Below are positions 1 through 64,000 of a stretch of DNA of 64,000 bases, one piece after another. The DNA comes from an uncultured virus (IMG/VR IMGVR_UViG_3300025949_000021) (Duplodnaviria > Heunggongvirae > Uroviricota > Caudoviricetes). Every line of letters starts with the position of its first letter. Positions within the stretch are counted from its first letter, which is position 1. Under the pieces are notes generated by a model that saw nothing but the letters and a program-made list of their open reading frames with translations, did not search any database and was not told where the DNA came from. Where the stretch lies: the IMG/VR virus record IMGVR_UViG_3300025949_000021; one strand, given 5' to 3'. The position numbers and the translations under genes are program-made.

Positions 1-104
1 CGCAGCATCCCCCGCAGCAGCCCCCGCAGCATCCCCCGCAGCAGCCCCCGCAGCATCCCACGCAGCAGCCCCCGCAGCAGCCCGCGCAGCAGCCCCCGCA
101 GCAT
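1..104. repeat. 12-bp coding tandem repeat (CGCAGCA[T/G]CCC[C/A]-like), encoding GDAA/GAAA/WDAA-type units
   Basis: Directly visible tandem units. Confidence 0.95.
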
Positions 105-414
105 CTAATTCTTCCTGTGTCGCATCGCCATTTGCAAATTTCTCAGCGATATTCAATGCATCCTTGCTACGTTGATCAGTCATCAAATTTTCAACTTGAC
201 GAGCGCACCATACAGCAAACAGACGGATTTCTTTATCATGTCCTTTAACTGCACGCAGACACCACAAAGCATCATCCAGCCCATTGCTGTCCAAAACTTG
301 GATAATCGAAACTGGCGCATCATCTGCTTTTGTCTTATTCAAAGACTTGAGTAATTTAGACCAGCCTTCATGACATGGTGAATGTTCACGAATTTCATTC
401 AAAGTTGTTTTCAT
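1..414 (-). CDS. Ala-rich tetrapeptide-repeat phage protein (3' part outside window)
   Basis: ATG at 414 with GGGAGA RBS; starts MKTTLNEIRE like its homologue at 38675-39202. Confidence 0.85.
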   Translation of the reverse strand, partial: MKTTLNEIREHSPCHEGWSKLLKSLNKTKADDAPVSIIQVLDSNGLDDALWCLRAVKGHDKEIRLFAVWCARQVENLMTDQRSKDALNIAEKFANGDATQEELDAAGAAARAAAGAAAWDAAGAAAGDAAGAAAGDAA

Positions 415-437
415 TCCTTCTCTCCCTATAAATTGAA

Positions 438-790
438 GTTGGCAAACTAACTAAGCCTACGCAGCAGTTTCTGGCTAATGCGATTTTTACTGATTAGCTG
501 CCAACATAGAAACGGACAGGGCTTGATACCTGCTAGGAAAGCCTCCTAACTACATCGCTAGGGCCATCCGGCTGCGCGCATTCACCGCGTGTCCTTCCAC
601 GCCGCCGCTTCTATGTTGGCCCTGAGACTTTCACTCAGGCTACGTTTCCATTACGTACTCCGCTGGTGCTACTTGGCATTCCAACTGTCTTGCTGTGCAC
701 CGACTGGCGAGCAAGCTTGGGAAGGTCTGCCAAAGGTGCCGGACACTGATTCCGGCTTGCGCTTCGACCCTCTCGGGCTAGGCCAGTGTT
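438..790 (-). ncRNA. Array of structured RNA modules in the leftward leader (stems 438-505, 500-620, 621-639, 673-733, C4-like 3' arm 735-790)
   Basis: Inverted repeats gttggca/tgccaac, gccaacatagaa/ttctatgttggc, cctgag/ctcagg, ttggca/tgccaa; no credible ORF; same architecture in unit 2. Confidence 0.7.
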
Positions 791-982
791 CTATGCCGCT
801 ACGTGGCGATATTCCGTGTTCTTCTGGTCGTAGTGCGAAACCGCATTCCGCAAATACTGGGAGTCGCTGGAGGGCATGATTCCTTCGACGCGACGCCATT
901 CGCCGCGCTCGCCATTCAAGTAAATCGGGCGTGCTTGCACCACAAATTGAGTACGATTAGTTGTATTCATCTCGCTCTCCAT
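791..982 (-). CDS. Small hypothetical protein
   Basis: ORF with GGAG RBS, first genes of leftward transcript; true start may be the second Met. Confidence 0.55.
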   Translation of the reverse strand: MESEMNTTNRTQFVVQARPIYLNGERGEWRRVEGIMPSSDSQYLRNAVSHYDQKNTEYRHVAA

Positions 983-995
983 CTATCAGGTTGGG

Positions 996-1181
996 TTAGG
1001 CAATGCGCTCGTGCTTGAGCAATTTTTCTTCGGCCTGTGTTACTGCGTACAAAGCTGATTTTTGCGCATCGCCCTCAAGCTGCATTGCAGCAGTCTTGAG
1101 TGCTTGAACAGTATTTGCCAACGAGGCCCAGAGGGCGGTTGCTTTGATTTGAGCGGGATTCGCATTCATTTCCATCTCCAT
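996..1181 (-). CDS. Small hypothetical protein
   Basis: ORF with GGAG RBS; helical composition. Confidence 0.55.
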   Translation of the reverse strand: MEMEMNANPAQIKATALWASLANTVQALKTAAMQLEGDAQKSALYAVTQAEEKLLKHERIA

Positions 1182-1232
1182 CTATCTAGTTGCGCGGTGC
1201 TTTGCGTTTGGTTTGTGCTTCAAAGTGATTCC

Positions 1233-1261
1233 ATAGTAATCAATAAAAATGTAATGTGCAA
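1233..1261 (-). promoter_or_regulatory. Leftward sigma70-like promoter
   Basis: TTGCAC-N17-TACTAT on minus strand in AT-rich divergent gap. Confidence 0.65.
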
Positions 1262-1275
1262 GTATTATTTTGTGC

Positions 1276-1303
1276 TTGCATAATTTATTTTATCTGCCAT
1301 AAT
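1276..1303 (+). promoter_or_regulatory. Rightward sigma70-like promoter
   Basis: TTGCAT-N16-CATAAT with extended TGn. Confidence 0.6.
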
Positions 1304-1329
1304 TAAGCCTGTAAACAACAGGAGCCAAT

Positions 1330-1512
1330 ATGGACAAACATAAGTACATCGCAAAGAAGCTGCGGACTATTAAAGACAAAGGTGAGCCGCTGGAGAAGGT
1401 GGCTTATCTATCTAGCCTAAGCCGTCGCACGTTGACTAACATCATGAACGGTAACAAGGCGCACCAGGCTACGGTGGATAAACTCTACGCATTTTTTGGC
1501 GGCCCGAAATGA
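1330..1512 (+). CDS. Small Cro-like HTH protein
   Basis: AGGAG RBS; LEKVAYLSSLSRRTLTNIMNG HTH pattern; first rightward gene. Confidence 0.7.
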   Translation: MDKHKYIAKKLRTIKDKGEPLEKVAYLSSLSRRTLTNIMNGNKAHQATVDKLYAFFGGPK

Positions 1513-1673
1513 GCAGCCCTGACCAACTCGCAGCCTTCCGCAATAATACCCGCAACATGCTGCATTACTCCCACACGCAAAAGACGTGCCTAGTTTGTCG
1601 TAAGCGGAGAAGCATGGGGCAATATGCGGAAGGGTCGGAAACTTGTAACCAATGCCGAAGGAGATGTAAATGA
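1509..1673 (+). CDS. 54-aa zinc-finger protein (CxxC...CxxC)
   Basis: Hand-translated MSSPDQLAAFRNNTRN...CLVC...CNQC; conserved at 39892-40056. Confidence 0.75.
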   Translation: MSSPDQLAAFRNNTRNMLHYSHTQKTCLVCRKRRSMGQYAEGSETCNQCRRRCK

Positions 1674-1907
1674 CTTTAGAAGAATTTGAGATTGAAGTTA
1701 AACGCAATCTACAAGCGTTTATTCTTGATTATCATGCGCGGCATTTGGAAAATCCAGAGCAATATCCGCTATCTCTTCCTAATTCGAATGAAGGATTGTG
1801 GTGGGAATTCTTGCAGGAGTTTAGCGAATGAACGCAAATCATCCCTATATCTACCTCCTAGCAATAGCAGCTTTATTGTTGATTACTACCTATATTGAGA
1901 ATATGCC

Positions 1908-2219
1908 ATGACACTTAAGTACACTCCCGGCCCTTGGACTTACAGCAAAAATGAACGGTGGGGCGATACACGTTTTTATATTGCACAACAAGAAGGCGCG
2001 GAATATACGCCAGATTATTCAGATGTTGCGACGCTGATTTGTGAAACATGTTCTGGTGAAAGAGTTGTGATTCAAGAAGCAAACGCCAAATTAATAGCCG
2101 CTGCGCCTGAGCTTTTTACAGCGCTAAAAGAAATTATATTTATGCAACATCATCCTTTAGGAAGATCGGCCTCTATTGAACATGCTCAGAAAATAATAGA
2201 GAAGCTAAAAAATGACTGA
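1908..2219 (+). CDS. Phage hypothetical protein (TPGPW...ANAKLIAAAPEL family)
   Basis: Recurrent phage motifs. Confidence 0.75.
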   Translation: MTLKYTPGPWTYSKNERWGDTRFYIAQQEGAEYTPDYSDVATLICETCSGERVVIQEANAKLIAAAPELFTALKEIIFMQHHPLGRSASIEHAQKIIEKLKND

Positions 2220-2640
2220 CCGCCAGAAAATTATCCTCGTTGACCAAACTCGCCGAGACCGTGCCATCGCAATTATCCGCAATCTACCTTGTGACGATAG
2301 TTATGAAGTAGTGATTCAGCCGAAGACTAAGGCGCGTGGGGTAGATGCTAATGCCCTATATTGGTTGCGCCTTACCGAGATAGCTGAGCAAGCGCACGTT
2401 GATGGAAAAAAGTATAGCAAAGAGGTCTTCCACGAACATTGCCGTCAGACGATCTTGCCTGGCATGGTTACTTTGAAAACTGGTGAAGTAGTATGGAAAT
2501 GGCTTGAAACACCATCAGGAAGCGCTACGGTTATTTCGACTAGCCTACTAAGCAAGAAGTGCTTTGCAGAGTATGTGGAGGCTGTAGAAGCGTTTGGCGT
2601 TGGTCTTGGCGTGATGTTTAGTGCTAATGAAAGATCATAA
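2212..2640 (+). CDS. ninB: NinB/Orf-family recombination protein
   Basis: R...NALYW..L.EIA...STS.L....F.EYVE.VEAFG pattern; upstream of ninG. Confidence 0.8.
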   Translation: MTDRQKIILVDQTRRDRAIAIIRNLPCDDSYEVVIQPKTKARGVDANALYWLRLTEIAEQAHVDGKKYSKEVFHEHCRQTILPGMVTLKTGEVVWKWLETPSGSATVISTSLLSKKCFAEYVEAVEAFGVGLGVMFSANERS

Positions 2641-2945
2641 TGGCATACATTGCTTTAAACCTTCGCAAGTGTTCAGAATGTAATGGCGATATGTTCGTCA
2701 CTGAAACCCGGACATTTCCTGATTACATCCGCCGTCGTTTTCATTGTAAGTCATGCGGCAATCGTGAAACTGATAAAGAATACTTAATGTGCACGCATGC
2801 CTCGTATTGCCATTTTCGCTTATCTATTGGCGATCAAATAGAGGGGTGTAATAAGGCATCTGAAACACGTTGCAAATGGTTTGAATACATGGATATGGAA
2901 TACAAGCCTGTTCATATTCGGAAAGAAAAATATGGCGCGTTGTAA
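2640..2945 (+). CDS. Zinc-ribbon protein (NrdR/Ogr-like N-terminus)
   Basis: CSEC..VTETR...IRRRFHCKSCG.R. Confidence 0.6.
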   Translation: MAYIALNLRKCSECNGDMFVTETRTFPDYIRRRFHCKSCGNRETDKEYLMCTHASYCHFRLSIGDQIEGCNKASETRCKWFEYMDMEYKPVHIRKEKYGAL

Positions 2946-3492
2946 GGTTTGTAGAACCGAGTTCACCAGGCGTTCGATGACGCACAAAACCTGCTCGACT
3001 GATTGCGCCTTAGCCTGGGTATCAATCCAAAATGCTAAGAAGCTACATAAGAAGCAGATAGCCGATAGGAAAGAAACAAAGCTAGCACTTGCCAAGTTAA
3101 AGACACGATCAGATTACATCAAGGAGACACAGATTGCCTTCAATGCCTACATTCGTTCCCGCGATAAAGGATGTCCTTGCATCTGTTGCGGAGAACCGCT
3201 TTCGTTTACGTCCGTTGGCGGAAACTTCGATTGCGGACACTACCGATCAGTTGGAAGCGCTCCGCATCTTAGATTCAATGTTGACAACGCACATGGACAA
3301 ACTAAGAGATGCAATAGATATGGGGCAGGGAGGGCTGTTGATTACCGAATGGGACTCATCGAAAGAATCGGTCTCGCTCGAGTGGAAGAATTGGAGCGAA
3401 ATAATGTTGCCATGAAATGGACAATCCCTGAGCTTATCGAAATGAAGAAGAAGTTTCAACAGATGAAAAAGGAGTTGGAAAATGCAGACTGA
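2932..3492 (+). CDS. ninG: NinG/Rap-family endonuclease
   Basis: AFNAYIRSRD..CICCG..DCGHYRSVGSAPHLRF..N.HGQ motif. Confidence 0.93.
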   Translation: MARCKVCRTEFTRRSMTHKTCSTDCALAWVSIQNAKKLHKKQIADRKETKLALAKLKTRSDYIKETQIAFNAYIRSRDKGCPCICCGEPLSFTSVGGNFDCGHYRSVGSAPHLRFNVDNAHGQTKRCNRYGAGRAVDYRMGLIERIGLARVEELERNNVAMKWTIPELIEMKKKFQQMKKELENAD

Positions 3493-3820
3493 CCGAGAAT
3501 TACTGGAATTGGCAGCGAAATCTATCAACGGTTTCTACAATGAGAAAACTGATGCTATCAGCTTCGATGGGTTTGATGCATTGAAATATAACTTCGCTAA
3601 TTGGATTCCATGGAACCCATTAAACAATTCTGGTAACGCACTAGACTTAGCTATAAAACTGGGCATAGGAATTAGCTTTGGCGTGCAGGATGCACGAGTT
3701 GTTGCTTCTGGTATGGATTCCATTTATGGAGAATGGGAGAAAATAGACGGTGATCCATTTGCTGCTACTCGCCGCGCTATCGTCCGCGCCGCTGCTGAAA
3801 TTGGAAAGGAGATGAAATGA
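3482..3820 (+). CDS. Phage hypothetical protein
   Basis: DRELLELAAK...WNPL...ATRRAIVRAAAEIG recurrent phage family. Confidence 0.75.
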   Translation: MQTDRELLELAAKSINGFYNEKTDAISFDGFDALKYNFANWIPWNPLNNSGNALDLAIKLGIGISFGVQDARVVASGMDSIYGEWEKIDGDPFAATRRAIVRAAAEIGKEMK

Positions 3821-3990
3821 CCAACTTCAACGCTGACCACTACCTAGCCACGCAAGATCCTGCTAACTTGCTTAACCTAGTTCCAGGTTCCATAGAATAC
3901 TCGATAGTAGTAAAAATGCTCCAAGGAGCTAATGCACAAGGTAGGATTGATCAATTCAGGGAAGATAGGGAGAAGAAAATTGACAGCTAA
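3817..3990 (+). CDS. 57-aa hypothetical protein
   Basis: ATGA coupling; conserved at 42600-42761. Confidence 0.65.
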   Translation: MTNFNADHYLATQDPANLLNLVPGSIEYSIVVKMLQGANAQGRIDQFREDREKKIDS

Positions 3991-4163
3991 ATATCTTCGA
4001 TCTCGCCAAGCATATTGGGATATGACTAAGCCTGGCGTCATAGACCTGCTAAACACGCCCTTAGAGCTGCTTACACAATCCGGTGCTCAGTTACTCATTG
4101 AAGAGTTAGATCGCCGGTTTATGCAGCTTTGGGACAAGATTGGATATGAAAAGGAGAAAAGTA

Positions 4164-4469
4164 ATGGGTAAACCGCATAAATTTCAAAAGGAAATTATTG
4201 CTTGGGCTAATGGTGAAGACATTGAGGTTAAATATTCGGATAAATGGATTCCATTAAAACTTACTCACCCTTATTGGGACGAGAGCGAATATCGCATCAA
4301 GCCAGCGCGTGAATATCCTAAGACAAGTTTGACGGATGAAGAATTGCGAGCATATCACCACAGAGACCCTAGCAGGAATTATGATTTAAACAACAGAGAT
4401 GAGGGGTTGCGATGTGTCGCTAATGCAGCCATTGCACGTTTTCTAGATGATCAGGAGAATAAGGAATGA
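4164..4469 (+). CDS. Phage hypothetical protein (EYRIKP family)
   Basis: AAGGAG RBS; homologue at 43006-43329. Confidence 0.75.
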   Translation: MGKPHKFQKEIIAWANGEDIEVKYSDKWIPLKLTHPYWDESEYRIKPAREYPKTSLTDEELRAYHHRDPSRNYDLNNRDEGLRCVANAAIARFLDDQENKE

Positions 4470-4590
4470 CTAAAAGAGCTTGGGCCTGGAAAGTAAAAGG
4501 CATGGAAGGGCAATGGCGGTCATGGGATGAAGCGTGGCAGTTTTGTGTAAATCGTGGAATCCTCCCTCAAAACATTTATAAAGGGATGGT

Positions 4591-4749
4591 ATGACTGAAA
4601 AAAATTGGCTTGATCAGCTAGTCACATTAGATGAGATTTATGGGGATGAGAAAGATAATCCATATTGGCTCATCCATCCTATTTCTTGGTTGAAATCTAA
4701 ATTGACGCGCTACGTAGCCGCAGCAATCGCCGAAGACGCTGGAGACTAA
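4591..4749 (+). CDS. 52-aa hypothetical protein
   Basis: Hand-translated; ends AAAIAEDAGD like 43326-43544. Confidence 0.5.
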   Translation: MTEKNWLDQLVTLDEIYGDEKDNPYWLIHPISWLKSKLTRYVAAAIAEDAGD

Positions 4750-4750
4750 T

Positions 4751-4969
4751 ATGACTAAGCAAATCCCACACTTACGCCGCGTAGACGGTCATTGGCTTTG
4801 CACAATTGACCGCACTGAGCGCCATATCCTTCGCGGTACTCTTGGCGATACTCCATGCCAGGCGTTTTACTATTTCATGCATAGACAGAATATGGAGGCT
4901 GTCAAACAAAGTTGGGATATCGCTATCCATTCAGTTGGCCCGGGCTATATGCCTTTTTTTTGTGGCTAA
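4751..4969 (+). CDS. Hypothetical protein
   Basis: Homologue at 43546-43740. Confidence 0.7.
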   Translation: MTKQIPHLRRVDGHWLCTIDRTERHILRGTLGDTPCQAFYYFMHRQNMEAVKQSWDIAIHSVGPGYMPFFCG

Positions 4970-4971
4970 GC

Positions 4972-5057
4972 TTGTAGGAAAACCGGCATAGTTTTGTGCG
5001 ATTTATCCGATATTTGTAAGAAAAACGCTTGCAAGTCTGACGGACATTGATAATAAT
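4972..5057 (+). promoter_or_regulatory. Conserved non-coding block ending in a sigma70-like promoter
   Basis: About 73 bp matching 43735-43807; TTGCAA-N17-AATAAT at 5029-5057. Confidence 0.65.
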
Positions 5058-5110
5058 AGAGTCATCTGTGTGGCAACAGATAATGCGAATAAGATGGGGT
5101 AGTAGTTATA

Positions 5111-5227
5111 GCCCGAATGTTTTTTAGGAGGCTGCAACGGTAAGGTTTCTGGGACCCATCTCCCAAGCAAGGAATCTTGCCCGCGCCGCCAGCGCCAGCC
5201 TCCTAAAGCATATTCGGGCTTTTTTTC
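5111..5227 (+). terminator. Long attenuator/terminator-like hairpin with branched loop
   Basis: gcccgaat...ttaggaggctg / cagcctcctaa...attcgggc followed by T7. Confidence 0.7.
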
Positions 5228-5232
5228 GTCTG

Positions 5233-5588
5233 TTGCCTTTAGAGTCGTTTTATTGGTGGTGAATACCCGGAGTGACGGGTTCACGTGTGGGAAAGAACCC
5301 CTGATGTAGTTCAGGGACCGTATGCGAAAGCATAATTTGCCGGAGACGGCAAAACGGTCAGACCCATTTGATGCTCACGAATTGACGTTGTTAAGCCGTT
5401 AAACGTAGGCTGGTTTGAGTCCAGTTAAGCCGGGTCAACATACTTCCGGCCGCCACCAATAAAACGACTCGCAGTTCGTCAGAGCTACGACAAGTAATAC
5501 GGTAAGGACTGCCGGTACTCAGAAAAGGTCTGCGCTTACTAGCAAGACGGCGCGAGGGAGTTGAGCAGCTACCCCAGGAACAAGGCAA
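5233..5588 (+). ncRNA. Large multibranch structured RNA (putative)
   Basis: 18-bp perfect stem 5242-5259/5453-5470, outer stem ttgcctt/aaggcaa, several internal hairpins; no + strand ORF of 60 aa or more. Confidence 0.65.
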
Positions 5589-5755
5589 ATTGTTGACTGT
5601 AGCGTTACCCGCGTTAAGGGGCCTTGGAAATAGAATGCTTCACTTAGTGGCAGTAGTGTTTGTAGTAATCATTACAAGCATGGCTGGGATTGTTGATAGG
5701 TCAACATCTTGTCTTGCTTGCTGTCCAATGCTTTTTTCTATAAATAAGGATTGAA

Positions 5756-5959
5756 ATGAAACAACCAGCAAGAAAACAATATTTCTTGTCAGATATTGAG
5801 CGTGATCTGCTTCGCCATGCTCTGAAATCTCTGAAAAATCGTATCGGCAATGAATGCGACAACAACAATACGCAGAAAACGTGCGGCTCATTTGTAAAGT
5901 CACGAATTGATGCTTTGTATAGTCGACTCGCAGACGGAGAAGAACATGAACAATGTTGA
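5756..5959 (+). CDS. Hypothetical protein
   Basis: AAGGA RBS; overlaps next gene. Confidence 0.6.
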   Translation: MKQPARKQYFLSDIERDLLRHALKSLKNRIGNECDNNNTQKTCGSFVKSRIDALYSRLADGEEHEQC

Positions 5960-6230
5960 TCGCCTCCGTTGGGCCGCGCAAGAAGATGGGATGCATGGGT
6001 TTGTAAAAGTAAGAATCTATGATCTTCGGGAGTTGCTCAGGAGGTATGACAATGCAAGAAGTGTTAATCGCCGCTTGCATGAACATAGTAGTCTTCTTTG
6101 CGATGAAATTAAGGATTGGAACGAGGATGTTATTGCCAAACTTGGCAAGAGGAAGCTGGGGCAGAATAAATGGCCTGCATTTGACAAATTGATATCTTTT
6201 CTTGATTCAACGCAAGGAGGATGGAAATGA
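5946..6230 (+). CDS. Hypothetical protein
   Basis: GGAG RBS before MNNVDR; ATGA-coupled to next gene. Confidence 0.6.
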   Translation: MNNVDRLRWAAQEDGMHGFVKVRIYDLRELLRRYDNARSVNRRLHEHSSLLCDEIKDWNEDVIAKLGKRKLGQNKWPAFDKLISFLDSTQGGWK

Positions 6231-6580
6231 TCCCCGACTGGATGCCAATTGATGCGTGGGAGGCTTATATTTCCATGCGAAAACAAATGGGTAAGAAGCA
6301 TCAAGCAACAGAGTACGCACAGAAGCTTCTGATTAACAAACTAACCGTCTGGAAGGCTGAGGGGGCTGACGTAGAGGCAATCATCAACCAGTCTATCGAG
6401 CGTAGCTGGACTGGCCTGTTCCCTGTGCAACAGCTTAAGGTTGATAAACAAGCCTCAGCGCCTTCCGGGCTAGTGGAGAAGACCAAGGCCCTCATCAAGA
6501 CGTATGAAGAGCCTATAGCCCGTGCAGGAGCAGGCTATGAGGAATTCCGCAAGCAGGTTAAGAATATTGTTCGTCACTAA
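6227..6580 (+). CDS. Stand-alone domain resembling the C-terminus of lambdoid replication initiators
   Basis: PDW.P..AW.AY..MRK...T..A..L...KL...IINQSI..SWTGLF; conserved at 44930-45283. Confidence 0.7.
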   Translation: MIPDWMPIDAWEAYISMRKQMGKKHQATEYAQKLLINKLTVWKAEGADVEAIINQSIERSWTGLFPVQQLKVDKQASAPSGLVEKTKALIKTYEEPIARAGAGYEEFRKQVKNIVRH

Positions 6581-6592
6581 GGAGAGGTAAAA

Positions 6593-6805
6593 ATGGAAGA
6601 AATGAATTTGGCATTGCGTCTGGTGGTTGCATTGGGTGCTTATTGCCCACGCGTAAAGATCACAGACCCGGATATCTTTGCGGCTAATCTGCTGAAACAG
6701 AAGCGCCGTACTCGTCCGCTAATTGGACGCGGTAACTACGGTAAGAATCTGATGAGCTATTTTGATCAGAAGAAGTTTAAAGCCAAGAAATTGGCGACAG
6801 TTTAA
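6593..6805 (+). CDS. Hypothetical protein
   Basis: AAGGAG RBS. Confidence 0.55.
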   Translation: MEEMNLALRLVVALGAYCPRVKITDPDIFAANLLKQKRRTRPLIGRGNYGKNLMSYFDQKKFKAKKLATV

Positions 6806-6834
6806 TTGCAGCACCAACCACAGGAGAAGTGAAA

Positions 6835-7023
6835 ATGTTTGATATCAAAAAAGTAATGGAAGAAGCTAACAAGGAAATTGCCGAAGAACGTACAAAGAAG
6901 GCTAAGACAGCTTTGGTACAGGCGCTTCGTAAACTGGAAGCGTCCAAGCAAGTGACACGCAACATCGAGGCAGAAATTAAGGACTTGCAGGCCAGCATTG
7001 AAGACGGTTCTTTTACAGGCTAA
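6835..7023 (+). CDS. Small coiled-coil protein
   Basis: AGGAG RBS; heptad-like composition. Confidence 0.65.
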   Translation: MFDIKKVMEEANKEIAEERTKKAKTALVQALRKLEASKQVTRNIEAEIKDLQASIEDGSFTG

Positions 7024-7025
7024 TC

Positions 7026-7598
7026 ATGGCTATGATCCAGAATCAACCTGTCGAGGTAATGTGGGGAGGATTCCGATCCAACACGCATCGCCTCGGCCAG
7101 GAAGGATGGGAAATTGCTATTGAGCAGCAACATTTTGATTTGAGTGCTCGACTTTTCATGAAGCATAAAGAATTCAACATGTATGCATTTGGATTGGTAA
7201 AAAATCTTCCTCCAGTAAATATAACCAGAGATTATGGACGGTATTCCCCTCCACATTGTTATATTAGTGATGCTGGGATGCTGGATCAGATGATCCGAAC
7301 AATGCCGCATATTGATAGTGTAAGTTTGTATAGGGTGGAAACGGTTCCTACTTTTGTATCAGATGAAATTTGCAAAGTCCGTCATCTTCCATGGTTTCAA
7401 AAAGTATTTGTTGAACAGCCAGAAACAGAGGAGTTGATTGTCGATCCGCAATGCGTCCAGTCCATGCTTGACCAGATATTGAAAATCCAAGGTCCGATGC
7501 GGAAGGATATTCGCGCTAGAGATGCAAGGCGAGATCGAGATGAGCCACAGCCTGTACAAGTTCATGCTCGAATCATTTCATTTAAGCAAGCAGCATAG
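7026..7598 (+). CDS. Hypothetical protein
   Basis: 190-aa ORF in operon; absent from unit 2. Confidence 0.75.
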   Translation: MAMIQNQPVEVMWGGFRSNTHRLGQEGWEIAIEQQHFDLSARLFMKHKEFNMYAFGLVKNLPPVNITRDYGRYSPPHCYISDAGMLDQMIRTMPHIDSVSLYRVETVPTFVSDEICKVRHLPWFQKVFVEQPETEELIVDPQCVQSMLDQILKIQGPMRKDIRARDARRDRDEPQPVQVHARIISFKQAA

Positions 7599-7618
7599 CA
7601 AAATTAAAAGGAGGGAGT

Positions 7619-7957
7619 ATGCCAATCAAACGAGACCAGCCATTACCCAGGCCAAGCCAAGTTATCGAAAAGATGACTATAGGCAAGCGTTACACAGCAG
7701 ATGCATTAGCAATTAAGTTTCGCGTCATGTGTGCAGAAATGCACAAGCTACTAGACACAATGGTAGATCACAACATGATCCAGCGGTATAGGGGAGCGAC
7801 GGATTCGAAGTTCTTCATTGAGGAAGAGAAGGCGAAGGAGCCTGAATTGCCGGGACGTTATCAGGCTGAGTTTAAACCACTAGGAATCTACAACTTGAAA
7901 CAACACATGGAAGCGTGCGAAGCTTCGCGTAGCTTGAAGAATAACGGGTTAATCTAA
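7619..7957 (+). CDS. Putative winged-HTH protein
   Basis: YTADALAIKFRV...LLDTMV..IQR pattern; C-terminus shared with 46281-46616. Confidence 0.6.
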   Translation: MPIKRDQPLPRPSQVIEKMTIGKRYTADALAIKFRVMCAEMHKLLDTMVDHNMIQRYRGATDSKFFIEEEKAKEPELPGRYQAEFKPLGIYNLKQHMEACEASRSLKNNGLI

Positions 7958-7961
7958 GGAG

Positions 7962-8471
7962 ATGAATATGGAATTAATTATCATATCAGCACTTGCTATC
8001 GGCGTATTATGGCTTAGCTATTCCGCGTATAAAAGCTATGTAGCTGCGAAAATGGCTAAGGAAGAAAGGGAAGAGTCGGACAGAATCGCAGAAGAAAAGC
8101 GCCAAGATTCGATTTTTAGGACTCATGAACGTATCCGCCAATTCCATGCTGAAAGGACTTATTCAGCTAAATCAAATATTGCCCCAGCTGCCTCAGTTGC
8201 TAGGCCAGTAGAAACAAATAGTGGCTCATATGACCCCATGCTGACGTATCTTATTCTTAGCCAGTCCATTCAGCCAAATGGCTATTCTAGCAATCCGTAT
8301 CCACACGCTAGTTCATTTCCTGTAGGTGGCGGAGGGACATTTGATGGCGCTGGAGCTAGTGCCGATTGGCCCAGTAGCTCAAGCTCATTGTGCGATTCTA
8401 GCTCTAGCTATTCATCTGATAGCAGTAGTTCAAGTTCGGATAGTAGCTCGTCATGTTCATCATCGGATTAG
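7962..8471 (+). CDS. Membrane-anchored protein with Gly motif and Ser-rich tail
   Basis: N-terminal TM, GGGGTFDGAGASADW, poly-Ser; homologue 46627-47130. Confidence 0.8.
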   Translation: MNMELIIISALAIGVLWLSYSAYKSYVAAKMAKEEREESDRIAEEKRQDSIFRTHERIRQFHAERTYSAKSNIAPAASVARPVETNSGSYDPMLTYLILSQSIQPNGYSSNPYPHASSFPVGGGGTFDGAGASADWPSSSSSLCDSSSSYSSDSSSSSSDSSSSCSSSD

Positions 8472-8479
8472 AGGGAAAT

Positions 8480-8701
8480 ATGAGTAACTATTACGGATTA
8501 ATCGGTATTGGTGTAGCCATCTTGCTGACAGTCTTTGTAGGCATGTACCTCGACTACTTCACTAAGCACATGAATGACGATACAGAGCCATACGACGAGT
8601 ATGAGGTAGAGCAGGCTCGATTATCCTGGGAAGCAAGAAAGTCCAGCTATAAGGCTAATAGGCTGACGGCTATCAATGCGGTGAAGGGAGAGAAGACATG
8701 A
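8480..8701 (+). CDS. Small membrane protein
   Basis: N-terminal TM; homologue near 47246-47476. Confidence 0.65.
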   Translation: MSNYYGLIGIGVAILLTVFVGMYLDYFTKHMNDDTEPYDEYEVEQARLSWEARKSSYKANRLTAINAVKGEKT

Positions 8702-8870
8702 ATCGTTATAAGATTTGGGAATTTGTTTGCATTTTTGGAGTAATTTTTAATGCAGTTTGTTTGTACGATGCATTTTTCAAAGGTGAGGCCGGACGCGGTG
8801 CATTATTCCTAATGTCAGGAGTGATATGCGCTTGCTTTGCATGTGATTTTCACAGGATGGGGAAAGAATA

Positions 8871-9230
8871 ATGCGCGCATTCAATCTTGAAGAAGCAAAA
8901 GCAGGTAAGCCCCTCGTCACCCGTGATGGGAGAGATGCGAAGTTTATTGCGCATGTGCCGGAATGTACTATGACAAATAGGATTATTGCTCTTATTTCTG
9001 GTAAGTCAGTCGTTTTTGAGTATTCAGAAAAAGGTATTTATGTTGGCGGAGATGGGAAATCTGGTAAAGATCTTTTCATGAAAACAAAGAAGGAATTTGC
9101 TAATTTGTTCTTGGAAAATATCTATGGTAAATGGATATCATATGATTCCGAAGAGGAAGCGAAGAAATGGGCAAAATTATCAAATTTTGAATATGTTGCC
9201 ATTGCTGTTCCTATCGAGATAGAGGAATAA
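8871..9230 (+). CDS. Phage hypothetical protein
   Basis: FNLEEAKAGKPLVTRDGR recurrent phage motif. Confidence 0.75.
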   Translation: MRAFNLEEAKAGKPLVTRDGRDAKFIAHVPECTMTNRIIALISGKSVVFEYSEKGIYVGGDGKSGKDLFMKTKKEFANLFLENIYGKWISYDSEEEAKKWAKLSNFEYVAIAVPIEIEE

Positions 9231-9231
9231 C

Positions 9232-9585
9232 ATGAAGACCTCTGAACTCGACGGCCATCTGCTGGACTACTGGACTGGGCGCGCGTTAGGTAAAAGCGTA
9301 CAAATCCTCAAGCATCAGCGAGATGAGAGCTATTTTTGTTCGGAAGAGTACGCGCCTGGAGATGTATTTATTGGCCGACCGACGTTGAAGCTTTGGAATC
9401 CATCTGAGGATTGGTCGATTGGAGGGCCTCTTATAGAGAGGCATCTAATTGAAGTTGAAAGAGTGGGTAAGAAATGGAAAACGCAAGATGAGACTTTTGG
9501 GACAACTTTGCTAATTGCAAACTGTCGGGCTATCATTAAATTTCATATTGGCGATGAAGTTCCAGATGAAGGAGAGAAAGAATGA
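9232..9585 (+). CDS. NinX/DUF2591-like protein
   Basis: KTSEL.G..LDYW...WNPSEDWSIGGPLIE. Confidence 0.75.
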   Translation: MKTSELDGHLLDYWTGRALGKSVQILKHQRDESYFCSEEYAPGDVFIGRPTLKLWNPSEDWSIGGPLIERHLIEVERVGKKWKTQDETFGTTLLIANCRAIIKFHIGDEVPDEGEKE

Positions 9586-10001
9586 AGATGTGGATTGATA
9601 CAGAGTTCAATTCGTTTAAGGGTGAGTTGATTTCGATGGCTATCGTTACGCAGGATGGCCGCGAGTTTTACGAATCGCTAGGATGCTTTGATCCTGACCC
9701 ATGGGTGGCGGAAAACGTTATTCCAGTAATCGGGAAAAAGCAGATCGGATTTATAGAGCTCCAAGATAAGTTGTATAAGTTTCTTTTGCCATATGAACAT
9801 ATGCATCTTATTGCAGATTGGCCCGAAGATATTCAGCACTTTTGCGAAACTTTGATAATTGGTCCGGGGCTCCGTATTAGCACGCCATTGCTGACGATGG
9901 AAATCCGGCGTGATTTGGATGCAGAAAGCGAGATTCCGCATAATGCATTATCGGATGCTCGTGCTATCAAGGCTAAATACATGTCGCTTGTGACTGATTA
10001 A
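9582..10001 (+). CDS. DEDDh 3'-5' exonuclease-like protein
   Basis: IDTEF...ADWPED...HNALSDA motifs. Confidence 0.8.
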   Translation: MKMWIDTEFNSFKGELISMAIVTQDGREFYESLGCFDPDPWVAENVIPVIGKKQIGFIELQDKLYKFLLPYEHMHLIADWPEDIQHFCETLIIGPGLRISTPLLTMEIRRDLDAESEIPHNALSDARAIKAKYMSLVTD

Positions 10002-10004
10002 TAC

Positions 10005-10032
10005 TTGTATTTCGGCATACATTTGCTATGAT
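10005..10032 (+). promoter_or_regulatory. Sigma70-like promoter for the ncRNA array
   Basis: TTGTAT-N16-TATGAT with extended TGn; boxes conserved at 48914-48941. Confidence 0.7.
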
Positions 10033-10080
10033 GAAGGTTCTCACATCCAAGGTGCTTCGCTTCGGCAGGTTTCTTTGATA

Positions 10081-10428
10081 GCCTGGAAAGACAGGCACTT
10101 AACGCATGCTGACTTTGAATAAAATAATGTCACGACATGGGCGGCCTCCCCCGCACAGGAAGTCAGCAGTCGTTAGGTGAATGCGTAGGCTGATGCGCAG
10201 CGAGCAGCACTGGAAACCGCGACCCGTATTAAACCAGTGATACGGCCCATGCCGGAGATCAGTACCGGCCACCTATTCAATACGCAGATAAGCATAAATA
10301 CTGGCAGGCGCAAGTATAGCCTTGTAGGCATACAGGGAAGTAGTAAAGGCCAATCAACCTTTATTGCTATACAGCCGGAAAGACGGCATAGTAAAATACG
10401 TAAGAGGGCGCAACCGTCCGAGGATTAA
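10081..10428 (+). ncRNA. Array of structured RNA modules
   Basis: Hairpins gcctggaaagacaggc and gccggaaagacggc; stems 10100-10175, 10174-10275, about 10299-10392; junctions conserved in unit 2. Confidence 0.7.
10174..10275 (+). ncRNA. C4 antisense-family-like RNA
   Basis: GGTGAATGCGTAGGCTGATGCGC...GCCGGAGATCAGTACCGGCCACC matches my recollection of the C4 family; CTGAT/ATCAG loop complementarity. Confidence 0.75.
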
Positions 10429-10456
10429 CAATAAACATTAACTTCGGAGCAATACA

Positions 10457-10810
10457 ATGCTAAGAGCTCTCTTAGGAATGACGCAAGGAACGGCAGATGC
10501 GTTATATTCCACAAAAAACACCACGCAAAAGGTTGTGCCTACTACAGGACAAACAGTCACTTTTGCCAATAACTCAATTGACCAGACGATTTATCTTGCC
10601 CCGGCAGGCGTGCTGGCAACATTGACAGTGACATTGCCAAGTGACGCCACAAGCCGTTTAGGTCAACGAGTAACCTTCTGCACATCTCAAAACATTACAT
10701 TGCTTACACTTAATGGCGCATCAACCATTATGAACACGGTAAGCTCGCTGACTTCAAGTGATTGTTTCACATTCCAAAAAATCGACACCAATACATGGAT
10801 TCACGCATGA
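10457..10810 (+). CDS. Thr-rich beta protein resembling virion fibre domains
   Basis: LAPAG.LATLTVTLP...GQRV pattern; homologue 49378-49734. Confidence 0.75.
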   Translation: MLRALLGMTQGTADALYSTKNTTQKVVPTTGQTVTFANNSIDQTIYLAPAGVLATLTVTLPSDATSRLGQRVTFCTSQNITLLTLNGASTIMNTVSSLTSSDCFTFQKIDTNTWIHA

Positions 10811-11550
10811 AATACCTAATCCTCTCTTTATTGGCAATTAGCCAACTTTCGTTTGCTGCTCCATTCTCAACTCGGATGATGAGCCGCAATTCAATGGACA
10901 ATGGGAACGTCACCCAGGATATCGGACCTCCTCCAAGTGCTGGCGTGATTGGATACGATATCCCGAACAATGCTCCTTTCTGGGTAACGCTTGGGTCTGG
11001 TCTAGCTTTCACTGGCAGCGTATTGGATGTAACGGCAACGCCAGTAAATGCAGATTGGAATTCAAGCACAGGGCTTAGCCAAATTCTTAATAAGCCATCT
11101 ATCCCGGCTGCGCAAGTCAATAGCGATTGGAATGCATCTAGCGGTGTAGCTCAGATCCTGAACAAGCCTACTATCCCAACAATCACCCCACCAAGCCAAT
11201 CTAGTGCTACTCGCACCCTTAATACAGCGTTCAAGATTAGTGCGACACGTCCTACACTAGTAGTCTATAGCGTACAGATCACCGTAACAGCGTCTATTGC
11301 TGGTGGTCAGAATGGCGATGTAATCCTAGAGATTGCAAGTGATAGTGGTTTCACAACGAACGTGCAGACATTGAGTATTGCAGGAAACGGGCAGACTTAT
11401 ACATTGGCAATTGCTTTGCAAGGTATTCAACCTACAACGAATGTCGTGAGTGGGTTTGTTCCTGCTGATTACTATGCGAGGTTGCGCACAGTCAATAACT
11501 CGGGGACGCCAACATTTACTTATCGTGCAGGCCAAGAAATTCAAATGTAA
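10807..11550 (+). CDS. Signal-peptide protein with tail-fibre-type DWN...ILNKP repeats
   Basis: MKYLILSLLAISQLSFA-AP; two VN.DWN.S.G..QILNKP repeats; homologue 49731-50474. Confidence 0.8.
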   Translation: MKYLILSLLAISQLSFAAPFSTRMMSRNSMDNGNVTQDIGPPPSAGVIGYDIPNNAPFWVTLGSGLAFTGSVLDVTATPVNADWNSSTGLSQILNKPSIPAAQVNSDWNASSGVAQILNKPTIPTITPPSQSSATRTLNTAFKISATRPTLVVYSVQITVTASIAGGQNGDVILEIASDSGFTTNVQTLSIAGNGQTYTLAIALQGIQPTTNVVSGFVPADYYARLRTVNNSGTPTFTYRAGQEIQM

Positions 11551-11559
11551 GGAGAGAAA

Positions 11560-11955
11560 ATGCTACGCCGAGTAACGAAACAAGAGTATCAAGCGCAATC
11601 AAACATTCGCCCAGATGCTATTGGTTACTGCCTAGAGTGCTGGAGGTACCATATGTCAGGCACTCAAGCAGCAAATCTCAGCGCAAGGCCAATGGGAGGA
11701 TTGACAGCAAATGAGGATGGTTACGGGCATGACCCGCATGAAGCCCAATTAGCTCAGGATGCAAAGATAGGCGCAGCAACAAATGCCTGTATAGAAAGTC
11801 TCAAGCCTCGCCACAAATGGTCAGTCTATAAAACATTAGGGATGGGCCAAGTAATGCAGTTCAACTTTGCCGACCTGCTCCACACTTACGATGAAGCAAA
11901 GGCAGAGTTAGAAAGATTGCTTAAAAAGAACTTTGATACTGGTTATCTTTTCTGA
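11560..11955 (+). CDS. Putative Q-like late antiterminator
   Basis: Directly upstream of promoter-terminator-terS; LE.W motif and helical C-terminus. Confidence 0.6.
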   Translation: MLRRVTKQEYQAQSNIRPDAIGYCLECWRYHMSGTQAANLSARPMGGLTANEDGYGHDPHEAQLAQDAKIGAATNACIESLKPRHKWSVYKTLGMGQVMQFNFADLLHTYDEAKAELERLLKKNFDTGYLF

Positions 11956-11965
11956 CAACAACCTA

Positions 11966-11994
11966 TTGCATTCCTACAAACTAAGTAGTATTCT
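11966..11994 (+). promoter_or_regulatory. pR'-like late promoter
   Basis: TTGCAT-N17-TATTCT; counterpart 50891-50919. Confidence 0.65.
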
Positions 11995-12057
11995 CTGTAT
12001 CCGAAGGCGGGATAATTGCCTTCAAAATTTCCCTCTCCTCCGCGTCAGCGTGAGTTT

Positions 12058-12089
12058 AAGCCGCACCGTAACTGGTAGCGGCTTTTTTT
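12058..12089 (+). terminator. tR'-like intrinsic terminator
   Basis: aagccgc...gcggctttttt. Confidence 0.85.
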
Positions 12090-12134
12090 ATTTCAGCAAT
12101 CGAAGAGAAGATAGAACAACAAACGGAGTAAATC

Positions 12135-12377
12135 ATGCTTGTGATAGACAAGGCAACCCAAAAGATTCTAGGGACTTGCGACGCACAAGTAACTGGAAAA
12201 GCGTTCATCGTAGTACGTACTCCTCAGCCGGATGTTATATTTCCATTGGTATATATCAGTTGGGGAGAGACTCCGGCTGTTATCCAAACAGTTCCAGCGT
12301 TACAAGCTGATAATTTAAACCAGGCGCAAACCTACTTGCCAAACTTCATCGAATACGTGAAGCCAAACATGGCATAG
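12135..12377 (+). CDS. Hypothetical protein inserted before terS (unit 1 only)
   Basis: GGAG RBS; absent in unit 2. Confidence 0.6.
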   Translation: MLVIDKATQKILGTCDAQVTGKAFIVVRTPQPDVIFPLVYISWGETPAVIQTVPALQADNLNQAQTYLPNFIEYVKPNMA

Positions 12378-12422
12378 GAAGCGTTAATCAATATCGGTCT
12401 AACACCGAGAAAGATTAATAAA

Positions 12423-12743
12423 ATGTCAACAAATCCAGGAACCTTTAAGAAAGGTGAAAAAAGGCCCGGTCAAGGACGCCCAAAGGGATGCGTAAATAAG
12501 TCTACGCAAGAGTTCAGAATGACCGTACAGGCGCTTTTGGATGATAACCGTACCAATGTAGCCACTTGGCTGCAACAGGTCGCAGAAGGCTCAGGAGACG
12601 TTAAGCCTGATCCGGGCAAGGCGCTTGATTTGCTGGCTAAGTTGGCTGAGTTTGCGGCCCCTAAGCTGGCTCGCACAGAAATCACCGGTAAGGATGGTGA
12701 CGCAATCGAAACAGTGAGCCGCATTGAACTAGTTGGGCAATGA
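12423..12743 (+). CDS. terS: Terminase small subunit
   Basis: FKKG...GRPKG..NK and EITGKDG motifs; coupled to terL. Confidence 0.8.
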   Translation: MSTNPGTFKKGEKRPGQGRPKGCVNKSTQEFRMTVQALLDDNRTNVATWLQQVAEGSGDVKPDPGKALDLLAKLAEFAAPKLARTEITGKDGDAIETVSRIELVGQ

Positions 12744-14149
12744 CCACTATTCAGGTAAAGCTGCCTAAGAAGCTAGTTCCGGTCTTTAGTGGTGAGGCAG
12801 ATGTAAGAGGCGCACATGGCGGTCGAGGATCAGGCAAGACAAGATCCTTTGCCAAGATGGCCGCTGTGAGAGGTTACATATACGGTAAGCAGGGCATCAA
12901 AGGCCAAATTCTTTGCGCTCGCCAGTTCATGAACTCTCTTGAAGATTCAAGCCTAGAAGAATGTAAGCGAGCAATCGAGGAAGAACCTTTTCTTCTTGCT
13001 TATTACGACATAGGTGAGAAGTACATCAAGAGTAAAGATGGGCGCATAACCTTTTCCTTTGCTGGACTAGATCGCAATATCGACAGTATCAAGTCTAAGG
13101 GCCGTATCCTTATTTGCTGGGTAGATGAGGGTGAGCCGGTTACAGAGAACGCATTCAAGACGCTAATCCCTACATTGCGGGAAGAAGGCGACGATTGGAA
13201 TGCTGAGCTTTGGGTAACTTGGAACCCAGAGCGTAAAAGTTCGGCAGTTCACAAGCGGTTTCGTTTAAGTAAAAATCCTCGCATCAAGGTCGCTGAGATT
13301 AACTGGCGAGACAATCCTTGGTTTCCTGCAACGCTTGAACGTACGCGAGTTAGTGATTTGCTAGAGCGTCCTGACACATATGATCACGTTTGGGAAGGCG
13401 CATTCGGCAACTTACAAGGTTCTATTCTGGGTAAGTGGGTAGCAGCAGCACGTAGGGAAGGGCGGATAACAAACGACATTGCCTACGATCCTAATGGTGC
13501 GCCTATCTATGTGTCGAGTGACTTAGGTTTTAGAGATACGGCTTCATGGTGGTACTGGCAGCCTCTTCCTGGTGGATTCAACCTGTTGAAGTATGAAGGC
13601 GAATCGGGCTTTGATGCTGATGACTGGATTCCGCGCATTCAGGAAGTATTGACTGAAATCGTAGGGATTGATTTCTCATCTAAAGAGGCAAAAGGCAAGC
13701 TAGGCAAGATATTCCTTCCGCATGATGCCAAGGCTAAGACGTTTCAAAGCAAGCACACAAGTATCGAACGGTTTGTAAAGGGATTCGGCCACGATCACAT
13801 GAAGATCGTTGACCAGTCTCGTAAGCTGGATCAGATTAGCGCAGCTAGAGCGGTTATCGCCAAATGCGCATTTAATGAAGATGCTTGCGAAGAAGGAATT
13901 GATGGGCTGGAAGCGTGGGAATTTGAGTTTAATAAGGACACTGAGGTTTTCTCGAAAGAGCCAATCCACAATTGGGCGAGTCATCCATCAGATGCTTTTG
14001 CGTATGGCTGTCAGGCTATGCAGGAAGTCATTATTAAGCCTGCTGACAAGCCGCCAGTCTTCCCGGCTAAAGGAATGAATGGACGCATCATTACAGCGCC
14101 ACTTGATGATTTATGGAAATCCACCCCAACTAGGGACGACAGAATATGA
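12740..14149 (+). CDS. terL: Terminase large subunit (PBSX/SPP1-type)
   Basis: GGRGSGKT Walker A, WVDE Walker B, TWNP, DLG, H..DA nuclease motifs. Confidence 0.95.
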   Translation: MTTIQVKLPKKLVPVFSGEADVRGAHGGRGSGKTRSFAKMAAVRGYIYGKQGIKGQILCARQFMNSLEDSSLEECKRAIEEEPFLLAYYDIGEKYIKSKDGRITFSFAGLDRNIDSIKSKGRILICWVDEGEPVTENAFKTLIPTLREEGDDWNAELWVTWNPERKSSAVHKRFRLSKNPRIKVAEINWRDNPWFPATLERTRVSDLLERPDTYDHVWEGAFGNLQGSILGKWVAAARREGRITNDIAYDPNGAPIYVSSDLGFRDTASWWYWQPLPGGFNLLKYEGESGFDADDWIPRIQEVLTEIVGIDFSSKEAKGKLGKIFLPHDAKAKTFQSKHTSIERFVKGFGHDHMKIVDQSRKLDQISAARAVIAKCAFNEDACEEGIDGLEAWEFEFNKDTEVFSKEPIHNWASHPSDAFAYGCQAMQEVIIKPADKPPVFPAKGMNGRIITAPLDDLWKSTPTRDDRI

Positions 14150-14460
14150 AGATTGAAGCATTCTCGGCGCAAAGCCAAACCCTCACGATCTTGGCCGGAA
14201 CGACCGCCAGTGCATCGCTTAATCTGCCTGCTATTGGCAACAATGTTCGCGTGGTGAATGAGGCCACTGTTACTATCTACGTCAAGATTGGCACAGGCGC
14301 GCAAACAGCGATCACTCCGACCGCAGGCGTTCCAGCATCGGTAGTGGCAGTCCTGCCTGGCGATGTAGTGTTCAGTATTCCTAACGTTCAATTGCAGGTC
14401 AGCGTGATTACTGCGACTGGGGCAGGCAATATTTATTTCTCCGTTGGTGAAGGTGTCTAA
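14146..14460 (+). CDS. Small beta-rich putative virion protein
   Basis: Between terL and portal; A/T/V-rich. Confidence 0.65.
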   Translation: MKIEAFSAQSQTLTILAGTTASASLNLPAIGNNVRVVNEATVTIYVKIGTGAQTAITPTAGVPASVVAVLPGDVVFSIPNVQLQVSVITATGAGNIYFSVGEGV

Positions 14461-16544
14461 TGATAGATGACGCCGTAGATACTTCGGCAGATAAGGACGA
14501 GTATAAAAGTGCGTCACAATGGTTGATCGCACTCAAGCTTGCCGAAAAGGATCAAAAGAAGTGGATTGAACGCGGCAAGAAGATCGTTCGTCGTTTCCGC
14601 GATGATCGACAAGGCGCATTCAAAGAGAAGCGTTACAACATTCTTTGGTCGAATGTCAGAACCATGTTCCCGGCTATCTACAGCAAGAAGCCGAAAGCGC
14701 AGGTTGAGCGGCGTTACAAAGACGCTGCGCCAGAAGCTCGTTGTGCATCCGAGATCCTTGAGCGAGTTCTGCAATATGAAATTGATCATTATTGCGATTT
14801 TGACGCTGCTATTCGGGGAGCTTTGCTTGATCGCCTTCTTCCAGGCCGTGGCGTAGCATGGGTTCGATTTGAGGCTCAGGTTCCAAACGATCAGCAAGTT
14901 CAAACTACTGACGATGCGCAACAAGACGTTGTTCCGAACAAGTATGAATGTACTCCATCGGATTATGTGTTTTGGGAAGATTTCCGTTGCTCTCCTGCGC
15001 GCACCTGGGAAGAGGTAACTTGGGTTGCTCGTCGCGTCTACATGGGACGCGAAGAGGGAATTGAGCGTTTCGGCGATATCTTTAAAGAAGTCCCATTAGC
15101 TAGTGTGCCTATTGGTCTGGAAGAGTTGCAGCAAGAGATGGCAAACAGCTCCTCGACCGAGAAGATGAAGAAGGCCAAGGTTTGGGAGATTTGGGACAAG
15201 AATACGCTCACGGCTAATTGGATTGCTGAGGATTTTTCAAAGCAACTTGATGAGAAGCCTGACCCGATTGAGGTTGACGGCTTCTTCCCATGCCCTAAGC
15301 CGCTGTACGCAACACTGACGACAGACACGCTCATTCCCGTTGCTGACTATATCGAGTATCAGGACCAAGCGAACGAGTTGGATAACCTGACGCAGCGCAT
15401 TTCGATGCTGGTCAAAGCGGTAAAGGTTGTTGGCGTCTATGATGCAAGCCAAACTGGCATTCAGCGCCTTCTCAATGAGGGTGTTGATAATGTGATGATC
15501 CCTGTTGATAACTGGGCTCAGTTCGGTGAGAAGGGTATCAAGGGTACAACTGATTTCCTGCCGATTGATATGGTTATAGGTGCTTTGAATGAGCTGTACA
15601 AAGCCCGCGATATCTGCAAACAGGTCATTTACGATATCACTGGTCTGTCCGATATCATACGTGGCTCGTCCGTAGCCTCTGAGACCGCCACAGCACAGCA
15701 AATCAAGAGTAACTATGCATCTCTCCGGTTGAAAGAAACAATCAGCGATGTAGCACGTTTTGCTTCGGATATCCTCCGTCTCAAAGCGGACATGATTTGT
15801 AGTTTTTACTCGTCCCAGGCATTGAAAGATATATCGGGGATTATGGGCACGGATGATGCGCCTTTAGCTGACCAGGCTATTGCATTGCTCAAGTCGGAGC
15901 CATTGCGTAACTATCAAATTGAGGTTGCCACTGATTCGATGGTTGAGTTGGATGAGCAGCAAGAGAAGCAATCTCGCATGGAGTTCTTGCAAGCTGCTGG
16001 CGGATTCTTGAAGCAAGCTGTAGAAGCTGCGCAGCAAGTGCCAGAATTGGCCCCATTGATGGGTGAAATGCTCATGTTCGGTGTGCGTGGATTCAAGGCT
16101 GGTCGTCCAATTGAAGCTGCATTTGAATCGACTGTTAAGGCTCTCAGCAAGCCACAACCAAAAAAGCCAGACCCTGAGCAAATGAAGATGCAAGCCGAAC
16201 AGCAGCAAGCACAGCAAAAGATGCAAATGGATATGCAAATTGCTCAGCAAAAAGCACAAATTGATCAGCAAACAGAAGCGGCACGCGCTCAGGCTGATAT
16301 GGCTATTGAACGTGCGCGCATGCAAATGGAAGCACAGTTCGAACAACAGCGCTTAGCGATGGAAGCGCAAGCTAACATGCAACGCGGCCAAGTAGAGATG
16401 CAACTAGAAGAAATGCGTATGCAGCTTGAGCAATGGAAAGCTATGAAACAAGCTGAGACACAAATTACTGTCGCAGAGATTTCCGCTCAGACTACTTTGA
16501 CGACTCAGCAGAATGACGCCGCCAACCAAGCTGCGGAGGATTAA
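14460..16544 (+). CDS. Portal protein with Gln-rich coiled-coil C-terminus
   Basis: Size, position and P22-like C-terminal barrel composition. Confidence 0.85.
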   Translation: MIDDAVDTSADKDEYKSASQWLIALKLAEKDQKKWIERGKKIVRRFRDDRQGAFKEKRYNILWSNVRTMFPAIYSKKPKAQVERRYKDAAPEARCASEILERVLQYEIDHYCDFDAAIRGALLDRLLPGRGVAWVRFEAQVPNDQQVQTTDDAQQDVVPNKYECTPSDYVFWEDFRCSPARTWEEVTWVARRVYMGREEGIERFGDIFKEVPLASVPIGLEELQQEMANSSSTEKMKKAKVWEIWDKNTLTANWIAEDFSKQLDEKPDPIEVDGFFPCPKPLYATLTTDTLIPVADYIEYQDQANELDNLTQRISMLVKAVKVVGVYDASQTGIQRLLNEGVDNVMIPVDNWAQFGEKGIKGTTDFLPIDMVIGALNELYKARDICKQVIYDITGLSDIIRGSSVASETATAQQIKSNYASLRLKETISDVARFASDILRLKADMICSFYSSQALKDISGIMGTDDAPLADQAIALLKSEPLRNYQIEVATDSMVELDEQQEKQSRMEFLQAAGGFLKQAVEAAQQVPELAPLMGEMLMFGVRGFKAGRPIEAAFESTVKALSKPQPKKPDPEQMKMQAEQQQAQQKMQMDMQIAQQKAQIDQQTEAARAQADMAIERARMQMEAQFEQQRLAMEAQANMQRGQVEMQLEEMRMQLEQWKAMKQAETQITVAEISAQTTLTTQQNDAANQAAED

Positions 16545-16870
16545 TGCCAATCTATCTCATGCATTGTGATTCCTGCCATGCCGAACAGGATTTGTATCGC
16601 TCTGTTGCCAAGATGGACGAAGACTTGCCTCATTGCTGTGGTGAACAGATGCGCCGTAAGATTTGCGCGCCTTACGTTGTAGCAGATATTCAACCATATA
16701 AAAGCATGGCAACAGGCGAAATGATTACCTCTCGCTCCAAGCATAAACAGCATTTGCGTGATCATGGATTAGTGGAGATTGGCAACGAAACGCCAAAACA
16801 AAAGGCTATTGAGAAGCCGCGAGACATAAAGAAGGATTTGCACGAAGTTATGGCCGGTTACGGTCTTTAA
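16544..16870 (+). CDS. FmdB-like zinc-ribbon protein
   Basis: MPIY..HCDSC...CCG..MRR. Confidence 0.75.
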   Translation: MPIYLMHCDSCHAEQDLYRSVAKMDEDLPHCCGEQMRRKICAPYVVADIQPYKSMATGEMITSRSKHKQHLRDHGLVEIGNETPKQKAIEKPRDIKKDLHEVMAGYGL

Positions 16871-17668
16871 TCAACCCCAAGGAGGCCGAATGGCAACCCA
16901 AGACGATCTGCGGGGGGAATTGGAAAGCGTTTTTGATGCTGCTCCTGCCCCTGCTCAAGAAGTTGAACAGCCAGTAGTTGAAACAACATCAGAAACACAA
17001 GCTGAGACAGAAGCGCGCCAGCGTGACGAATCAGGCCGATTCAAAGCGAAAGATGCATCTGTCCAAGATCCTTCCGTACAAAATGCAGCGGCTGAACAAA
17101 CAGCAGCAGCACTAGAAACAAAGCCAGAAGAAAAGCAGATTGATATTACCCGCGCTCCTTCTAGCTGGAAGAAAGAGACAGCGGAATTGTTCGCCACTCT
17201 TCCTCCTGATGTGCAAGCTGAAATTCATCGCCGTGAAACAGACTTCCATAAAGGCTACGGCAAACAGTTTGAGGAAAGCCCTGCATACAAGCAAATGGCT
17301 CCTTTGGCTGAGGCTGGTTCTCGTTTTACTCAAATTGCCGAACAATACAAGGAAAATTATAAGCAATTCGGGATTACTGGAGAACAGGCAATCGGAGAGT
17401 TATTCAAAATGGATAACGATCTAAAAAATGCGCCTCCAGCAGTAAAGTTTGAAAAGTTTATGGGATTGGCTCGATATTATGGGATCGACCTAAATCAGCA
17501 ATTCGCTCCAGAAGTTGCGCAGATGCAGCAACGTATGTATGAACTTGAGCAACAAAATAAGCAGTATTTAGAAGGACAGCAAACCCGCGAAATGCAAGCT
17601 GTAACCAGCGAGATTCAAAAGTTTGCCGAAGCACCAGGCCATGAACATTTTGACAAAGTTCGTATGCA
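16826..17668. repeat. Apparently identical direct repeat of about 840 bp, copy at about 55467-56309
   Basis: No mismatch seen by eye; shadow-frame ORFs translate identically at offset 38641. Confidence 0.8.
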
Positions 17669-17921
17669 CATGAAAGCCTTGATTGATGGCGGACAGGCAA
17701 ACGACTTGCAAGATGCTTATGATCAAGCAGTTTATGCCAATCCAGAAACACGGAAAGCTTTGCTCGAACAGCAAACCCGTGCGGCACAGGAACAAGCAAA
17801 TGCACATCGTGCGAAATCCGCAGCGGTAGGCGTTAAAGGTTCTTCGCCAGCATCAGGTATGGCCTCTCAGCCTAAGAATTCGTTGCGAGACGAAATCTCG
17901 GCTGCTTTCGAACAATCTTAA
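16890..17921 (+). CDS. Scaffolding protein
   Basis: RDESGRF motif, acidic helical, directly upstream of capsid. Confidence 0.8.
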   Translation: MATQDDLRGELESVFDAAPAPAQEVEQPVVETTSETQAETEARQRDESGRFKAKDASVQDPSVQNAAAEQTAAALETKPEEKQIDITRAPSSWKKETAELFATLPPDVQAEIHRRETDFHKGYGKQFEESPAYKQMAPLAEAGSRFTQIAEQYKENYKQFGITGEQAIGELFKMDNDLKNAPPAVKFEKFMGLARYYGIDLNQQFAPEVAQMQQRMYELEQQNKQYLEGQQTREMQAVTSEIQKFAEAPGHEHFDKVRMHMKALIDGGQANDLQDAYDQAVYANPETRKALLEQQTRAAQEQANAHRAKSAAVGVKGSSPASGMASQPKNSLRDEISAAFEQS

Positions 17922-17932
17922 AGGAGTTTTAA

Positions 17933-18922
17933 ATGGCATCCCCCAATCTGACAGATATTGTCACTACTACGATTCAAAATCGTTCCGGCAAGCTCGCCGA
18001 CAACACATTGAAAAACAATGCGTTGCTTCAATACCTGAACTCGAAAGGCAACGTTAAGCCATTCTCTGGCGGTAACGTGATCCTGCAAGAGTTGATGTAT
18101 AACGATCCAAATACCCAGAATGCAAGCTCGTATTCTGGTTACGATGTGATCGACATTACTCCGAATAGTCCGTTGACAGCGCCACAATATGACATTAAGC
18201 AGTACGCTGCTGCCGTCACTATCTCGGGCCTGGAACAGCTGATGAATTCGGGCAAAGAAGCGATCATTGACTTGCTGGAAGGCCGCATTATGGTCGCCGA
18301 AAAGCAACTGATGAACCAAATCTCTGCTGGTGTTTATTCGGATGGCACAGGCAACGGTGGTAAAGATATTACCGGTCTTGCTGCTGCAATCTCTACCACC
18401 CCGACAACTGGTACTTACGGCGGCATTAACCGTGCGACTTGGACTTTCTGGCGTAACGTTGCATTCTCGGGTGTAACTGATGGTGGCGCACCTGCGAATG
18501 CTTCGAATATCCAGTCGTACATGAACCGCACCATCCTGCAAACTGTTCGTGGTACTGATTCTCCTGATCTGTGCGTTGCGGACAACAACTACTATCGTCT
18601 GTTCTTGGAATCGTTGCAAGCTATCCAGCGAGTGACTACCGAAGAAGATGCCGGTGCAGGCTTCTCCAGCTTGGCATACTTCGGCGCAGGCAAGAAGATG
18701 ATGGTTCGTTTGGATGGCGGTATCGGTGGTTCTATCCCAACAAACCGTATGTACTTCCTGAATACCGATTACATCTTCTTCCGCCCTCACCGTGACCGCA
18801 ACATGGTTCCGATTGGCGGCGATCGTCAGTCGGTCAATCAAGATGCGATTGTCAAGCTGATCGGTTGGGCTGGTAATCTCACCACATCCGGCTCGCAATT
18901 CCAAGCCGTTCTTGGCGCTTAA
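17933..18922 (+). CDS. Major capsid protein
   Basis: 329 aa, strong RBS and codon bias; LADN...NNALL, YGGINRATW family motifs. Confidence 0.9.
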   Translation: MASPNLTDIVTTTIQNRSGKLADNTLKNNALLQYLNSKGNVKPFSGGNVILQELMYNDPNTQNASSYSGYDVIDITPNSPLTAPQYDIKQYAAAVTISGLEQLMNSGKEAIIDLLEGRIMVAEKQLMNQISAGVYSDGTGNGGKDITGLAAAISTTPTTGTYGGINRATWTFWRNVAFSGVTDGGAPANASNIQSYMNRTILQTVRGTDSPDLCVADNNYYRLFLESLQAIQRVTTEEDAGAGFSSLAYFGAGKKMMVRLDGGIGGSIPTNRMYFLNTDYIFFRPHRDRNMVPIGGDRQSVNQDAIVKLIGWAGNLTTSGSQFQAVLGA

Positions 18923-18939
18923 GAAAGAAAGGATAAATC

Positions 18940-19239
18940 ATGGCTGCACCATTTACCTCTACCCCCAAACTTGGGGTTAAACCTCTTGTCACAGTTCTGG
19001 CTACTGATCTGGCTTCGGGCGCTGATAAGCCGCAAGCTCGTCTTGGCGATCAAGTCTGGGCAAGTGATGGCAAACGTTATGTGTACGCACAAGCAAATGC
19101 CTCTATCACTGCTTCTACAGCGGTCTGCACAATCAGCCCTACAACCTTCCTGGTAACTGCTACAGGTGGCGCGTATACTTCTCCTGCGACTGCTATGGTC
19201 ACTGGTGATCAAGGTTGGTTCTCCGCTGCTTCTGTCTAA
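18940..19239 (+). CDS. Putative capsid decoration protein
   Basis: Follows capsid; DG.RYVYAQA motif. Confidence 0.65.
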   Translation: MAAPFTSTPKLGVKPLVTVLATDLASGADKPQARLGDQVWASDGKRYVYAQANASITASTAVCTISPTTFLVTATGGAYTSPATAMVTGDQGWFSAASV

Positions 19240-19248
19240 GGAGATACT

Positions 19249-19635
19249 ATGCCCGGCCTAATCAAAACATTGATGGGCAGTGGCTTTTCTGGTCAACAAG
19301 CAATCGCCTTGAATGGGTATAGCACTGCTGGCGCAACCGCCACAGGCTCTACCCAAGGTACTGCTTACGCGATTCAGACAGAGTTCACTGAATTTACAAC
19401 TGTAGCAGCATCGACCGGGGCAATCCTCCCGGCATCGACTGCTACTTCTGGCATTGTGGGAGGTGATAGCTTCTTTATCGCTAACCAAGGTGCAAATGCT
19501 TTGTCGGTATATCCACCTACTGGCGGTTCTATCGGCTTGGCAGCAACAAATACAGCAGTCTCGGTCGCTTCCGGCAAGACTGCTTATTTCGTAGCCAAGG
19601 GTAACGGCGTTTATTACGCTGTCCTGTCGGCTTAA
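19249..19635 (+). CDS. Putative virion decoration protein
   Basis: A/T/G-rich; N.GANALSVYP motif. Confidence 0.65.
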   Translation: MPGLIKTLMGSGFSGQQAIALNGYSTAGATATGSTQGTAYAIQTEFTEFTTVAASTGAILPASTATSGIVGGDSFFIANQGANALSVYPPTGGSIGLAATNTAVSVASGKTAYFVAKGNGVYYAVLSA

Positions 19636-19640
19636 TCAAA

Positions 19641-19668
19641 AGTCCCCCTTAAATGGGGGATTCTTTCT
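19641..19668 (+). terminator. Intrinsic terminator after the capsid cluster
   Basis: tccccc-ttaaat-ggggga plus T-rich tail. Confidence 0.6.
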
Positions 19669-19679
19669 AGGAGAAATCA

Positions 19680-20246
19680 GTGGACAACTTCACTGCTGAA
19701 CGTCAGAACGATTCCGTATTGACCGTACATTTTTACACCGATGCCATCAAGAATGGTGTTGAGAGCGATGCCGCTGGCCGTCCAGTATTCATGGACGTTG
19801 AAATGGTGCGTATCCTTGTCCCAGGAGACAATAAGCTCGTCATTGACACGAAAGTCGATGAAACGCACAAGTTCCGCTTCCCTCGTCAATACAAAGCTTT
19901 CAAAGAAGGTTTGACCACACAAGTTCGCGGTTGGATCTTGAAGGAATGGCCTGCTGTTACAGCTTCTCAAGTGAAAGAGCTTAACTATCATGAGGTTCAT
20001 ACAGTAGAGCAACTGTCGAATCTCTCTGATGCATCTGTTCATGCTCTCGGAATGGGCATGTATGAACTGCGCACAAAGGCTAAGGCAGCTCTTGAGGCTG
20101 CTGCCGGGAATGCAGAGAATGAAGCGCGTGCTTTGCGCGAAAAACATCTGCAAGAGGAATTGGACAGTATGAAGGCTCAACTCGCAGCCTTGAATACTGC
20201 TGCACTTGATAACAAACGCGGTCCAGGCCGTCCGAAAGCTGAATAA
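19680..20246 (+). CDS. Conserved head-region phage protein
   Basis: GTG start with AGGAG; homologue 58316-58891. Confidence 0.8.
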   Translation: MDNFTAERQNDSVLTVHFYTDAIKNGVESDAAGRPVFMDVEMVRILVPGDNKLVIDTKVDETHKFRFPRQYKAFKEGLTTQVRGWILKEWPAVTASQVKELNYHEVHTVEQLSNLSDASVHALGMGMYELRTKAKAALEAAAGNAENEARALREKHLQEELDSMKAQLAALNTAALDNKRGPGRPKAE

Positions 20247-21155
20247 ATGAGCATAACCCTCCTGCAACTTATCCAGCAGACATGCCAAGAATTGGCGCTT
20301 GATTCGCCTTCTCTTGTAGTCGGCAGTCAGGACCAGCAAACCGTGCAGTTGTTTGCATTGCTGAACCGCCATGGTCATGACCTCACTCGAAATTTTGAGT
20401 GGGAGAAATTGGATAAGCAATATTTGCTGACGACTGTTGCCTACAATCTTGCAGGTAACACAGTTGCAGGATCGGCCATCATCACGGGAATTCCAAGCAC
20501 GGCGAATCTCTCTGTTAATTTTGGAGTAACGGGCTTAGGTATTAACCCATTTGCTCAAATTCTAAGTATTGATTCCGCTACGCAAGTAACGATGGATCAG
20601 CCTGCAACAATGACTCAGAGTCAGACATTGCAGTTTTCTCAGGTTGGCTATCCACTTCCTAGTGACTGGCTAAAGCAAATTCCGCAAACAGAGTGGGATC
20701 GTACAAATAGATGGCCTCTGATGGGGCCTAAATCGCCGCAGGAGTGGCAATCTTATAAATCTGGTGTCGTATATGCTGGCCCACGCGAACGCTTCCGTAT
20801 TCAGGCTAACGCGATCCAGATTAGCCCGCCACCTCCTAATGCTTTGATCTTTGCCTACGAGTATATTTCAGCTAATTGGGCATATAGCGCAACTAATGTA
20901 GGAAAACCTTATTTCACTGCGGATACTGATACTTGCATTTACGATGACTCTCTTATGGTCGCCGGTCTAAAACTTAGATGGATGCAAGCTAAAGGCTTAG
21001 ATTATTCGTTTAATGCTGCTGAATATGGCGCATTGCTTCAAGCGTGTATGGCCCAAGACAAGAGCGCACCTAAGCTTAGCCTATCCCCAGTATTTGGTGA
21101 AATCCTCATGACAGAATGGAACGTGCAGGATGGAAATTGGCCGGGCGGTAACTAA
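20247..21155 (+). CDS. Head-tail adaptor (tail tubular A-like)
   Basis: TLLQLIQQ.C.EL N-terminus, YPLPSDW; position. Confidence 0.7.
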   Translation: MSITLLQLIQQTCQELALDSPSLVVGSQDQQTVQLFALLNRHGHDLTRNFEWEKLDKQYLLTTVAYNLAGNTVAGSAIITGIPSTANLSVNFGVTGLGINPFAQILSIDSATQVTMDQPATMTQSQTLQFSQVGYPLPSDWLKQIPQTEWDRTNRWPLMGPKSPQEWQSYKSGVVYAGPRERFRIQANAIQISPPPPNALIFAYEYISANWAYSATNVGKPYFTADTDTCIYDDSLMVAGLKLRWMQAKGLDYSFNAAEYGALLQACMAQDKSAPKLSLSPVFGEILMTEWNVQDGNWPGGN

Positions 21156-22675
21156 TGGCAACAGCATCTAAGAATCTCCCCGCTCCGGTAGGTGGCCTTA
21201 ATGACCGAGATTCATTGCAGGATATGCCGCCACAGGATGCGGTTATTCTTGAAAACTGGTTTCCTTATCCTTCTCAAGTCGGCATCCGAAAGGGCTGTAC
21301 AAATTGGGCAACTGGCTTTTCATCTACTGTCGAAACGGTTGTTGATTATGCGCCCCCAACAGGAAATATTAAGCTGTTCGCTGCTTCGGCTGGAAATATC
21401 TACGATGTAACATCCTCTGGTGCAATTGGTGCACCTGTTGTTACAGGACAGATTGGCAATCGCTGGCAAGATGCGGCGATTACAACGCCAGGAGGTAATT
21501 TTCTTTACCTCTTCAATGGAGTTGATAAGCCGCAACTTTATAACGGCACAACATGGACCGCAATTGATGGAGCGAGCACGCCAGCGATTACAGGTGTCAC
21601 TACTACACTTCTAGTTCAAGGCTGCTTATTTAAAAATCGTCTTTGGATGGTAGAAACCAATGCATTGCGAGCTTGGTATCTACCGGTCAATTCGATTGGA
21701 GGCGCAGCAAATCAATTTGATCTTGGTTCGGTATTTAGAAAAGGCGGTTATTTAGTAGCCATTTCTGCTTGGACCATTGATGCAGGTGACGGTGCAGATG
21801 ACCATTTGGTTTTTGTATCATCAAATGGCGAGTTTGCTGTTTATAGCGGAACTGATCCATCAACAGCAGCTACATTCCAGCTTGTCGGTGTTTATACAAT
21901 TGGCCGTCCTATTGGTCGCCGTTGCTGCACTAAATTAGCAGGCGATATTCTAGTGATGACAGAAGAGGGGCTATACCCTTTAAGTAAAGGTCTTCTCTCA
22001 GCATCTATTGATAAGCGTGTTTCTATTACAGACAAAATACAGAATGGCATTTCTGCCGCTGTAACGCAATACAAGAACAATTTCGGATGGGTTCCTCTTC
22101 TGTTCAACAGCTTGAATATGGTGATTCTAAATGTACCAGCAGGTAATGGGCAGAATTTCCAATATGTACAAAATACGATTACCGGAGCCTGGGCAAAATT
22201 CACGGCATGGAACGCTAGTAGTTGGCGCGATACATCTGCCGGTTTGTACTATGGCAATCAAAATTCTGTCCAGTTAGCTTGGGTAGGATCAACTGACAAT
22301 AGTTCGCAGATTGTTGCTGATGCGCTCCCATCGTTCCAAACTTTCGGTTCGAGCGCGCAGCGAAAATACTTCACAATGGTAAAGCCGTATCTAACAACTA
22401 CTGGCATTCCATCAATTGTGTACGGTCTCAATATTGATTACATGATTTCAGATGTGACAGGCGCTTTTACCTATACGCCGCCTTCTGGCATGATTTGGGG
22501 TCAAATGTTTTGGGGCTCGATGTTTTGGGGTGGTGGTCAACGGTCTTTTACAAGTTGGAAAACCGTTGGTGATTGGGCTCAATCAGCAGCTTTGCGAATT
22601 AAAGTCCAAGGGAATGCAGGGGATGTTTACTGGCAAGCGACAGATTATCTTTATCAGAAGGGCGGGATTCTTTAA
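21155..22675 (+). CDS. Tail nozzle/stabilisation protein (P22 gp10-like)
   Basis: LPAPVGGLN.RD start; beta-rich 506 aa. Confidence 0.75.
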   Translation: MATASKNLPAPVGGLNDRDSLQDMPPQDAVILENWFPYPSQVGIRKGCTNWATGFSSTVETVVDYAPPTGNIKLFAASAGNIYDVTSSGAIGAPVVTGQIGNRWQDAAITTPGGNFLYLFNGVDKPQLYNGTTWTAIDGASTPAITGVTTTLLVQGCLFKNRLWMVETNALRAWYLPVNSIGGAANQFDLGSVFRKGGYLVAISAWTIDAGDGADDHLVFVSSNGEFAVYSGTDPSTAATFQLVGVYTIGRPIGRRCCTKLAGDILVMTEEGLYPLSKGLLSASIDKRVSITDKIQNGISAAVTQYKNNFGWVPLLFNSLNMVILNVPAGNGQNFQYVQNTITGAWAKFTAWNASSWRDTSAGLYYGNQNSVQLAWVGSTDNSSQIVADALPSFQTFGSSAQRKYFTMVKPYLTTTGIPSIVYGLNIDYMISDVTGAFTYTPPSGMIWGQMFWGSMFWGGGQRSFTSWKTVGDWAQSAALRIKVQGNAGDVYWQATDYLYQKGGIL

Positions 22676-23088
22676 TGGTTATCATAGAACAGCATCCAGC
22701 TTTCTACGAATTCATTAACCATATCTTGAAAGTAAAATTTACTCCTGAAAATGCAAAAGTTATCGCTTCTGTAACACAAGATTGTCAGATAATGGGGGTA
22801 ACAGCATTTTCACGATTTTCTGAACACAATTGTGAGTTGAGTGTAGCTAGTTCTACCCCTCGCTTCATGACTAAAGAGTATTTACGGGCTGTATTTCATT
22901 ATCCGTTCATAACGTGCGGTAAGCGAAGAATCACGGCAATTATTGAAGACGACAATCATCAGGCTCAAGAAATTGACAGGCGACTAGGTTTTGTCTATGA
23001 GGCCACATTGAAGCATTGGTATGGCGAAAAAGATGGAATCGTAATGCGCATGTTGAATGATGAATGCACTTGGATCAAGGATAAATAA
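22675..23088 (+). CDS. GNAT-fold acetyltransferase-like protein
   Basis: RRITA.I...N......RRLGF..E..L pattern; typical podovirus position. Confidence 0.75.
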   Translation: MVIIEQHPAFYEFINHILKVKFTPENAKVIASVTQDCQIMGVTAFSRFSEHNCELSVASSTPRFMTKEYLRAVFHYPFITCGKRRITAIIEDDNHQAQEIDRRLGFVYEATLKHWYGEKDGIVMRMLNDECTWIKDK

Positions 23089-23948
23089 TGCGATTGCTTA
23101 ATCGAGACGGATACGACGCTACAGGCCGTCGCTTATATTACAAAGATGCCCCAGATCCCGCCCCTGCTCCAGATTATAAAGGCGCTGCGGAACAAACTGC
23201 TCAGGGGAATATTGAGGCGGCGCGAGCAGCAGCAAAAGCAAACCGTGTAAATACATATACTCCATATGGAAGCATCACTTATGCTCAGCCAAATTCTAGC
23301 GATCCTGACCAATGGAGCGCCAATGTCACGCTTGACCCTACACAGCAAAAACTGCTCGATCAGCAAAACCTAACAAGTTTGAATCTGGCTGGCTTGCAAA
23401 ACTCGGCATATGGGCGGGTTAATGATGCATTGAATGCTCCATATGCAGCGACATATGACCCAACTAAGGCAACCAATACAGCGTATGAATCGCTGATGAC
23501 ACGCCTGAATCCCCAGTATGAACAACAGCAATCCCAATTGGACCAGCGCCTGGCAAATCAAGGCATTACCTTGGGTTCGGAGGCTTGGCGAAATGCTCAA
23601 AATCAATTTGGTCAAACCAGAAACGATGCGCAAACACAAGCAGCTTTACAAGCTATTAATCTTGGAATGCAACAACAGCAACAACAATACGGCCAAGAAT
23701 CCACTAATCGTAATAATCCTCTAAATGAATTGAATGCAATTCGTACAGGATCACAAGTTACAAACCCATCGCAGATTAATGTTGCGCAACAAGGCCAAAC
23801 CGCAGGCGCGAACTATCTTGGAGCGGCACAAGGTCAAGCAGGATACGATCAAAGCATTTACAACGCTGGTGTAGGTAGCGCAAATGCAGGGAACTCGGCA
23901 ACGGCTGGCCTAGCTGGCGCAGCAATCGGCGCGGCGGCTTTGTTCTGA
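23088..23948 (+). CDS. Internal virion/ejection protein with N-terminal leader
   Basis: PAPAPDY.GAA..TA..N...NRVN.YTPYG; Gln/Ala-rich; hydrophobic C-terminus. Confidence 0.75.
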   Translation: MRLLNRDGYDATGRRLYYKDAPDPAPAPDYKGAAEQTAQGNIEAARAAAKANRVNTYTPYGSITYAQPNSSDPDQWSANVTLDPTQQKLLDQQNLTSLNLAGLQNSAYGRVNDALNAPYAATYDPTKATNTAYESLMTRLNPQYEQQQSQLDQRLANQGITLGSEAWRNAQNQFGQTRNDAQTQAALQAINLGMQQQQQQYGQESTNRNNPLNELNAIRTGSQVTNPSQINVAQQGQTAGANYLGAAQGQAGYDQSIYNAGVGSANAGNSATAGLAGAAIGAAALF

Positions 23949-24592
23949 TGGACATTGATTTAATTGATGCTTTAACTCCAGCAATGGTTAATGCAGGACA
24001 TAGGGTTCTGCAAATCCATCGTTTTGCACAATCAGATGTTGAGCATGTAAGGCGCTTGGAAAGATGGGCCGATTTTCCCCTTAATTCAAATGTGATCGAC
24101 TTGGGTAGTGGAACAGGCGAAGTTGCCAGAATATTGCAAAGAAAACGCCCTGATTTATTTTTCACACTGGTAAACATCAGCGAAGTTCAGCTTAGATACT
24201 CACCTAAAAACTGCAAATGGATTCATGGTGATTTTTTAAAAGTTAATGAAAGATCAGGCTTATATGATGGAGCGATGTTTTGTTTCTCTATCGGCCATGA
24301 AGATCATTCGCAAGCATTGAAAGAAGCCGCTAGGTTGCTCAGAATTGGAGGCGTTCTTTTCATCTATGACATGGTAAGGATAAGTGGATCTAATGAATCA
24401 ATGGAGTCAGTGGAATACACCGTTTTAAGCAGGAATGAACTTGAACAAATAGCCATTGAAAGCGGACTTAAACTAGATCTTTACATAGAACCTAAAGACT
24501 CTGGTGAATATGGAAAATCAGTTCTTGGGGAAGATTATGATTCAGTGTTTGACGGTACAATTCCTGCTATTTGGAGAATGATTAAATGCTAA
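23948..24592 (+). CDS. Class I SAM-dependent methyltransferase
   Basis: VIDLGSGTG, GDF, EAARLLR.GG.LFIYD motifs. Confidence 0.9.
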   Translation: MDIDLIDALTPAMVNAGHRVLQIHRFAQSDVEHVRRLERWADFPLNSNVIDLGSGTGEVARILQRKRPDLFFTLVNISEVQLRYSPKNCKWIHGDFLKVNERSGLYDGAMFCFSIGHEDHSQALKEAARLLRIGGVLFIYDMVRISGSNESMESVEYTVLSRNELEQIAIESGLKLDLYIEPKDSGEYGKSVLGEDYDSVFDGTIPAIWRMIKC

Positions 24593-25281
24593 AGAAAGCA
24601 TTGCAGTTCTCAGGCGGGAAAGACTCTCTTGCATGCCTCTATTTGCTGGAACCTATTTGGAATGAGTTACTAGTGGTTTGGGGAAACACTGGCGCAGCCT
24701 ATCAGGAAACTATTGAGTTGATGGAGAAAGTTAAAAATCTCGTTCCACACTTTCAAGAAGTGAAAAGCGATCAACCATCTTACATTGAAAGCTACGGTTT
24801 CCCTTCTGATGTTTTGGCAATTCGCAATACAAATTTCGGTCATATAGTGCATGGTACAGAAGGCAGAAAATTTACCGATTATCTATCGTGCTGCAATGCG
24901 AATATCTGGCAACCACTTGCTAAAGCATGTGAAGGGATGGAAGTAATCTATCGCGGTCAGCGGTCAGAAGATGAAAAAAAAGGCCCAGTAAAAAGCGGAG
25001 ATGTGATCAATGGAATTCAATACATTTTCCCCATAGAAAACTGGTCAACGGAACAGGTTAAAAAATATCTCGGTGAAAAACTTCCTGAGTATTATTCGCA
25101 AGAAAAATCATCCCATGATTGCTGGAGCTGCACAGCATATTTAGAAGATAATCTGGAGCGCATTTCCAAGCTTCCGAACGAGAAAAAAGAGTATGTCGAA
25201 TCAGTGTTGATCGACATGCGCGATGCGATTAAACAAGACTTAAACCAATTGGATGAGGTAATAAATGGCATTCACTACTAA
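24586..25281 (+). CDS. PAPS/APS-reductase-family PP-loop protein with CC...CxxC
   Basis: FSGGKDS, NTG, CC, RGQR.E, FPI.NW, DCWSC. Confidence 0.9.
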   Translation: MLKKALQFSGGKDSLACLYLLEPIWNELLVVWGNTGAAYQETIELMEKVKNLVPHFQEVKSDQPSYIESYGFPSDVLAIRNTNFGHIVHGTEGRKFTDYLSCCNANIWQPLAKACEGMEVIYRGQRSEDEKKGPVKSGDVINGIQYIFPIENWSTEQVKKYLGEKLPEYYSQEKSSHDCWSCTAYLEDNLERISKLPNEKKEYVESVLIDMRDAIKQDLNQLDEVINGIHY

Positions 25282-26647
25282 TACCGCAAGTTTTGGGTCT
25301 GGTGATATCGCAACGGAACAAGCACAGCTAACGCGTCAACAACAACTTGCTCAGGCTTTAGCGCAACAAGCACAAGCCCCATTGCAGTCTCAGCCGACTC
25401 CGCCTGGAGGTTATGCAATACCAATTGGTAAAGGCGAAGTCTGGGGGAAAATCGGTCAGGCATTGGCATCGGCCTATGCAACAAAAGCAACCGCTGATAA
25501 AGAAAAAGATTTTAATCAGAATAAACAGGCAAAAATTGCCGAGGCGCTTGGAAACTATGACAAATTGCGCACAGGTACACCGGCGCAAGACGTAAATATC
25601 TATGGCACAGAGCCAGATCAACCGACACAAGGAGCGATGCCAGCAGTAGCGCCTAACCCTCGCGGCGCATCTCTTGGTTTGATTAGTTCCGGCGTCCCTG
25701 AATTGCAGCAATTCGGCATGCAGTCTTTCTTGGCGCAAAAGGGTCCAGAATCCTTGTTCGATAAAATTGCCCCTAAAGATTACACGCCTCAAAGTGTGCA
25801 GAAATTTGTTCAAACCCAAAATCCAGCGGATCTTGTGGCTGTCAGAAAGCAAGAATTCCTTAATACTGGTGGCGGTCACGTCGCCGTAGACCCTTATGCT
25901 TCGACGCCTGGGCAAGTAATACAAAATACAGGAAGCCCAGCAAAAGACCTTCTTATTCAAGATACTCAAGGTAATTGGGTCGCCAATACTCCATTGGTTG
26001 CAGTTAAGAAGGATATCGCAAAGTCTGGAGCTACAAATGTTCAAGTTAAGACAGATGTGAAAACTGGTGAAAGCCTAGCATCTCAAGTTGGGCCAATGAT
26101 GAAAGAATCTACTTTGGCGGCTGAGGGTGCGGTAAAACAAGCACAGGCAGCAGACCAAATTCTGGGGGCATTGAGTGGACCTGCTTATACAGGGCCCGGC
26201 GCAAATGTTCGCCTAAAAGGTGCACAAATCGCCGATACACTTGGCGTTGGCGGTAAGGATACAGCTGAAAAGATCGCAAATACTCGCACAGCATTGCAAA
26301 ATCTGTCGCAATTGACTTTGCAAGGTCGCCAACAAATGCGCGGTCAGGGTGCTATTACAGAAGGCGAAAGCGCACTTGCTCAACGTGCGGTGTCTGGCGA
26401 TATTGATTTGACTGCTAACGAAATCAAGCAATTGGCAAATGCGGCTAAACGTGCAGCGGCATTCCAATATCAGGAGCATCAACGCAAGTTGCAGGTCATG
26501 CAGAATAATCCTAATTTGAGCGGCATTGCGCCGTTCTATCAAGGTCCAGCTATGCAAGATTCCGTACCAGCACAACAGCCTGTACAAGCGCCGCAAGCAC
26601 TTGCAAAACGTCTTGTTTATGATCCAGCTACAGGGAGTTTCCGCTAA
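25265..26647 (+). CDS. Internal virion/ejection protein
   Basis: Gln/Ala-rich, GAITEGE motif, position. Confidence 0.7.
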   Translation: MAFTTNTASFGSGDIATEQAQLTRQQQLAQALAQQAQAPLQSQPTPPGGYAIPIGKGEVWGKIGQALASAYATKATADKEKDFNQNKQAKIAEALGNYDKLRTGTPAQDVNIYGTEPDQPTQGAMPAVAPNPRGASLGLISSGVPELQQFGMQSFLAQKGPESLFDKIAPKDYTPQSVQKFVQTQNPADLVAVRKQEFLNTGGGHVAVDPYASTPGQVIQNTGSPAKDLLIQDTQGNWVANTPLVAVKKDIAKSGATNVQVKTDVKTGESLASQVGPMMKESTLAAEGAVKQAQAADQILGALSGPAYTGPGANVRLKGAQIADTLGVGGKDTAEKIANTRTALQNLSQLTLQGRQQMRGQGAITEGESALAQRAVSGDIDLTANEIKQLANAAKRAAAFQYQEHQRKLQVMQNNPNLSGIAPFYQGPAMQDSVPAQQPVQAPQALAKRLVYDPATGSFR

Positions 26648-28467
26648 TGGCTCAACAAGTTGAAGTTCCTGGTGTAGGAGTTCTTGAATTTCCTGACAAT
26701 ATGCCGCAAGAGGCTATTGCATCTGCGATTCAGAAGAATTTTCCTCAGATTCATAATCAGCCACAACAGCAAGAGGTGCCACGTTCTAATGAAATGGGGC
26801 CATCTCTTGATATTGGTGCGCTTGGTCCTTTGCAAACTCAGCAGCCTCCAGAACAAGTGCAAGTTCCACCTCCTCAACAAGGAGATGCTAGCTTTGGCAA
26901 TCGCTTTGTTACTGGTCTTACAGACCCTATTCATGGTGGCGCTCAAGCATTGACGCACATGCTTCCAGAGGGTTTGGTGAATGCGGTTAACCGTGGCACT
27001 CAAGCCGTAAATGAAGCTCCAATTATCGGTCCTATTACTAAAGCACTTGGCATGACGCCTGCAAATTCTGCGCAGATTGATGCAGGAATTCAGCAACGCG
27101 AACAAGCATTGCAAGCTGCACGTAAAGATGCTGGTCAAGAAGGTATTGATTGGGCGCGCATGGGCGGAAATGTACTTTCAGCGGCTCCTATGGCTGCGGC
27201 AATTCCTCCTGGCGCATCTTTATTGCCACGCATGCTGTCTGGCGCTCTAAGCGGAACGTTGGGTGGTGCGGTTATGCCGGTCACTGAGGGAGATTATGGC
27301 GATCAGAAAACGCGCCAAATGGCTCTTTCTGCTGGATTAGGCGCTGTTGCTGGACCTGCTACAAGCGCAGTTGCAAGTATGGTTAAGCCGAATACATCGC
27401 CAGAAGTCAAAGCATTGATGGCGCAAGGCATAACTCCTACTCCAGGTCAAATTTTAGGTGGTACAGTAGCCAAGACAGAAGATAAGCTAACCAGCTTGCC
27501 ATTGATTGGCGACATGATTTCAGGTGCGCAGCGTCGAGGTGTAGAAGATTTCAACCGTGCAGCATATGCAAGGGCGTTAGACCCTATTGGAGCAGCTGTT
27601 CCAAAAGAAGTCGGGCGAGAAGGTATTGAAGGCGTTAAGTCGGCGCTTACAAAGTCTTATGATGATCTACTCCCAAAACTACAATTCAAAGCAGATCAGC
27701 AGTTTTCTAGTGAATTACAAAATCTAACTGGACTTGTGCAAAATGCCCAAACCAATCCTCAAGTTGCTCAGCAATTCAACAAAGTTTTGCAAAATGATGT
27801 TCTAAGCAGGATTAGCAAATCTGGAGCAATGGATGGCCGTAACTTTAAAGATATGGAATCTGCTCTGGGACAAAGCATCAAGAAATATTCCGGCAGTTCA
27901 AACCCTGCTGATCAAGATATTGCCGCTGCTTTGGGGGAAGTATTAAAGTCTGCCCGAGAAACATTGTCTCGGTCAAACCCGAATTATGCAGATCAACTAA
28001 GTAAGATTAATCAAGGGTATGCAAACTTTGTTCGGTTACGGGATGCCGCGAGCAAGGTTGGCGCAGATGAAGGTATTTTCACTCCTGCTCAATTACAAAA
28101 CGCTGTTCGTAGTATGGATAAATCCGCTGGAAAAGGAAGATTTGCAACTGGCGATGCTTTAATGCAGGATCTTAGCGAAGCAGGCAAGACCGTATTGGGT
28201 AGCAAGTATCCCGATTCTGGCACTGCTGGACGATCAATGGTAGGGGCAGGGGCAGCAGGTGGACTAGCAATGATTAATCCTAAATTGCTTGCAGCCGCAT
28301 TAGCTGCAACACTTCCTTATACGAAAACTGGCGGCAAAATCACTGCGGCTGCATTGACTAAACGCCCGGAAAGTTTCAAAGCGATTTCTGATGCATTACG
28401 CGCTAGTGCTCCTGCGATTGCGGGTAGCCTTCCATTGGCGATAGGAACGCAAAACCAGTCGCCATAA
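26647..28467 (+). CDS. Large internal virion/ejection protein
   Basis: VLEFPD.M start; G/A-rich membrane-like segments; TPGQ, PDSGTA.R. Confidence 0.7.
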   Translation: MAQQVEVPGVGVLEFPDNMPQEAIASAIQKNFPQIHNQPQQQEVPRSNEMGPSLDIGALGPLQTQQPPEQVQVPPPQQGDASFGNRFVTGLTDPIHGGAQALTHMLPEGLVNAVNRGTQAVNEAPIIGPITKALGMTPANSAQIDAGIQQREQALQAARKDAGQEGIDWARMGGNVLSAAPMAAAIPPGASLLPRMLSGALSGTLGGAVMPVTEGDYGDQKTRQMALSAGLGAVAGPATSAVASMVKPNTSPEVKALMAQGITPTPGQILGGTVAKTEDKLTSLPLIGDMISGAQRRGVEDFNRAAYARALDPIGAAVPKEVGREGIEGVKSALTKSYDDLLPKLQFKADQQFSSELQNLTGLVQNAQTNPQVAQQFNKVLQNDVLSRISKSGAMDGRNFKDMESALGQSIKKYSGSSNPADQDIAAALGEVLKSARETLSRSNPNYADQLSKINQGYANFVRLRDAASKVGADEGIFTPAQLQNAVRSMDKSAGKGRFATGDALMQDLSEAGKTVLGSKYPDSGTAGRSMVGAGAAGGLAMINPKLLAAALAATLPYTKTGGKITAAALTKRPESFKAISDALRASAPAIAGSLPLAIGTQNQSP

Positions 28468-28548
28468 GTAAGGCGCAACCACCATTGTAATTGCGACTGC
28501 AATAAGTCGTGCATATTGATCAGACATATAACCTCTTTGGAGTAAAGC

Positions 28549-30159
28549 ATGCCAAGAAACGGTTCAGGAACATATTCCAGCCCAGTTAATTCGTGGAATC
28601 CACAGATTAACGGTGCGCTGGCTACTGGTCCAGATTTTAACTCTCAATTGGTTGATATTGCCAATGCACTTACACAAAGTGTATCTGCCGATGGACAAAC
28701 CCCGATTGCGGGTAATATCAATATGAATGGTAACAAGCTTACCAATCTAGCGCCAGGATCAAATGCAGGTGATTCCTTGCGTTGGCAGCAATTGTTCAGC
28801 CAAGGTATCGAAATTGACGTTACTTCCGCAGCAACTACCGATGTCGGAGTTCAAAATACTTGCTTTTTGAGGATCACTGGAACAACAACAATTACCAGTT
28901 TCGGGACAAATTATAATGGCCCACGATTCCTGCGAATGGCTGGCGCACTTACTTTGACAAATAGCGCAACATTGATTTGCCCAGATGGCGCAGATTTATT
29001 GACGGCGGCTGGCGATATTCTAGTGGTTATGCCGAAGGCAACTACAGGCACTCCTGATGGTTGGTATGTAGCTCGGTATATTTCAGCTTCTAGCATTCAA
29101 GCTCAGCGATACACTGCATTTGCAAGCACTGGAACCGCTCCGGCGTATGTTCTTACGCCGACTCCTGCGATTACAGCCTATTCCATCTATCAGCGGTTTA
29201 ATGTCAATTTTCATGCCGCAGGAACAGCAGGTTCAAACACGCTAAACGTGTCTGGTCTAGGGGCAAAAAATCTAAAACAATACGACACGTTAGGCGTAAA
29301 ACAGCCCGCCATTATTAGTGCCAATTTCATCTCTGATGTTATTTATGACGGCACTGATTTCATTGTTCTTAGCCCCGCATTCTCCTATGCGATTGTACAA
29401 ACTCGTCGTCAAACAATTTTGGATGGCCCTGTAGATACAAACGGATTCTCTGCATTTGGAGGATCGACTGGTTCAACTGTTGTGACCGCCTCTGGCGTTC
29501 TTACTGCCACAGCAGCTAACGCATTACTAAACCGTACAGGGCAAATTACCAATCCTTCGTGGACAGGACTTAATGTAAACGGAACAATGTATCTAGACTT
29601 GATTGTAAATTCGGATGGTACTTGCACAACACAAACACGAACATTAGCGCCGAATACTCGTTGGGGTGGAGCAGATGTTGTAACGAATGGGCAGTTTACT
29701 TTTAACATCCAACAGATGATTGGTAAGGTTGGCAATGGATCTCTGGCCGTACAAACTTACGAAGTCCCCGTAGGAGAAGTTACTGTTGCTGGTGGCGTTG
29801 TTACTGCGATCACATGGTATTCCTTACGCGGTCAAACGGTAATCCGAGATGCGGGCGTCCCAAGCAGCACTGTTCTACAGAAAACACATGCTTTAGGAAT
29901 GGTTCCACTTTCTTGGAATGTAGTTCTCGAATGCCAATCCGCAGATGTAGGATACGCAGTCGGCGACCAAGTTCCCGTAACTAGTTTTTCATCTAGCGCG
30001 CAAACTGTTGCAATTGCTGTTCGTGTTTCAAGATCATATGTAAGTGTGATTGCAAATACTGCGGGCTTTACTATTCCAAATGCAACTACTGGGTCTTCAA
30101 CTGCTTATACAGCTGCTAATTGGGACACAATTTTTTATCTTGACCGTGGTTGGAATTGA
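28549..30159 (+). CDS. Tail fibre/tailspike
   Basis: MPRNGSGTY...DIA.ALT.S...DGQT anchor; ITGTTTITSFG and TLNVSGLGAK...YDGT fibre motifs. Confidence 0.85.
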   Translation: MPRNGSGTYSSPVNSWNPQINGALATGPDFNSQLVDIANALTQSVSADGQTPIAGNINMNGNKLTNLAPGSNAGDSLRWQQLFSQGIEIDVTSAATTDVGVQNTCFLRITGTTTITSFGTNYNGPRFLRMAGALTLTNSATLICPDGADLLTAAGDILVVMPKATTGTPDGWYVARYISASSIQAQRYTAFASTGTAPAYVLTPTPAITAYSIYQRFNVNFHAAGTAGSNTLNVSGLGAKNLKQYDTLGVKQPAIISANFISDVIYDGTDFIVLSPAFSYAIVQTRRQTILDGPVDTNGFSAFGGSTGSTVVTASGVLTATAANALLNRTGQITNPSWTGLNVNGTMYLDLIVNSDGTCTTQTRTLAPNTRWGGADVVTNGQFTFNIQQMIGKVGNGSLAVQTYEVPVGEVTVAGGVVTAITWYSLRGQTVIRDAGVPSSTVLQKTHALGMVPLSWNVVLECQSADVGYAVGDQVPVTSFSSSAQTVAIAVRVSRSYVSVIANTAGFTIPNATTGSSTAYTAANWDTIFYLDRGWN

Positions 30160-30176
30160 TTAAGGAACCCATAAAA

Positions 30177-30725
30177 ATGAGCGATGTATTTGTGAATATT
30201 AATGGTGTTGCATACCGACTTTCTGGGACGGTATCGGTAACTCCAGTTCAAACAATTCCCGTTTTAACACCTATTATTCCGGTGATGACAGGCGCTAATA
30301 CGTCTGGTTTTATCGCATCGGCGACGAGTGAATACAATAGCGGGGGCGCGTACGCAAGTGCATGGCTAGCTTTCCGCAACACTGTATCTAATCAATGGGC
30401 GGCTATTTGGTCGTCCGCTAGCCAAGCAACTCCTTCCTCCCCGCAAGTATTGCGTATCATGTTTCCCTCTGCTCAACAATGTTCGCAAGCTTCGATCACT
30501 GCTCGGTCTGATACCGGCGATCTTTCTCCTAGTACATGGGGCGTACAAACGACGGTTGATGGCGTGAATTGGGTCACACAAGCTAGTGAATCAGGTAAAA
30601 CTTGGACGGGCGGAGAAACTAAGACTGACATTTTCCAAACCCCAGGTTCTTATCTCGGTGTCCAATGGGTTTGCAAAGGAAGTGGCGCACTTTGTCAAAT
30701 CGCCAAGGCACAGGTTTTCGGATAA
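30177..30725 (+). CDS. Discoidin/F5-8-like carbohydrate-binding domain protein
   Basis: SATSEY...AW.AF...P.TW.VQ...DG.NW pattern. Confidence 0.65.
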   Translation: MSDVFVNINGVAYRLSGTVSVTPVQTIPVLTPIIPVMTGANTSGFIASATSEYNSGGAYASAWLAFRNTVSNQWAAIWSSASQATPSSPQVLRIMFPSAQQCSQASITARSDTGDLSPSTWGVQTTVDGVNWVTQASESGKTWTGGETKTDIFQTPGSYLGVQWVCKGSGALCQIAKAQVFG

Positions 30726-31462
30726 TGGATATCCAGATTGAAAGCCTATATGGAGACCTGACAGCTACTAGCGCAGAGTGTCCACTTACTTTGCAATATG
30801 CAGGGGATGAGCCTTATTACGAGGGAGTAAAAGGCTGGCCGAAAGTCGCCATTGTTCAAGTTCACGCATGGTCTAGCACAAAAGATGAATGTCTAGCTGA
30901 CCCATTATCCTTTACAGGGATGAATAATGCAGTATGGATTTGCCCTAACTTTGGCGGCTTGAACAATCAACCTCAAGGCGCAGGCCATCCAGCACAATTA
31001 GAGCGCATTCATCGAGTCATCATGGTGACGAAAGAAAAATACCCCATGATCGAACGGGTATTGATGGTCGGAAAATCAGGTGGTGGTTACGTAGCTTTAA
31101 TGTACATGGCTGCATATCCTGGCGTCGTTTATGGTGCTAGCTTGTGGTGTTTCATTAATGATCTAGCCCAATGGTATGCAGAGAACCCTAACCATCGTGG
31201 CGAGCTAGAATCTTGTATAGGAGGGACACCGACTCAATACCCAAATGAGTACTACGCACGCTCTCCGGCATCGCGTTCTATCTCTGGGGTAAAATTGCAT
31301 CTTAACGGAAGCGATGAAGACACGGAAATTTTGTTTCATCATCAAACCGATGCAAGAGACCATTTCTCATCGATAAATGAGGTGACATTCCGAAACTATC
31401 CGGGCGGTCATATTATTCAATACGAAGAAGCGTCATTACAGCTTCAATCAATGCAACCGTAA
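30725..31462 (+). CDS. Alpha/beta hydrolase (esterase/S9 peptidase-like)
   Basis: GKSGGG nucleophile elbow, G..D, GGH triad. Confidence 0.8.
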   Translation: MDIQIESLYGDLTATSAECPLTLQYAGDEPYYEGVKGWPKVAIVQVHAWSSTKDECLADPLSFTGMNNAVWICPNFGGLNNQPQGAGHPAQLERIHRVIMVTKEKYPMIERVLMVGKSGGGYVALMYMAAYPGVVYGASLWCFINDLAQWYAENPNHRGELESCIGGTPTQYPNEYYARSPASRSISGVKLHLNGSDEDTEILFHHQTDARDHFSSINEVTFRNYPGGHIIQYEEASLQLQSMQP

Positions 31463-31477
31463 CAGGGGATAACTTAC

Positions 31478-31846
31478 ATGTCCTACGAAGCAGGGGTGTT
31501 AGGTCTTATAAAGGCCTATGGCTTTAAAGCCGTTTGTGGGGCAATAGGAGTTTCTATGCTTTACTTAGCTTTGCCGCCTTTAAACAAAGATGGCACATTT
31601 AACCGTAAAGAGTTCATCTGCCGCATGGCTGCTGCGATCATCTTCTCAACGTGGCTCGGAGATTGGTTTGTATCGGTTGTAGACGGAGTTCTACCAATGG
31701 TGAAAGCACATGAATTCCCGGGTGTTTTCTATGCATTCATTGGCGCACCAGCATGGTTTATCACGCGTGGCATAGCAGTCTGGATGCATAACCGGGAAGA
31801 TAAAGATATCGGTGAAGTCATCAAAGACGCAAAGGACATTGTATGA
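31478..31846 (+). CDS. Holin-like membrane protein
   Basis: Three hydrophobic segments; coupled to endolysin. Confidence 0.65.
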   Translation: MSYEAGVLGLIKAYGFKAVCGAIGVSMLYLALPPLNKDGTFNRKEFICRMAAAIIFSTWLGDWFVSVVDGVLPMVKAHEFPGVFYAFIGAPAWFITRGIAVWMHNREDKDIGEVIKDAKDIV

Positions 31847-32241
31847 AACTAGTTCTACAGCGGCAAAAAAGTTCCGACAAATCGACTCTCGGAACGATCT
31901 ACATTGATGGCAAGTTTGAATGCTATTCGCTGGAAGATGTAGAGCGCCCTGAGAAGATCAAAGGCGAGACGGCCATTCCGGCTGGCACATACAAAATCAT
32001 CCTCACACAGTCCCCTAGATTCGGTCGTATTCTTCCTCTTCTCGTAGACGTTCCAAACTATGAAGGTATTCGTATTCATCCTGGCAATACGGATAAGGAC
32101 ACGGATGGTTGCATTCTTCCAGGCCAGTCTCAAGGCAAGAATTTCGTAGGCAATAGCCGTCTTGCATTCGATGCACTATTTGCTAAACTGCAAGCAGCGA
32201 AAGATCCGATTACGATTGAGATTAGGAGCGCGGATGCTTGA
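31843..32241 (+). CDS. Putative endolysin (DUF5675-like)
   Basis: TAIPAGTY...GIRIH.GN...DT.GCILPG. Confidence 0.85.
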   Translation: MKLVLQRQKSSDKSTLGTIYIDGKFECYSLEDVERPEKIKGETAIPAGTYKIILTQSPRFGRILPLLVDVPNYEGIRIHPGNTDKDTDGCILPGQSQGKNFVGNSRLAFDALFAKLQAAKDPITIEIRSADA

Positions 32242-32701
32242 TCTACCAACCAAGATTGCAATCTTCCTCGGAGGTCTTTTAATAGCGATTGCAGGCGTTT
32301 ATTTCTACGGTAGCCATCAATACTCAAAAGGGTTTGACCAAGCCAATCTGGAGGCCGCAGCACGTGCAGAAAAGGTATCCGAAGAATACAGGAAGAAAGA
32401 GCAAGATTGGCAAACCCAAGCAAAGCAAAAGGATGATGCATATGACCAAGCAAAAGCAAACACGCAATCTGCCGTTGTTACTCTTACCAGTTCTAATCTC
32501 AGCTTGCGCAACGCAATTGCCGATTACAAGCGTCGATTGTCCCAAGCCCCCACCAATCCCAACGGAACTAGCGACAAAGGAGAAATCGGGATCGACCTAT
32601 TTGCAGAATGCTCAGACAAATACAGCGATTTGGCAAAAGAAACTGCAAGACTTGCTGACAAAGTGAATGCTCAAGCTGATTATCTAGCTATCGGTCATTA
32701 G
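32234..32701 (+). CDS. Rz-like inner-membrane spanin
   Basis: N-terminal TM plus coiled coil after endolysin. Confidence 0.8.
   Translation: MLDLPTKIAIFLGGLLIAIAGVYFYGSHQYSKGFDQANLEAAARAEKVSEEYRKKEQDWQTQAKQKDDAYDQAKANTQSAVVTLTSSNLSLRNAIADYKRRLSQAPTNPNGTSDKGEIGIDLFAECSDKYSDLAKETARLADKVNAQADYLAIGH
32442..32666 (+). CDS. Rz1-like outer-membrane lipoprotein spanin embedded in Rz
   Basis: LLLLPVLISAC lipobox, CPKPPPIP Pro-rich; +1 frame. Confidence 0.8.
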   Translation: MTKQKQTRNLPLLLLPVLISACATQLPITSVDCPKPPPIPTELATKEKSGSTYLQNAQTNTAIWQKKLQDLLTK

Positions 32702-32760
32702 GGTTACGCTTGCGTTCGCGTGCTTGTCTACGCTCATCGCGCTTCGGTTTCTTACTCACT

Positions 32761-33432
32761 TCACTCTCCCTCAGTGCCTGGTGCTGGTGGCGTCACGCGT
32801 TTGAATTCGACTACCCATACCCACGGATTCGACTTCCAGCTTTCCACGCCGTTGATGCCTTCCCATAGTGCCTGCCAAGCGCTGCGGATACTTGAAAACT
32901 TGTTGCCGTTCTCCTGAACTTCGGCCGCCCAAGTCTGCACGCCTTCGTCGTAGGCATCATCATCGGTGATATCGTGAAGCTGCTCGATGCGCACTTTAGT
33001 GATTTCCAGCATGATCCGACTGGCATAGCGTGGCATATGAATACTCGGCCACCATCGATCATCGATAGTCTGTGATTTATGGCCGTCAGCAGCGTATTCA
33101 AAAGGGCCGTCTTCTTCACGTGCAGATCCGATTGCGTTCTTATTGAAATTCCATGTTTCTCGGACATATAGTCTGTCGCCAGGCTGGCCATATGGGCATA
33201 GAGATTCCCACCCTTCGAGATTAGATATGGTGTCGATGTAGTTACCGAACTTCACATCCATGAGCATCGCGCTCGGAGGAAGATAGTCGTTATGACAAAG
33301 GATTTCCTGTCCATCAAAGTGATATCCGTTGCTATACGGCTGGCTCTTAATAATGCGCCGCGTCTGCGTTTTCTCACCTGCTAGCAGTGCTCGCACCATT
33401 GGTCCAGAAAACAATATTGGACGAGTTTTCAT
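32761..33432 (-). CDS. ASCH/PUA-like phage protein
   Basis: PILFS.PMV.A.L.G.KTQTRR, GDRLYVRETW, PSIHMPR, NPWVWV. Confidence 0.85.
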   Translation of the reverse strand: MKTRPILFSGPMVRALLAGEKTQTRRIIKSQPYSNGYHFDGQEILCHNDYLPPSAMLMDVKFGNYIDTISNLEGWESLCPYGQPGDRLYVRETWNFNKNAIGSAREEDGPFEYAADGHKSQTIDDRWWPSIHMPRYASRIMLEITKVRIEQLHDITDDDAYDEGVQTWAAEVQENGNKFSSIRSAWQALWEGINGVESWKSNPWVWVVEFKRVTPPAPGTEGE

Positions 33433-33908
33433 TCCCCATCCCCTTTGCTGGCAGTAGTAGCGGTGACTGGTGCAGCGTCGATGGCTTCGCAAGTTGCTTC
33501 GCCGCCCATCTGAAATGCTTCGTGAATGGCGCTAGGGAATTCGCCGTTTTCTTCTGCCGCCGCGTCGAGCAATACGCAAAGCTTGCGCCAGCGCCGGGCA
33601 TCGTTCTCACTCTTGGATGCGCGCTCAGCCCACTGGTGACGACTCAGGGTCAGGCACGGAATGCAAACGTTTTGCACATTCACCTCCAGCACCTTTGATG
33701 GAAGACCGGCATCGGGATGTGGATTTTTCGACATCGGCAGGCTACATGTGTGGCAATCTCTCAGCGGCTCCCGCTTCACGCTGGCAATGGCGAGCTCGGC
33801 GTAGGCGCGCATTTGGTCGGCGGTGTAGCCTTTTCCATGTCCAGCGATCCCGCTTCCGATAACTGGCAATGCACGCTTGTCCGGCAGTTCAGGTAACTGG
33901 TGGCTCAT
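33429..33908 (-). CDS. Mosaic phage hypothetical protein
   Basis: YTADQMRAYA and DARRWR motifs. Confidence 0.7.
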   Translation of the reverse strand: MSHQLPELPDKRALPVIGSGIAGHGKGYTADQMRAYAELAIASVKREPLRDCHTCSLPMSKNPHPDAGLPSKVLEVNVQNVCIPCLTLSRHQWAERASKSENDARRWRKLCVLLDAAAEENGEFPSAIHEAFQMGGEATCEAIDAAPVTATTASKGDGE

Positions 33909-34126
33909 GGAGATTCCTTCTCAAACTCGATTGCATAGTCGATGTGTACATTGATTTGATCAGAGAACGGTTCTCCCGATAAATCCAAGGCTAAAATGTC
34001 GCCCTTTGAATCGCATATTTCAATGTCGCCCGCGCCGTTTTCGAGGTCGATTCTGATCGTCCAACCTTCTGGCAGATCAGTGCATGCGCGCAATAAGGCG
34101 CGACCAACTTTCTCTTCTTCGGTCAT
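33905..34126 (-). CDS. Hypothetical protein
   Basis: AC.DLPEGW.IRI..ENGAG; coupled. Confidence 0.65.
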   Translation of the reverse strand: MTEEEKVGRALLRACTDLPEGWTIRIDLENGAGDIEICDSKGDILALDLSGEPFSDQINVHIDYAIEFEKESP

Positions 34127-34863
34127 TGCGCTTTTTCCTTTGCTGCGATAGCTGCGTCGATGTCGGCTTGCCGACCTGGCCAGCGCCAACCGTGATTGAA
34201 CATGGCGTCAAGCGATCCAATGGCGAGACCAGGCATTTCTGGGTAGACGCGCATCGCCAATTGATATTCGGCTATTTCCTTCCAGCGCTCGCTGTCCTTC
34301 GCATCTGTGGCTGGTGGGGAATTTTCGCTGATACCGAAATCGCGACCTTGTAACCAGATCGCACGGAAGTCTGGATAGTGGATATCTTTGCGGGCGTTGT
34401 GCGTCAACTCTTTCCATTCGGCACGACAAGTATCTTCCATGTCAACCGGCTCCGCACTTACAGGCGCTGGAGGGGCGGTGAATGCTATGGCTTCGCTTGC
34501 CCGCATGTGGGTAATTTCTCCATCTTTTACAACAGCTATGACTGGATCTCTTCGAGTATCTCCGCTCATGAGAATTAGAGGTTGACCAACAACATAGCTT
34601 TTCCCGTTGTCTAAGGAATAAAAATGATCGTCACGATGCAACTGTAGATGCTTAGCTCCAACGCAGTCGTACAGCCACGCCACCGGCTCCGCGCTCCCCA
34701 CGACGGCACGCTTGGCGGCAAGCCATGTTGCGAATGACATGTCCTTGAAGGCTGCATGTACGCCTTCTTCCGCATCACGACGATTGGCGTTAAATCCCGA
34801 TTCTCCCGAATCAAAGTACCACGCCTCAAACTCCCGGCGCTCACGTTCTATGTCTAAGTTCAT
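34123..34863 (-). CDS. Mosaic phage hypothetical protein
   Basis: ERREFEAW, EPVAW, KDSERW, IDAAIAA motifs. Confidence 0.75.
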   Translation of the reverse strand: MNLDIERERREFEAWYFDSGESGFNANRRDAEEGVHAAFKDMSFATWLAAKRAVVGSAEPVAWLYDCVGAKHLQLHRDDHFYSLDNGKSYVVGQPLILMSGDTRRDPVIAVVKDGEITHMRASEAIAFTAPPAPVSAEPVDMEDTCRAEWKELTHNARKDIHYPDFRAIWLQGRDFGISENSPPATDAKDSERWKEIAEYQLAMRVYPEMPGLAIGSLDAMFNHGWRWPGRQADIDAAIAAKEKAQ

Positions 34864-35078
34864 TTCCTACTCCCAATCTCTTGAATCGAAACCGCACCAT
34901 CCAGCAACGGCATGCGCGAACGATGACAATTTGATGATTAAATAAGCCGGTGGCAGCAAGACGATCCAAAACAGAGCCAGGATTATCGCTATCGGATACC
35001 GCAAGAACCAGACTTTGTTTCTCAACCAAAAAGCTGCCTTTAGCAGAGAGCGAGATGGTTCGCCGAAGTAATAAGTCT

Positions 35079-36062
35079 TCACGGTTTCGTCACCTGCTGC
35101 GGTTGGGATTGCGCCCATGTCGGCGGCGTTGCGCGGAGCGCCTTCTCGAACGCGTTGGCGGCACGGCAGGATGAAAACGTCAGTGTCAGAGATTGATCGC
35201 CAGTCCGCACGATCCGCTGGCATTCCCCGGCTTCCTTATCCAGCGCGCTTACAGATGCTGGCGCTTGTTCCTGCGACAGTAGCGTAAGCTGAGCGAGTTG
35301 ATCTGCCGTGATTTTATAAAGGGTCGTAACGTTGTTTACTCTCGTCCCCCATTGCTTTTCGATCTCAGCAATAAGATTAGATAAATTTGTAGATATTGCA
35401 GCTGCTACCGTCTCCGCCTCTTGGGGCGCTGCTTTGGTGTAACCGCCTTTGCCGTAATTCATCAGCCAGCTATTGCGTCCGTCATGCGTCTCTGGTAACT
35501 GACGAATCAATCCCTCGGCCCAGCGCACGCGGTCAACGCCACTTTGCACTTCGGCGGCATCCAATACGATCCAGCCCTGAACTTCCGCAGTCGGCTTTGG
35601 CGTCTCTGCTGCTGGCGGTGCTGAGAGGTCATCCAAGCCATCAACGACAGCATCAAGCATCACATGGGCATAGTTTCGATATCCGCTATTGTCAAAAGAG
35701 GATTCGCTATAGGTGTCGATTCCTTTGCGAACCTTGGCAATTACATCAAGCCATCCTTGCGGGACGGATTCTTGAGATGCCGATAGACGACTGCGGGCTT
35801 GCCATGCTCCCCACATCAGCATGGTTTGCAAACTTCCATACCCCGTCATTCGATCAGACGCCAAATCAAGTTCCCAACTGTGCGGGAAGATATTCTTGAC
35901 ATGTTGCTCAAAAGCGATCTGCTCATCCGTTACTTGCGGCGATGCCAGGCTGTTGATGTGCGCGAGCAAAGTTCGTGCAGCTTTAGCAGGCTCATTCAAG
36001 CAACCACGTTCTTCCAACTCAGCGGCAACTTTCATTGCTTGTTCGATTGTCATGTCCATTAT
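35079..36062 (-). CDS. Mosaic phage hypothetical protein
   Basis: Long ORF; WAEGLI.QLP..HDGRNSWL motif; start uncertain. Confidence 0.7.
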   Translation of the reverse strand: MMDMTIEQAMKVAAELEERGCLNEPAKAARTLLAHINSLASPQVTDEQIAFEQHVKNIFPHSWELDLASDRMTGYGSLQTMLMWGAWQARSRLSASQESVPQGWLDVIAKVRKGIDTYSESSFDNSGYRNYAHVMLDAVVDGLDDLSAPPAAETPKPTAEVQGWIVLDAAEVQSGVDRVRWAEGLIRQLPETHDGRNSWLMNYGKGGYTKAAPQEAETVAAAISTNLSNLIAEIEKQWGTRVNNVTTLYKITADQLAQLTLLSQEQAPASVSALDKEAGECQRIVRTGDQSLTLTFSSCRAANAFEKALRATPPTWAQSQPQQVTKP

Positions 36063-36301
36063 ATGCTCGCTTTCAGCATGTAGTCGTTGCACTTTTGTTG
36101 GGCTTCTGCGAGTTGATCAGCAAGCGATTGAACGCGGTTGTCCGAAGACTTAACCAGTTCTTCATTCTCTTGTTTCAGAAACTCAACTTGGCTTTGCAGA
36201 AATCCGATAACTTGATCCGCCTCTTTCTTTAACGAATCCGAAGGCGAGCGTTGTAAATATGCGCGAACATATCCGATATCTTCATGTGTGAAATTTTGCA
36301 T
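36059..36301 (-). CDS. Small coiled-coil protein
   Basis: AAGGAG RBS. Confidence 0.65.
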   Translation of the reverse strand: MQNFTHEDIGYVRAYLQRSPSDSLKKEADQVIGFLQSQVEFLKQENEELVKSSDNRVQSLADQLAEAQQKCNDYMLKASI

Positions 36302-36438
36302 TTTAATGGCTCCTTCAAACCAACCCTTGTTTATACTGACATGGCGCGCGATAGGGAGAAGGGGAGAGACCTATCTTTCGAGCAGCTAACTCTAGCGCCA
36401 CAAATTCATCTTAGACGATGAAGATTGAAATTACAAGA

Positions 36439-36879
36439 CTAAAATGGAATATCGTCGTCCATATCAGAAAAGTTTGGTGCTGTGCGGGCGGCAGCAGGTT
36501 GGCGATCTTGCTGATCTTGACGTGCGGGCGCTTGGCCACCATCAGAACGCCCTCCGAGCATTTGCATGCTGTCAGCGATGATTTCAGTAGTGTATTTTTC
36601 AACGCCGTCTTTGTCTGTCCATTTACGTGTTTGTAACTTTCCTTCGACGTAGACAGAACTTCCTTTTTTCAGATACTGCCCTGCAATTTCGGCAAGTTTT
36701 CTATAAAAAGTTACGCGCACCCACTCTGTCAATTCTTTTTTCTCGCCTGTTGTCTTGTCTTTCCATGATTCTGTGCATGCGATTGTAATATTGGTTACTG
36801 CCTCACCGTTTGCCATATATCTAGTTTCAGGATCGCGTCCAAGATTACCAATTCCAATGAATTTATTTACGTTAGCCAT
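36439..36879 (-). CDS. ssb: Single-stranded DNA-binding protein
   Basis: VNK...GNLGRDPE...KKGS.VYVEG.L.TRKW; DDDIPF tail. Confidence 0.97.
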
Positions 36880-37351
36880 GTATGCGACCTTCCTTTCTGA
36901 TGATTATGCTTACTGTGCGCTGACTAACTCCATATTGACTAGCCAGATCTGCTTGCCTCACTTTTCCAGGAATATACTTCTCCCTAATTTCATAAACTTG
37001 TTTACTGGTAAGTTTATGGTTTTGATGTTTTTCTCCAAAACTTCTATTAGTGTGGTTTGAGTTGGCCCGGCCCTTTTTCACCATGTCAATAAAATTTGAT
37101 ATAACTGTACCAAGCATTAAATGATTAGGATTGCAACATGAAGGATTGTCACATGAGTGCTGCACTTGCATGCCATTTGGAATTGGCCCAAATGTTATTC
37201 CCCAAGAAATTCTGTGCGCGGTTGTGTAAATTTTGTTGCGCCTAACGTTCCCATACCCGGATGGCTTTTTCGCGCCAAGCCATAGCCAGCACTCTGTTTT
37301 CCCTTTCTTTTCTACTTTTCTCCAAAATCTTTCGTCGCTAGTCATGGCCAT
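36872..37351 (-). CDS. HNH homing endonuclease
   Basis: RFW.KV...CW.W...AHR...[13 protein letters not shown]. Confidence 0.92.
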
Positions 37352-37965
37352 TACTTAATCTCCTGGAAAATTTGCTCAACTAAATTCAAGAATTCATCAC
37401 GACGATTAGCAAGTCGTGTTAGCTCATCTGCGCAATCATCCTTGGTTAACCGATGGACGATCAATTGCTTATCTTTAGGAAATTCAGAGCAATAGCTGAC
37501 GAAATCTACATAGACGCGCTCTGTACAATCCAGATGCCCAATAAACTGCCAGCGGTATGCAGGATCAAAACTACCGCGTCGCAACGTAGCATAATGGACT
37601 GGCGCAATGACACTTTTTATCTCAATAACGCCGTCATGGTTTATAAGCCCATCTGGCGAATCGCCATAGAGACCGCAATCAAAGAATCCGCCGTTTTGCA
37701 CATCCACAAAGTTTTCTTCTTCGTAAAGCATGCGCGCAATCGGCTCCTGCTCATGGCCGCGTTCGGTGTGGTCATTTGTGAAGTTCACCTCAGATTTGTT
37801 TCCAGTGATCCGCTCTAAGGCAATCTGCAATGCATAACGTTTTGCAGGATCTCCAAATGCCTTTCCTTCATTCGCCATGAAACAGGCGAAGTTAGAGGCA
37901 GTCGCTTTTCCGGTTCGCAGCGCTTGCCAAGCCTCTGTATTTTGCTCTACATTATGGAAAATCAT
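37351..37965 (-). CDS. YqaJ/lambda-exonuclease-family protein
   Basis: Q...W...R.G..TAS, G...EP.AR, SPDG, EIK. Confidence 0.92.
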   Translation of the reverse strand: MIFHNVEQNTEAWQALRTGKATASNFACFMANEGKAFGDPAKRYALQIALERITGNKSEVNFTNDHTERGHEQEPIARMLYEEENFVDVQNGGFFDCGLYGDSPDGLINHDGVIEIKSVIAPVHYATLRRGSFDPAYRWQFIGHLDCTERVYVDFVSYCSEFPKDKQLIVHRLTKDDCADELTRLANRRDEFLNLVEQIFQEIK

Positions 37966-38477
37966 TCCTTAGGCTCCTCGCACTCTTCCATAAGCTGAGT
38001 TTGATGTTCTGGCGACATATCAACACGCGACAACACCGCGACCAGATTCCCATCACGCTTAAATGCGGTTTTTGCATTGTCCCATCCCTTAACGTTATCA
38101 GGAGTCAAGTAACGTTTTTCAGGAGCATGTGGACTGATTCGCAAGCCCTCTACCATTTCTTTGCCAAACCGTACATTTGGATCAACGTACACAGTAATGC
38201 GGACATTCTGCCAATCGTCAATGAATGGCGAGCTAGTCAGAGCCTTCATAGTTTTGCTGTTAGAGGCATTTAAAATCATCGGCTTTAGCTTTTCTCCTGG
38301 CCGAATCTCAGTTTCAACGAAATGTGCCGTGTTGAAATGGTCTTTTGTTTTCTTCGTCAAATCAGAAGACAAGACCACATGCTTAACTGTCAAAACCGTC
38401 GGCTCAACAATATCAGCGCTACTCAGATATGGCGAATCAAAAGCTTTACGGTAATGTGTTTTCCCTTTTTCAGACAT
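37962..38477 (-). CDS. Putative recombination/annealing partner of the exonuclease
   Basis: Immediately upstream of exonuclease; THY.K.FDS.YL...KPMILN..N. Confidence 0.6.
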   Translation of the reverse strand: MSEKGKTHYRKAFDSPYLSSADIVEPTVLTVKHVVLSSDLTKKTKDHFNTAHFVETEIRPGEKLKPMILNASNSKTMKALTSSPFIDDWQNVRITVYVDPNVRFGKEMVEGLRISPHAPEKRYLTPDNVKGWDNAKTAFKRDGNLVAVLSRVDMSPEHQTQLMEECEEPKE

Positions 38478-38498
38478 TCTTCTCTCCGTTTAATCAGT

Positions 38499-38678
38499 TT
38501 ATTTATATGCAGCAATTGGAAACGTAAGACGTTCAGCTTCTTTAGTCAAAGCTTCCCATTCGGCCTTATATGGATCTTGCTTAACCTGTTTCGCCAACAC
38601 TGGCTTTGCCTCATCCACTGGCATCTTCATCAGATAGGCAGCAGAAAGTAGAAAGGCGATTGCGTAAATGTATTTCAT
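38499..38678 (-). CDS. 59-aa protein with hydrophobic N-terminus
   Basis: Hand-translated MKYIYAIAFLLSAAY...; ATGA-coupled. Confidence 0.55.
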   Translation of the reverse strand: MKYIYAIAFLLSAAYLMKMPVDEAKPVLAKQVKQDPYKAEWEALTKEAERLTFPIAAYK

Positions 38679-39202
38679 GCTTCTGCTTCTTGATCAATCT
38701 TTGCGCAGATACGACGCAGTTCTTTTTCTTGAGCATCCCTCGCAGCAGCCCACGCAGCATCCCTCGCAGCAGCCCACGCAGCATCCCCCGCAGCAGCCCA
38801 CGCAGCAGCCCACGCAGCATCCCTCGCAGCATCCCCCGCAGCATCCCCCGCAGCAGCCCTCGCAGCAGCCCACGCAGCAGCCCACGCAGCAGCCAATTCT
38901 TCCTGTGTCGCATCGCCATTTGCAAATTTCTCTGCGACATTCAATGCATCTTTACTGCGTTGATCGGTCATCAAATGCTCAACTTGACGAGCGCACCATA
39001 CAGCAAACAAGCGGATTTCTTTGTCATGTCCTTTTACTGCACGTAGACACCACAAAGCATCATCCAATCCATTGCTGTCCAAAACTTGGGTAATTGAAAC
39101 TGGCGCATCATCTGCTTTTGTCTTATTCAAAGACTTGAGCAATTTAGTCCATCCTTCATGACATGGCGAATTTTCACGAATTTCATTCAAAGTTGTTTTC
39201 AT
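38675..39202 (-). CDS. Ala-rich tetrapeptide-repeat phage protein
   Basis: MKTTLNEIR..SPC..GW.KLL; RLFAVWCAR; (W/R/G)(A/D)AA repeats. Confidence 0.88.
   Translation of the reverse strand: MKTTLNEIRENSPCHEGWTKLLKSLNKTKADDAPVSITQVLDSNGLDDALWCLRAVKGHDKEIRLFAVWCARQVEHLMTDQRSKDALNVAEKFANGDATQEELAAAWAAAWAAARAAAGDAAGDAARDAAWAAAWAAAGDAAWAAARDAAWAAARDAQEKELRRICAKIDQEAEA
38733..38894. repeat. 12-bp coding tandem repeat (about 13 units)
   Basis: Directly visible. Confidence 0.95.
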
Positions 39203-39224
39203 TATTCTCTCCCTATAAATTGAA

Positions 39225-39592
39225 GTTGGTGGCCGGTTGCTCATTTCCGGTTGGGCGGTCAACTAATATGCGACCTGAGTAAATTACCCGCCTCGTTACA
39301 TCGCACTCACATCCGCTCGCGCTACGGATATCCACCAACAGGAAAAAGAGGATTACACCCTTTGTTTGCATGCCCTCTCAGCGCGTTCGGTACTGCGCAT
39401 GCATCGGGAAGTCCGTTTTGCTGTGGCTCCCTCTTTCCTGTTGGCCCTCCGCACTAACGCGGCGGAGGTTTAACGGGCATTCCAACTGTCTTGCTGTGCA
39501 CCGACTGGCGAGCAAGCTTGGGAAGGTTTGCCAAACTTTACGCACATATCTAACCTTAGTCTTGTGTTCGCCGTTCAGGTTTGTTTCTGTGC
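39225..39592 (-). ncRNA. Array of structured RNA modules in the leftward leader (39225-39339 C4-like fold, 39335-39444, 39446-39468, 39476-39534, 39541-39592)
   Basis: Stems gttggtgg/ccaccaac, ccaacaggaaa/tttcctgttgg, cctccg/cggagg, cgcaca/tgtgcg. Confidence 0.7.
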
Positions 39593-39601
39593 GATGACTG
39601 A

Positions 39602-39630
39602 ATCATAGAATACTCAGAATACGATAGCAA
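39602..39630 (-). promoter_or_regulatory. Leftward sigma70-like promoter
   Basis: TTGCTA-N17-TATGAT on minus strand. Confidence 0.65.
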
Positions 39631-39663
39631 GCTTTATTTTAAAAATATTCACAAAACATTTGC

Positions 39664-39691
39664 TTGAATATTATCTTATATATGCTACGAT
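39664..39691 (+). promoter_or_regulatory. Rightward sigma70-like promoter
   Basis: TTGAAT-N16-TACGAT with extended TGn. Confidence 0.6.
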
Positions 39692-39718
39692 TCAGTTGTC
39701 GATCAAATGGAGGTAAAT

Positions 39719-39895
39719 ATGTATCAACAGTTAGCAAATAAACTTGAGCATGAGCGCGATAACCTGGCAGTCATTGAGGCAAAGACAGGTGTTACCGCTC
39801 AAACGATGAAGAACATTATTAATGATCCAGAAGCAAAGCGTAGCCGGGTAACGATTATCGCATTGGAAAACTATTTCAAGCGAGTCAAGAAATGA
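39719..39895 (+). CDS. Small Cro-like HTH protein
   Basis: GGAGGT RBS; LAVIEAKTGVTAQTMKNII. Confidence 0.7.
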   Translation: MYQQLANKLEHERDNLAVIEAKTGVTAQTMKNIINDPEAKRSRVTIIALENYFKRVKK

Positions 39896-40056
39896 GTAGC
39901 CCTGACCAATTGCAGGCCTTTCGTAATAACACCCGCAACATGCTGCACTACTCGCACACGCAACGCACCTGCATCAGTTGCCGAAAACGTCGCAGTATCG
40001 CGCAATATGAAAATGATTCGACGAAATGTCGTCAATGTGAGAGGAGAGGCAAATGA
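39892..40056 (+). CDS. 54-aa zinc-finger protein
   Basis: Homologue of 1509-1673. Confidence 0.75.
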   Translation: MSSPDQLQAFRNNTRNMLHYSHTQRTCISCRKRRSIAQYENDSTKCRQCERRGK

Positions 40057-40272
40057 AGGCGTTAAAAATCTTAATTTATATCGCTCACGCTATCGGGATT
40101 ACATCTTGCATCTTAATCGGAAATTACCCTGCTGTCGGATGGGCTATTAGTTCTTTGGTTTGGTTTTGTTTGTTTGAGGGCGAAGTGTCATGACCACTAG
40201 CTATCCCAACCACTACCTACTCGCTATTACAGCGTTACTTTTACTTGTTGGATTTATCGAAAGGTACACATA

Positions 40273-40575
40273 ATGGCTCCCGGACCAATCGGCTATACAT
40301 GCCCTGATATTGATGAGGTGATCCGCCTTATTGAGAATGTACAAACAGCCGCAAGCGAGTTGGATGCCGCCGTTGGATACAGAAAAAATGGTTTGCTTGA
40401 AGATTTGCGAAAAGCAAATGACACTTTGCGTAATTGGGGCGAAGAGTTGAAAGAGCGTGTTGAAGAGTTGGAGGTCGAACTTTCTGATGCAAAGCAAAGA
40501 ATCATTGATTTGGAAGATGAAATTGAAAATCGTATTGTGGAGTTTAGCGAAGCGATGGAAAGAGCGCATGACTAA
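40273..40575 (+). CDS. Coiled-coil hypothetical protein
   Basis: TCPDID...LE.LR.AN..LR.WG. Confidence 0.7.
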   Translation: MAPGPIGYTCPDIDEVIRLIENVQTAASELDAAVGYRKNGLLEDLRKANDTLRNWGEELKERVEELEVELSDAKQRIIDLEDEIENRIVEFSEAMERAHD

Positions 40576-41008
40576 CCTTCATAAAATCATCCTCGTTGAT
40601 TCTACTCGCCGAGACCGTGCTATCGCAATCATCCGCAATCTACCTTGTAACGATAGTTATGAGGTGGTAATTCAGCCAAAGACAAAAGTACGCAAGCTGT
40701 CGCAGAATGCTTTGATGTGGACTGGCCCGTTAAAGGATCTTGCTGAACAAGGCTATTCGGATGGGAAAAAGTATTCTGAGAAGACATGGCACGAATACTG
40801 TAAACAAGAGTTCCTGCCAGAAGAGTTCGACCCGCTTCTAACGCTGCCAGGATACGTTAAATGGGACTACACGCCGAAAGGTGACCGTGTCCTAGTAGGT
40901 AGCACTACCGAGCTAACAACGCGTGGCATGAGCGAATATCTGGAGCAAGTATATGTTTTAGGTTGCTCGCTTGGTGTTGAGTTCCACGCTAATCCTAATG
41001 AATATTGA
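40568..41008 (+). CDS. ninB: NinB-family protein
   Basis: R.LSQNALMW...STTEL....MSEYLEQ. Confidence 0.85.
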   Translation: MTNLHKIILVDSTRRDRAIAIIRNLPCNDSYEVVIQPKTKVRKLSQNALMWTGPLKDLAEQGYSDGKKYSEKTWHEYCKQEFLPEEFDPLLTLPGYVKWDYTPKGDRVLVGSTTELTTRGMSEYLEQVYVLGCSLGVEFHANPNEY

Positions 41009-41014
41009 GGTGAT

Positions 41015-41743
41015 ATGAATGAGTTGGCTCTTTTCGCAGGCGCTGGCGGAGGCATACTCGGCGGAACCCTGCTCGGATGGCGAACCGTTTGCGCAGTTGA
41101 ACGTGATGCCTACGCCGCACAAGTTCTGGCGCAACGACAAAACGATGGAATTCTCGCGCCTTTCCCAATTTGGTCTGACGTTACGACTTTTGACGGAAGA
41201 CCATGGCGCGGCATTGTTGACATCGTTTCTGGAGGATTCCCCTGCCAGGACATCAGCGTCGCTGGCAAAGGCGCAGGAATCGAAGGGGGAAGAAGCGGGA
41301 TGTGGAAGCATTTTGCAAGAATCATTTGCGAAGTTAAGCCAAGACGGGTCTATGTGGAAAACAGCCCAGCACTCACTATTCGAGGACTTGGAGTCGTCCT
41401 TAGAGATTTGGCCTCGATGGGGTTCAATGCAAGATGGGGAGTGCTTTCATGCGCAGATGCCGGCGGAGTTCATTTACGAGAGCGAATCTGGATTGAAGCT
41501 ACCAACAATAGGGGCGAACGAAGGGAAGGGTTCAAGCAAAGACAGGTTTTTAGGTTCTCCAGATTTCCGTGGGGCAAAAATGTGCGAGGGATTGAGGACT
41601 TGCGAAACAGATCCGATTTACCTCAACCCCTTATTCGCAGAATTAACCATGATGTGGCCTTTGGGATGGACCGACTTAAAGCCATTGGAAACGGACAAGT
41701 TCCGCGAGTGGCAGCAGCAGCATGGGAAATCCTAAATGACTAA
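41015..41743 (+). CDS. DNA (cytosine-5) methyltransferase alpha chain, lacking motif IX
   Basis: LFAGAGG (I), GGFPCQD (IV), ENS (VI), RERIW (VIII), RLKAIGNG (X). Confidence 0.92.
   Translation: MNELALFAGAGGGILGGTLLGWRTVCAVERDAYAAQVLAQRQNDGILAPFPIWSDVTTFDGRPWRGIVDIVSGGFPCQDISVAGKGAGIEGGRSGMWKHFARIICEVKPRRVYVENSPALTIRGLGVVLRDLASMGFNARWGVLSCADAGGVHLRERIWIEATNNRGERREGFKQRQVFRFSRFPWGKNVRGIEDLRNRSDLPQPLIRRINHDVAFGMDRLKAIGNGQVPRVAAAAWEILND
41019..41735 (+). CDS. Overlapping +1-frame ORF, putative beta chain carrying motif IX
   Basis: 238 open codons; LNPLFAELTMMWPLGWTD resembles motif IX. Confidence 0.7.
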   Translation: MSWLFSQALAEAYSAEPCSDGEPFAQLNVMPTPHKFWRNDKTMEFSRLSQFGLTLRLLTEDHGAALLTSFLEDSPARTSASLAKAQESKGEEAGCGSILQESFAKLSQDGSMWKTAQHSLFEDLESSLEIWPRWGSMQDGECFHAQMPAEFIYESESGLKLPTIGANEGKGSSKDRFLGSPDFRGAKMCEGLRTCETDPIYLNPLFAELTMMWPLGWTDLKPLETDKFREWQQQHGKS

Positions 41744-42296
41744 GTGCAAAATCTGCCGAGAAGAGTTCATTAAGCGCAGCATCTCGCACAAAGTATGCAG
41801 CAATGTTGACTGTGCTTTAGCCTGGATCGAACAAGAGCGCGCCAAAAAGCTAAAAAAGAAACAGATGGCAGACCGGAAAGAAACGAAGCTAAAGTTGGAC
41901 AAGTTAAAGACACGTTCAGATTACATCAAGGAGACACAGATTGCCTTCAATGCGTATATCCGCACTAGGGACCGCGATAAGCCATGCATTTCCTGCGGTG
42001 TTACTCTCGCACGGGAAGCAATTGGAGGCGGGTTTGACTGTGGACATTATAGATCGGTTGGCAGTGCGCCCCACTTACGGTTTCATTTCGATAATGCTCA
42101 TGGACAATGCAAAAAGTGCAACCGATACGGAAGCGGGATGGGGGTGGATTATAGAATTGGCCTCATTCCAAGAATCGGAGTGGATCGTGTTGAATCAGTT
42201 GAAAAGAACACTGCTCCCGGTAAATGGACAATCCCTGAGCTTATCGAAATGAAGAAGAAGTTTCAACAGATGAAAAAGGAACTAGAAAATGAGTAA
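41736..42296 (+). CDS. ninG: NinG/Rap endonuclease
   Basis: PCISCG..DCGHYRSVGSAPHLRF..NAHGQC..CN. Confidence 0.93.
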   Translation: MTKCKICREEFIKRSISHKVCSNVDCALAWIEQERAKKLKKKQMADRKETKLKLDKLKTRSDYIKETQIAFNAYIRTRDRDKPCISCGVTLAREAIGGGFDCGHYRSVGSAPHLRFHFDNAHGQCKKCNRYGSGMGVDYRIGLIPRIGVDRVESVEKNTAPGKWTIPELIEMKKKFQQMKKELENE

Positions 42297-42603
42297 AAAT
42301 TTAAAACAATTCTTAGATAATGGGGATTACCTTCCATCCCCATTAAAAGACTTTCACGACCAGAAGCACGTTTTCAAAGCTATCCACACATTTGTATCCA
42401 AGCATGATGTGATGCCACGGCTAACTTGGATTGATGCCCACATGTACACCATTGATGTCTTCCTTTGGTTCATGGCAAAGCGAGGATGGACATTGCAGCG
42501 TAGCCGTCAAAAGATTGAGTTTTTTGACTTGCAAGACGATATTAACAAACTAGATGAAATCGAAACTGCATCATTAAGGCAAATTTTAGGAGAGAAGAAA
42601 TGA
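42289..42603 (+). CDS. Phage hypothetical protein
   Basis: YLP..L.DFHDQK..FK..H; coupled. Confidence 0.75.
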   Translation: MSKNLKQFLDNGDYLPSPLKDFHDQKHVFKAIHTFVSKHDVMPRLTWIDAHMYTIDVFLWFMAKRGWTLQRSRQKIEFFDLQDDINKLDEIETASLRQILGEKK

Positions 42604-42757
42604 TATTCAACGCTGACTACTACCTAGCCACACAAGATCCTGCTAACTTGCTTAACCTAGTTCCAGGCTCGGTAGAATACTCGATAGTAGTAAACATGCT
42701 CCAAGGAGCTAATGCACAAGGTAGGATTGATCAATTCAGGGAAGATAGGGAGAAAGT

Positions 42758-43006
42758 ATGAAATATAGAAAAAAATCTGACGGTCAACTTTTAGAAGTTG
42801 GAGATGGGATATTAGTTAGTCATTGTTTTGGTAAACGAGTTGATAAAGTAACCCGTGTCACCAAAACAATGGCGATATGTGAAGTGCCTGGATCCTTGCC
42901 AATCCGATATCCGTTGAAATGTGGTTTTGGATTTTGTCCAAAAGGAGGTCGATCTTGGACTGTTAGCTATGACCCTATTGAAATCATTAAAGAGGGAGAA
43001 GAGTAA
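42758..43006 (+). CDS. Hypothetical protein
   Basis: GGGAG RBS; coupled. Confidence 0.6.
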   Translation: MKYRKKSDGQLLEVGDGILVSHCFGKRVDKVTRVTKTMAICEVPGSLPIRYPLKCGFGFCPKGGRSWTVSYDPIEIIKEGEE

Positions 43007-43329
43007 TGGGTAAGCCACATAAGCATGCAGAAATCCTTCGCGCAATCGCAGATGGCAAGGAAATTGAGTGGAAATCTCCGATTAGCAATACGTGGGAAGA
43101 TTGTGGAAATAGCGTTTTTAGTTTGCTCCAAACTGCTACAAGTTGTGAATTCCGCATAAAGCCACAGCGTGAATATCCCAAGACAAGTTTGACGGATGAA
43201 GAATTACGAGCATGGAACCATCGAGATCCAAATTGTGCTCATGAATTAAATAGTCGGGATGAAGGTTTGCGATGTGTCGCCAACGCAGCTATCCGCCGTT
43301 ACATAGATGATCAGGAGAATAAGGAATGA
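43006..43329 (+). CDS. Phage hypothetical protein
   Basis: Homologue of 4164-4469. Confidence 0.75.
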   Translation: MGKPHKHAEILRAIADGKEIEWKSPISNTWEDCGNSVFSLLQTATSCEFRIKPQREYPKTSLTDEELRAWNHRDPNCAHELNSRDEGLRCVANAAIRRYIDDQENKE

Positions 43330-43544
43330 CTAAGTCGAGCGAAATATTGCGGCTGGCGGCTGAGTATGAGTTTAAAGGTGACCCTAGAGGTCTTTTAAAA
43401 GCCATCAATGAAACAGGCTACAAAAATGATAATTTGCGTGGATATTATTACCAAACTGGTTGGTTAAATACGCTTATGTGCTCAGAGCACGCCGTCATGG
43501 CTCTCTGCCTAGCCGCAGCAATCGCCGAAGACGCTGGAGACTAA
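43326..43544 (+). CDS. Hypothetical protein
   Basis: Coupled; ends AAAIAEDAGD. Confidence 0.65.
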   Translation: MTKSSEILRLAAEYEFKGDPRGLLKAINETGYKNDNLRGYYYQTGWLNTLMCSEHAVMALCLAAAIAEDAGD

Positions 43545-43545
43545 T

Positions 43546-43740
43546 ATGGCTAAGCAACTTCCTCATTTACGCCGCGTAGACGGTCACTGGTTGTGCACAC
43601 ATGATCGTACTGAGAGGCATTTCCTCCGAGGATATTGGGGATCTACACCGATGCAGGCGTATCAGAACTTTACTTTTCATCAACATATGAAGGAGATAGG
43701 CGATAAGTGGAAATCTTCCGTAGCATGGAAATATTTGTAG
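43546..43740 (+). CDS. Hypothetical protein
   Basis: Homologue of 4751-4969. Confidence 0.7.
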   Translation: MAKQLPHLRRVDGHWLCTHDRTERHFLRGYWGSTPMQAYQNFTFHQHMKEIGDKWKSSVAWKYL

Positions 43741-43820
43741 GAAAACCGGCATAGTTTTGTGCGATTTATCCGATATTTGTAAGAAAAACGCTTGCAAGTC
43801 TGACGGAGATGTTGAATAAT
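43735..43820 (+). promoter_or_regulatory. Conserved block plus sigma70-like promoter
   Basis: Matches 4972-5044; TTGCAA-N17-AATAAT. Confidence 0.65.
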
Positions 43821-43857
43821 TCAGTTGTCCTTTGGCGGGGATAGTAAAAGAGAGTGC

Positions 43858-43953
43858 AAGCCATTGAGCTTGGGTTTTTATCAGTATCGTTTTAGGGATC
43901 ACTCTACCTAGAACCCGCCCAACTGATAAGAATCCAGACTCAATGGCTTTTTT
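43858..43953 (+). terminator. Long attenuator/terminator-like hairpin
   Basis: aagccattgag...ttatcagt / actgataa...ctcaatggctttttt. Confidence 0.7.
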
Positions 43954-43954
43954 G

Positions 43955-44180
43955 CGTTCTGGACCTACAAGCCGGGTAATGAGAACGACGGCAGCTTGTG
44001 GTGAATAGTGGGACCGGTAGGCAGCGTAGGAAGAACCACACAACAGGGCGACGAAGTTAGCACCCTGGTACGCGAAAAGGCTGACGAGTTAAGCGATTCC
44101 TCACTGGATGCTTATAAAGGATAGATCTCTTTAAATAGGGCTATCCTGAGTATTGCTCAAACCTCTTGGATATCTACTTA
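43955..44180 (+). ncRNA. Structured non-coding region (putative RNA)
   Basis: Stems gttct/agaac, cctac/gtagg, acaagc/gcttgt, aggg/ccct, taagc/gctta, aggatag/ctatcct. Confidence 0.5.
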
Positions 44181-44227
44181 ACTACTAAACCTTAAAGACA
44201 AAACTAAAGAACAAGTAGAGGTTAAAA

Positions 44228-44743
44228 GTGATAGTGCAATGTTCCTACTGCAAAACAGAAGTTGAGAAATCAACAAGCCATGTAAATAGGGCAAAAAAAG
44301 TCGGCGCACTATTATTCTGCTCAAAAACTTGTTTTGGTTCTAGTCGCAGAAATTGCAAAACAGTAATTCAGAAAAAAGAAGAAAAAAGACTGTATGACGA
44401 AGAATATAGAAAAAAGAATGCCGCATTATTGAAAGCAAAGAAACATGATTATTTCGTAAAAAATTACGACCCGATCAAAGCCGCACTAGAGCGAAAAAAG
44501 AAAATGGCGCAGCATGTGGAGTATTGCCGAACTCCTGAATACAAAGAGTGGAAAAAGAAATACGACCAAGGATATAGGGCAAGAAAAGAATATGGGGAAT
44601 TTTGGGAAGTATTTTTAGCAGTTTTAGAGATTGATAAGGAAGTGGAAGAGCGTCAAAGCAAGTATGAAATTTCGATTGTAAATGGTACTTTTAACAAAGC
44701 ACAAACTAGGAGAAGAGAATATGAAAGACTTAACCGCAACTAA
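44228..44743 (+). CDS. Basic protein with CxxC...CxxxC N-terminus
   Basis: GTG start with GAGG RBS. Confidence 0.7.
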   Translation: MIVQCSYCKTEVEKSTSHVNRAKKVGALLFCSKTCFGSSRRNCKTVIQKKEEKRLYDEEYRKKNAALLKAKKHDYFVKNYDPIKAALERKKKMAQHVEYCRTPEYKEWKKKYDQGYRARKEYGEFWEVFLAVLEIDKEVEERQSKYEISIVNGTFNKAQTRRREYERLNRN

Positions 44744-44927
44744 TTTGAAGCAAGCCCTTTGGGAAACCTTGAATAACATCAAAGATGATTCGATGTTGCC
44801 AGCGCAAGGGGATGCCATTGCAGGCCAAGCGCGAGAGATTTTGCGTACTGTGAAAGTGCAACTGCAAATCGCGGCGCAGTCTAAGCGCAATATTGCAACC
44901 GAAGTAATTGATTTCGCAGAGAAGTAA
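44721..44927 (+). CDS. Hypothetical protein
   Basis: RBS; helical; in operon. Confidence 0.65.
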   Translation: MKDLTATNLKQALWETLNNIKDDSMLPAQGDAIAGQAREILRTVKVQLQIAAQSKRNIATEVIDFAEK

Positions 44928-44929
44928 TC

Positions 44930-45283
44930 ATGATCCCCGATTGGTTACCAAAGGAAGCTTGGGAAGCCTATATTGCCATGCGCAAAAAAATGGGCCAGAA
45001 ATATCAAGCGACAGAGTACGCACAGAAGCTTCTGATTAACAAACTAACCGTCTGGAAGTCTGAGGGTGCTGACGTAGAGGCGATCATCAATCAGTCGATA
45101 GAGCGTAGCTGGACTGGTCTGTTCCCTGTACAGCAGCTTAAGATTGATAAACAAGCCTCAGCGCCTTCTGGGCTAGTAGAGAAGACCAAGGCCCTTATCA
45201 AGACGTATGAAGAGCCTATAGCCCGTGCAGGAGCAGGCTATGAGGAATTCCGCAAGCAGGTTAAGAATATTGTAAGACACTAA
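44930..45283 (+). CDS. Stand-alone initiator C-terminal-like domain
   Basis: Homologue of 6227-6580. Confidence 0.7.
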   Translation: MIPDWLPKEAWEAYIAMRKKMGQKYQATEYAQKLLINKLTVWKSEGADVEAIINQSIERSWTGLFPVQQLKIDKQASAPSGLVEKTKALIKTYEEPIARAGAGYEEFRKQVKNIVRH

Positions 45284-45296
45284 AGGAGAAGTAAAA

Positions 45297-45494
45297 ATGA
45301 AGAAACGCGTTTTCAATCGTCAAAATATTCCAACAACGTTGCCAGTTTCGTTTTCGATCACGATGTGGTTGTTGCTCGACCGATTAGATGCATCTGGTTG
45401 GGTGTGGGGGGTAACTGGAACAATTTTTGGATTGCTGTGGATCTCGTGCATTGTTTCTATCTTCGTTGAAGAACCCGATTCGCCATTGAAGTAA
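45297..45494 (+). CDS. Small two-TM membrane protein
   Basis: AAGGAG RBS; hydrophobic segments. Confidence 0.65.
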   Translation: MKKRVFNRQNIPTTLPVSFSITMWLLLDRLDASGWVWGVTGTIFGLLWISCIVSIFVEEPDSPLK

Positions 45495-45497
45495 TGT

Positions 45498-46025
45498 TTG
45501 ACATTAAAGGAGAATAATATCCACGAAATCAACCAAGATTATTTGAAATCTATACTTCGATACGATCCTGAAATAGGTCGATTCTTTTGGATCGGAGCGC
45601 GCCAAAAAGTGACTGTTGGAAATATGGCTGGCTATCTTAGAGAAAATAAATATAGGAGTATTGTTATCAATGGTATTAGTTTTTTGGAGCATAGGCTTGT
45701 ATGGTTATATTCTCACGGAATAATGCCAAAAGACCAGATTGACCACATAAACCATATTCGCGATGACAATAGATTGGAAAACCTAAGGATCGTGTCCCAT
45801 CAAGAAAATCAGCGAAATCGTTCAAAGAGTAAAAATAATGTCAGCGGTATTACAGGTATAAGCTGGCATAAGAGTACGGGGAAATGGCAAGCAAAGATTA
45901 AGGTCGATGGGAAAATGGAATGGATTGGTATATTCGAAGACTATTTCGAATCAATCTGTGCAAGAAAGTCAGCAGAATTGAAATATGGTTTTCACAAAAA
46001 TCATGGGAGAAAAGATGATAAGTAA
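45498..46025 (+). CDS. HNH-AP2 homing endonuclease
   Basis: YDPE.G.F.W, HRL.W, IDHIN..R.DNR.ENLR, SG.TG..W..KW.A.I. Confidence 0.92.
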   Translation: MTLKENNIHEINQDYLKSILRYDPEIGRFFWIGARQKVTVGNMAGYLRENKYRSIVINGISFLEHRLVWLYSHGIMPKDQIDHINHIRDDNRLENLRIVSHQENQRNRSKSKNNVSGITGISWHKSTGKWQAKIKVDGKMEWIGIFEDYFESICARKSAELKYGFHKNHGRKDDK

Positions 46026-46293
46026 ACTAACCATTCGTCAATTAGAAATCCTAGGCTACATCTGCGAGACAGTAATCAAGGATGGACGCTCACCAACACG
46101 TCAGGCTATTTGCGATAAGTTTGATTTCTCTGCTACGAATGCTGCTGGAGCGCATATCCTGGCATTGGAAAAGAACAAGGCAGTTCACCGCAATCATTAT
46201 CGGCATCGGTCTATTGTTGTTAATTGGAATCATCCAGATTGCCACAGTATCCGTGAACAGTATTTTGAGAAGGAAAAATTATGTCCAGCATGA
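46015..46293 (+). CDS. LexA-type DNA-binding domain protein without peptidase domain
   Basis: LT.RQ.EIL.YI......G.SPT..AI...F.F...NAA..H..ALE. Confidence 0.8.
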   Translation: MISKLTIRQLEILGYICETVIKDGRSPTRQAICDKFDFSATNAAGAHILALEKNKAVHRNHYRHRSIVVNWNHPDCHSIREQYFEKEKLCPA

Positions 46294-46616
46294 CGCCAAA
46301 TATGCAATCAATCCTAGATTTTCTCCAAGGATGGCGAGGAACTAAGTTCAAGTCATCTGAGATTGCCAAACAGATCGGTATCAGTCCACACGGTCTATCT
46401 GCTGCGCTTTATTCTCTAGCTGATCAACGATTGATTGAGAGGACAGAGAAGAAGAAAACGATGTTCTGGCATTGCAATCAATTGGTAATTGAAGATAAAG
46501 AGGGCATTGCGAAGAGTCGGACTGTTGAATTTAAACCCATGGGAATCTACAACTTGAAACAACACATGGACGCTTGTGAGGCTTCGCGAAGCTTGAAGAA
46601 TAACGGATTAATCTAG
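46281..46616 (+). CDS. Winged-HTH protein
   Basis: SSEIAKQIGIS...L..L....LIER. Confidence 0.7.
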   Translation: MSSMTPNMQSILDFLQGWRGTKFKSSEIAKQIGISPHGLSAALYSLADQRLIERTEKKKTMFWHCNQLVIEDKEGIAKSRTVEFKPMGIYNLKQHMDACEASRSLKNNGLI

Positions 46617-46626
46617 GGAGAAGAAT

Positions 46627-47130
46627 ATGGAACTAATTATCATATCAGCACTTGCTATCGGCGTATTATGGCTTAGCTATTCTGCGTATAAAAGCTATGT
46701 TGCGGCGAAAGCTGCTAAGGAAGCAAGGGAAGAGTCGGACAGAATCGCAGAAGAAGAGCTGCAACACTCTATTTTGAGGACTAATGAACGTCTTCGGTCC
46801 TACACTGCTAAGGCGTTTATTGCGCCAACATCCTCAGTTTCTCGAACGGTAGAATCAAATAGTGGAGCATCTGATCCATTCCTGACGTATTTAATTCTTA
46901 GCCAGTCTATCCAGCCAAATAGCTATTCTAGCAATCCGCATCCGCACGCTAGTTCATTTCCTGTAGGCGGCGGTGGGACATTTGATGGTGCTGGTGCTAG
47001 TGCCGATTGGTCCAGTAGCTCAAGTCCATCGTCTTCTTCGTCGTGTGATTCTAGCTCTAGTTCTAGCTATTCATCTGATAGCAGTAGTTCAAGTTCGGAT
47101 AGTAGTTCGTCATGTTCATCATCGGATTAG
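46627..47130 (+). CDS. Membrane-anchored Ser-rich protein
   Basis: Homologue of 7962-8471. Confidence 0.8.
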   Translation: MELIIISALAIGVLWLSYSAYKSYVAAKAAKEAREESDRIAEEELQHSILRTNERLRSYTAKAFIAPTSSVSRTVESNSGASDPFLTYLILSQSIQPNSYSSNPHPHASSFPVGGGGTFDGAGASADWSSSSSPSSSSSCDSSSSSSYSSDSSSSSSDSSSSCSSSD

Positions 47131-47472
47131 GAGAAAGCATGAACTTTCTAGAAATCATCGGAATCGTTTCGTTACTTGTCATCGTATCTGCTGCATTTGG
47201 ATGGCTGATAGGTTTTGTCGAAATTCACGTTACGAAGGAATGGCCATGAGCCAATATTACGGGTTACTTGGTATTGGAGTAACAATTGTGTTGACGGTAA
47301 TCATATGCGTCTGGTTGGACTACTTTACCAAGCACATGAAAGATGATATCGAGCCATACGACGAGTATGAGGTAGAGCAAGCTAGGTTGTCATATGAAGC
47401 CCGGAAGGAGCTATTTTGCAAGCGGATTCCAAGTAAGTTGACTGCTGTTAATGCAGCGAAGGAAGGAAAGAC

Positions 47473-48000
47473 ATGAGATTAACTAAAGATAGGAGTTTAG
47501 AAAAGTACAAATTTGCTTCTGAAAGAGTTGAATATAACCCTGATACTGGAATTTTTACTTGGGGTAGTAAAAGCAGAAAGTTTGCGGGGAAAATAGCGGG
47601 GAGTCCTAATACGCATGGTTATATAAGAATTGGCTTGACTAAACAAACTTCTATTGGCGCTCATCGTTTAGCATGGTTTATTTATCATGGTGAGTTCCCA
47701 GATGGCGAGATTGATCATTTAAACCATAACCGTGCAGATAATCGAATTTGCAATTTAAGGCTTGTTAAAAAAATTGACAATTCAAAAAACAGAAAAATGT
47801 ACGTAACCAATACATCTGGCTTGCCCAATGTCTATTACCATAAGAAAAACAAACGATGGCTTGCTAAGTGCCAAACGAAATATCTTGGATCCTATGCTAC
47901 TCGTGAAGATGCATATCAAGTTGCTCAAAAATACTTAACGGAAAATGGATTTCATAAAAATCATGGAGCCATTGCTGTTCCTATCGAGATAGAGGAATAA
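47473..48000 (+). CDS. HNH homing endonuclease (AP2-like C-terminus)
   Basis: YNPDTG.F.W, AHRLAW, IDHLN.NR.DNR..NLR. Confidence 0.92.
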   Translation: MRLTKDRSLEKYKFASERVEYNPDTGIFTWGSKSRKFAGKIAGSPNTHGYIRIGLTKQTSIGAHRLAWFIYHGEFPDGEIDHLNHNRADNRICNLRLVKKIDNSKNRKMYVTNTSGLPNVYYHKKNKRWLAKCQTKYLGSYATREDAYQVAQKYLTENGFHKNHGAIAVPIEIEE

Positions 48001-48001
48001 C

Positions 48002-48367
48002 ATGAAGACTTCTGAACTCTCCGGCTATTTGCTGGACTACTGGACCGGAAAAGCATTAGGGAAGAATGTAAAGATCATCAAGCATCAGAGGGAGGATAGC
48101 TATTTCTGCGTGGAGATGATTGAGTATCCTGGCTTTATTTCTGCATCCGCACCAAGGCCTGAGCCAAAAGAAGTTTTGTATAATCCTTCTGAGGATTGGT
48201 CAATTGGAGGCCCTCTGGTGGAAGAGTATTGTCCTGGTGCTCAAAAACTAATCGGAGAATGGGAATCGCACCATGGGTTATACGGCCCAACATTGCTCAT
48301 CGTTACTTGTCTGGGCATTGTGAAATTTAAGTTTGGCAATGAAGTTCCAGATGAAGGAGAGAAATAA
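48002..48367 (+). CDS. NinX/DUF2591-like protein
   Basis: Homologue of 9232-9585. Confidence 0.75.
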   Translation: MKTSELSGYLLDYWTGKALGKNVKIIKHQREDSYFCVEMIEYPGFISASAPRPEPKEVLYNPSEDWSIGGPLVEEYCPGAQKLIGEWESHHGLYGPTLLIVTCLGIVKFKFGNEVPDEGEK

Positions 48368-48684
48368 TGATTCCGCATCCAAATGAAAGATACCAAGGAA
48401 TCTCAATAATTTCTTATGAAGATTATTTGACAGAGCCAGAGATGAATAAGTATTGGAAAGTCTTTTGGTGGGTTGTTACTTTGATTGTTGGTCTTATGGC
48501 GATTATTTTGTTCGTTGCTTCGGCAAAGATGAGTTGGGGTAGAGAAGATCGCGCTAGGGCTTATATGACGAATCATAACTGCCAAGTTGTAGGATATGCC
48601 GGGCGTGGCCCAGTTCCATATTATCAATGCGACAATGGCAGAATTATGCTTAAGCAAGATATGTACTATTTAAAGGAAAAATGA
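48367..48684 (+). CDS. Membrane-anchored hypothetical protein
   Basis: TM plus C...YQCDNG; start uncertain. Confidence 0.6.
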   Translation: MIPHPNERYQGISIISYEDYLTEPEMNKYWKVFWWVVTLIVGLMAIILFVASAKMSWGREDRARAYMTNHNCQVVGYAGRGPVPYYQCDNGRIMLKQDMYYLKEK

Positions 48685-48923
48685 TGGCCTATGTTCGTTT
48701 TGGCTATGAGGGTAATTCAGATTTCTATATCTATGAAGATATAGGCGGTGGATACACAACGCATGTATCTAGTGGAGAAAAATTTAATCACAAAACAAAA
48801 ATCGAATGTTTGGCTAATGTTTTATATATGATGAATGCGCATGAATTAAAATGCCCATCATATCCGTTGGCTAAGCTTTCGGATGAAATCCTCGCAGAAA
48901 TGGGGATTGACCCTTGTATTTAA
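48681..48923 (+). CDS. Hypothetical protein
   Basis: AAGGA RBS; MAYVRF...SDFYIY. Confidence 0.6.
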   Translation: MMAYVRFGYEGNSDFYIYEDIGGGYTTHVSSGEKFNHKTKIECLANVLYMMNAHELKCPSYPLAKLSDEILAEMGIDPCI

Positions 48924-48941
48924 CAGTACATTTGCTATGAT
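48914..48941 (+). promoter_or_regulatory. Promoter of the ncRNA array
   Basis: TTGTAT-N16-TATGAT with extended TGn. Confidence 0.7.
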
Positions 48942-49008
48942 GAGTATGCGATTTGGAATCATCGCGCTTTCTATTGGTGATATATATTCCGTCACGATAT
49001 ATATCCGT

Positions 49009-49350
49009 TGCCTTACGAAACAAGGCACTTAATGGGAGCATGGCAGTACGGACTTTGTATTACTTGCTATGCAGTTGCACGCAGAGTCCTCCCATTAGGT
49101 GAACAAGATTAGCTTATGGGACAAACCAGAGGGCAATCTTAAATGTGGTTGAGAATCTCGGCCCCGCGTATCAATCTTGGATCGCCTATTCAATACGCAG
49201 GTAAGCACAAGTAATAATGGTAGGGACGCCTATTCGGTAGGGCACGCGGCTGTAACCCGCAGGTCGGCTAGTCCGTGAAGGTTCGAATCCTTCTCCTTCC
49301 ACCAAGTTTCTAGTAAAATACGTAAGAGGGCGCAACCGTCCGAGGATTAA
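49009..49350 (+). ncRNA. Array of structured RNA modules (49030-49097, 49096-49188, tRNA, conserved 3' hairpin)
   Basis: taatgggag/ctcccatta; taggtga/tcgccta with caagatt/aatcttg; junctions match 10081-10428. Confidence 0.7.
49219..49304 (+). tRNA. tRNA-Tyr(GUA), long variable arm, encoded CCA
   Basis: gcgg-CTGTAAC-ccgc anticodon arm; gaagg-TTCGAAT-ccttc T arm; ACCA end; one T-T mismatch in acceptor stem. Confidence 0.85.
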
Positions 49351-49377
49351 AAATAAACATTAACTTCGGAGTACGTC

Positions 49378-49734
49378 ATGCTACGATCATCTTCCTCAGG
49401 TATGCAGCAAGTCACTGCTGATGCTTTATACGCTTCAAAGAACACGACAGTAAAACTTGTCCCAACTACAGGGCAAACAGTCGTCTTTGCCAATAACTCA
49501 ATTGACCAGACAACTTACCTTGCGCCTGCTGGCCCATTGGCTACTTTGACGGTTACGTTGCCGAATGAAGCTAGTAGCCGAATCGGTCAACGGGTAACTA
49601 TCTGTACATCTCAAAACATTGTCGCTTTAACACTTAATGGTGCAACAACCATTATGAATACCATATCAGCCTTGACGGCAAGCGACTGCTTCACATTCCA
49701 AAAGATTGACGCCAACACATGGATTCACGCATGA
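49378..49734 (+). CDS. Thr-rich fibre-like beta protein
   Basis: Homologue of 10457-10810. Confidence 0.75.
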   Translation: MLRSSSSGMQQVTADALYASKNTTVKLVPTTGQTVVFANNSIDQTTYLAPAGPLATLTVTLPNEASSRIGQRVTICTSQNIVALTLNGATTIMNTISALTASDCFTFQKIDANTWIHA

Positions 49735-50474
49735 AATACCTCATTCTCACTGTGTTGGCAGTTAGCCAACTTTCGTTTGCCGCTCCTTACTCGACTCGAA
49801 TGATGAGCCGCAATTCAAATGACAATGGGAATGTCACTCAGGATATCGGGCCACCTCCAAGTGCTGGGGTGATTGGGTACGATATTCCGAACAATGCGCC
49901 TTTCTGGGTAACGCTTGGGTCAGGCTTAGCTTTCACTGGTAGCGTATTGGACGTAACCGCAACGCCGGTGAATGCAGATTGGAATTCAAGCACAGGTCTT
50001 AGCCAGATCCTCAATAAGCCATCTATCCCGGCTGCTCAAGTCAACAGCGATTGGAATGCCTCTAGCGGTGTGGCACAAATCCTGAATAAGCCCACTATCC
50101 CCACAATCACGCCTCCTAGCCAATCTAGCGCAACACGATCGCTGAATACGGCGTTTCAAATTAGCACCACGCGTCCTGCTCTCGTCGTTTATAGTGTTCA
50201 AATTACGGTAACTGCCTCTATCGCTGGTGGACAGAATGGGGATGTAATCTTGGAGATTGCGAGTGACAGTGGTTTCACGACAAACGTTCAAACCCTAAGT
50301 ATTGCAGGAAATGGGCAAACTTACACATTGGCAATTGCTTTACAAGGTGTTCAGCCAACTACAAACGTAGTGAGCGGATTTGTTCCTGCTGGTTATTACG
50401 CAAGGTTGCGTACAGTCAACAACACGGGTACGCCAACATTTACTTATCGAGCAGGGCAAGAAATTCAAATGTAA
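49731..50474 (+). CDS. Signal-peptide protein with fibre-type repeats
   Basis: Homologue of 10807-11550. Confidence 0.8.
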   Translation: MKYLILTVLAVSQLSFAAPYSTRMMSRNSNDNGNVTQDIGPPPSAGVIGYDIPNNAPFWVTLGSGLAFTGSVLDVTATPVNADWNSSTGLSQILNKPSIPAAQVNSDWNASSGVAQILNKPTIPTITPPSQSSATRSLNTAFQISTTRPALVVYSVQITVTASIAGGQNGDVILEIASDSGFTTNVQTLSIAGNGQTYTLAIALQGVQPTTNVVSGFVPAGYYARLRTVNNTGTPTFTYRAGQEIQM

Positions 50475-50483
50475 GGAGAGAAA

Positions 50484-50879
50484 ATGCTACGCCGAGTAAC
50501 GAAACAAGAGTATCAAGCGCAATCAAACATTCGCTCAGATGCAATTGGTTACTGCCTGGAATGCTGGAGGTACCATATGTCAGGCACTCAAGCAGCAAAT
50601 CTCAGCGCAAGGCCAATGGGAGGATTGACAGCCAATGAGGATGGTTACGGCCATGACCCATTTGAGGCTCAGCTAGCGCATGATGCAGAAATAGGAGCGG
50701 CGACCAACGCATGCATTGAAAGCCTTAAACATCGGCACAAATGGGCAGTCTATAGCACGCTAGGGATAGGAGAGGTGATAAAGTTCAATTTTATTGACCT
50801 TATTCAAACTTACGATGAGGCAAAAACAGATTTAGAAAGATTGCTCAAGAAAAATCCAAAAACAAGTTATTTATTCTGA
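50484..50879 (+). CDS. Putative Q-like antiterminator
   Basis: Homologue of 11560-11955. Confidence 0.6.
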   Translation: MLRRVTKQEYQAQSNIRSDAIGYCLECWRYHMSGTQAANLSARPMGGLTANEDGYGHDPFEAQLAHDAEIGAATNACIESLKHRHKWAVYSTLGIGEVIKFNFIDLIQTYDEAKTDLERLLKKNPKTSYLF

Positions 50880-50890
50880 AAACAAAAGTA

Positions 50891-50919
50891 TTGCATTCCT
50901 ACAAAACGAGTAGTATAGT
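50891..50919 (+). promoter_or_regulatory. pR'-like late promoter
   Basis: TTGCAT-N17-TATAGT. Confidence 0.7.
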
Positions 50920-50981
50920 TCCGCGTGAAGGCAGTCGAATTGCCTCCAAAATTTCACTCTCCTCCGCGTCAGCGTGAGTTT

Positions 50982-51013
50982 AAGCCGCTACCAGTTACGG
51001 TAGCGGCTTTTTT
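50982..51013 (+). terminator. tR'-like terminator
   Basis: aagccgctacc/ggtagcggctttttt. Confidence 0.88.
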
Positions 51014-51057
51014 GATTTCTAATCAGTATCGGTCTAACACCGAGAAGGATTAACAGT

Positions 51058-51378
51058 ATGTCAACAAACCCAGGAACCTTTAAGAAAGGTGAGAAAAGGC
51101 CCGGTCAAGGACGCCCAAAGGGATGTGTCAATAAGTCTACGCAAGAGTTCAGAATGACCGTACAGGCGCTTTTGGATGACAACCGTACCAATGTAGCAAC
51201 TTGGCTGCAACAGGTCGCAGAAGGCTCAGGAGACGTTAAGCCTGATCCGGGCAAGGCGCTTGATTTGCTGGCTAAGTTGGCTGAGTTTGCTGCGCCTAAG
51301 TTGGCTCGTACTGAAATCACTGGTAAGGATGGTGATGCAATCGAAACAGTGAGCCGTATTGAACTAATCGGGCAATGA
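51058..51378 (+). CDS. terS: Terminase small subunit
   Basis: Near-identical to 12423-12743. Confidence 0.8.
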   Translation: MSTNPGTFKKGEKRPGQGRPKGCVNKSTQEFRMTVQALLDDNRTNVATWLQQVAEGSGDVKPDPGKALDLLAKLAEFAAPKLARTEITGKDGDAIETVSRIELIGQ

Positions 51379-52784
51379 CCACGATTCAAGTAAAGCTGCC
51401 TAAGAAGCTAGTTCCGGTCTTTAGTGGTGAGGCAGATGTAAGAGGCGCACATGGCGGTCGAGGATCAGGCAAGACAAGATCCTTCGCCAAGATGGCAGCA
51501 GTGAGAGGTTACATATACGGTAAGCAGGGCATCAAAGGCCAAATTCTTTGCGCTCGCCAGTTCATGAACTCTCTTGAAGATTCAAGCCTGGAAGAATGTA
51601 AACGAGCAATAGAGGAGGAGCCTTTTCTTCTTGCTTATTACGACATAGGTGAGAAGTACATCAAGAGTAAAGATGGGCGCATAACCTTTTCCTTTGCTGG
51701 CTTAGATCGCAATATCGACAGTATCAAGTCTAAGGGACGTATCCTTATTTGCTGGGTAGATGAGGGCGAGCCAGTTACAGAGAACGCATTTAAGACGCTA
51801 ATTCCTACATTGCGGGAAGAGGGCGACGACTGGAATGCAGAGCTGTGGGTAACTTGGAATCCAGAGCGGAAGAGTTCAGCAGTTCACAAGCGGTTTCGTT
51901 TAAGCAAGAATCCACGTATTAAAGTCGCTGAGATTAACTGGCGGGATAATCCTTGGTTTCCTGCGACGCTTGAACGAACCAGAGTTAGCGATCTGCTAGA
52001 ACGTCCTGATACATACGATCACGTATGGGAAGGCGCATTCGGCAACTTGCAAGGTTCTATCCTTGGTAAGTGGGTAGCAGCAGCACGTAGGGAAGGTCGG
52101 ATAACAAACGATATTGCCTATGATCCTAACGGTGCGCCTATCTATGTTTCTAGTGACTTGGGATTTAGAGATACGGCCTCTTGGTGGTACTGGCAACCTC
52201 TGCCGGGTGGATTCAACCTATTGAAGTACGAGGGAGAGTCGGGGTTTGATGCTGATGACTGGATTCCTCGCATTCAGGAAGTGTTGACTGAAATCGTAGG
52301 GATTGATTTCTCATCTAAAGAAGCAAAAGGCAAGCTAGGCAAGATATTCCTTCCGCATGATGCTAAGGCTAAAACGTTTCAAAGCAAGCACACAAGTATC
52401 GAACGGTTCGTAAAGGGATTCGGCCACGATCATATGAAGATCGTTGATCAGTCTCGCAAGCTTGACCAAATTAGCGCAGCTAGAGCAGTTATCGCCAGAT
52501 GCGCGTTCAATGAAGATGCTTGCGAAGAAGGAATTGATGGGTTGGAAGCGTGGGAGTTTGAGTTTAATAAGGACACTGAGGTTTTCTCGAAAGAGCCAAT
52601 TCACAATTGGGCGAGTCATCCGTCAGATGCTTTTGCGTATGGTTGCCAGGCTATGCAGGAAGTCATTATTAAGCCTGCTGATAAGCCGCCAGTCTTCCCA
52701 GCAAAAGGCATGAACGGTCGCATCGTAACAGCGCCACTTGATGATTTATGGAAATCCACCCCAACTAGGGACGACAGAATATGA
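51375..52784 (+). CDS. terL: Terminase large subunit
   Basis: Near-identical to 12740-14149. Confidence 0.95.
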   Translation: MTTIQVKLPKKLVPVFSGEADVRGAHGGRGSGKTRSFAKMAAVRGYIYGKQGIKGQILCARQFMNSLEDSSLEECKRAIEEEPFLLAYYDIGEKYIKSKDGRITFSFAGLDRNIDSIKSKGRILICWVDEGEPVTENAFKTLIPTLREEGDDWNAELWVTWNPERKSSAVHKRFRLSKNPRIKVAEINWRDNPWFPATLERTRVSDLLERPDTYDHVWEGAFGNLQGSILGKWVAAARREGRITNDIAYDPNGAPIYVSSDLGFRDTASWWYWQPLPGGFNLLKYEGESGFDADDWIPRIQEVLTEIVGIDFSSKEAKGKLGKIFLPHDAKAKTFQSKHTSIERFVKGFGHDHMKIVDQSRKLDQISAARAVIARCAFNEDACEEGIDGLEAWEFEFNKDTEVFSKEPIHNWASHPSDAFAYGCQAMQEVIIKPADKPPVFPAKGMNGRIVTAPLDDLWKSTPTRDDRI

Positions 52785-53101
52785 AGATTGATCTATTTTC
52801 CGGGCAATCATTGACCCGTGTTATCGCGGCTACTACTACAGCTAGCGCATCTGTGCAGCTTCCGGCCATTGGTAATAGTTTGCGGATTGCTAATGAAGGG
52901 GCTTCGGCTGTATATGTCTCTGTTGGCACTGGTGCTCAGGTCGCTACAGTTCCTAGCACAACAGCAGCAGCTACATGTTCCCCTGTTCTTGCAGGCCAAG
53001 ACGTAGTGTTTAGTATTCCTGCTGATAGCCGCCTGAATATAAGCGTGATTGCTGCAACTGGTACAGCTAACGTCAATGTGTCGGTAGGTGAAGGCTCGTA
53101 A
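52781..53101 (+). CDS. Small beta-rich putative virion protein
   Basis: Diverged homologue of 14146-14460. Confidence 0.65.
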   Translation: MKIDLFSGQSLTRVIAATTTASASVQLPAIGNSLRIANEGASAVYVSVGTGAQVATVPSTTAAATCSPVLAGQDVVFSIPADSRLNISVIAATGTANVNVSVGEGS

Positions 53102-55185
53102 TGATTGACGATTCTGTCGATACTTCGGTAGACAAGGATGAGCCTAAGAGTGCTTCACAATGGTTGATTGCGCTCAAGCTTGCCGAAAAGGATCAAAAGA
53201 AGTGGATCGAACGTGGCAAGAAGATCGTTCGTCGTTTCCGAGATGATCGACAAGGCGCATTCAAAGAGAAGCGATACAACATTCTCTGGTCGAATGTCCG
53301 CACCATGTTTCCGGCTATCTACAGCAAGAAGCCTAAAGCTCAGGTCGAGCGGCGTTATAAAGATGCCGCTCCCGAGGCTCGTTGTGCATCCGAAATCCTT
53401 GAGCGAGTGCTGCAATATGAAATTGATCATTATTGCGATTTTGACGCTGCTATTCGGGGAGCTTTGCTTGATCGCCTTCTTCCAGGCCGTGGCGTAGCAT
53501 GGGTTCGATTTGAGGCGCAAGTCCCTAACGATCAACAAGTTCAAACTACTGATGATGCACAGCAAGACGTTGTACCAAACAAGTATGAATGCACGCCTGC
53601 TGATTATGTGTTCTGGGAAGATTTCCGATGCTCTCCTGCCCGTACATGGGAAGAAGTGACTTGGGTAGCTCGTCGTGTCTATATGGGCCGTGAAGAAGGT
53701 GTAGAGCGTTTTGGCGAGATATTCAAAGAAGTGCCACTAGCAAGTGTGCCTATAGGTCTTGAGGAATTGCAGCAAGAACTGGCAATGAGCGCCTCGACCG
53801 AGAAGATGAAGAAGGCGAAGGTCTGGGAGATTTGGGATAAATCCACTCTCACGGCGTATTGGGTAGCTGAAGAATTCAGCAAGATGCTTGATACTAAGGA
53901 AGATCCAACCGAATTGGATGGCTTCTTCCCATGCCCTAAGCCTCTCTATGCAACACTGACAACCGATACGCTCATCCCTGTTGCTGACTATATCGAGTAT
54001 CAGGACCAAGCAAATGAACTAGACAATCTGACGCAGCGTATTTCGATGCTGGTCAAGGCAGTCAAGGTTGTTGGCGTCTATGATGCAAGTCAGACTGGTA
54101 TTCAACGTCTTCTGAATGAGGGCGTTGATAATGTGATGATCCCTGTTGATAACTGGGCGCAGTTCGGCGAGAAAGGCATCAAAGGAACGACTGATTTTCT
54201 GCCGATTGACATGGTTATCGGTGCTTTGAATGAGTTGTACAAAGCCCGCGATATCTGCAAACAGGTCATCTACGATATCACTGGTCTATCCGATATTATC
54301 CGAGGCTCTTCTGTGGCTTCTGAGACTGCTACAGCGCAACAAATCAAGAGCAATTATGCTTCTCTCCGGTTGAAAGAAACAATCGGTGATGTGGCGCGTT
54401 TTGCGTCAGATATCCTGCGTCTAAAAGCAGACATGATCTGCAATTTCTATTCTTCCCAGGCATTGAAAGATATCTCCGGGATTATGGGTACGGATGATGC
54501 GCCGTTAGCTGACCAAGCTATTCAATTGCTTAAGTCTGAGCCACTACGTAATTATCAGATTGAGGTAGCTACTGATTCGATGGTCGAGTTGGATGAGCAG
54601 CAAGAGAAACAATCTCGGATGGAGTTCCTGCAAGCTGCTGGCGGCTTCCTGAAACAAGCAGTAGAGGCTGCTCAACAAGTGCCAGAATTGGCACCATTGA
54701 TGGGTGAAATGCTGATGTTCGGTGTGCGTGGATTCAAAGCTGGCCGTCCTATCGAAGCCGCATTCGAATCGACTGTTAAAGCTCTCAGTCAACCCAAGCC
54801 ACAACAGCCAGACCCTGAGCAAATGAAGATGCAAGCTGAACAGCAGCAGGCACAGCAAAAGATGCAGATGGACATGCAGATTGCTCAACAAAAAGCGCAG
54901 ATTGACCAGCAAACAGAAGCTGCACGCGCTCAAGCTGATATGGCGATTGAACGTGCACGAATGCAGATGGAAGCTCAATTTGAACAACAGCGTTTAGCAA
55001 TGGAAGCGCAGGCCGAAGCACAACGCGGTCAGGTTGAAATGCAGATTGAAATAATGCGCATGCAATTGGAGCAATGGAAGGCCGAGAAACAAGCGGAAAC
55101 ACAAATTACAACGGCTGAAATCTCTGCGCAGACCACTTTGACAACGCAGCAAAACCAAGCTGCTAATGAAGCTGCGAGGGATTAA
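53101..55185 (+). CDS. Portal protein
   Basis: Homologue of 14460-16544. Confidence 0.85.
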   Translation: MIDDSVDTSVDKDEPKSASQWLIALKLAEKDQKKWIERGKKIVRRFRDDRQGAFKEKRYNILWSNVRTMFPAIYSKKPKAQVERRYKDAAPEARCASEILERVLQYEIDHYCDFDAAIRGALLDRLLPGRGVAWVRFEAQVPNDQQVQTTDDAQQDVVPNKYECTPADYVFWEDFRCSPARTWEEVTWVARRVYMGREEGVERFGEIFKEVPLASVPIGLEELQQELAMSASTEKMKKAKVWEIWDKSTLTAYWVAEEFSKMLDTKEDPTELDGFFPCPKPLYATLTTDTLIPVADYIEYQDQANELDNLTQRISMLVKAVKVVGVYDASQTGIQRLLNEGVDNVMIPVDNWAQFGEKGIKGTTDFLPIDMVIGALNELYKARDICKQVIYDITGLSDIIRGSSVASETATAQQIKSNYASLRLKETIGDVARFASDILRLKADMICNFYSSQALKDISGIMGTDDAPLADQAIQLLKSEPLRNYQIEVATDSMVELDEQQEKQSRMEFLQAAGGFLKQAVEAAQQVPELAPLMGEMLMFGVRGFKAGRPIEAAFESTVKALSQPKPQQPDPEQMKMQAEQQQAQQKMQMDMQIAQQKAQIDQQTEAARAQADMAIERARMQMEAQFEQQRLAMEAQAEAQRGQVEMQIEIMRMQLEQWKAEKQAETQITTAEISAQTTLTTQQNQAANEAARD

Positions 55186-55511
55186 TGCCTATCTATCTTA
55201 TGCATTGTGACTCCTGCCATGCAGAACAGGATCTATATCGTTCTGTAGCTAAAATGGATGAGAATTTGCCTAGCTGCTGCGGAGAACAGATGCGGCGTAA
55301 GATTTGCGCGCCTTACGTTGTAGCCGATATTCAGCCTTATCAAAGTATGGCAACTGGTGAAATGATTACATCTCGATCCAAGCATAAAGAACATTTGCGC
55401 GATCATGGATTGGTCGAAATTGGCAATGAGACGCCGAAACAAAAGGCTGCTGAAAAGCCGCGAGATATAAAGAAGGATTTGCACGAAGTTATGGCCGGTT
55501 ACGGTCTTTAA
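55185..55511 (+). CDS. FmdB-like zinc-ribbon protein
   Basis: Homologue of 16544-16870. Confidence 0.75.
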   Translation: MPIYLMHCDSCHAEQDLYRSVAKMDENLPSCCGEQMRRKICAPYVVADIQPYQSMATGEMITSRSKHKEHLRDHGLVEIGNETPKQKAAEKPRDIKKDLHEVMAGYGL

Positions 55512-55530
55512 TCAACCCCAAGGAGGCCGA

Positions 55531-56562
55531 ATGGCAACCCAAGACGATCTGCGGGGGGAATTGGAAAGCGTTTTTGATGCTGCTCCTGCCCCTGCTCAAG
55601 AAGTTGAACAGCCAGTAGTTGAAACAACATCAGAAACACAAGCTGAGACAGAAGCGCGCCAGCGTGACGAATCAGGCCGATTCAAAGCGAAAGATGCATC
55701 TGTCCAAGATCCTTCCGTACAAAATGCAGCGGCTGAACAAACAGCAGCAGCACTAGAAACAAAGCCAGAAGAAAAGCAGATTGATATTACCCGCGCTCCT
55801 TCTAGCTGGAAGAAAGAGACAGCGGAATTGTTCGCCACTCTTCCTCCTGATGTGCAAGCTGAAATTCATCGCCGTGAAACAGACTTCCATAAAGGCTACG
55901 GCAAACAGTTTGAGGAAAGCCCTGCATACAAGCAAATGGCTCCTTTGGCTGAGGCTGGTTCTCGTTTTACTCAAATTGCCGAACAATACAAGGAAAATTA
56001 TAAGCAATTCGGGATTACTGGAGAACAGGCAATCGGAGAGTTATTCAAAATGGATAACGATCTAAAAAATGCGCCTCCAGCAGTAAAGTTTGAAAAGTTT
56101 ATGGGATTGGCTCGATATTATGGGATCGACCTAAATCAGCAATTCGCTCCAGAAGTTGCGCAGATGCAGCAACGTATGTATGAACTTGAGCAACAAAATA
56201 AGCAGTATTTAGAAGGACAGCAAACCCGCGAAATGCAAGCTGTAACCAGCGAGATTCAAAAGTTTGCCGAAGCACCAGGCCATGAACATTTTGACAAAGT
56301 TCGTATGCATATGAAAGCCTTGATTGATGGCGGACAGGCAAACGATTTGCAGGATGCTTATGACCAAGCAGTTTATGCCAATCCAGAAACACGGAAAGCT
56401 TTGCTCGAACAGCAAACCCGTGCGGCACAGGAACAAGCTAATGCCCATCGTGCGAAATCCGCAGCAGTGAGCGTTAAAGGTTCTTCGCCAGCATCAGGTA
56501 TGGCCTCTCAGCCTAAGAACTCGTTGCGAGACGAAATCTCGGCTGCTTTCGAACAATCTTAA
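55531..56562 (+). CDS. Scaffolding protein
   Basis: One visible aa difference from 16890-17921. Confidence 0.8.
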   Translation: MATQDDLRGELESVFDAAPAPAQEVEQPVVETTSETQAETEARQRDESGRFKAKDASVQDPSVQNAAAEQTAAALETKPEEKQIDITRAPSSWKKETAELFATLPPDVQAEIHRRETDFHKGYGKQFEESPAYKQMAPLAEAGSRFTQIAEQYKENYKQFGITGEQAIGELFKMDNDLKNAPPAVKFEKFMGLARYYGIDLNQQFAPEVAQMQQRMYELEQQNKQYLEGQQTREMQAVTSEIQKFAEAPGHEHFDKVRMHMKALIDGGQANDLQDAYDQAVYANPETRKALLEQQTRAAQEQANAHRAKSAAVSVKGSSPASGMASQPKNSLRDEISAAFEQS

Positions 56563-56573
56563 AGGAGTTTTAA

Positions 56574-57563
56574 ATGGCATTCCCCAATCTGACAGATATT
56601 GTCACTACCACGATTCAAAATCGTTCCGGCAAGCTCGCCGACAACACATTGAAAAACAATGCATTGCTTCAATACCTGAACTCGAAAGGTAACGTTAAGC
56701 CATTCTCTGGCGGTAACGTGATCCTTCAAGAGTTGATGTATAACGATCCAAATACTCAGAATGCAAGTTCGTATTCTGGTTATGATGTGATCGACATTAC
56801 CCCGAATAGCCCGCTGACCGCGCCACAATATGACATCAAGCAATATGCCGCTGCTGTCACTATCTCTGGCCTGGAACAGTTGATGAACTCGGGTAAGGAA
56901 GCAATCATCGACTTGCTGGAAGGCCGCATCATGGTCGCCGAAAAGCAGTTGATGAATCAAATCTCTGCCGGTGTTTATTCGGACGGTACAGGTAACGGCG
57001 GCAAAGATATTACTGGTCTTGCTGCTGCAATCTCAACCACCCCGACAACTGGTACTTACGGTGGTATTAACCGTGCTACTTGGACTTTCTGGCGGAACGT
57101 TGCATTCTCGGCTGTCACTGATGGTGGCGCACCGGCGAATGCTTCGAACATCCAGTCGTACATGAACCGTACAATCCTGCAAACTGTTCGTGGTACAGAC
57201 TCCCCTGATCTGTGCGTTGCGGATAACAACTACTACCGCCTGTTCCTGGAATCGTTGCAAGCTATCCAGCGCGTGACTACCGAGGAAGATGCTGGTGCAG
57301 GCTTCTCCAGCTTGGCATACTACGGTGCAGGCAAGAAGATGATGGTTCGTCTGGACGGCGGTATCGGCGGGTCGATTCCAACAAACCGTATGTACTTCCT
57401 GAACACCGATTACATCTTCTTCCGTCCTCACCGTGACCGCAATATGGTCCCAATTGGCGGTGATCGTCAGTCGGTCAACCAAGACGCAATTGTCAAGCTG
57501 ATTGGTTGGGCTGGTAATCTCACTACATCCGGCTCGCAATTCCAAGCCGTTCTTGGCGCTTAA
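56574..57563 (+). CDS. Major capsid protein
   Basis: Homologue of 17933-18922. Confidence 0.9.
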   Translation: MAFPNLTDIVTTTIQNRSGKLADNTLKNNALLQYLNSKGNVKPFSGGNVILQELMYNDPNTQNASSYSGYDVIDITPNSPLTAPQYDIKQYAAAVTISGLEQLMNSGKEAIIDLLEGRIMVAEKQLMNQISAGVYSDGTGNGGKDITGLAAAISTTPTTGTYGGINRATWTFWRNVAFSAVTDGGAPANASNIQSYMNRTILQTVRGTDSPDLCVADNNYYRLFLESLQAIQRVTTEEDAGAGFSSLAYYGAGKKMMVRLDGGIGGSIPTNRMYFLNTDYIFFRPHRDRNMVPIGGDRQSVNQDAIVKLIGWAGNLTTSGSQFQAVLGA

Positions 57564-57580
57564 GAAAGAAAGGATAAATC

Positions 57581-57880
57581 ATGGCTGCACCATTTACCTC
57601 TACCCCCAAACTGGGGGTTAAAACTCTTGTCACAGTTCTGGCGACAGACATTGCTTCGGGCGCTGACAAGCCTCAACAACGTCTTGGCGATCAGATTTGG
57701 GGAAGCGACGGCAAACGTTATGTGTACGCACAAGCAAATGCCTCTATCTCTGCTTCTACAGCAGTTTGCACAATCAGCCCTACGACCTTCCTAGTAACAG
57801 CGACAGGTGGCGCGTATACTTCTCCTGCGACTGCTATGGTCACTGGCGATCAAGGTTGGTTCAGCGCAGCATCTGTTTAA
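57581..57880 (+). CDS. Putative decoration protein
   Basis: Homologue of 18940-19239. Confidence 0.65.
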   Translation: MAAPFTSTPKLGVKTLVTVLATDIASGADKPQQRLGDQIWGSDGKRYVYAQANASISASTAVCTISPTTFLVTATGGAYTSPATAMVTGDQGWFSAASV

Positions 57881-57889
57881 GGAGTCATT

Positions 57890-58276
57890 ATGCCCGGCCT
57901 AATCAAAACATTGATGGGCAGTGGCTTTTCTGGTCAACAAGCAATCGCCTTGAATGGGTATAGCACTGCTGGCGCAACCGCCACAGGCTCTACCCAAGGC
58001 ACTGCTTATGCGATTCAGACAGAGTTCACTGAGTTTACAACTGTAGCAGCATCGACCGGCGCAATTCTCCCGGCCTCTACTGCTACTTCTGGCATCGTTG
58101 GTGGTGATAGCTTTTTTATCGCTAATCAAGGTGTAAATGCTTTGTCGGTATATCCCCCTACTGGTGGCTCTATCGGCTTGGCAGCAACAAACACAGCTGT
58201 CTCTGTCGCTTCTGGCAAGACAGCTTATTTCGTAGCCAAGGGTAACGGCGTTTATTACGCTGTCCTATCGGCTTAA
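57890..58276 (+). CDS. Putative decoration protein
   Basis: Homologue of 19249-19635. Confidence 0.65.
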   Translation: MPGLIKTLMGSGFSGQQAIALNGYSTAGATATGSTQGTAYAIQTEFTEFTTVAASTGAILPASTATSGIVGGDSFFIANQGVNALSVYPPTGGSIGLAATNTAVSVASGKTAYFVAKGNGVYYAVLSA

Positions 58277-58282
58277 TTTTAT

Positions 58283-58301
58283 GCCCCTTCGGGGGCTTTT
58301 T
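58283..58301 (+). terminator. Intrinsic terminator
   Basis: GC stem around a cTTCGg loop, followed by T5. Confidence 0.8.
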
Positions 58302-58315
58302 ATTGGAGATATACA

Positions 58316-58891
58316 GTGGACAACTTCGCAAGTATGTCGGCAGATCGCGTAAGTGATGCAGCTTTGCATGTCGAGTTTTATACAGATGCATTGCAAAGTG
58401 GTTATAAGAGTGAGCAGGCAGGGCATCCGGTTTTTGATGATGTTGAAATGATTCGGATCATCACACCGGGGGACAGCAAAACCATCATTGAAACAAAGGT
58501 TGATGAAACCCATAAATTCCGATTTGCAAGTCATTACAAGCGATTTAAAGATGGTCTTGTAAATGTCGTCAGTGGCTGGGCATTGAAAGAATGGCCTGTA
58601 ATTACGGCTTCTCAGGTAAAACTTCTGAATTACCACAACGTAATGACGGTTGAACAACTGTCTACAATTTCTGATCAAGCATGCAATACGATTGGTATGG
58701 GCATGATGGAATTGCGGACGAAGGCTAAAGCTGCGTTGTCTGCCGCTGCTGGGAATGCAGAAAATGAAGCGCGAGCTTTACGTGAAGAAAATCTTCAACG
58801 CGAACTAGACAGTATGAAGTCGCAACTCGCCGCATTGAATACTGCTGCACTCGACAACAAACGCGGCCCAGGCCGTCCGAAAGCTGAATAA
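58316..58891 (+). CDS. Conserved head-region protein
   Basis: Homologue of 19680-20246. Confidence 0.8.
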   Translation: MDNFASMSADRVSDAALHVEFYTDALQSGYKSEQAGHPVFDDVEMIRIITPGDSKTIIETKVDETHKFRFASHYKRFKDGLVNVVSGWALKEWPVITASQVKLLNYHNVMTVEQLSTISDQACNTIGMGMMELRTKAKAALSAAAGNAENEARALREENLQRELDSMKSQLAALNTAALDNKRGPGRPKAE

Positions 58892-59794
58892 ATGAGCATG
58901 ACCCTCCTGCAACTTATCCAGCAAACATGCCAAGAGTTGGCGCTTGATTCGCCTTCTCTTGTAGTCGGCAGTCAGGATCAGCAAACGGTGCAGTTGTTTG
59001 CATTGCTGAACCGCCATGGTCATGACCTCACCCGAAATTTTGAGTGGGAGAAATTGGATAAGCAATATTTGCTGACGACTGTTGCCTACAATCTTGTAGG
59101 TAACACCGTTGCAGGATCGGCCATCATTACAGGGGTCCCAAGCACGGCGAATCTCTCTGTTAATTTCGGAGTAACGGGTTTGGGCATTAATCCGTTTGCT
59201 CAAATTCTTAGCATTGATTCTGCTACGCAAGTGACGATGGACCAACCAGCAACTATGACGCAAAGTCAGACATTGCAGTTTTCTCAGGTCGGCTATCCGC
59301 TCCCTAGTGACTGGTTAAAGCAGATTCCACAGACAGAGTGGGATCGCACAAATAGATGGCCTCTGATGGGCCCTAAATCGCCACAGGAGTGGCAATCGTA
59401 TAAATCTGGTGTCGTATATGCAGGACCACGCGAGCGCTTCCGTATTCAAGCTAATGCAATTCAGATTAGCCCGCCACCTCCTAATGCCTTGATCTTTGCT
59501 TATGAGTATATTTCGGCTAATTGGGCATATAGCGCAGCTAATGTGGGCAAGCCATATTTCACCGCCGATACAGATACTTGCATCTATGATGATTCGTTGA
59601 TGGTTGCCGGTCTAAAACTTCGGTGGATGCAAGCGAAGGGCTTAGATTACTCATTCAATGCTTCTGAATATGGCGCATTGCTTCAAGCTTGTATGGCCCA
59701 AGATAAGAGTGCGCCTAAGCTTAGTTTGTCTCCCGTATATGGAGATATCCTGCTTACGGAATTTAACGTGCAGGATGGCAATTACCCAGGATAA
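58892..59794 (+). CDS. Head-tail adaptor
   Basis: Homologue of 20247-21155. Confidence 0.7.
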   Translation: MSMTLLQLIQQTCQELALDSPSLVVGSQDQQTVQLFALLNRHGHDLTRNFEWEKLDKQYLLTTVAYNLVGNTVAGSAIITGVPSTANLSVNFGVTGLGINPFAQILSIDSATQVTMDQPATMTQSQTLQFSQVGYPLPSDWLKQIPQTEWDRTNRWPLMGPKSPQEWQSYKSGVVYAGPRERFRIQANAIQISPPPPNALIFAYEYISANWAYSAANVGKPYFTADTDTCIYDDSLMVAGLKLRWMQAKGLDYSFNASEYGALLQACMAQDKSAPKLSLSPVYGDILLTEFNVQDGNYPG

Positions 59795-60312
59795 ATATTT
59801 ATCGAAGGCCAAGTTCTGCGATGAAGTACGTTTTCAATAGAGCTTTCAGAGAATTTAACAATTTCAGCAATTTTTTTGTTGGTAAGACGGGATTCTTTAA
59901 GAAGAAATATATGCCTCACAGTCTCTTCTGTCATTCGAGCATTCCCATATGTAGCATAATTTGATTTAAGCACATTTACGCTATGCTCTATATTTTCAGA
60001 GTGGGTAACACACTCTAAATTTGTTAAAAAATTGTCATCCCTGACACCATTAAGATGATTGATTTCTTTGTCCGCTGGTATTGGATGCTTGAAAGATTCG
60101 AACACTACTCGATGTATTAAAGGATGGGTTGCTTTGCCATTTTTAAAGAAGCAAACTCGTAAATAGCCATCTTGTGTAATACCGGGCTTTAAAATTCGTT
60201 CTTTTCGGAATTTTCCAAGAGAATCAACACGCGCAATAGATTTTACGATTCCAGTACTAGAAACGTAATATTGATCTTCATATCCATAAACAGGGACAAA
60301 GAAATATTCCAT
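59782..60312 (-). CDS. NUMOD4-HNH homing endonuclease, antisense insertion
   Basis: V.GYE..Y.VS..G.VKS, HR.V...F, EINH.NG...DN...NLE.VT.SEN. Confidence 0.92.
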   Translation of the reverse strand: MEYFFVPVYGYEDQYYVSSTGIVKSIARVDSLGKFRKERILKPGITQDGYLRVCFFKNGKATHPLIHRVVFESFKHPIPADKEINHLNGVRDDNFLTNLECVTHSENIEHSVNVLKSNYATYGNARMTEETVRHIFLLKESRLTNKKIAEIVKFSESSIENVLHRRTWPSINIYPG

Positions 60313-60366
60313 GGGAAATCCTAATCTGATTGAATATGATTATTATACAGGTAATTGGGGAAACTA

Positions 60367-61887
60367 ATGGCAACAGCATCTAAGAATCTTCCGGCTCCTG
60401 TAGGAGGTCTTAATGATAGGGATTCGTTACAAGATATGCCGCCTCAAGATGCGGTTATTCTTGAAAACTGGTTTCCTTATCCTTCCCAAGTAGGTATCCG
60501 AAAAGGCTGTACAAATTGGGCAACTGGTTTTTCTTCCACCGTAGAAACTGTTGTGGATTATGCGCCTCCGACAGGGAATATTAAGCTGTTCGCCGCTTCG
60601 GCTGGGAATATCTACGATGTAACATCCTCCGGTGCAATTGGTGCACCTGTAGTAACAGGGCAGATTAGCAACCGCTGGCAAGATGCTGCGATTACAACGC
60701 CAGGAGGTAGTTTTCTTTACCTATTTAATGGGGTGGATAAGCCACAGCTTTATAACGGCACAACTTGGACGGCAATTGATGGAGCAAGCACGCCTGCAAT
60801 TACAGGTGTTACTACTACACTTCTTGTTCAAGGCTGTTTATTTAAAAATCGTCTTTGGATGGCGGAAACAAATGCATTACGTGCTTGGTATCTTCCGGTC
60901 AATTCGATTGGCGGTGCAGCAAACCAATTTGATCTTGGTTCGGTATTTAGAAAAGGTGGTTTTTTAGTTGCTATTACAGCATGGACTATTGATGCAGGCG
61001 ACGGCGCAGATGACCATTTGGTTTTTGTATCGTCAAATGGAGAGTTTGCTGTTTATAGCGGTACAGACCCATCAACAGCCGCGACATTTCAGCTTGTCGG
61101 TGTTTATACAATTGGCCGTCCTATCGGCCGCCGTTGCTGCACTAAATTGGCGGGCGATATCCTAGTGATGACAGAAGAAGGGTTATACCCATTAAGCAAA
61201 GGTCTCCTTTCGGCAACAATTGATAAACGAGCATCTATTACAGACAAAATACAAAATGGCATTTCTGCTGCTGTAACTCAATACAGGAATAACTTTGGGT
61301 GGATACCACTTTTGTTCAATAATATGAATATGGTTATCCTAAATGTACCTGCTGGCAATGGGCAGAATTTCCAATACGTACAAAATACGATTACCGGAGC
61401 ATGGGCAAAATTCACAGCCTGGAATGCCACTAGCTGGCGTGATACATCCGCAGGTTTGTATTATGGGAATCAAAATTCTGTTCAATTGGCGTGGGTAGGA
61501 TCAACGGATAATAGTTCTCAGATTGTTGCTGACGCACTGCCATCGTTCCAAACCTTTGGTTCGAGCGCGCAGCGTAAATACTTCACGATGGTAAAGCCAT
61601 ATCTTACAACGACTGGTATCCCGTCTATTGTCTACGGACTTAATATTGATTACATGATTTCAGATGTGACCGGCGTATTTTCATATACAGCACCATCTGG
61701 GATGATATGGGGGCAGATGTTTTGGGGGTCTATGTTTTGGGGTGGCGGACAACGATCTTTTACAAGTTGGAAAACGGTTGGGGATTGGGCGCAATCTGCT
61801 GCTTTACGCATCAAAGTGCAAGGTAATGCAGGGGACGTTTATTGGCAGGCTACTGATTATCTTTATCAGAAGGGCGGGATTCTTTAA
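60367..61887 (+). CDS. Tail nozzle/stabilisation protein
   Basis: Homologue of 21155-22675. Confidence 0.75.
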   Translation: MATASKNLPAPVGGLNDRDSLQDMPPQDAVILENWFPYPSQVGIRKGCTNWATGFSSTVETVVDYAPPTGNIKLFAASAGNIYDVTSSGAIGAPVVTGQISNRWQDAAITTPGGSFLYLFNGVDKPQLYNGTTWTAIDGASTPAITGVTTTLLVQGCLFKNRLWMAETNALRAWYLPVNSIGGAANQFDLGSVFRKGGFLVAITAWTIDAGDGADDHLVFVSSNGEFAVYSGTDPSTAATFQLVGVYTIGRPIGRRCCTKLAGDILVMTEEGLYPLSKGLLSATIDKRASITDKIQNGISAAVTQYRNNFGWIPLLFNNMNMVILNVPAGNGQNFQYVQNTITGAWAKFTAWNATSWRDTSAGLYYGNQNSVQLAWVGSTDNSSQIVADALPSFQTFGSSAQRKYFTMVKPYLTTTGIPSIVYGLNIDYMISDVTGVFSYTAPSGMIWGQMFWGSMFWGGGQRSFTSWKTVGDWAQSAALRIKVQGNAGDVYWQATDYLYQKGGIL

Positions 61888-62300
61888 TGGTTGTCATAGA
61901 ACAGCATCCAGCTTTCTACGAGTTCATTAATCATATTTTAAAAGTAAAATTCACCCCCGAAAACGCAAAAGTTATCGCATCTGTAACACAAGATTGTCAG
62001 ATAATGGGAGTGACAGCATTTTCACGGTTTTCTGAACATAATTGTGAATTGAGCGTTGCAAGTTCAACGCCTAGATTCATGACTAAAGAGTATTTACGAG
62101 CTGTATTTCATTATCCGTTCATAACGTGCGGTAAGCGAAGAATCACGGCAATTATTGAAGATGACAATCATCGTGCACAAGAAATTGATAAGCGGTTAGG
62201 TTTTGTCTATGAGGCTACATTGAAGAATTGGTATGGCGAAAAAGACGGAATTGTTATGCGCATGTTGAATGATGAATGTACTTGGATCAAGGATAAATAA
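61887..62300 (+). CDS. GNAT-fold protein
   Basis: Homologue of 22675-23088. Confidence 0.75.
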   Translation: MVVIEQHPAFYEFINHILKVKFTPENAKVIASVTQDCQIMGVTAFSRFSEHNCELSVASSTPRFMTKEYLRAVFHYPFITCGKRRITAIIEDDNHRAQEIDKRLGFVYEATLKNWYGEKDGIVMRMLNDECTWIKDK

Positions 62301-63160
62301 TGCGATTGCTTAATCGAGACGGATACGACGCTACAGGCCGTCGCTTATATTACAAAGATGCGCCAGATCCTGCGCCTGCTCCTGATTATAAAGGTGCTGC
62401 TGAGCAAACTGCTCAAGGCAATATTGAGGCAGCTCGTGCAGCGGCAAAAGCGAACCGCGTAAACACATATACACCCTACGGCAGTATTACTTATAACCAA
62501 CCTAATTCTGCTGATCCTGATCAATGGAATGCTAACGTAACTCTTGATCCTACCCAGCAAAAATTACTTGACCAGCAAAATCTGACAAGCTTGAATTTAG
62601 CTGGTCTACAAAACTCCGCATATGGCCGCGTCAATGATGCATTGAATGCCCCATATGCAGCGACATATGATCCGACTAAGGCAACCAATACAGCGTATGA
62701 ATCGCTGATGACTCGCCTAAATCCTCAGTATGAGCAACAGCAATCACAATTGGATCAGCGCTTGGCAAATCAAGGTATTACTCTAGGCTCTGAAGCATGG
62801 CGTAATGCTCAAAATCAGTTCGGTCAAACTCGTAATGATGCGCAAACGCAAGCAGCTTTGCAGGCGATCAACCTTGGAATGCAACAACAGCAACAGCAAT
62901 ACGGCCAAGAATCGACTAATCGCAATAATCCATTGAATGAATTGAATGCAATTCGAACAGGATCGCAGGTTACAAACCCATCGCAGATTAATGTTGCTCA
63001 ACAAGGCCAAACCGCAGGGGCTAACTATCTTGGGGCTGCACAAGGACAGGCCGGTTACGATCAAAGCATTTACAACGCTGGTGTAGGTAGCGCAAATGCA
63101 GGGAACTCGGCAACGGCTGGCTTGGCTGGTGCAGCGATCGGCGCGGCGGCTTTGTTCTGA
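62300..63160 (+). CDS. Ejection protein with leader
   Basis: Homologue of 23088-23948. Confidence 0.75.
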   Translation: MRLLNRDGYDATGRRLYYKDAPDPAPAPDYKGAAEQTAQGNIEAARAAAKANRVNTYTPYGSITYNQPNSADPDQWNANVTLDPTQQKLLDQQNLTSLNLAGLQNSAYGRVNDALNAPYAATYDPTKATNTAYESLMTRLNPQYEQQQSQLDQRLANQGITLGSEAWRNAQNQFGQTRNDAQTQAALQAINLGMQQQQQQYGQESTNRNNPLNELNAIRTGSQVTNPSQINVAQQGQTAGANYLGAAQGQAGYDQSIYNAGVGSANAGNSATAGLAGAAIGAAALF

Positions 63161-63804
63161 TGGACATTGATTTGATTGATGCTTTAACCCCAGCAATGGT
63201 TAATGCAGGACATAGGGTGCTACAAATTCACCGGTTTGCATCATCAGATGTTGAGCATGTAAGACGCTTGGAAAGATGGGCAGATTTCCCGTTAAATTCG
63301 AATGTAATTGATATGGGTAGTGGTACTGGAGAGGTTGCCAGGATACTAGGAAGAAAACGGCCTGACTTGTTTTTCACTTTGGTTAACCTAAGCGAGGTTC
63401 AATTACGATATTCTCCAAAAAACTGCAAATGGATTCATGGCGACTTTCTAAATGTTGATGAAAAAAACGGCGTCTTTGATGCAGTTATGTTTTGCTTCTC
63501 CATTGGTCACGAAGACCACGAAGCCGCATTGAAAGAAGCCTGCCGATTACTTAAAGTTGGTGGCGTTTTGTTTGTATATGACATGGTGAGAGTAAGCGGC
63601 TCTAATGAATCAATGGCTTCTGTTGAATACACGGTTCTTTCTAGAGGTGAATTTGAATCTATCGCAGTCGATAATGGATTCAAACTTGATCTTTACATTG
63701 AGCCAAAAGATTGCGGAGAATATGGAAAATCTGTTTTAGGAGATGCATTTGAAGAAGTTTTCAATGGGACAATTCCTGCTATTTGGAGAATGATTAAATG
63801 CTAA
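63160..63804 (+). CDS. Class I SAM-dependent methyltransferase
   Basis: Homologue of 23948-24592. Confidence 0.9.
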   Translation: MDIDLIDALTPAMVNAGHRVLQIHRFASSDVEHVRRLERWADFPLNSNVIDMGSGTGEVARILGRKRPDLFFTLVNLSEVQLRYSPKNCKWIHGDFLNVDEKNGVFDAVMFCFSIGHEDHEAALKEACRLLKVGGVLFVYDMVRVSGSNESMASVEYTVLSRGEFESIAVDNGFKLDLYIEPKDCGEYGKSVLGDAFEEVFNGTIPAIWRMIKC

Positions 63805-64000
63805 AGAAGGCATTGCAATTCTCAGGTGGGAAAGACTCCCTGGCATGCTTGTATTTGCTAAAGCCAATATGGGATGAGTTACTAGTGGTTTGGGGAAATA
63901 CAGGCTCGGCCTATCCTGAAACAATCAAACTCATGGATAAAGTGAGATCATTGGTCCCGCACTTCTTGGAAGTAAAAAGCAATCAACCGGATTACATAGC
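63798..64000 (+). CDS. PAPS/APS-reductase-family protein (5' part)
   Basis: MLKKALQFSGGKDSLAC; runs off window end. Confidence 0.88.
   Translation, partial: MLKKALQFSGGKDSLACLYLLKPIWDELLVVWGNTGSAYPETIKLMDKVRSLVPHFLEVKSNQPDYI

Follow-up and report, generated by a model that had tools for sequence, protein, structure and literature searches.

We found that the late-operon leaders of two tandem prophages are strings of separately folding RNA modules behind a conserved promoter-like box, and that the RNA in the second slot of one leader (copy A) is a member of a tRNA-shaped, strongly covarying RNA family. The layout of the leaders, its recurrence, the tRNA carried by one of them and the conservation of the slot-2 family at the RNA level are direct observations. 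We regard it as moderately probable that the modules are cut out of the late-operon leader as small RNAs and that the cloverleaf RNA acts in trans.

The window, i.e., the whole stretch of 64,000 nt analysed, carries two related prophages in tandem, with late regions (10389-24785 and 49311-63997) that are 83-88% identical. The two prophages differ in many short patches. Their late-operon leaders, 10005-10456 (copy A) and 48914-49377 (copy B), are ORF-poor, and neither overlaps an ORF longer than 63 aa. NinX-family genes (PF10765) lie upstream of the leaders (9232-9585 and 48002-48367) and the genes for small terminase, large terminase and portal follow downstream; the promoter-like box stands immediately 3' of the nin region, ahead of the late genes, as in lambdoid late leaders. 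No Q-type antiterminator was recognised among the upstream ORFs by PHROG and Pfam, so the label of late promoter is given by position; a regulator of an unrecognised type may be present. The terminator scan detected no site in the copy A leader, including the 3' side of slot 2, and in copy B one weak site near the promoter, one within an ORF and no others. No close named relative of the phage was found (best large-terminase identity, 47%), and blastn of the array against named phages gave no match at 1e-5.

Both copies were read and then aligned to define the shared blocks, which come in the same order in each (Table 1). The alignment bore out the initial annotation, which had described common promoter boxes, scaffold and order at 10005-10428 and 48914-49350, and the picture of separately folding RNAs, strung along one strand of an ORF-poor stretch downstream of a conserved promoter-like box, is supported. 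The 28-nt pattern of the box, TTGTAT-16 nt-TGcTATGAT (extended -10), is identical in all four arrays (4/4), i.e., the two of the window and arrays C and D described below. A consensus scan does not call the box, whose -35 element matches 3/6 positions, and the promoter is thus a putative one, read from the sequence. At the other end, the 61-nt 3' block runs into the ribosome-binding site of the first late ORF, and a hairpin at the ribosome-binding site is present in the predicted folds of both copies. The modules' own closing stems and linkers make up the conserved junction strings; GGTGAA..CCTA, formerly taken for neutral scaffold, is the closing stem and junction of the slot-2 RNA itself. 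The junction CAG(G/A)UAAG resembles ACAGGTAAG(A/G)G, the inter-module string in P1-type and HK620 arrays.

Table 1. Positions of shared blocks, modules and weak slot-2 relatives in the window (A and B, the two leader copies).
Feature	Position	Strand	Basis and remarks
Block 1, TTGTATTT-N5-TACATTTGCTATGAT	10005-10032 and 48914-48941	+	A/B alignment
Promoter-like box, A	10005..10032	+	TTGTAT 10005-10010, 16-nt spacer ending TG-c, TATGAT 10027-10032
Promoter-like box, B	48914..48941	+	Reading and A/B alignment
Slot 0, A, variable stretch between promoter box and H0	10033..10080	+	A vs B z = -0.7
Block 2, hairpin GCCT..GAAA..AGGC then ACTTAA (H0)	10081-10102 and 49010-49032	+	Alignment
H0 hairpin, A, GCCUGGAAAGACAGGC then ACUUAA	10081..10102	+	Identical in A, C and D; variant in B
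H0 hairpin, B, GCCUUACGAAACAAGGC then ACUUAA	49010..49032	+	Alignment
Slot 1, A, stem-closed module	10103..10172	+	Fold -24.7 kcal/mol, z = -2.6
Slot 1, B, stem-closed module (UAAUGGGAG/CUCCCAUUA)	49033..49094	+	Fold -25.3 kcal/mol, z = -2.0
Block 3, TTAGGTGAA	10173-10181 and 49095-49103	+	Alignment
Slot 2, A, tRNA-shaped RNA	10168..10281	+	Model R1, 111.6 bits by construction (sequence in seed)
Slot 2, B	49095..49194	+	Closing stem and GAA junction as in A, interior different; fold z = -0.8
Block 4, CCTATTCAATACGCAG(A/G)TAAGCA	10272-10294 and 49185-49207	+	Alignment
Junction, A, CCUAUUCAAUACGCAGAUAAGCA	10272..10294	+	First bases are the 3' strand of slot-2 stem P1
Junction, B, CCUAUUCAAUACGCAGGUAAGCA	49185..49207	+	A/B alignment
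Slot 3, A, four hairpins in series, ending GCCGGAAAGACGGC	10295..10388	+	Fold -33.7 kcal/mol, z = -3.9
Slot 3, B, tRNA-Tyr (anticodon GTA), long variable arm	49219..49304	+	ARAGORN; Rfam RF00005
Block 5, conserved 3' block, 61 nt	Starts 10389 and 49311	+	Alignment; 60/61 identical A vs B
3' block, A, predicted hairpin covering part of the GGAG ribosome-binding site	10389..10456	+	First late ORF, ATG at 10457
3' block, B, ribosome-binding-site hairpin	49311..49377	+	First late ORF starts 49378
Weak slot-2 relative, early region of phage A	5250..5462	+	R1 18.4 bits, E 0.01 to 0.06; 213 nt
Weak slot-2 relative ('module A' of the initial annotation)	39220..39344	-	R1 16.7 bits, E 0.03 to 0.17

The same junctions are found on DNA other than the window, as the initial annotation had anticipated. 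Array C (IMG/VR contig L088) and array D (metagenome contig L217) have the promoter box, H0, TTAGGTGAA and the junction around other interiors, and among the four arrays the contents vary between phages inside conserved flanks, with one slot empty: slot 3 is missing in D and holds a 70-nt tRNA-like insert in C (Rfam tRNA-Sec model, 23.7 bits, E 0.06). As a query, the exact 3' block matched only the two phages of the window and the promoter pattern only arrays A, B and C. The junction string matched twice in metagenomes, once in a true array (L217) and once by chance (L218); in genome contigs its one match, inside a Vibrio CDS (L216), was also by chance.

The interiors of A and B score like shuffles in global alignment (z: slot 0, -0.7; slot 1, 0.6; slot 2, 0.2); they do not align as ordinary diverged homologues. 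The term 'unrelated' of the initial annotation does not fit slot 1 of A, C and D, where the outer stem CGCAUGCUGA../..AGUCAGCAGUCG is common and the interior differs (alignment z of 5.3-6.7 among the three, 0.6 against B). At the position of slot 0, arrays C and D have a small ORF with a strong ribosome-binding site. The fold of slot 3 in copy A was equalled in stability by none of 200 shuffles, and ARAGORN and Rfam made no tRNA call there. The tRNA-Tyr announced for slot 3 of copy B was confirmed by ARAGORN (GTA) and by RF00005 (42.3 bits, threshold 29), tRNA membership applying to that slot only; it starts 27 nt past the P1' strand of the slot-2 stem (CCUA, 49185-49188) and 11 nt past the junction string (49207 to 49219), a wider spacing than the 4-9 nt seen at eight loci of other DNA (below). 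Complementarity between slot interiors and the window reaches 10-11 nt in the best runs, as in shuffles. The sole possible exception is one 14-mer in slot 1 of copy B.

The slot-2 family was represented by a covariance model (R1), with independent members obtained by blast and pattern search. The family plan is a closing stem P1 of 7-9 bp, a junction AA, a hairpin P2 UGCGCA[GGCUGA]UGCGCA, a variable arm and a hairpin P3 GCCGG[AGAUCAGCA]CCGGC abutting P1'. Copy A has every element, with P1 UAGGUG/CACCUA, junction AA, P2 UGCGUA[GGCUGA]UGCGCA, the variable arm at 10203-10254 and P3 GCCGG[AGAUCAGUA]CCGGC directly against P1'. Stem P1 measures 7-9 bp in 84 of 115 loci and P3 meets P1' without a spacer; the AA junction is present in 102/102 family sequences and the arm is hypervariable (32-65 nt). 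In the same 102 sequences 95.9% of the cells are paired, vs 82.2% in shuffles, and in every one of the eight P1 pairs (8/8) both partners vary. Covariation scores 0.371, compared with 0.124 for shuffles (0/500 reach it) and at most 0.147 for slid partners. The GU/UG pairs outnumber AC/CA pairs by 76 to 17, which fixes the transcribed strand of the family. The hairpin sequences are kept across phages with large terminases only 45-50% identical. Between the two hairpin loops there is complementarity (GCUGA/UCAGC), a putative kissing contact that has no covariation support, the loops being invariant partly because the search pattern fixed them. No conserved element resembling an anticodon loop was found in the variable arm of the family. 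One member (L113) carries tRNA D-arm and T-arm sequence inside this arm.

At E<=10 the tRNA model RF00005 has no match in 9900-10500 and in copy B matches only the tRNA-Tyr; the likeness of slot 2 (A and B) and slot 3 (A) to tRNA is one of layout only. The proposal of tRNA-like small RNAs holds to this extent for slot 2 of copy A, which is tRNA-shaped and belongs to a family that occupies tRNA positions in the arrays of other phages.

The interior of slot 2 in copy B contains CAAGAUU and two AAUCUU(A/G) sites, each of them a possible pairing partner for it. The R1 scores of slot 2 in B, C and D are inflated because the flanks of A are in the seed: 5.3 bits for B (filters off, E 0.16, only P1 aligned), 15.8 bits for C and 28.8 bits for D (E 3e-7). 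C, like B, shares little with the family beyond the closing stem. D has an additional insert within P2 and its P3 resembles a T-arm; it probably belongs, in diverged form, to the family of A, and the claim that the slot-2 contents are all unrelated is not supported. Two weak relatives were detected elsewhere in the window. The one in the early region of phage A has P1 UUGGUGGUG/CGCCACCAA, then GAAU and a P2-like hairpin; it contains the T-arm-like CUGGUUUGAGUCCAG and sits after the terminator-like GGGCUUUUUUU. The one on the minus strand has P1 GUUGGUG/CACCAAC, followed by UUCAAUUUAUAGGGAGAG and a leftward gene start, and the TTCAAT trailer that had been reported after this module is present. 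In phage A the corresponding element (about 430-520, minus strand) has the same flanks around a different interior.

The slot-2 family pattern was detected in at least 120 IMG/VR contigs and in 261 named phage records, including P1, HK620, Shiga-toxin phage records and large virulent Klebsiella phages, and 899 of 5,426 complete E. coli genomes contain at least the 5' half of the RNA. R1 at E<=1e-4 matched one of 151 random genomes of one class, a figure of little weight, as no more than 24 candidates per genome were scored. The phage P1 member (NC_005856 69814-69921, 49.6 bits) stands in the leader of the ban operon, 3' of the dicF-like region, trnA and trnT; the P1 record leaves it unannotated and places two CDS (plp, upl) antisense across it. 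A P1-type plasmid has two full copies, and in a virulent Klebsiella phage a member shares a CDS-free stretch of 3.3 kb with STnc100 and two tRNAs. Among the 25 E. coli rows listed, PGAP annotates nothing at the motif in 23 and a 'hypothetical protein' in 2.

Twenty tRNA genes were found near 17 of 115 loci, all on the strand of the motif (20/20), and eight of them start 4-9 nt after P1', which supports release by tRNA processing rather than demonstrating it. Small RNAs and tRNAs on one strand with tRNA-like spacing are the layout of T4-type clusters, and the clusters of phage P1 and the Klebsiella phage agree with it. Terminator-like sites within 200 nt were detected downstream at 29 of 112 loci vs upstream at 12 of 110. 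RNA-library contigs from four runs of four studies span the HK620-type leader including the motif, which indicates presence only, as these are assembled contigs, which give neither ends nor strand nor level and may derive in part from DNA; no processed ends were observed. In one of the runs (X11) a 239-nt contig (1200-1410) has a depth of 567, vs 52 for the motif contig, contig depths and ends being unreliable; its end at 1200 is adapter-joined, and the assembly graph branches at a junction string (1410).

We propose that the leader would form the 5' part of a late (virion) operon, the phage being temperate and of lambdoid type, with the conserved extended -10 promoter directly 3' of the nin-region genes producing one transcript. 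This transcript would carry, in order, H0, the stem-closed slot 1, the tRNA-shaped cloverleaf of slot 2, slot 3 and the ribosome-binding-site hairpin; slot 3 may be filled by a tRNA, a tRNA-like piece or other hairpins, or left empty, and the module interiors are probably exchanged or free to diverge between phages. Host tRNA-maturation nucleases would release the modules as discrete stable small RNAs, with RNase P potentially cutting at the 5' end of the following tRNA and RNase E or exonucleases taking part. The tRNA may supplement decoding, and the cloverleaf RNA may, like its closest known relatives STnc100/PasD, have a role in trans, the hypervariable arm being a potential specificity element on a rigid scaffold of closing stem and two kissing hairpins. 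We infer the trans role by analogy with STnc100/PasD, whose Rfam model misses the window. A more general hypothesis, possible and worth stating but in our view unlikely, is that phages of Proteobacteria share a mobile RNA cassette, i.e., a tRNA-shaped scaffold that the tRNA-processing enzymes of the host treat as a tRNA, with an exchangeable arm serving as guide, decoy or immunity RNA in conflicts of phages with hosts or with one another. The scaffold could then be freed from any transcript that carries it, the arm would give each phage its own specificity, and the filled, swapped and empty slots would be a system caught exchanging its payloads.

The location of the leader directly between the promoter-like box and the first late ORF would also suit a purely cis-acting leader, which tunes the late genes by promoter-proximal pausing or antitermination, transcript stability or masking of the ribosome-binding site, the modules not being independent and the tRNA being a passenger. 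The nearly invariant 3' block folding over the ribosome-binding site in both copies, the terminator-like hairpin just 3' of the promoter in copy B, the HK620 member between the annotated pR'/qut and the late terminator and the L007 member ending about 10 nt before a small ORF all point the same way. Yet the slot-2 RNA precedes unrelated genes (lysis proteins in 19 of 134 products examined, also terminase, methyltransferases and many unknowns) and follows unrelated ones (Q-like proteins in 14/109, CI-like repressors in 7/109, with the phage 1720a-02 member downstream of cI), a pattern not expected of a cis element that serves a single type of gene downstream. Members also stand in CDS-free tRNA islands of virulent phages and in tandem copies, and in the eight loci mentioned above a tRNA, not a gene start, comes next; we consider cis action alone rather unlikely. 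Improbable, too, seems a special case of trans action, in which the RNAs would be decoys and spare tRNAs that take up or stand in for the targets of tRNA-cleaving host defences, or would act against competing phages. No gene for defence or anti-defence was linked, the variable arm has no conserved anticodon-loop-like element and the phage P1 array is under the C1-repressed ban promoter, implying lytic expression and not expression in the lysogen. Such a role would nevertheless explain the tRNA-like shape (7-9 bp closing stem, 2-nt junction, 5-bp stem abutting the 3' strand), the hypervariability of the arm as the mark of an arms race, the D-arm and T-arm sequence in the L113 arm, the placement where lysogens transcribe (pR'-tR' leader, downstream of cI) and the tRNA-Tyr in the same array.

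The C4 RNA of phage P1 is an RNase P substrate. The initial annotation had called slot 2 C4-like; on this reading it would be an RNase P-matured immunity antisense RNA of C4/CI type that pairs with target boxes of its own operon and blocks expression downstream. The small structured RNA in a phage operon leader and the two hairpin loops of conserved sequence recall such an RNA, and the variable parts could set heteroimmune specificity. However, neither array has a match to C4 and related families, nor, beside the tRNA-Tyr, another meaningful match, in Rfam at E<=10; the conserved loops are complementary to each other and not to a downstream site, complementarity to the rest of the window is at chance level, and phage P1 itself carries the slot-2 RNA in the ban leader, apart from the immI region. 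This already disfavoured identity deserves hardly any credence. It is also very improbable that the interiors have no RNA function, being junk or morons recombined at short conserved DNA, with hairpins that are incidental or act at the DNA level. Phage genomes are mosaic, the short patches between the two prophages and the branching of the X11 assembly graph at the junction string would fit this, and it is possible for slot 0, for the interiors of slot 1 and for slot 2 in copy B, for which no homologues were found. For slot 2 of copy A it is largely refuted by the compensatory changes in all P1 pairs, by the excess of G-U over A-C pairs on one strand only, by the hairpin sequences kept across phages with distant large terminases and by the consistent orientation relative to neighbouring tRNAs.

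To return to the trans-acting, processed modules that we favour: annotation mostly passes over the non-coding leaders of phage operons or gives them doubtful small ORFs, as with the two antisense CDS in phage P1. Here the blank is a strongly covarying RNA family listed in no RNA catalogue, which sits in tRNA arrays and where prophages put genes expressed in the lysogen. Should the variable arm confer a specificity, regulation between phage and host or between phages would gain a widespread layer that can be tested; without it, too, the family merits annotation. It also ties prophage sRNAs of the STnc100/PasD type to a much larger superfamily.

Rfam 15 has no entry for the slot-2 family (searched with the window, HK620, phage P1 and the Klebsiella phage), and full-text searches of the literature found no description of the motif; PasA or PasC may be identical with it. 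The helix order of the hammerhead, HDV-like, twister-sister and pistol ribozymes does not fit, and Rfam gave no match to them. The closest plan is that of STnc100 (RF02076), UGGUG-AAU-hairpin...hairpin-CACCA in the Rfam consensus. The STnc100/PasD scaffold, i.e., a closing stem, an A-rich junction of 2-3 nt, a first hairpin and a last hairpin abutting the stem, is found in the slot-2 family alignments; both have variable middle hairpins, with an AAU or AA junction, and both occur among phage tRNAs, as in the Klebsiella phage. RF02076 matches neighbouring elements in the Klebsiella phage (47 bits) and phage P1 (33.4 bits), and in phage P1 it matches the same element as R1; it has no match in the arrays of the window at E<=10. 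PasD are prophage sRNAs of pathogenic E. coli structurally related to STnc100, and the STnc100/PasD neighbourhood is the Q antiterminator and the holin/lysozyme genes of lambdoid prophages (10.64898/2026.05.13.724894), like that of the slot-2 family. In contrast, the hairpin sequences and loops differ, and STnc100 and the Pas sRNAs have their own terminator, which is absent behind slot 2 in the window.

The architecture had been thought to be without description, yet PMC8022706, PMC3014915 and 10.64898/2026.05.13.724894 and the annotation of the phage P1 ban leader present arrangements of the same kind. P22-like and other lambdoid phages (L, Sf6) carry a same-strand tRNA 3' of the late promoter and ahead of the first late genes, and the authors state that its excision from the late mRNA is unknown (PMC8022706). 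These late operons are described for tRNAs only, whereas in the window the tRNA is one module type among several on a shared scaffold. The tRNA region of T4 includes RNAC and RNAD, stable small RNAs of unknown role that are co-transcribed with the tRNAs (PMC3014915); T4 is, however, a virulent phage whose cluster is not a late-operon leader, and the likeness to RNAC/RNAD is by description, not by sequence or structure. The C4 antisense RNA of P1/P7 is likewise a small structured phage RNA cut from a longer transcript, but the slot-2 loops are complementary to each other and not to a downstream target. In the ban leader of phage P1 about 2.5 kb of genes for small RNAs and tRNAs (dicF-like region, trnA, trnT, trnI) separate a repressor-controlled promoter from the protein gene. 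Taken together, clusters of tRNAs and small RNAs in phage leaders are already known, and the arrays of the window vary that theme.

The window holds a tandem pair of related prophages, phage A and phage B, whose late regions share 83-88% identity and whose early regions are a mosaic patchwork (Table). Each flagged stretch (array A or B) has the last of the nin-region genes upstream and the first late ORF downstream, with small terminase, large terminase and portal genes after that ORF, and neither stretch contains an ORF longer than 63 aa; we therefore regard both as late-operon leaders. The sole other above-threshold Rfam match in the window, to the Betaproteobacteria-1 RNA, may hint at the host group.

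Table. Features of the two prophages, their leaders and the slot-2 RNA (positions in the window).
Feature	Copy	Position (strand)	Details
Prophage	A	1-33000
Prophage	B	38789-64000
Late region	A	10389-24785
Late region	B	49311-63997
NinX-family gene	A	9232-9585	Pfam PF10765
NinX-family gene	B	48002-48367	Pfam PF10765
RNase H-like gene	A	9582-10001	two small ORFs at the same place in B
HNH endonuclease gene	B	47473-48000	missing from copy A there
Leader array	A	10005-10456
Leader array	B	48914-49377
Block 1	A and B		promoter-like box TTGTAT-16 nt-TGcTATGAT
Block 2	A and B		hairpin H0 + ACUUAA
Block 3	A and B		UUAGGUGAA
Block 4	A and B		CCUAUUCAAUACGCAG(A/G)UAAGCA
Block 5	A and B		61-nt 3' block, 60/61 identical; in each copy predicted to fold across the ribosome-binding site
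Hairpin GCC(U)GGAAAGAC(A)GGC	A	10081-10096	H0
Hairpin GCC(U)GGAAAGAC(A)GGC	A	10372-10385	end of slot 3
Part of slot 1 interior	B	49054-49067	UUUGUAUUACUUGC
Complementary site, late gene	A	25912-25925	14 nt
First late ORF	A	starts 10457
First late ORF	B	starts 49378
Slot-2 RNA, 5' to 3'			closing stem P1; invariant AA junction; P2; variable arm; P3; P1'
P2 hairpin			UGCGCA[GGCUGA]UGCGCA
Hypervariable arm			32-65 nt, median 51.5
P3 hairpin			GCCGG[AGAUCAGCA]CCGGC; abuts the 3' strand of P1
Slot-2 scaffold relative		5250-5462 (+)	213 nt; 18.4 bits; closing stem UUGGUGGUG/CGCCACCAA, GAAU, then first hairpin
Leftward leader array		39220-39344 (-)	following gene starts near 39201
Leftward leader array		about 430-520 (-)	following gene starts near 413
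RF02932 match	B, early region	43965-44089 (+)	51.8 bits; gathering score 49.4

The initial annotation described the two leaders as arrays with a shared scaffold and exchangeable slots, and this observation was confirmed: reading and alignment bore out the shared blocks in the order claimed, and the tRNA-Tyr of copy B is real. The interiors of A and B did not align as ordinary diverged homologues, since they score like shuffled sequence (z -0.7 to 0.6). The putative promoter is supported by an extended -10, by where it lies and by being identical in all four arrays (A, B and the arrays C and D described below); the consensus scan did not call it because the -35 box agrees only at TTG. The strings GGTGAA and CCTA, proposed as scaffold, are the closing stem and junction of the slot-2 RNA itself and not neutral linkers. 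The interpretation is supported in part.

The small hairpin found twice in copy A also occurs in another phage (L019, 1132-1238), where it takes the place of P3 in a degenerate member of the family, and it may be a reusable building block. The slot 1 interior of copy B echoes the promoter box (TTGTAT..TTGCTATG) and has a 14-nt complementarity to a late gene of phage A, which may be due to chance, as such a run was reached in about 1/100 shuffles and five modules were tested.

Junction and promoter strings retrieved two further arrays, C on an IMG/VR contig (L088) and D on a metagenome contig (L217), showing that the junctions recur outside the window; everything else that the strings matched belonged either to the two phages of the window or, by chance, to coding sequence. 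C and D retain the promoter box, H0, the slot boundaries and the junction. Their first leader element, right after the promoter box, is a small ORF of 28-31 codons (slot 0) with a strong ribosome-binding site, AAAGGAG; it could encode a leader peptide or micro-protein, and the two peptides are unrelated in sequence. In slot 1 the outer stem of A is kept around two new interiors, and this stem carries the similarity among A, C and D (z 5.3-6.7). Slot 2 holds third and fourth types of content, while slot 3 is empty in D and in C holds a 70-nt tRNA-like piece (Rfam tRNA-Sec model, 23.7 bits, E 0.06), with a tRNA-His farther along. Such differing contents in a kept scaffold demonstrate that modular exchange within constant flanks is real, and exchange is also nested, with one outer stem around different interiors.

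The slot principle extends beyond the late leader: a second, leftward leader array, preceding a conserved minus-strand gene, has the same flanks (GUUGG.. / ..CCAAC-UUCAAUUUAUAGGGAGAG) and different interiors in the two phages. A relative of the slot-2 scaffold was also detected in the window by R1, the covariance model of the slot-2 family; it contains the T-arm-like CUGGUUUGAGUCCAG, with the terminator-like GGGCUUUUUUU immediately upstream.

When the arrays were compared by short-word blast with 80 loci surrounding related terminases, the slot-2 element of copy A unexpectedly recurred in phages with a large terminase identity of only 45-50%. The pattern of its two conserved hairpins matched at least 120 IMG/VR contigs, and blastn with one member as query found the family in 261 named phage records (Klebsiella 81, Pseudomonas 62, Escherichia 54, plus others). 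Of 5,426 complete E. coli genomes, 899 contain at least the 5' half of the motif, and 218 of the places where it occurs are on plasmids. For the structural alignment, 16 of the 120 matches (duplicates, or with too little sequence at one end) and then five further loci were left out, and the window plus 99 of 104 distinct loci gave 102 aligned sequences.

Support for the structure is strong. Paired cells amount to 95.9% in the 102 sequences versus 82.2% for shuffles, all eight pairs of the closing stem (8/8) changed on both sides, and the covariation score is 0.371, compared with 0.124 for shuffles (0/500 reach the observed value) and at most 0.147 for slid partners. G-U pairs (76) outnumber A-C (17), so the selected molecule is the RNA of the motif strand. 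The closing stem (7-9 bp in 84/115 loci), the 2-nt junction and the 5-bp last stem stacked directly on the closing stem are the junction rules of the tRNA cloverleaf. At E<=10 the slot-2 RNA matched no family of Rfam 15, tRNA included. The P2 and P3 loops are mutually complementary (GCUGA/UCAGC), and their pairing could replace the D-loop/T-loop contact; both loops were fixed by the search pattern, so the aligned set could show no covariation for this contact. In the other arrays slot 2 departs from the family by degrees (D 28.8, C 15.8, B 5.3 bits with R1), with scores that are inflated because these arrays share the flanks of A and A is in the model seed. The variable arm of one IMG/VR member (L113) contains tRNA D-arm and T-arm sequence (GUAGCUCAGUUGGUAGAGC ... 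GCGGGUUCAAGUCCCGC) without an anticodon arm.

The HK620 family member is flanked by the annotated pR'/qut on one side and by the late terminator on the other, with the holin gene downstream, and in phage 1720a-02 it lies 450 nt 3' of a cI-like gene on the same strand. Upstream same-strand ORFs at the IMG/VR loci gave 109 distinct products, which include 14 Q-like antiterminators (five PHROG families) and seven CI-like repressors; lysis proteins account for 19/134 downstream products, the others on both sides being diverse or unknown. tRNA genes occur in 17/115 distinct contexts, all 20 tRNAs share the motif strand, and in 8 loci the tRNA starts 4-9 nt past P1', the neighbour spacing of tRNA arrays. 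Terminator-like sites were detected within 200 nt downstream in 29/112 loci versus 12/110 in the upstream control. In its placement the RNA therefore behaves as a discrete unit, its 3' end fixed either by a terminator or by the beginning of a tRNA, and not as an element bound to one downstream gene type.

Phage P1 carries a member (49.6 bits) in the ban-operon leader, in the order C1-controlled promoter, dicF-like region, trnA, trnT, family member; the CDS plp and upl (NC_005856 69472-70041), annotated antisense over this member and its neighbours, may be mis-called. A P1-type plasmid (L211) has two full copies and further variants, between which a string with complementary halves, ACAGGTAAG(A/G)G...TGCTCTT, is repeated; the window junction CGCAGGUAAGCA resembles the first half of this string. 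ACAGGTAAG(A/G)G(C/T)ATT and a later (A/G)TGCTCTT(T/A)CC pair and close a further module type in L211 (2430-3330) and HK620 (L209, 2150-2500), one such L211 module containing the T-arm-like GAGGGUUCGAAUCCCUA, and in 23/115 loci the motif is preceded by TGCTCTT at no more than 40 nt. Two IMG/VR loci (L100 and L202) have two full copies each, spaced 190-430 nt, so tandem module arrays exist outside P1-type elements. A virulent Klebsiella phage has its member in a CDS-free stretch of 3.3 kb that also contains STnc100 and two tRNAs.

Taken together, the leaders are one-strand arrays of separately folding RNAs, a real tRNA included, with a conserved promoter-like box upstream; slot 2 of copy A is under RNA-level selection, and its family is placed like a tRNA in tRNA arrays and at prophage positions transcribed in the lysogen. 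We suggest that the modules would be freed by RNase P, cutting at the tRNA that follows, together with RNase E and exonucleases; that the cloverleaf RNA, by analogy with STnc100/PasD, may act in trans and owe its specificity to the variable arm; and that the 3' block possibly modulates how well the first late ORF is translated. Contigs from RNA libraries (four runs, four studies) cover the HK620-type leader, motif included, and show presence only. Against this scheme, within the window slot 2 is followed by no terminator and no close tRNA, no Q gene was recognised, and no target for the modules was found there.

The most interesting part is the widespread, uncatalogued tRNA-shaped RNA with a swappable arm; no description of this family, or of the shared scaffold with exchangeable interiors, was found in the literature searched. 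Its plan is the same as that of STnc100 (Rfam consensus), UGGUG-AAU-hairpin ... hairpin-CACCA, followed in STnc100 by its terminator, and R1 and RF02076 match one and the same phage P1 element. A 2026 preprint from the Storz laboratory presents PasD as a structural homologue of STnc100, places the Pas sRNAs next to Q and holin/lysozyme genes, and has PasA cut from a longer transcript (10.64898/2026.05.13.724894). The slot-2 motif could conceivably be PasA or PasC. Late operons that begin with tRNA genes are described for P22-like phages, the authors leaving open whether these tRNAs are excised (PMC8022706), and the T4 tRNA region yields two small RNAs of unknown role (PMC3014915). As a kind, the leader-cluster architecture is therefore known, from STnc100 and the Pas RNAs, the P22-like tRNAs and the T4 small RNAs.

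Follow-up and report, generated by a model that had tools for sequence, protein, structure and literature searches.

A PP-loop enzyme gene coupled to phage ejection-protein genes tracks the C-terminal tails of their products

Existing annotations of Bcep22-like phages already show the gene order GNAT, virion protein and 'PAPS reductase'. In Bcep22 itself, gp69 (acyl-CoA N-acyltransferase), gp70 (virion protein), gp73 (PAPS reductase) and gp74 are homologous to genes described here and lie in the same order, and gp63–gp65 of phage JC1 form a homologous block, again in the same order. Mass spectrometry of JC1 virions detected the ejection homologue gp64 (PMC9144972), and neither gp65 (PAPS reductase) nor gp63 (acetyltransferase) is among the detected proteins in Table 6 of that paper. 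In the Bcep22-like literature the enzymes are labelled morons (e.g. PMC9144972).

We analysed a homologous locus in a 64,000-nucleotide stretch of DNA from an uncultured virus (IMG/VR IMGVR_UViG_3300025949_000021), hereafter the window. Its PP-loop protein, a member of the PAPS_reduct family, is 37–39% identical to the Bcep22-like protein, and tblastn recovers the GNAT as well. The window differs from Bcep22-like phages in having a separate class I methyltransferase gene between the ejection and PP-loop genes, in the 19-aa N-terminal extension of its ejection protein, in phage size (about 38 kb vs about 62 kb) and in lacking a DarB-like giant protein in the block. In the window, a gp10-like protein precedes proteins of 137, 286, 460 and 606 aa, an arrangement much like that of gp14, gp7, gp20 and gp16 in P22, which we take to be of similar sizes. 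We know of no enzyme genes in the P22 ejection operon. None of the sequence matches was to a P22 protein; those listed were to Mx8 and to Brucella, Rhizobium and Sulfitobacter phages. One paper describes proteins of this phage lineage as weakly similar to P22 ejection proteins (PMC10386132).

Layout of the block

The earlier note on this DNA had described four coupled ORFs in the virion operon, and the coordinates bear this out (Table 1): the start/stop overlaps running from the GNAT gene through the ejection, methyltransferase and PP-loop genes to the 460-aa gene are 1, 1, 7 and 17 nt. There is no intergenic space around the enzyme genes. A motif scan of 20–29 kb found five promoter-like sites where 15.2 were expected and six terminator-like sites where 9.1 were expected, and the GC3 of the enzyme genes is inside the range of the adjoining genes. 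Locus surveys show the order p188–tail302–p506–GNAT–ejection protein to be kept across relatives. Searches of Pfam and PHROG returned no match for the 460-aa and 606-aa proteins downstream.

A second prophage unit sits at an offset of 39212, with about 86% DNA identity to the first. The block had been said to be retained in both units, and second copies of the GNAT, ejection and methyltransferase genes are indeed present, together with 67 codons from the 5' end of the PP-loop gene (identities in Table 1). Between units the ejection protein shows 93 synonymous vs 3 non-synonymous codon differences, and the PP-loop part shows 22 and 11, respectively. Purifying selection maintains the enzyme genes in both units. 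With this selection, no gaps, few signals and GC3 in range, they are not an autonomous insert.

Table 1. Features of the block, its virion neighbours and the second unit (window coordinates).
Feature	Coordinates	Strand	Remarks
506-aa virion protein, upstream of block	21155..22675	+	phrog_5107; MW202711 homologue annotated 'phage stabilization protein'
GNAT-fold protein, 137 aa	22675..23088	+	phrog_4470, 3e-34
Ejection/internal virion protein, 286 aa, family 1	23088..23948	+	phrog_6121 virion structural protein, 1e-37
N-terminal extension, 19 aa, before PAPAPDY motif	23088..23144	+	vs MGK-start majority of relatives
C-terminal uncharged hydrophobic tail ATAGLAGAAIGAAALF of ejection protein	23898..23945	+	co-varies with downstream enzyme
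Class I SAM methyltransferase, 214 aa	23948..24592	+	Pfam Methyltransf_25/11
Fe-S PP-loop enzyme, PAPS_reduct family, 231 aa	24586..25281	+	Pfam PF01507
PP-loop SGGKDS, residues 9–14 of PP-loop enzyme	24610..24627	+	sequence and alignment
Cys102-Cys103, putative [4Fe-4S] ligands	24889..24894	+	invariant; align with CC of 7lhr
Cys179-x-x-Cys182, putative [4Fe-4S] ligands	25120..25131	+	invariant; align with CxxC of 7lhr
Virion-module protein, 460 aa, next conserved gene past slot	25265..26647	+	p460 matches downstream in relatives
Virion-module protein, 606 aa, downstream	26647..28467	+	ORF; relatives' loci
GNAT, second unit	61887..62300	+	97% amino-acid identity
Ejection protein, second unit	62300..63160	+	283/286 identical (99%)
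Methyltransferase, second unit	63160..63804	+	84% amino-acid identity
PP-loop gene 5' part, second unit, 67 codons, ends at window edge	63798..64000	+	SGGKDS kept

Distribution and nature of the enzymes

The GNAT-fold protein falls under the Pfam cut-off for Acetyltransf_3 (23.3 bits; cut-off 25.4). Its AF2 model (pLDDT 96) has SpeG and RimJ-type acetyltransferases as best Foldseek matches (TM 0.62–0.78), and no Q/RxxGxG/A-like loop is visible in an alignment of twenty-six GNAT sequences. A GNAT lies upstream of the ejection protein in 75 of 80 family-1 loci, as against 8 of 80 for the PP-loop gene, and it is absent beside the second ejection family (phrog_4287), which also carries the PP-loop gene. 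These counts contradict the earlier picture of a single coupled cassette: the GNAT is a near-constant partner of family-1 ejection proteins, independent of the PP-loop gene, and the GNAT, methyltransferase and PP-loop enzyme are not one cassette. The GNAT-fold protein may be a standing, non-virion companion of family-1 ejection proteins.

The methyltransferase matches Pfam Methyltransf_25 above cut-off (7e-10), and its N-terminal part also matches phrog_424. It was said to lack DNA-methylase motifs, and neither (D/N/S)PP(Y/F/W) nor a PC dipeptide occurs in its sequence. Longer homologues are methyltransferase–PAPS_reduct fusions (15/15); a separate gene was seen only in the window and in locus L016, and the 80 family-1 loci gave no match. 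All nineteen methyltransferase-linked loci have the PP-loop gene directly behind the ejection-protein gene. In this distribution, the methyltransferase is an add-on that occurs solely together with the PP-loop enzyme.

The PP-loop protein matches PAPS_reduct above the Pfam cut-off (1e-11). The SGGKDS and CC...CxxC motifs that had been read in it are present and conserved: loop residues G10, G11, D13 and S14 and cysteines C102, C103, C179 and C182 are invariant in an alignment of forty-four sequences, and SGGKDS is carried by 42 of the 44 homologues and all fifteen methyltransferase fusions. Its AF2 model (pLDDT 95.4) finds PAPS/APS reductases as best Foldseek matches (TM 0.5–0.56, identity about 16%), with TtuA, QueC and TilS further down at ranks 22–43.

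As annotated, the protein would be a genuine APS/PAPS sulfonucleotide reductase that boosts host sulfur assimilation. It shares the PF01507 fold with CysH and APS reductases (2goy, 7lhr, 1sur, 2o8v, 6vpu), matches the Pfam family and has PAPS and APS reductases as its nearest solved folds. Its CC and CxxC cysteines align with those of the M. tuberculosis APS reductase (7lhr), as do an NTG/DTG nucleotide-binding segment and an RGQR/GLRR segment with those of the reductases. However, the solved reductases are only about 16% identical to it, there is no Cys after CxxC in the window protein or in 34 of the 44 homologues, and none of the forty-four has an ECGLH-type end. Its loop is the canonical SGGKDS, whereas that of CysH is degenerate, with SFGIQA-type residues at the aligned place in the E. 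coli and V. vulnificus proteins. NCBIfam CysH/APS-reductase models score 37.5, 34.2 and 30.1 bits, under cut-offs of 154, 235 and 165. Since the C-terminal catalytic Cys is missing and the scores are far under the CysH cut-offs, the protein is probably no sulfonucleotide reductase, in line with the earlier call of 'not sulfur metabolism', and a role in host sulfur assimilation is improbable in the extreme. It would instead be a PP-loop enzyme that uses ATP and has a four-cysteine iron-sulfur site.

DndC, SspD and BrxP also belong to the PAPS_reduct family and combine a true PP-loop with an Fe-S cluster, and methyltransferase fusions are common in nucleic-acid modification pathways. The window enzyme might likewise thiolate or otherwise modify phage DNA or tRNA late in infection, in the manner of DndC/SspD or TtuA/TtcA, with the methyltransferase completing the modification. 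The canonical PP-loop and 4-Cys site, the Foldseek hits to TtuA, QueC and TilS, the methyltransferase fusions and a weak BrxP match over the PP-loop part (residues 6–75, E 2e-4) are consistent with such a role. Yet no DndC or SspD model in NCBIfam or PADLOC matched at E ≤ 0.01, and the window enzyme differs from these proteins in being much shorter (231 aa), in having no partner genes in the block and in that its gene is always behind an ejection-protein gene. The neighbours at 20–30 kb are virion proteins, DNA-methylase catalytic motifs are missing from the methyltransferase, and a canonical DNA methyltransferase is encoded separately in unit 2 (41015–41743). A nucleic-acid target, which would not predict the link with tail type described below, seems to us unlikely.

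The two ends of the ejection protein

The 19-aa extension of the ejection protein had been called invariant and read as a RiPP-like leader, which would recruit the GNAT, methyltransferase and PP-loop enzyme. It is a real ORF feature: an AAGGA Shine-Dalgarno precedes the ATG at 23088, and the only other in-frame start before PAPAPDY is a TTG at codon 3. Most relatives begin MGK... just ahead of that motif. The invariance is unremarkable, with other 60-nt segments equally invariant between units and so few non-synonymous differences in the whole protein. Similar extensions occur in some relatives (e.g. L121, L087, L124 and L089), and the GNAT closest to the window's (L121, 55% identity) is also beside an extended protein, but L121 itself has no PP-loop gene. 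Moreover, the motif and an upstream Met could be located in thirty-nine family-1 proteins linked to the PP-loop gene, and thirty-four of these start MGK... and lack an extension. Without the PP-loop gene, extensions are commoner (14/50) than with it (5/39), and family-2 proteins with the gene begin MGK or MGG. A leader is thus very unlikely.

It is the C-terminus of the ejection protein, rather than the N-terminus, that tracks the PP-loop gene. The linkage to ejection genes noticed in the window holds elsewhere, and neighbourhood surveys found it tight in every locus surveyed. The PP-loop-first survey covered eighty IMG/VR loci, Bcep22 and MW202711, of which L005, L042 and L055 had no usable upstream ORF; in all informative loci the PP-loop gene is directly behind the gene for an ejection protein, and its start usually overlaps the stop of that gene. 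Two ejection families carry it, phrog_6121 and phrog_4287, which phmmer cannot join, and the PP-loop protein keeps 40–50% identity where its neighbours have diverged past phmmer detection.

We tabulated tails for 178 distinct ejection proteins of the two divergent families, all with known downstream DNA, calling a tail naked when it had no S74 domain and no K/R among the last twelve residues. Of 112 naked tails, 104 are followed by the PP-loop gene (a cell inflated because three of the five surveys began from that gene), two by a haem-oxygenase-like gene, two by DUF7694 and four by nothing (L103, L106, L159 and L198). The PP-loop gene accompanies none of the forty-eight S74-bearing proteins and one of the eighteen with basic tails; a PP-loop-linked tail containing Lys is found in L027. 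When family 2 was surveyed from the ejection gene, all thirty-three proteins with the PP-loop gene had naked tails, and the twenty-two without it comprised eighteen with S74 and four ending in Arg. PP-loop presence changes at least nine times on each family tree. Naked tails go the same way in four to five of nine independent pairs in family 1 and four of five in family 2; the opposite way appears in one of 200 random pairings (family 1) and none (family 2), with sign tests non-significant within either family alone (median p 0.0625 and 0.125, FastTree trees).

Peptidase_S74 (PF13884), an intramolecular chaperone in endosialidases and tail fibres, scores above cut-off in 4/4 tested relatives, where it lies directly behind the tail. 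It is on the fibre in those systems, and here on an internal/ejection protein. The domain opens with SD.R.K or SD...K, at precisely the point where the short forms stop; the SD.R.K start fits the family's Ser-Lys dyad. Near-identical proteins of L110 and L129, with the first thirty-two residues common, differ just at this boundary. The window protein has no S74, and the PP-loop gene takes the place behind the tail.

Candidate roles for the PP-loop enzyme

The directly observed gene order and coupling, together with motif content and the co-variation with tail type, suggest a block of three separately varying elements around a single ejection (internal virion) protein. The PP-loop enzyme and methyltransferase recur with bare hydrophobic tails and directly behind the ejection gene, and so probably mature the tail. 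That the PP-loop enzyme itself acts on the C-terminal hydrophobic tail, which we infer to be its substrate, is our best explanation, held tentatively and with slightly less than even confidence. The enzyme would be made late, from the same transcript as the ejection gene and translationally coupled to it. More speculatively, it would turn the terminal carboxylate, once activated, into an uncharged derivative, the likeliest chemistry, after the known reaction type of the family, being adenylyl transfer with pyrophosphate release. The methyltransferase, an accessory acting alongside the PP-loop enzyme or on its product, would add a methyl cap where present, and the modified tail could then be kept back, or go into a membrane, at the appropriate moment.

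TtuA (5b4e, 5gha; Foldseek ranks 22–23) is likewise a PP-loop enzyme with a [4Fe-4S] cluster, and it accepts a protein C-terminal end, that of the sulfur carrier TtuB, in its active site. As a precedent, the pair shows a PP-loop/Fe-S enzyme dealing with the C-terminus of a protein, although TM is low (about 0.44), the molecule that TtuA modifies is tRNA, and TtuB has a Gly-Gly end whereas the window protein ends in a hydrophobic tail.

Under tail maturation, relatives would have alternatives: an S74 self-cleaving domain fused behind the tail, whose loss would leave an end of the same kind; a tail carrying Lys or Arg; or another coupled gene in the slot, for a haem-oxygenase-like iron enzyme or DUF7694. 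The end left after S74 should be an ordinary free carboxylate, so the need to neutralise it is not obvious, which argues against this reading.

The place behind the ejection gene could also be a permissive slot, with the PP-loop enzyme (and methyltransferase) targeting a host metabolite or other non-virion molecule and the tail link a by-product of ancestry and insertable sites. The optional occurrence of the gene and its repeated gains and losses on each family tree fit this, as do unrelated slot genes (Haem_oxygenas_2 in L087, L121 and L090; DUF7694 in L089 and L102). Two genomes rated 100% complete, G002 and G005, have no PP-loop homologue anywhere and carry DUF7694 and a haem-oxygenase-like gene, respectively, in the slot. 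Several papers class the gene as a moron or as an auxiliary metabolic gene (PMC9144972, PMC10269572, PMC2920897, PMC8477408). The pelagiphage paper among them describes assimilatory sulfate reduction as altogether absent from SAR11 hosts (PMC8477408), which speaks against a metabolic role, though the pelagiphage gene may belong to another subfamily. Also against a mere slot are the overlapping start and stop codons, the lack of flanking promoter or terminator signals, the near absence of the gene from S74 and basic-tail proteins in two families, the one-directional independent pairs (save one random pairing in 200) and the retention of the PP-loop protein despite neighbour divergence. We consider a permissive slot less likely than tail maturation.

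Also weighing against tail maturation are the optional occurrence of the PP-loop gene among close relatives (8/80), the four naked tails with no extra gene behind them, the two complete genomes that lack a PP-loop homologue, the Lys in the L027 tail and the unrelated genes in the slot, which fit an insertion hot spot. As for the tails themselves, the reading frame of Bcep22 gp70 ends ...GAGIMAF.

The four-gene block in the two units

The window carries two podophage-like units in tandem (1900-32700 and 40000-64000), whose virion modules share 84-86% DNA identity and between which SSB, HNH endonuclease and exonuclease genes form a block on the minus strand (36439-37965). The closest virus record found, 38.3 kb long and rated 100% complete, has 58% of sampled words in common with the window. 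On the plus strand, unit 1 opens with the terminase, portal and major head protein genes and continues with those for three proteins of 188 aa, 302 aa (a tail protein) and 506 aa (phrog_5107). Next come the four genes of the table, and genes for 460-, 606- and 536-aa proteins follow them. The block is coupled by start/stop overlaps of 1, 1, 7 and 17 nt. It is found again in unit 2, at an offset of 39212 and up to the window end, with 97% identity for the GNAT protein, 283/286 for the virion protein and 84% for the methyltransferase. The reading frames, overlaps and identities thus bear out the earlier note, which had placed the four genes in the virion operon of both units.

Genes of the block in unit 1 and the resources behind their assignment
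Feature	Position	Strand	Basis
GNAT	22675-23088	+	Pfam, PHROGs, NCBIfam
Virion (ejection) protein, 286 aa	23088-23948	+	Pfam, PHROGs, NCBIfam
Class I methyltransferase	23948-24592	+	Pfam, PHROGs, NCBIfam
PAPS_reduct (PP-loop) protein	24586-25281	+	Pfam, PHROGs, NCBIfam

Codon differences between the units (synonymous/non-synonymous) numbered 31/4 in the GNAT gene, 93/3 in that of the virion protein, 75/34 in the methyltransferase gene and 22/11 in the start of the PP-loop gene. The synonymous excess shows each of the four genes to be under purifying selection, which is very strong on the virion protein. A check for an autonomous insert found no intergenic space around the enzyme genes, and their GC3 (0.31-0.40) is inside the range of their neighbours (0.32-0.43). 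Between 20 and 29 kb, promoter-like matches (5 vs 15.2) and terminator-like matches (6 vs 9.1) were fewer than in shuffled sequence. No match to the block was found by blastn against phage records. Elsewhere in unit 2, the early region holds a canonical DNA methyltransferase gene (41015-41743; phrog_363, 7e-58) adjoining a NinG/Rap endonuclease gene (41736-42296), and a tRNA-Tyr (GTA) gene is located at 49219-49304; unit 1 has no tRNA gene.

The gene arrangement is already known. Like the window, Bcep22 has the order GNAT, virion protein, PAPS_reduct within its virion operon (gp69, acyl-CoA N-acyltransferase; gp70, virion structural protein; gp73, PAPS reductase; gp74, virion protein); the window's version differs by a separate methyltransferase gene. 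Publications dealing with JC1, CSP3 and prophages of Burkholderia describe such genes as morons, with roles in sulfate reduction or in gene regulation (PMC9144972, PMC10269572, PMC2920897). The JC1 paper reports the middle protein, gp64, as detected in virions with 9 unique peptides, and the acetyltransferase gp63 and PAPS reductase gp65 as not detected there (PMC9144972). A cysH gene is also annotated in pelagiphages, whose SAR11 hosts are without assimilatory sulfate reduction (PMC8477408); that gene may belong to another subfamily. In the literature searched, no report tied the PP-loop enzyme to the end of the ejection protein.

Family placement of the PP-loop protein

Podophage genes labelled 'PAPS reductase' or 'CysH' are as a rule described as morons or auxiliary metabolic genes that serve sulfur assimilation. 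The window's protein does carry a PAPS_reduct domain (PF01507; 1.1e-11, 45.5 bits vs a cut-off of 22.5). The best 12 Foldseek matches of its AlphaFold model (pLDDT 95.4) are all PAPS/APS reductases (TM 0.5-0.56, ~16% identity), with TtuA, QueC, GMP synthetase and TilS ranking after them. Its PP-loop, SGGKDS at residues 9-14, is of the SGGxDS type at the first strand-helix turn and is present in 42 of 44 homologues and in all fifteen fusions to a methyltransferase. Across the 44-sequence alignment (A4), G10, G11, D13, S14, C102, C103, C179 and C182 are invariant. The four cysteines are putative [4Fe-4S] ligands, which in a profile search line up with the CC and CxxC motifs of the APS reductase from M. 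tuberculosis (7lhr).

CysH has its catalytic cysteine at the C-terminus, in an ECGLH-type end. No cysteine follows C182 in the window's protein or the CxxC in 34 of the 44 homologues, and the remaining ten have one with no ECGLH-type context. At the position of the phage SGGKDS, the E. coli and V. vulnificus CysH proteins have SFGIQA-type residues in the profile alignment.

We used HMM cut-offs to place the protein relative to CysH, DndC, SspD and BrxP. Those of the NCBIfam CysH/APS-reductase models were not reached (NF002537, 37.5 vs 154; TIGR02055, 34.2 vs 235.3; TIGR00434, 30.1 vs 165.1; TIGR02057, 18.8 vs 254.2). Models for DndC and SspD had no match at E<=0.01 in NCBIfam or PADLOC, and partner genes (DndA/D/E, SspA-C) were absent near the PP-loop gene, where the neighbours at positions 20-30 kb encode virion proteins. 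On these sequence grounds, we conclude that the protein is an ATP-using PP-loop enzyme with an APS-reductase-like four-cysteine site, outside CysH, DndC and SspD as those families are defined. The earlier suggestion that its role is not in sulfur metabolism is supported by the missed CysH cut-offs, the absent catalytic cysteine and the canonical PP-loop. A true sulfonucleotide reductase, for which the domain match and fold ranking speak, is scarcely credible: the evidence describes a PP-loop subfamily without the known CysH mechanism, tied instead to one structural gene. An enzyme of nucleic-acid modification is doubtful, with the sole PADLOC hit, a weak one to BrxP that spans the PP-loop part, on one side and the results for DndC, SspD and their partners on the other.

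Homologues were numerous, with 539 at E<=1e-5 in the first search and at least 283 viral stretches encoding the protein in the first viral scan. With tblastn, 43 phage records were recovered (31 Ralstonia, 10 Burkholderia, one Aeromonas and one uncultured). A minority of the homologues in alignment A4 (P0011, P0033, P0046, P0098, P0112 and P0005) have a cysteine in their last six residues, recalling the flexible C-terminal cysteine of CysH.

Accompanying enzymes and the N-terminal extension

The GNAT protein is a putative acyltransferase, as judged by its modelled GNAT fold (AF2 pLDDT 96) and its match to phrog_4470 (3e-34). Its model had 453 PDB matches at E<=0.001, the best being SpeG and RimJ-type enzymes; its Pfam score fell under the cut-off (23.3 vs 25.4). 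The acetyl-CoA pyrophosphate-binding loop of GNATs reads Q/R-x-x-G-x-G/A, and no such glycine loop was recognisable among 26 aligned sequences (A8) of this short family (about 135-150 aa). Invariant positions in that alignment are Y76, F78, N94 and G105; C131, close to the C-terminus, is almost invariant. The gene's position presumably corresponds to that of the non-virion gene 14 of P22. It was found by tblastn in 72 phage records, vs 43 for the PP-loop gene, among them p53 of Mx8, which adjoins the ejection homologue p54.

The methyltransferase has the SAM-binding motif I VIDLGSGTG at residues 49-57 and exceeds two Pfam cut-offs (Methyltransf_25, 39.9 vs 27; Methyltransf_11, 38.6 vs 21.2). 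Neither (D/N/S)PP(Y/F/W) nor PC, the DNA-methylase motifs, occurs in its sequence, as had been noticed earlier. The nearest NCBIfam models, all far under cut-off, are small-molecule or protein methyltransferases.

We surveyed relatives in both directions. Starting from the PP-loop gene (80 IMG/VR loci plus Bcep22 and MW202711), a GNAT gene and/or an ejection protein of the window's type (family 1, phrog_6121) was upstream in 38 of 82 loci. The remaining 44 have another arrangement that runs parallel to it: genes for a ~580-aa phrog_3287 protein, a ~120-aa phrog_22172 protein (no Pfam match in the two tested) and a ~310-aa protein precede the PP-loop gene, and the gene of an internal virion protein that contains a transglycosylase domain follows it. 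The ~310-aa protein matched phrog_4287 'DNA ejection protein' (family 2) in 8 of 9 tested loci. When we started instead from 80 family-1 ejection genes, 75 had a GNAT gene upstream and 8 had the PP-loop gene downstream, and no locus had a methyltransferase. All fifteen of the longer PP-loop homologues are methyltransferase-PAPS_reduct fusions, and within the PP-loop-first survey only the window and locus L016 have the methyltransferase as a separate gene. These counts indicate that the methyltransferase depends on the PP-loop enzyme and that the GNAT does not. The earlier picture of all three enzymes as one coupled unit therefore fails, since they vary separately. A 532-aa ejection-protein/PP-loop fusion at locus L005 was rejected, its translation being an Arg-rich, out-of-frame artefact of high-GC DNA.

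The earlier note had also proposed, as one of several options, that an "invariant" 19-aa extension of the ejection protein is a RiPP-like leader for these enzymes. Family-1 proteins mostly start MGK... a few residues ahead of a PP(A/P)PDY motif, and the window's protein does have 19 additional residues. Its ATG at 23088 follows an AAGGA Shine-Dalgarno sequence, and the sole other in-frame start before the motif is a TTG at codon 3. The extension is real; its invariance is nothing special. The first 57 nt are identical between the units, yet other 60-nt windows match that, and we dropped the idea of nucleotide-level constraint on a leader. Within family 1, an extension is found in 5 of 39 proteins with a PP-loop gene vs 14 of 50 without, and 34 of the 39 linked proteins lack it. 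The extension is therefore no leader for the PP-loop enzyme, and we consider the leader model very improbable. Acylation of the N-terminal glycine of MGK... by the GNAT (cf. N-myristoylation) found no support: family-2 proteins start MGK or MGG with no GNAT nearby.

The ejection-protein tail and the gene behind it

The tail of every PP-loop-linked ejection protein is hydrophobic, rich in Gly/Ala/Ser, and closes with a hydrophobic residue (...GAAIGAAALF in the window, ...GAGIMAF in the reading frame of Bcep22 gp70). Many close relatives without the PP-loop gene have a C-terminal Peptidase_S74 domain (PF13884, above cut-off in 4/4 tested), which begins at an SD.R.K-type motif precisely where the short forms end; in others the final stretch contains Lys or Arg (...FGAR, ...SLFGR, ...GKMF). 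The first 32 residues are identical between L110, a locus with S74, and L129, one with the PP-loop gene. Self-cleavage before the serine of that motif, by the mechanism described for endosialidases, would leave the same kind of tail. Peptidase_S74 is usually described on tail fibres and spikes. We observed it here on internal/ejection proteins of two families (L110:3095-4129, L084:3486-4496, L277, L293 and 44 other loci).

We pooled 178 de-duplicated ejection proteins with known downstream DNA, after correcting four loci where a methyltransferase gene separates the ejection and PP-loop genes or is fused to the latter. Tails were called bare where they had neither S74 nor Lys/Arg in the last 12 residues.

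Ejection-protein tail class and the occupant of the slot behind the ejection gene
Tail	n	PP-loop gene	Haem-oxygenase-like	DUF7694	None/other
Bare	112	104	2	2	4
S74-bearing	48	0	0	0	48
Basic	18	1	1	0	16

Three of the five surveys behind this table started at the PP-loop gene; the fair samples are the two that set out from ejection genes. In the one for family 2, which looks unrelated to family 1, the pattern recurred: all 33 proteins with a PP-loop gene were bare-tailed, while the 22 without it comprised 18 with an S74-like domain and 4 ending in Arg. As a phylogenetic control, we built FastTree trees from core regions with the tails removed. The presence of the PP-loop gene changed at least nine times in each family tree. 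Independent pairs linked the bare tail with the PP-loop gene in 4-5 of 9 cases for family 1 and 4 of 5 for family 2; the opposite direction appeared in 1 of 200 random pairings for family 1 and in none for family 2. Per family the sign test is not significant (median p 0.0625 for family 1, 0.125 for family 2). Combined, the 8-9 informative pairs run in one direction throughout (two-sided sign-test p ~0.004-0.008). The exceptions are the four bare tails with no extra gene, one PP-loop-linked tail with a Lys, and two complete-rated virus records whose genomes lack a PP-loop homologue altogether. A predicted complex of the PP-loop protein (A4), 4Fe-4S, ATP and ejection-protein residues 196-286 (A5), scored 0.00 against a mark of 0.32 in a run without controls, counts neither for nor against the pairing.

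The site directly behind the ejection gene also has other occupants. At L087:4370-4981, L121:4247-4858 and L090:4286-4780, a Haem_oxygenas_2 (PF14518) 'iron-containing redox enzyme' gene overlaps the ejection-gene stop, with the domain above the Pfam cut-off in two of the three. A roseophage paper mentions an acetyltransferase and an 'oxidoreductase' for that phage group (PMC10149686), which may differ from this gene. Among the GNATs, that of L121 is most like the window's own (55% identity), so the slot of the nearest sampled relative of the block holds a different enzyme. A DUF7694 protein of ~100 aa follows a bare hydrophobic tail at L089:4220-4531 and L102:4223-4528, the latter within G002, one of the complete-rated records without a PP-loop homologue. 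This variety is compatible with a slot for tail-directed enzymes and equally with an insertion hot spot. A permissive site for accessory genes seems to us rather unlikely beside the one-directional pairs.

Gene order, coupling, motifs and co-variation are observed; from them we infer that the tail is the target of the PP-loop enzyme. The reading we tentatively favour, a little short of calling it probable, is that the enzyme, with the methyltransferase as helper, would act as a late, non-virion factor on the ejection protein's C-terminal tail, the ejection protein being made immediately ahead of the enzyme from a shared message. As PP-loop enzymes commonly activate carboxylates, we favour, speculatively, a route in which the terminal carboxylate is adenylated and then converted so that the end is left uncharged. 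A fuller version, which we regard as improbable in its entirety, has podophage ejection proteins with an enzymatically tailored C-terminus: the Fe-S PP-loop enzyme would adenylate the terminal carboxylate to give an uncharged derivative (amide or thiocarboxylate), methyl-capped where a methyltransferase is present, with haem-oxygenase-like iron enzymes, DUF7694, basic tail residues and S74 self-cleavage as alternative ways to time the tail's entry into the membrane. It would be the first case of RiPP-style tailoring at the C-terminus of a virion protein. Tail maturation, if true, would correct a widespread PAPS reductase/CysH annotation, give a function to a large uncharacterised clade of PP-loop/Fe-S enzymes, and add a post-translational step, with several interchangeable solutions, to the so far poorly understood assembly or action of the DNA-ejection apparatus. 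The question of the tail can be reduced to mass spectrometry on one virion protein.

One further gene was seen behind S74-bearing proteins of a single clade. At L111:4499-4834 and 16 similar loci, a 96-123-aa protein with no Pfam match is encoded between the ejection gene and the homologue of the 460-aa protein.
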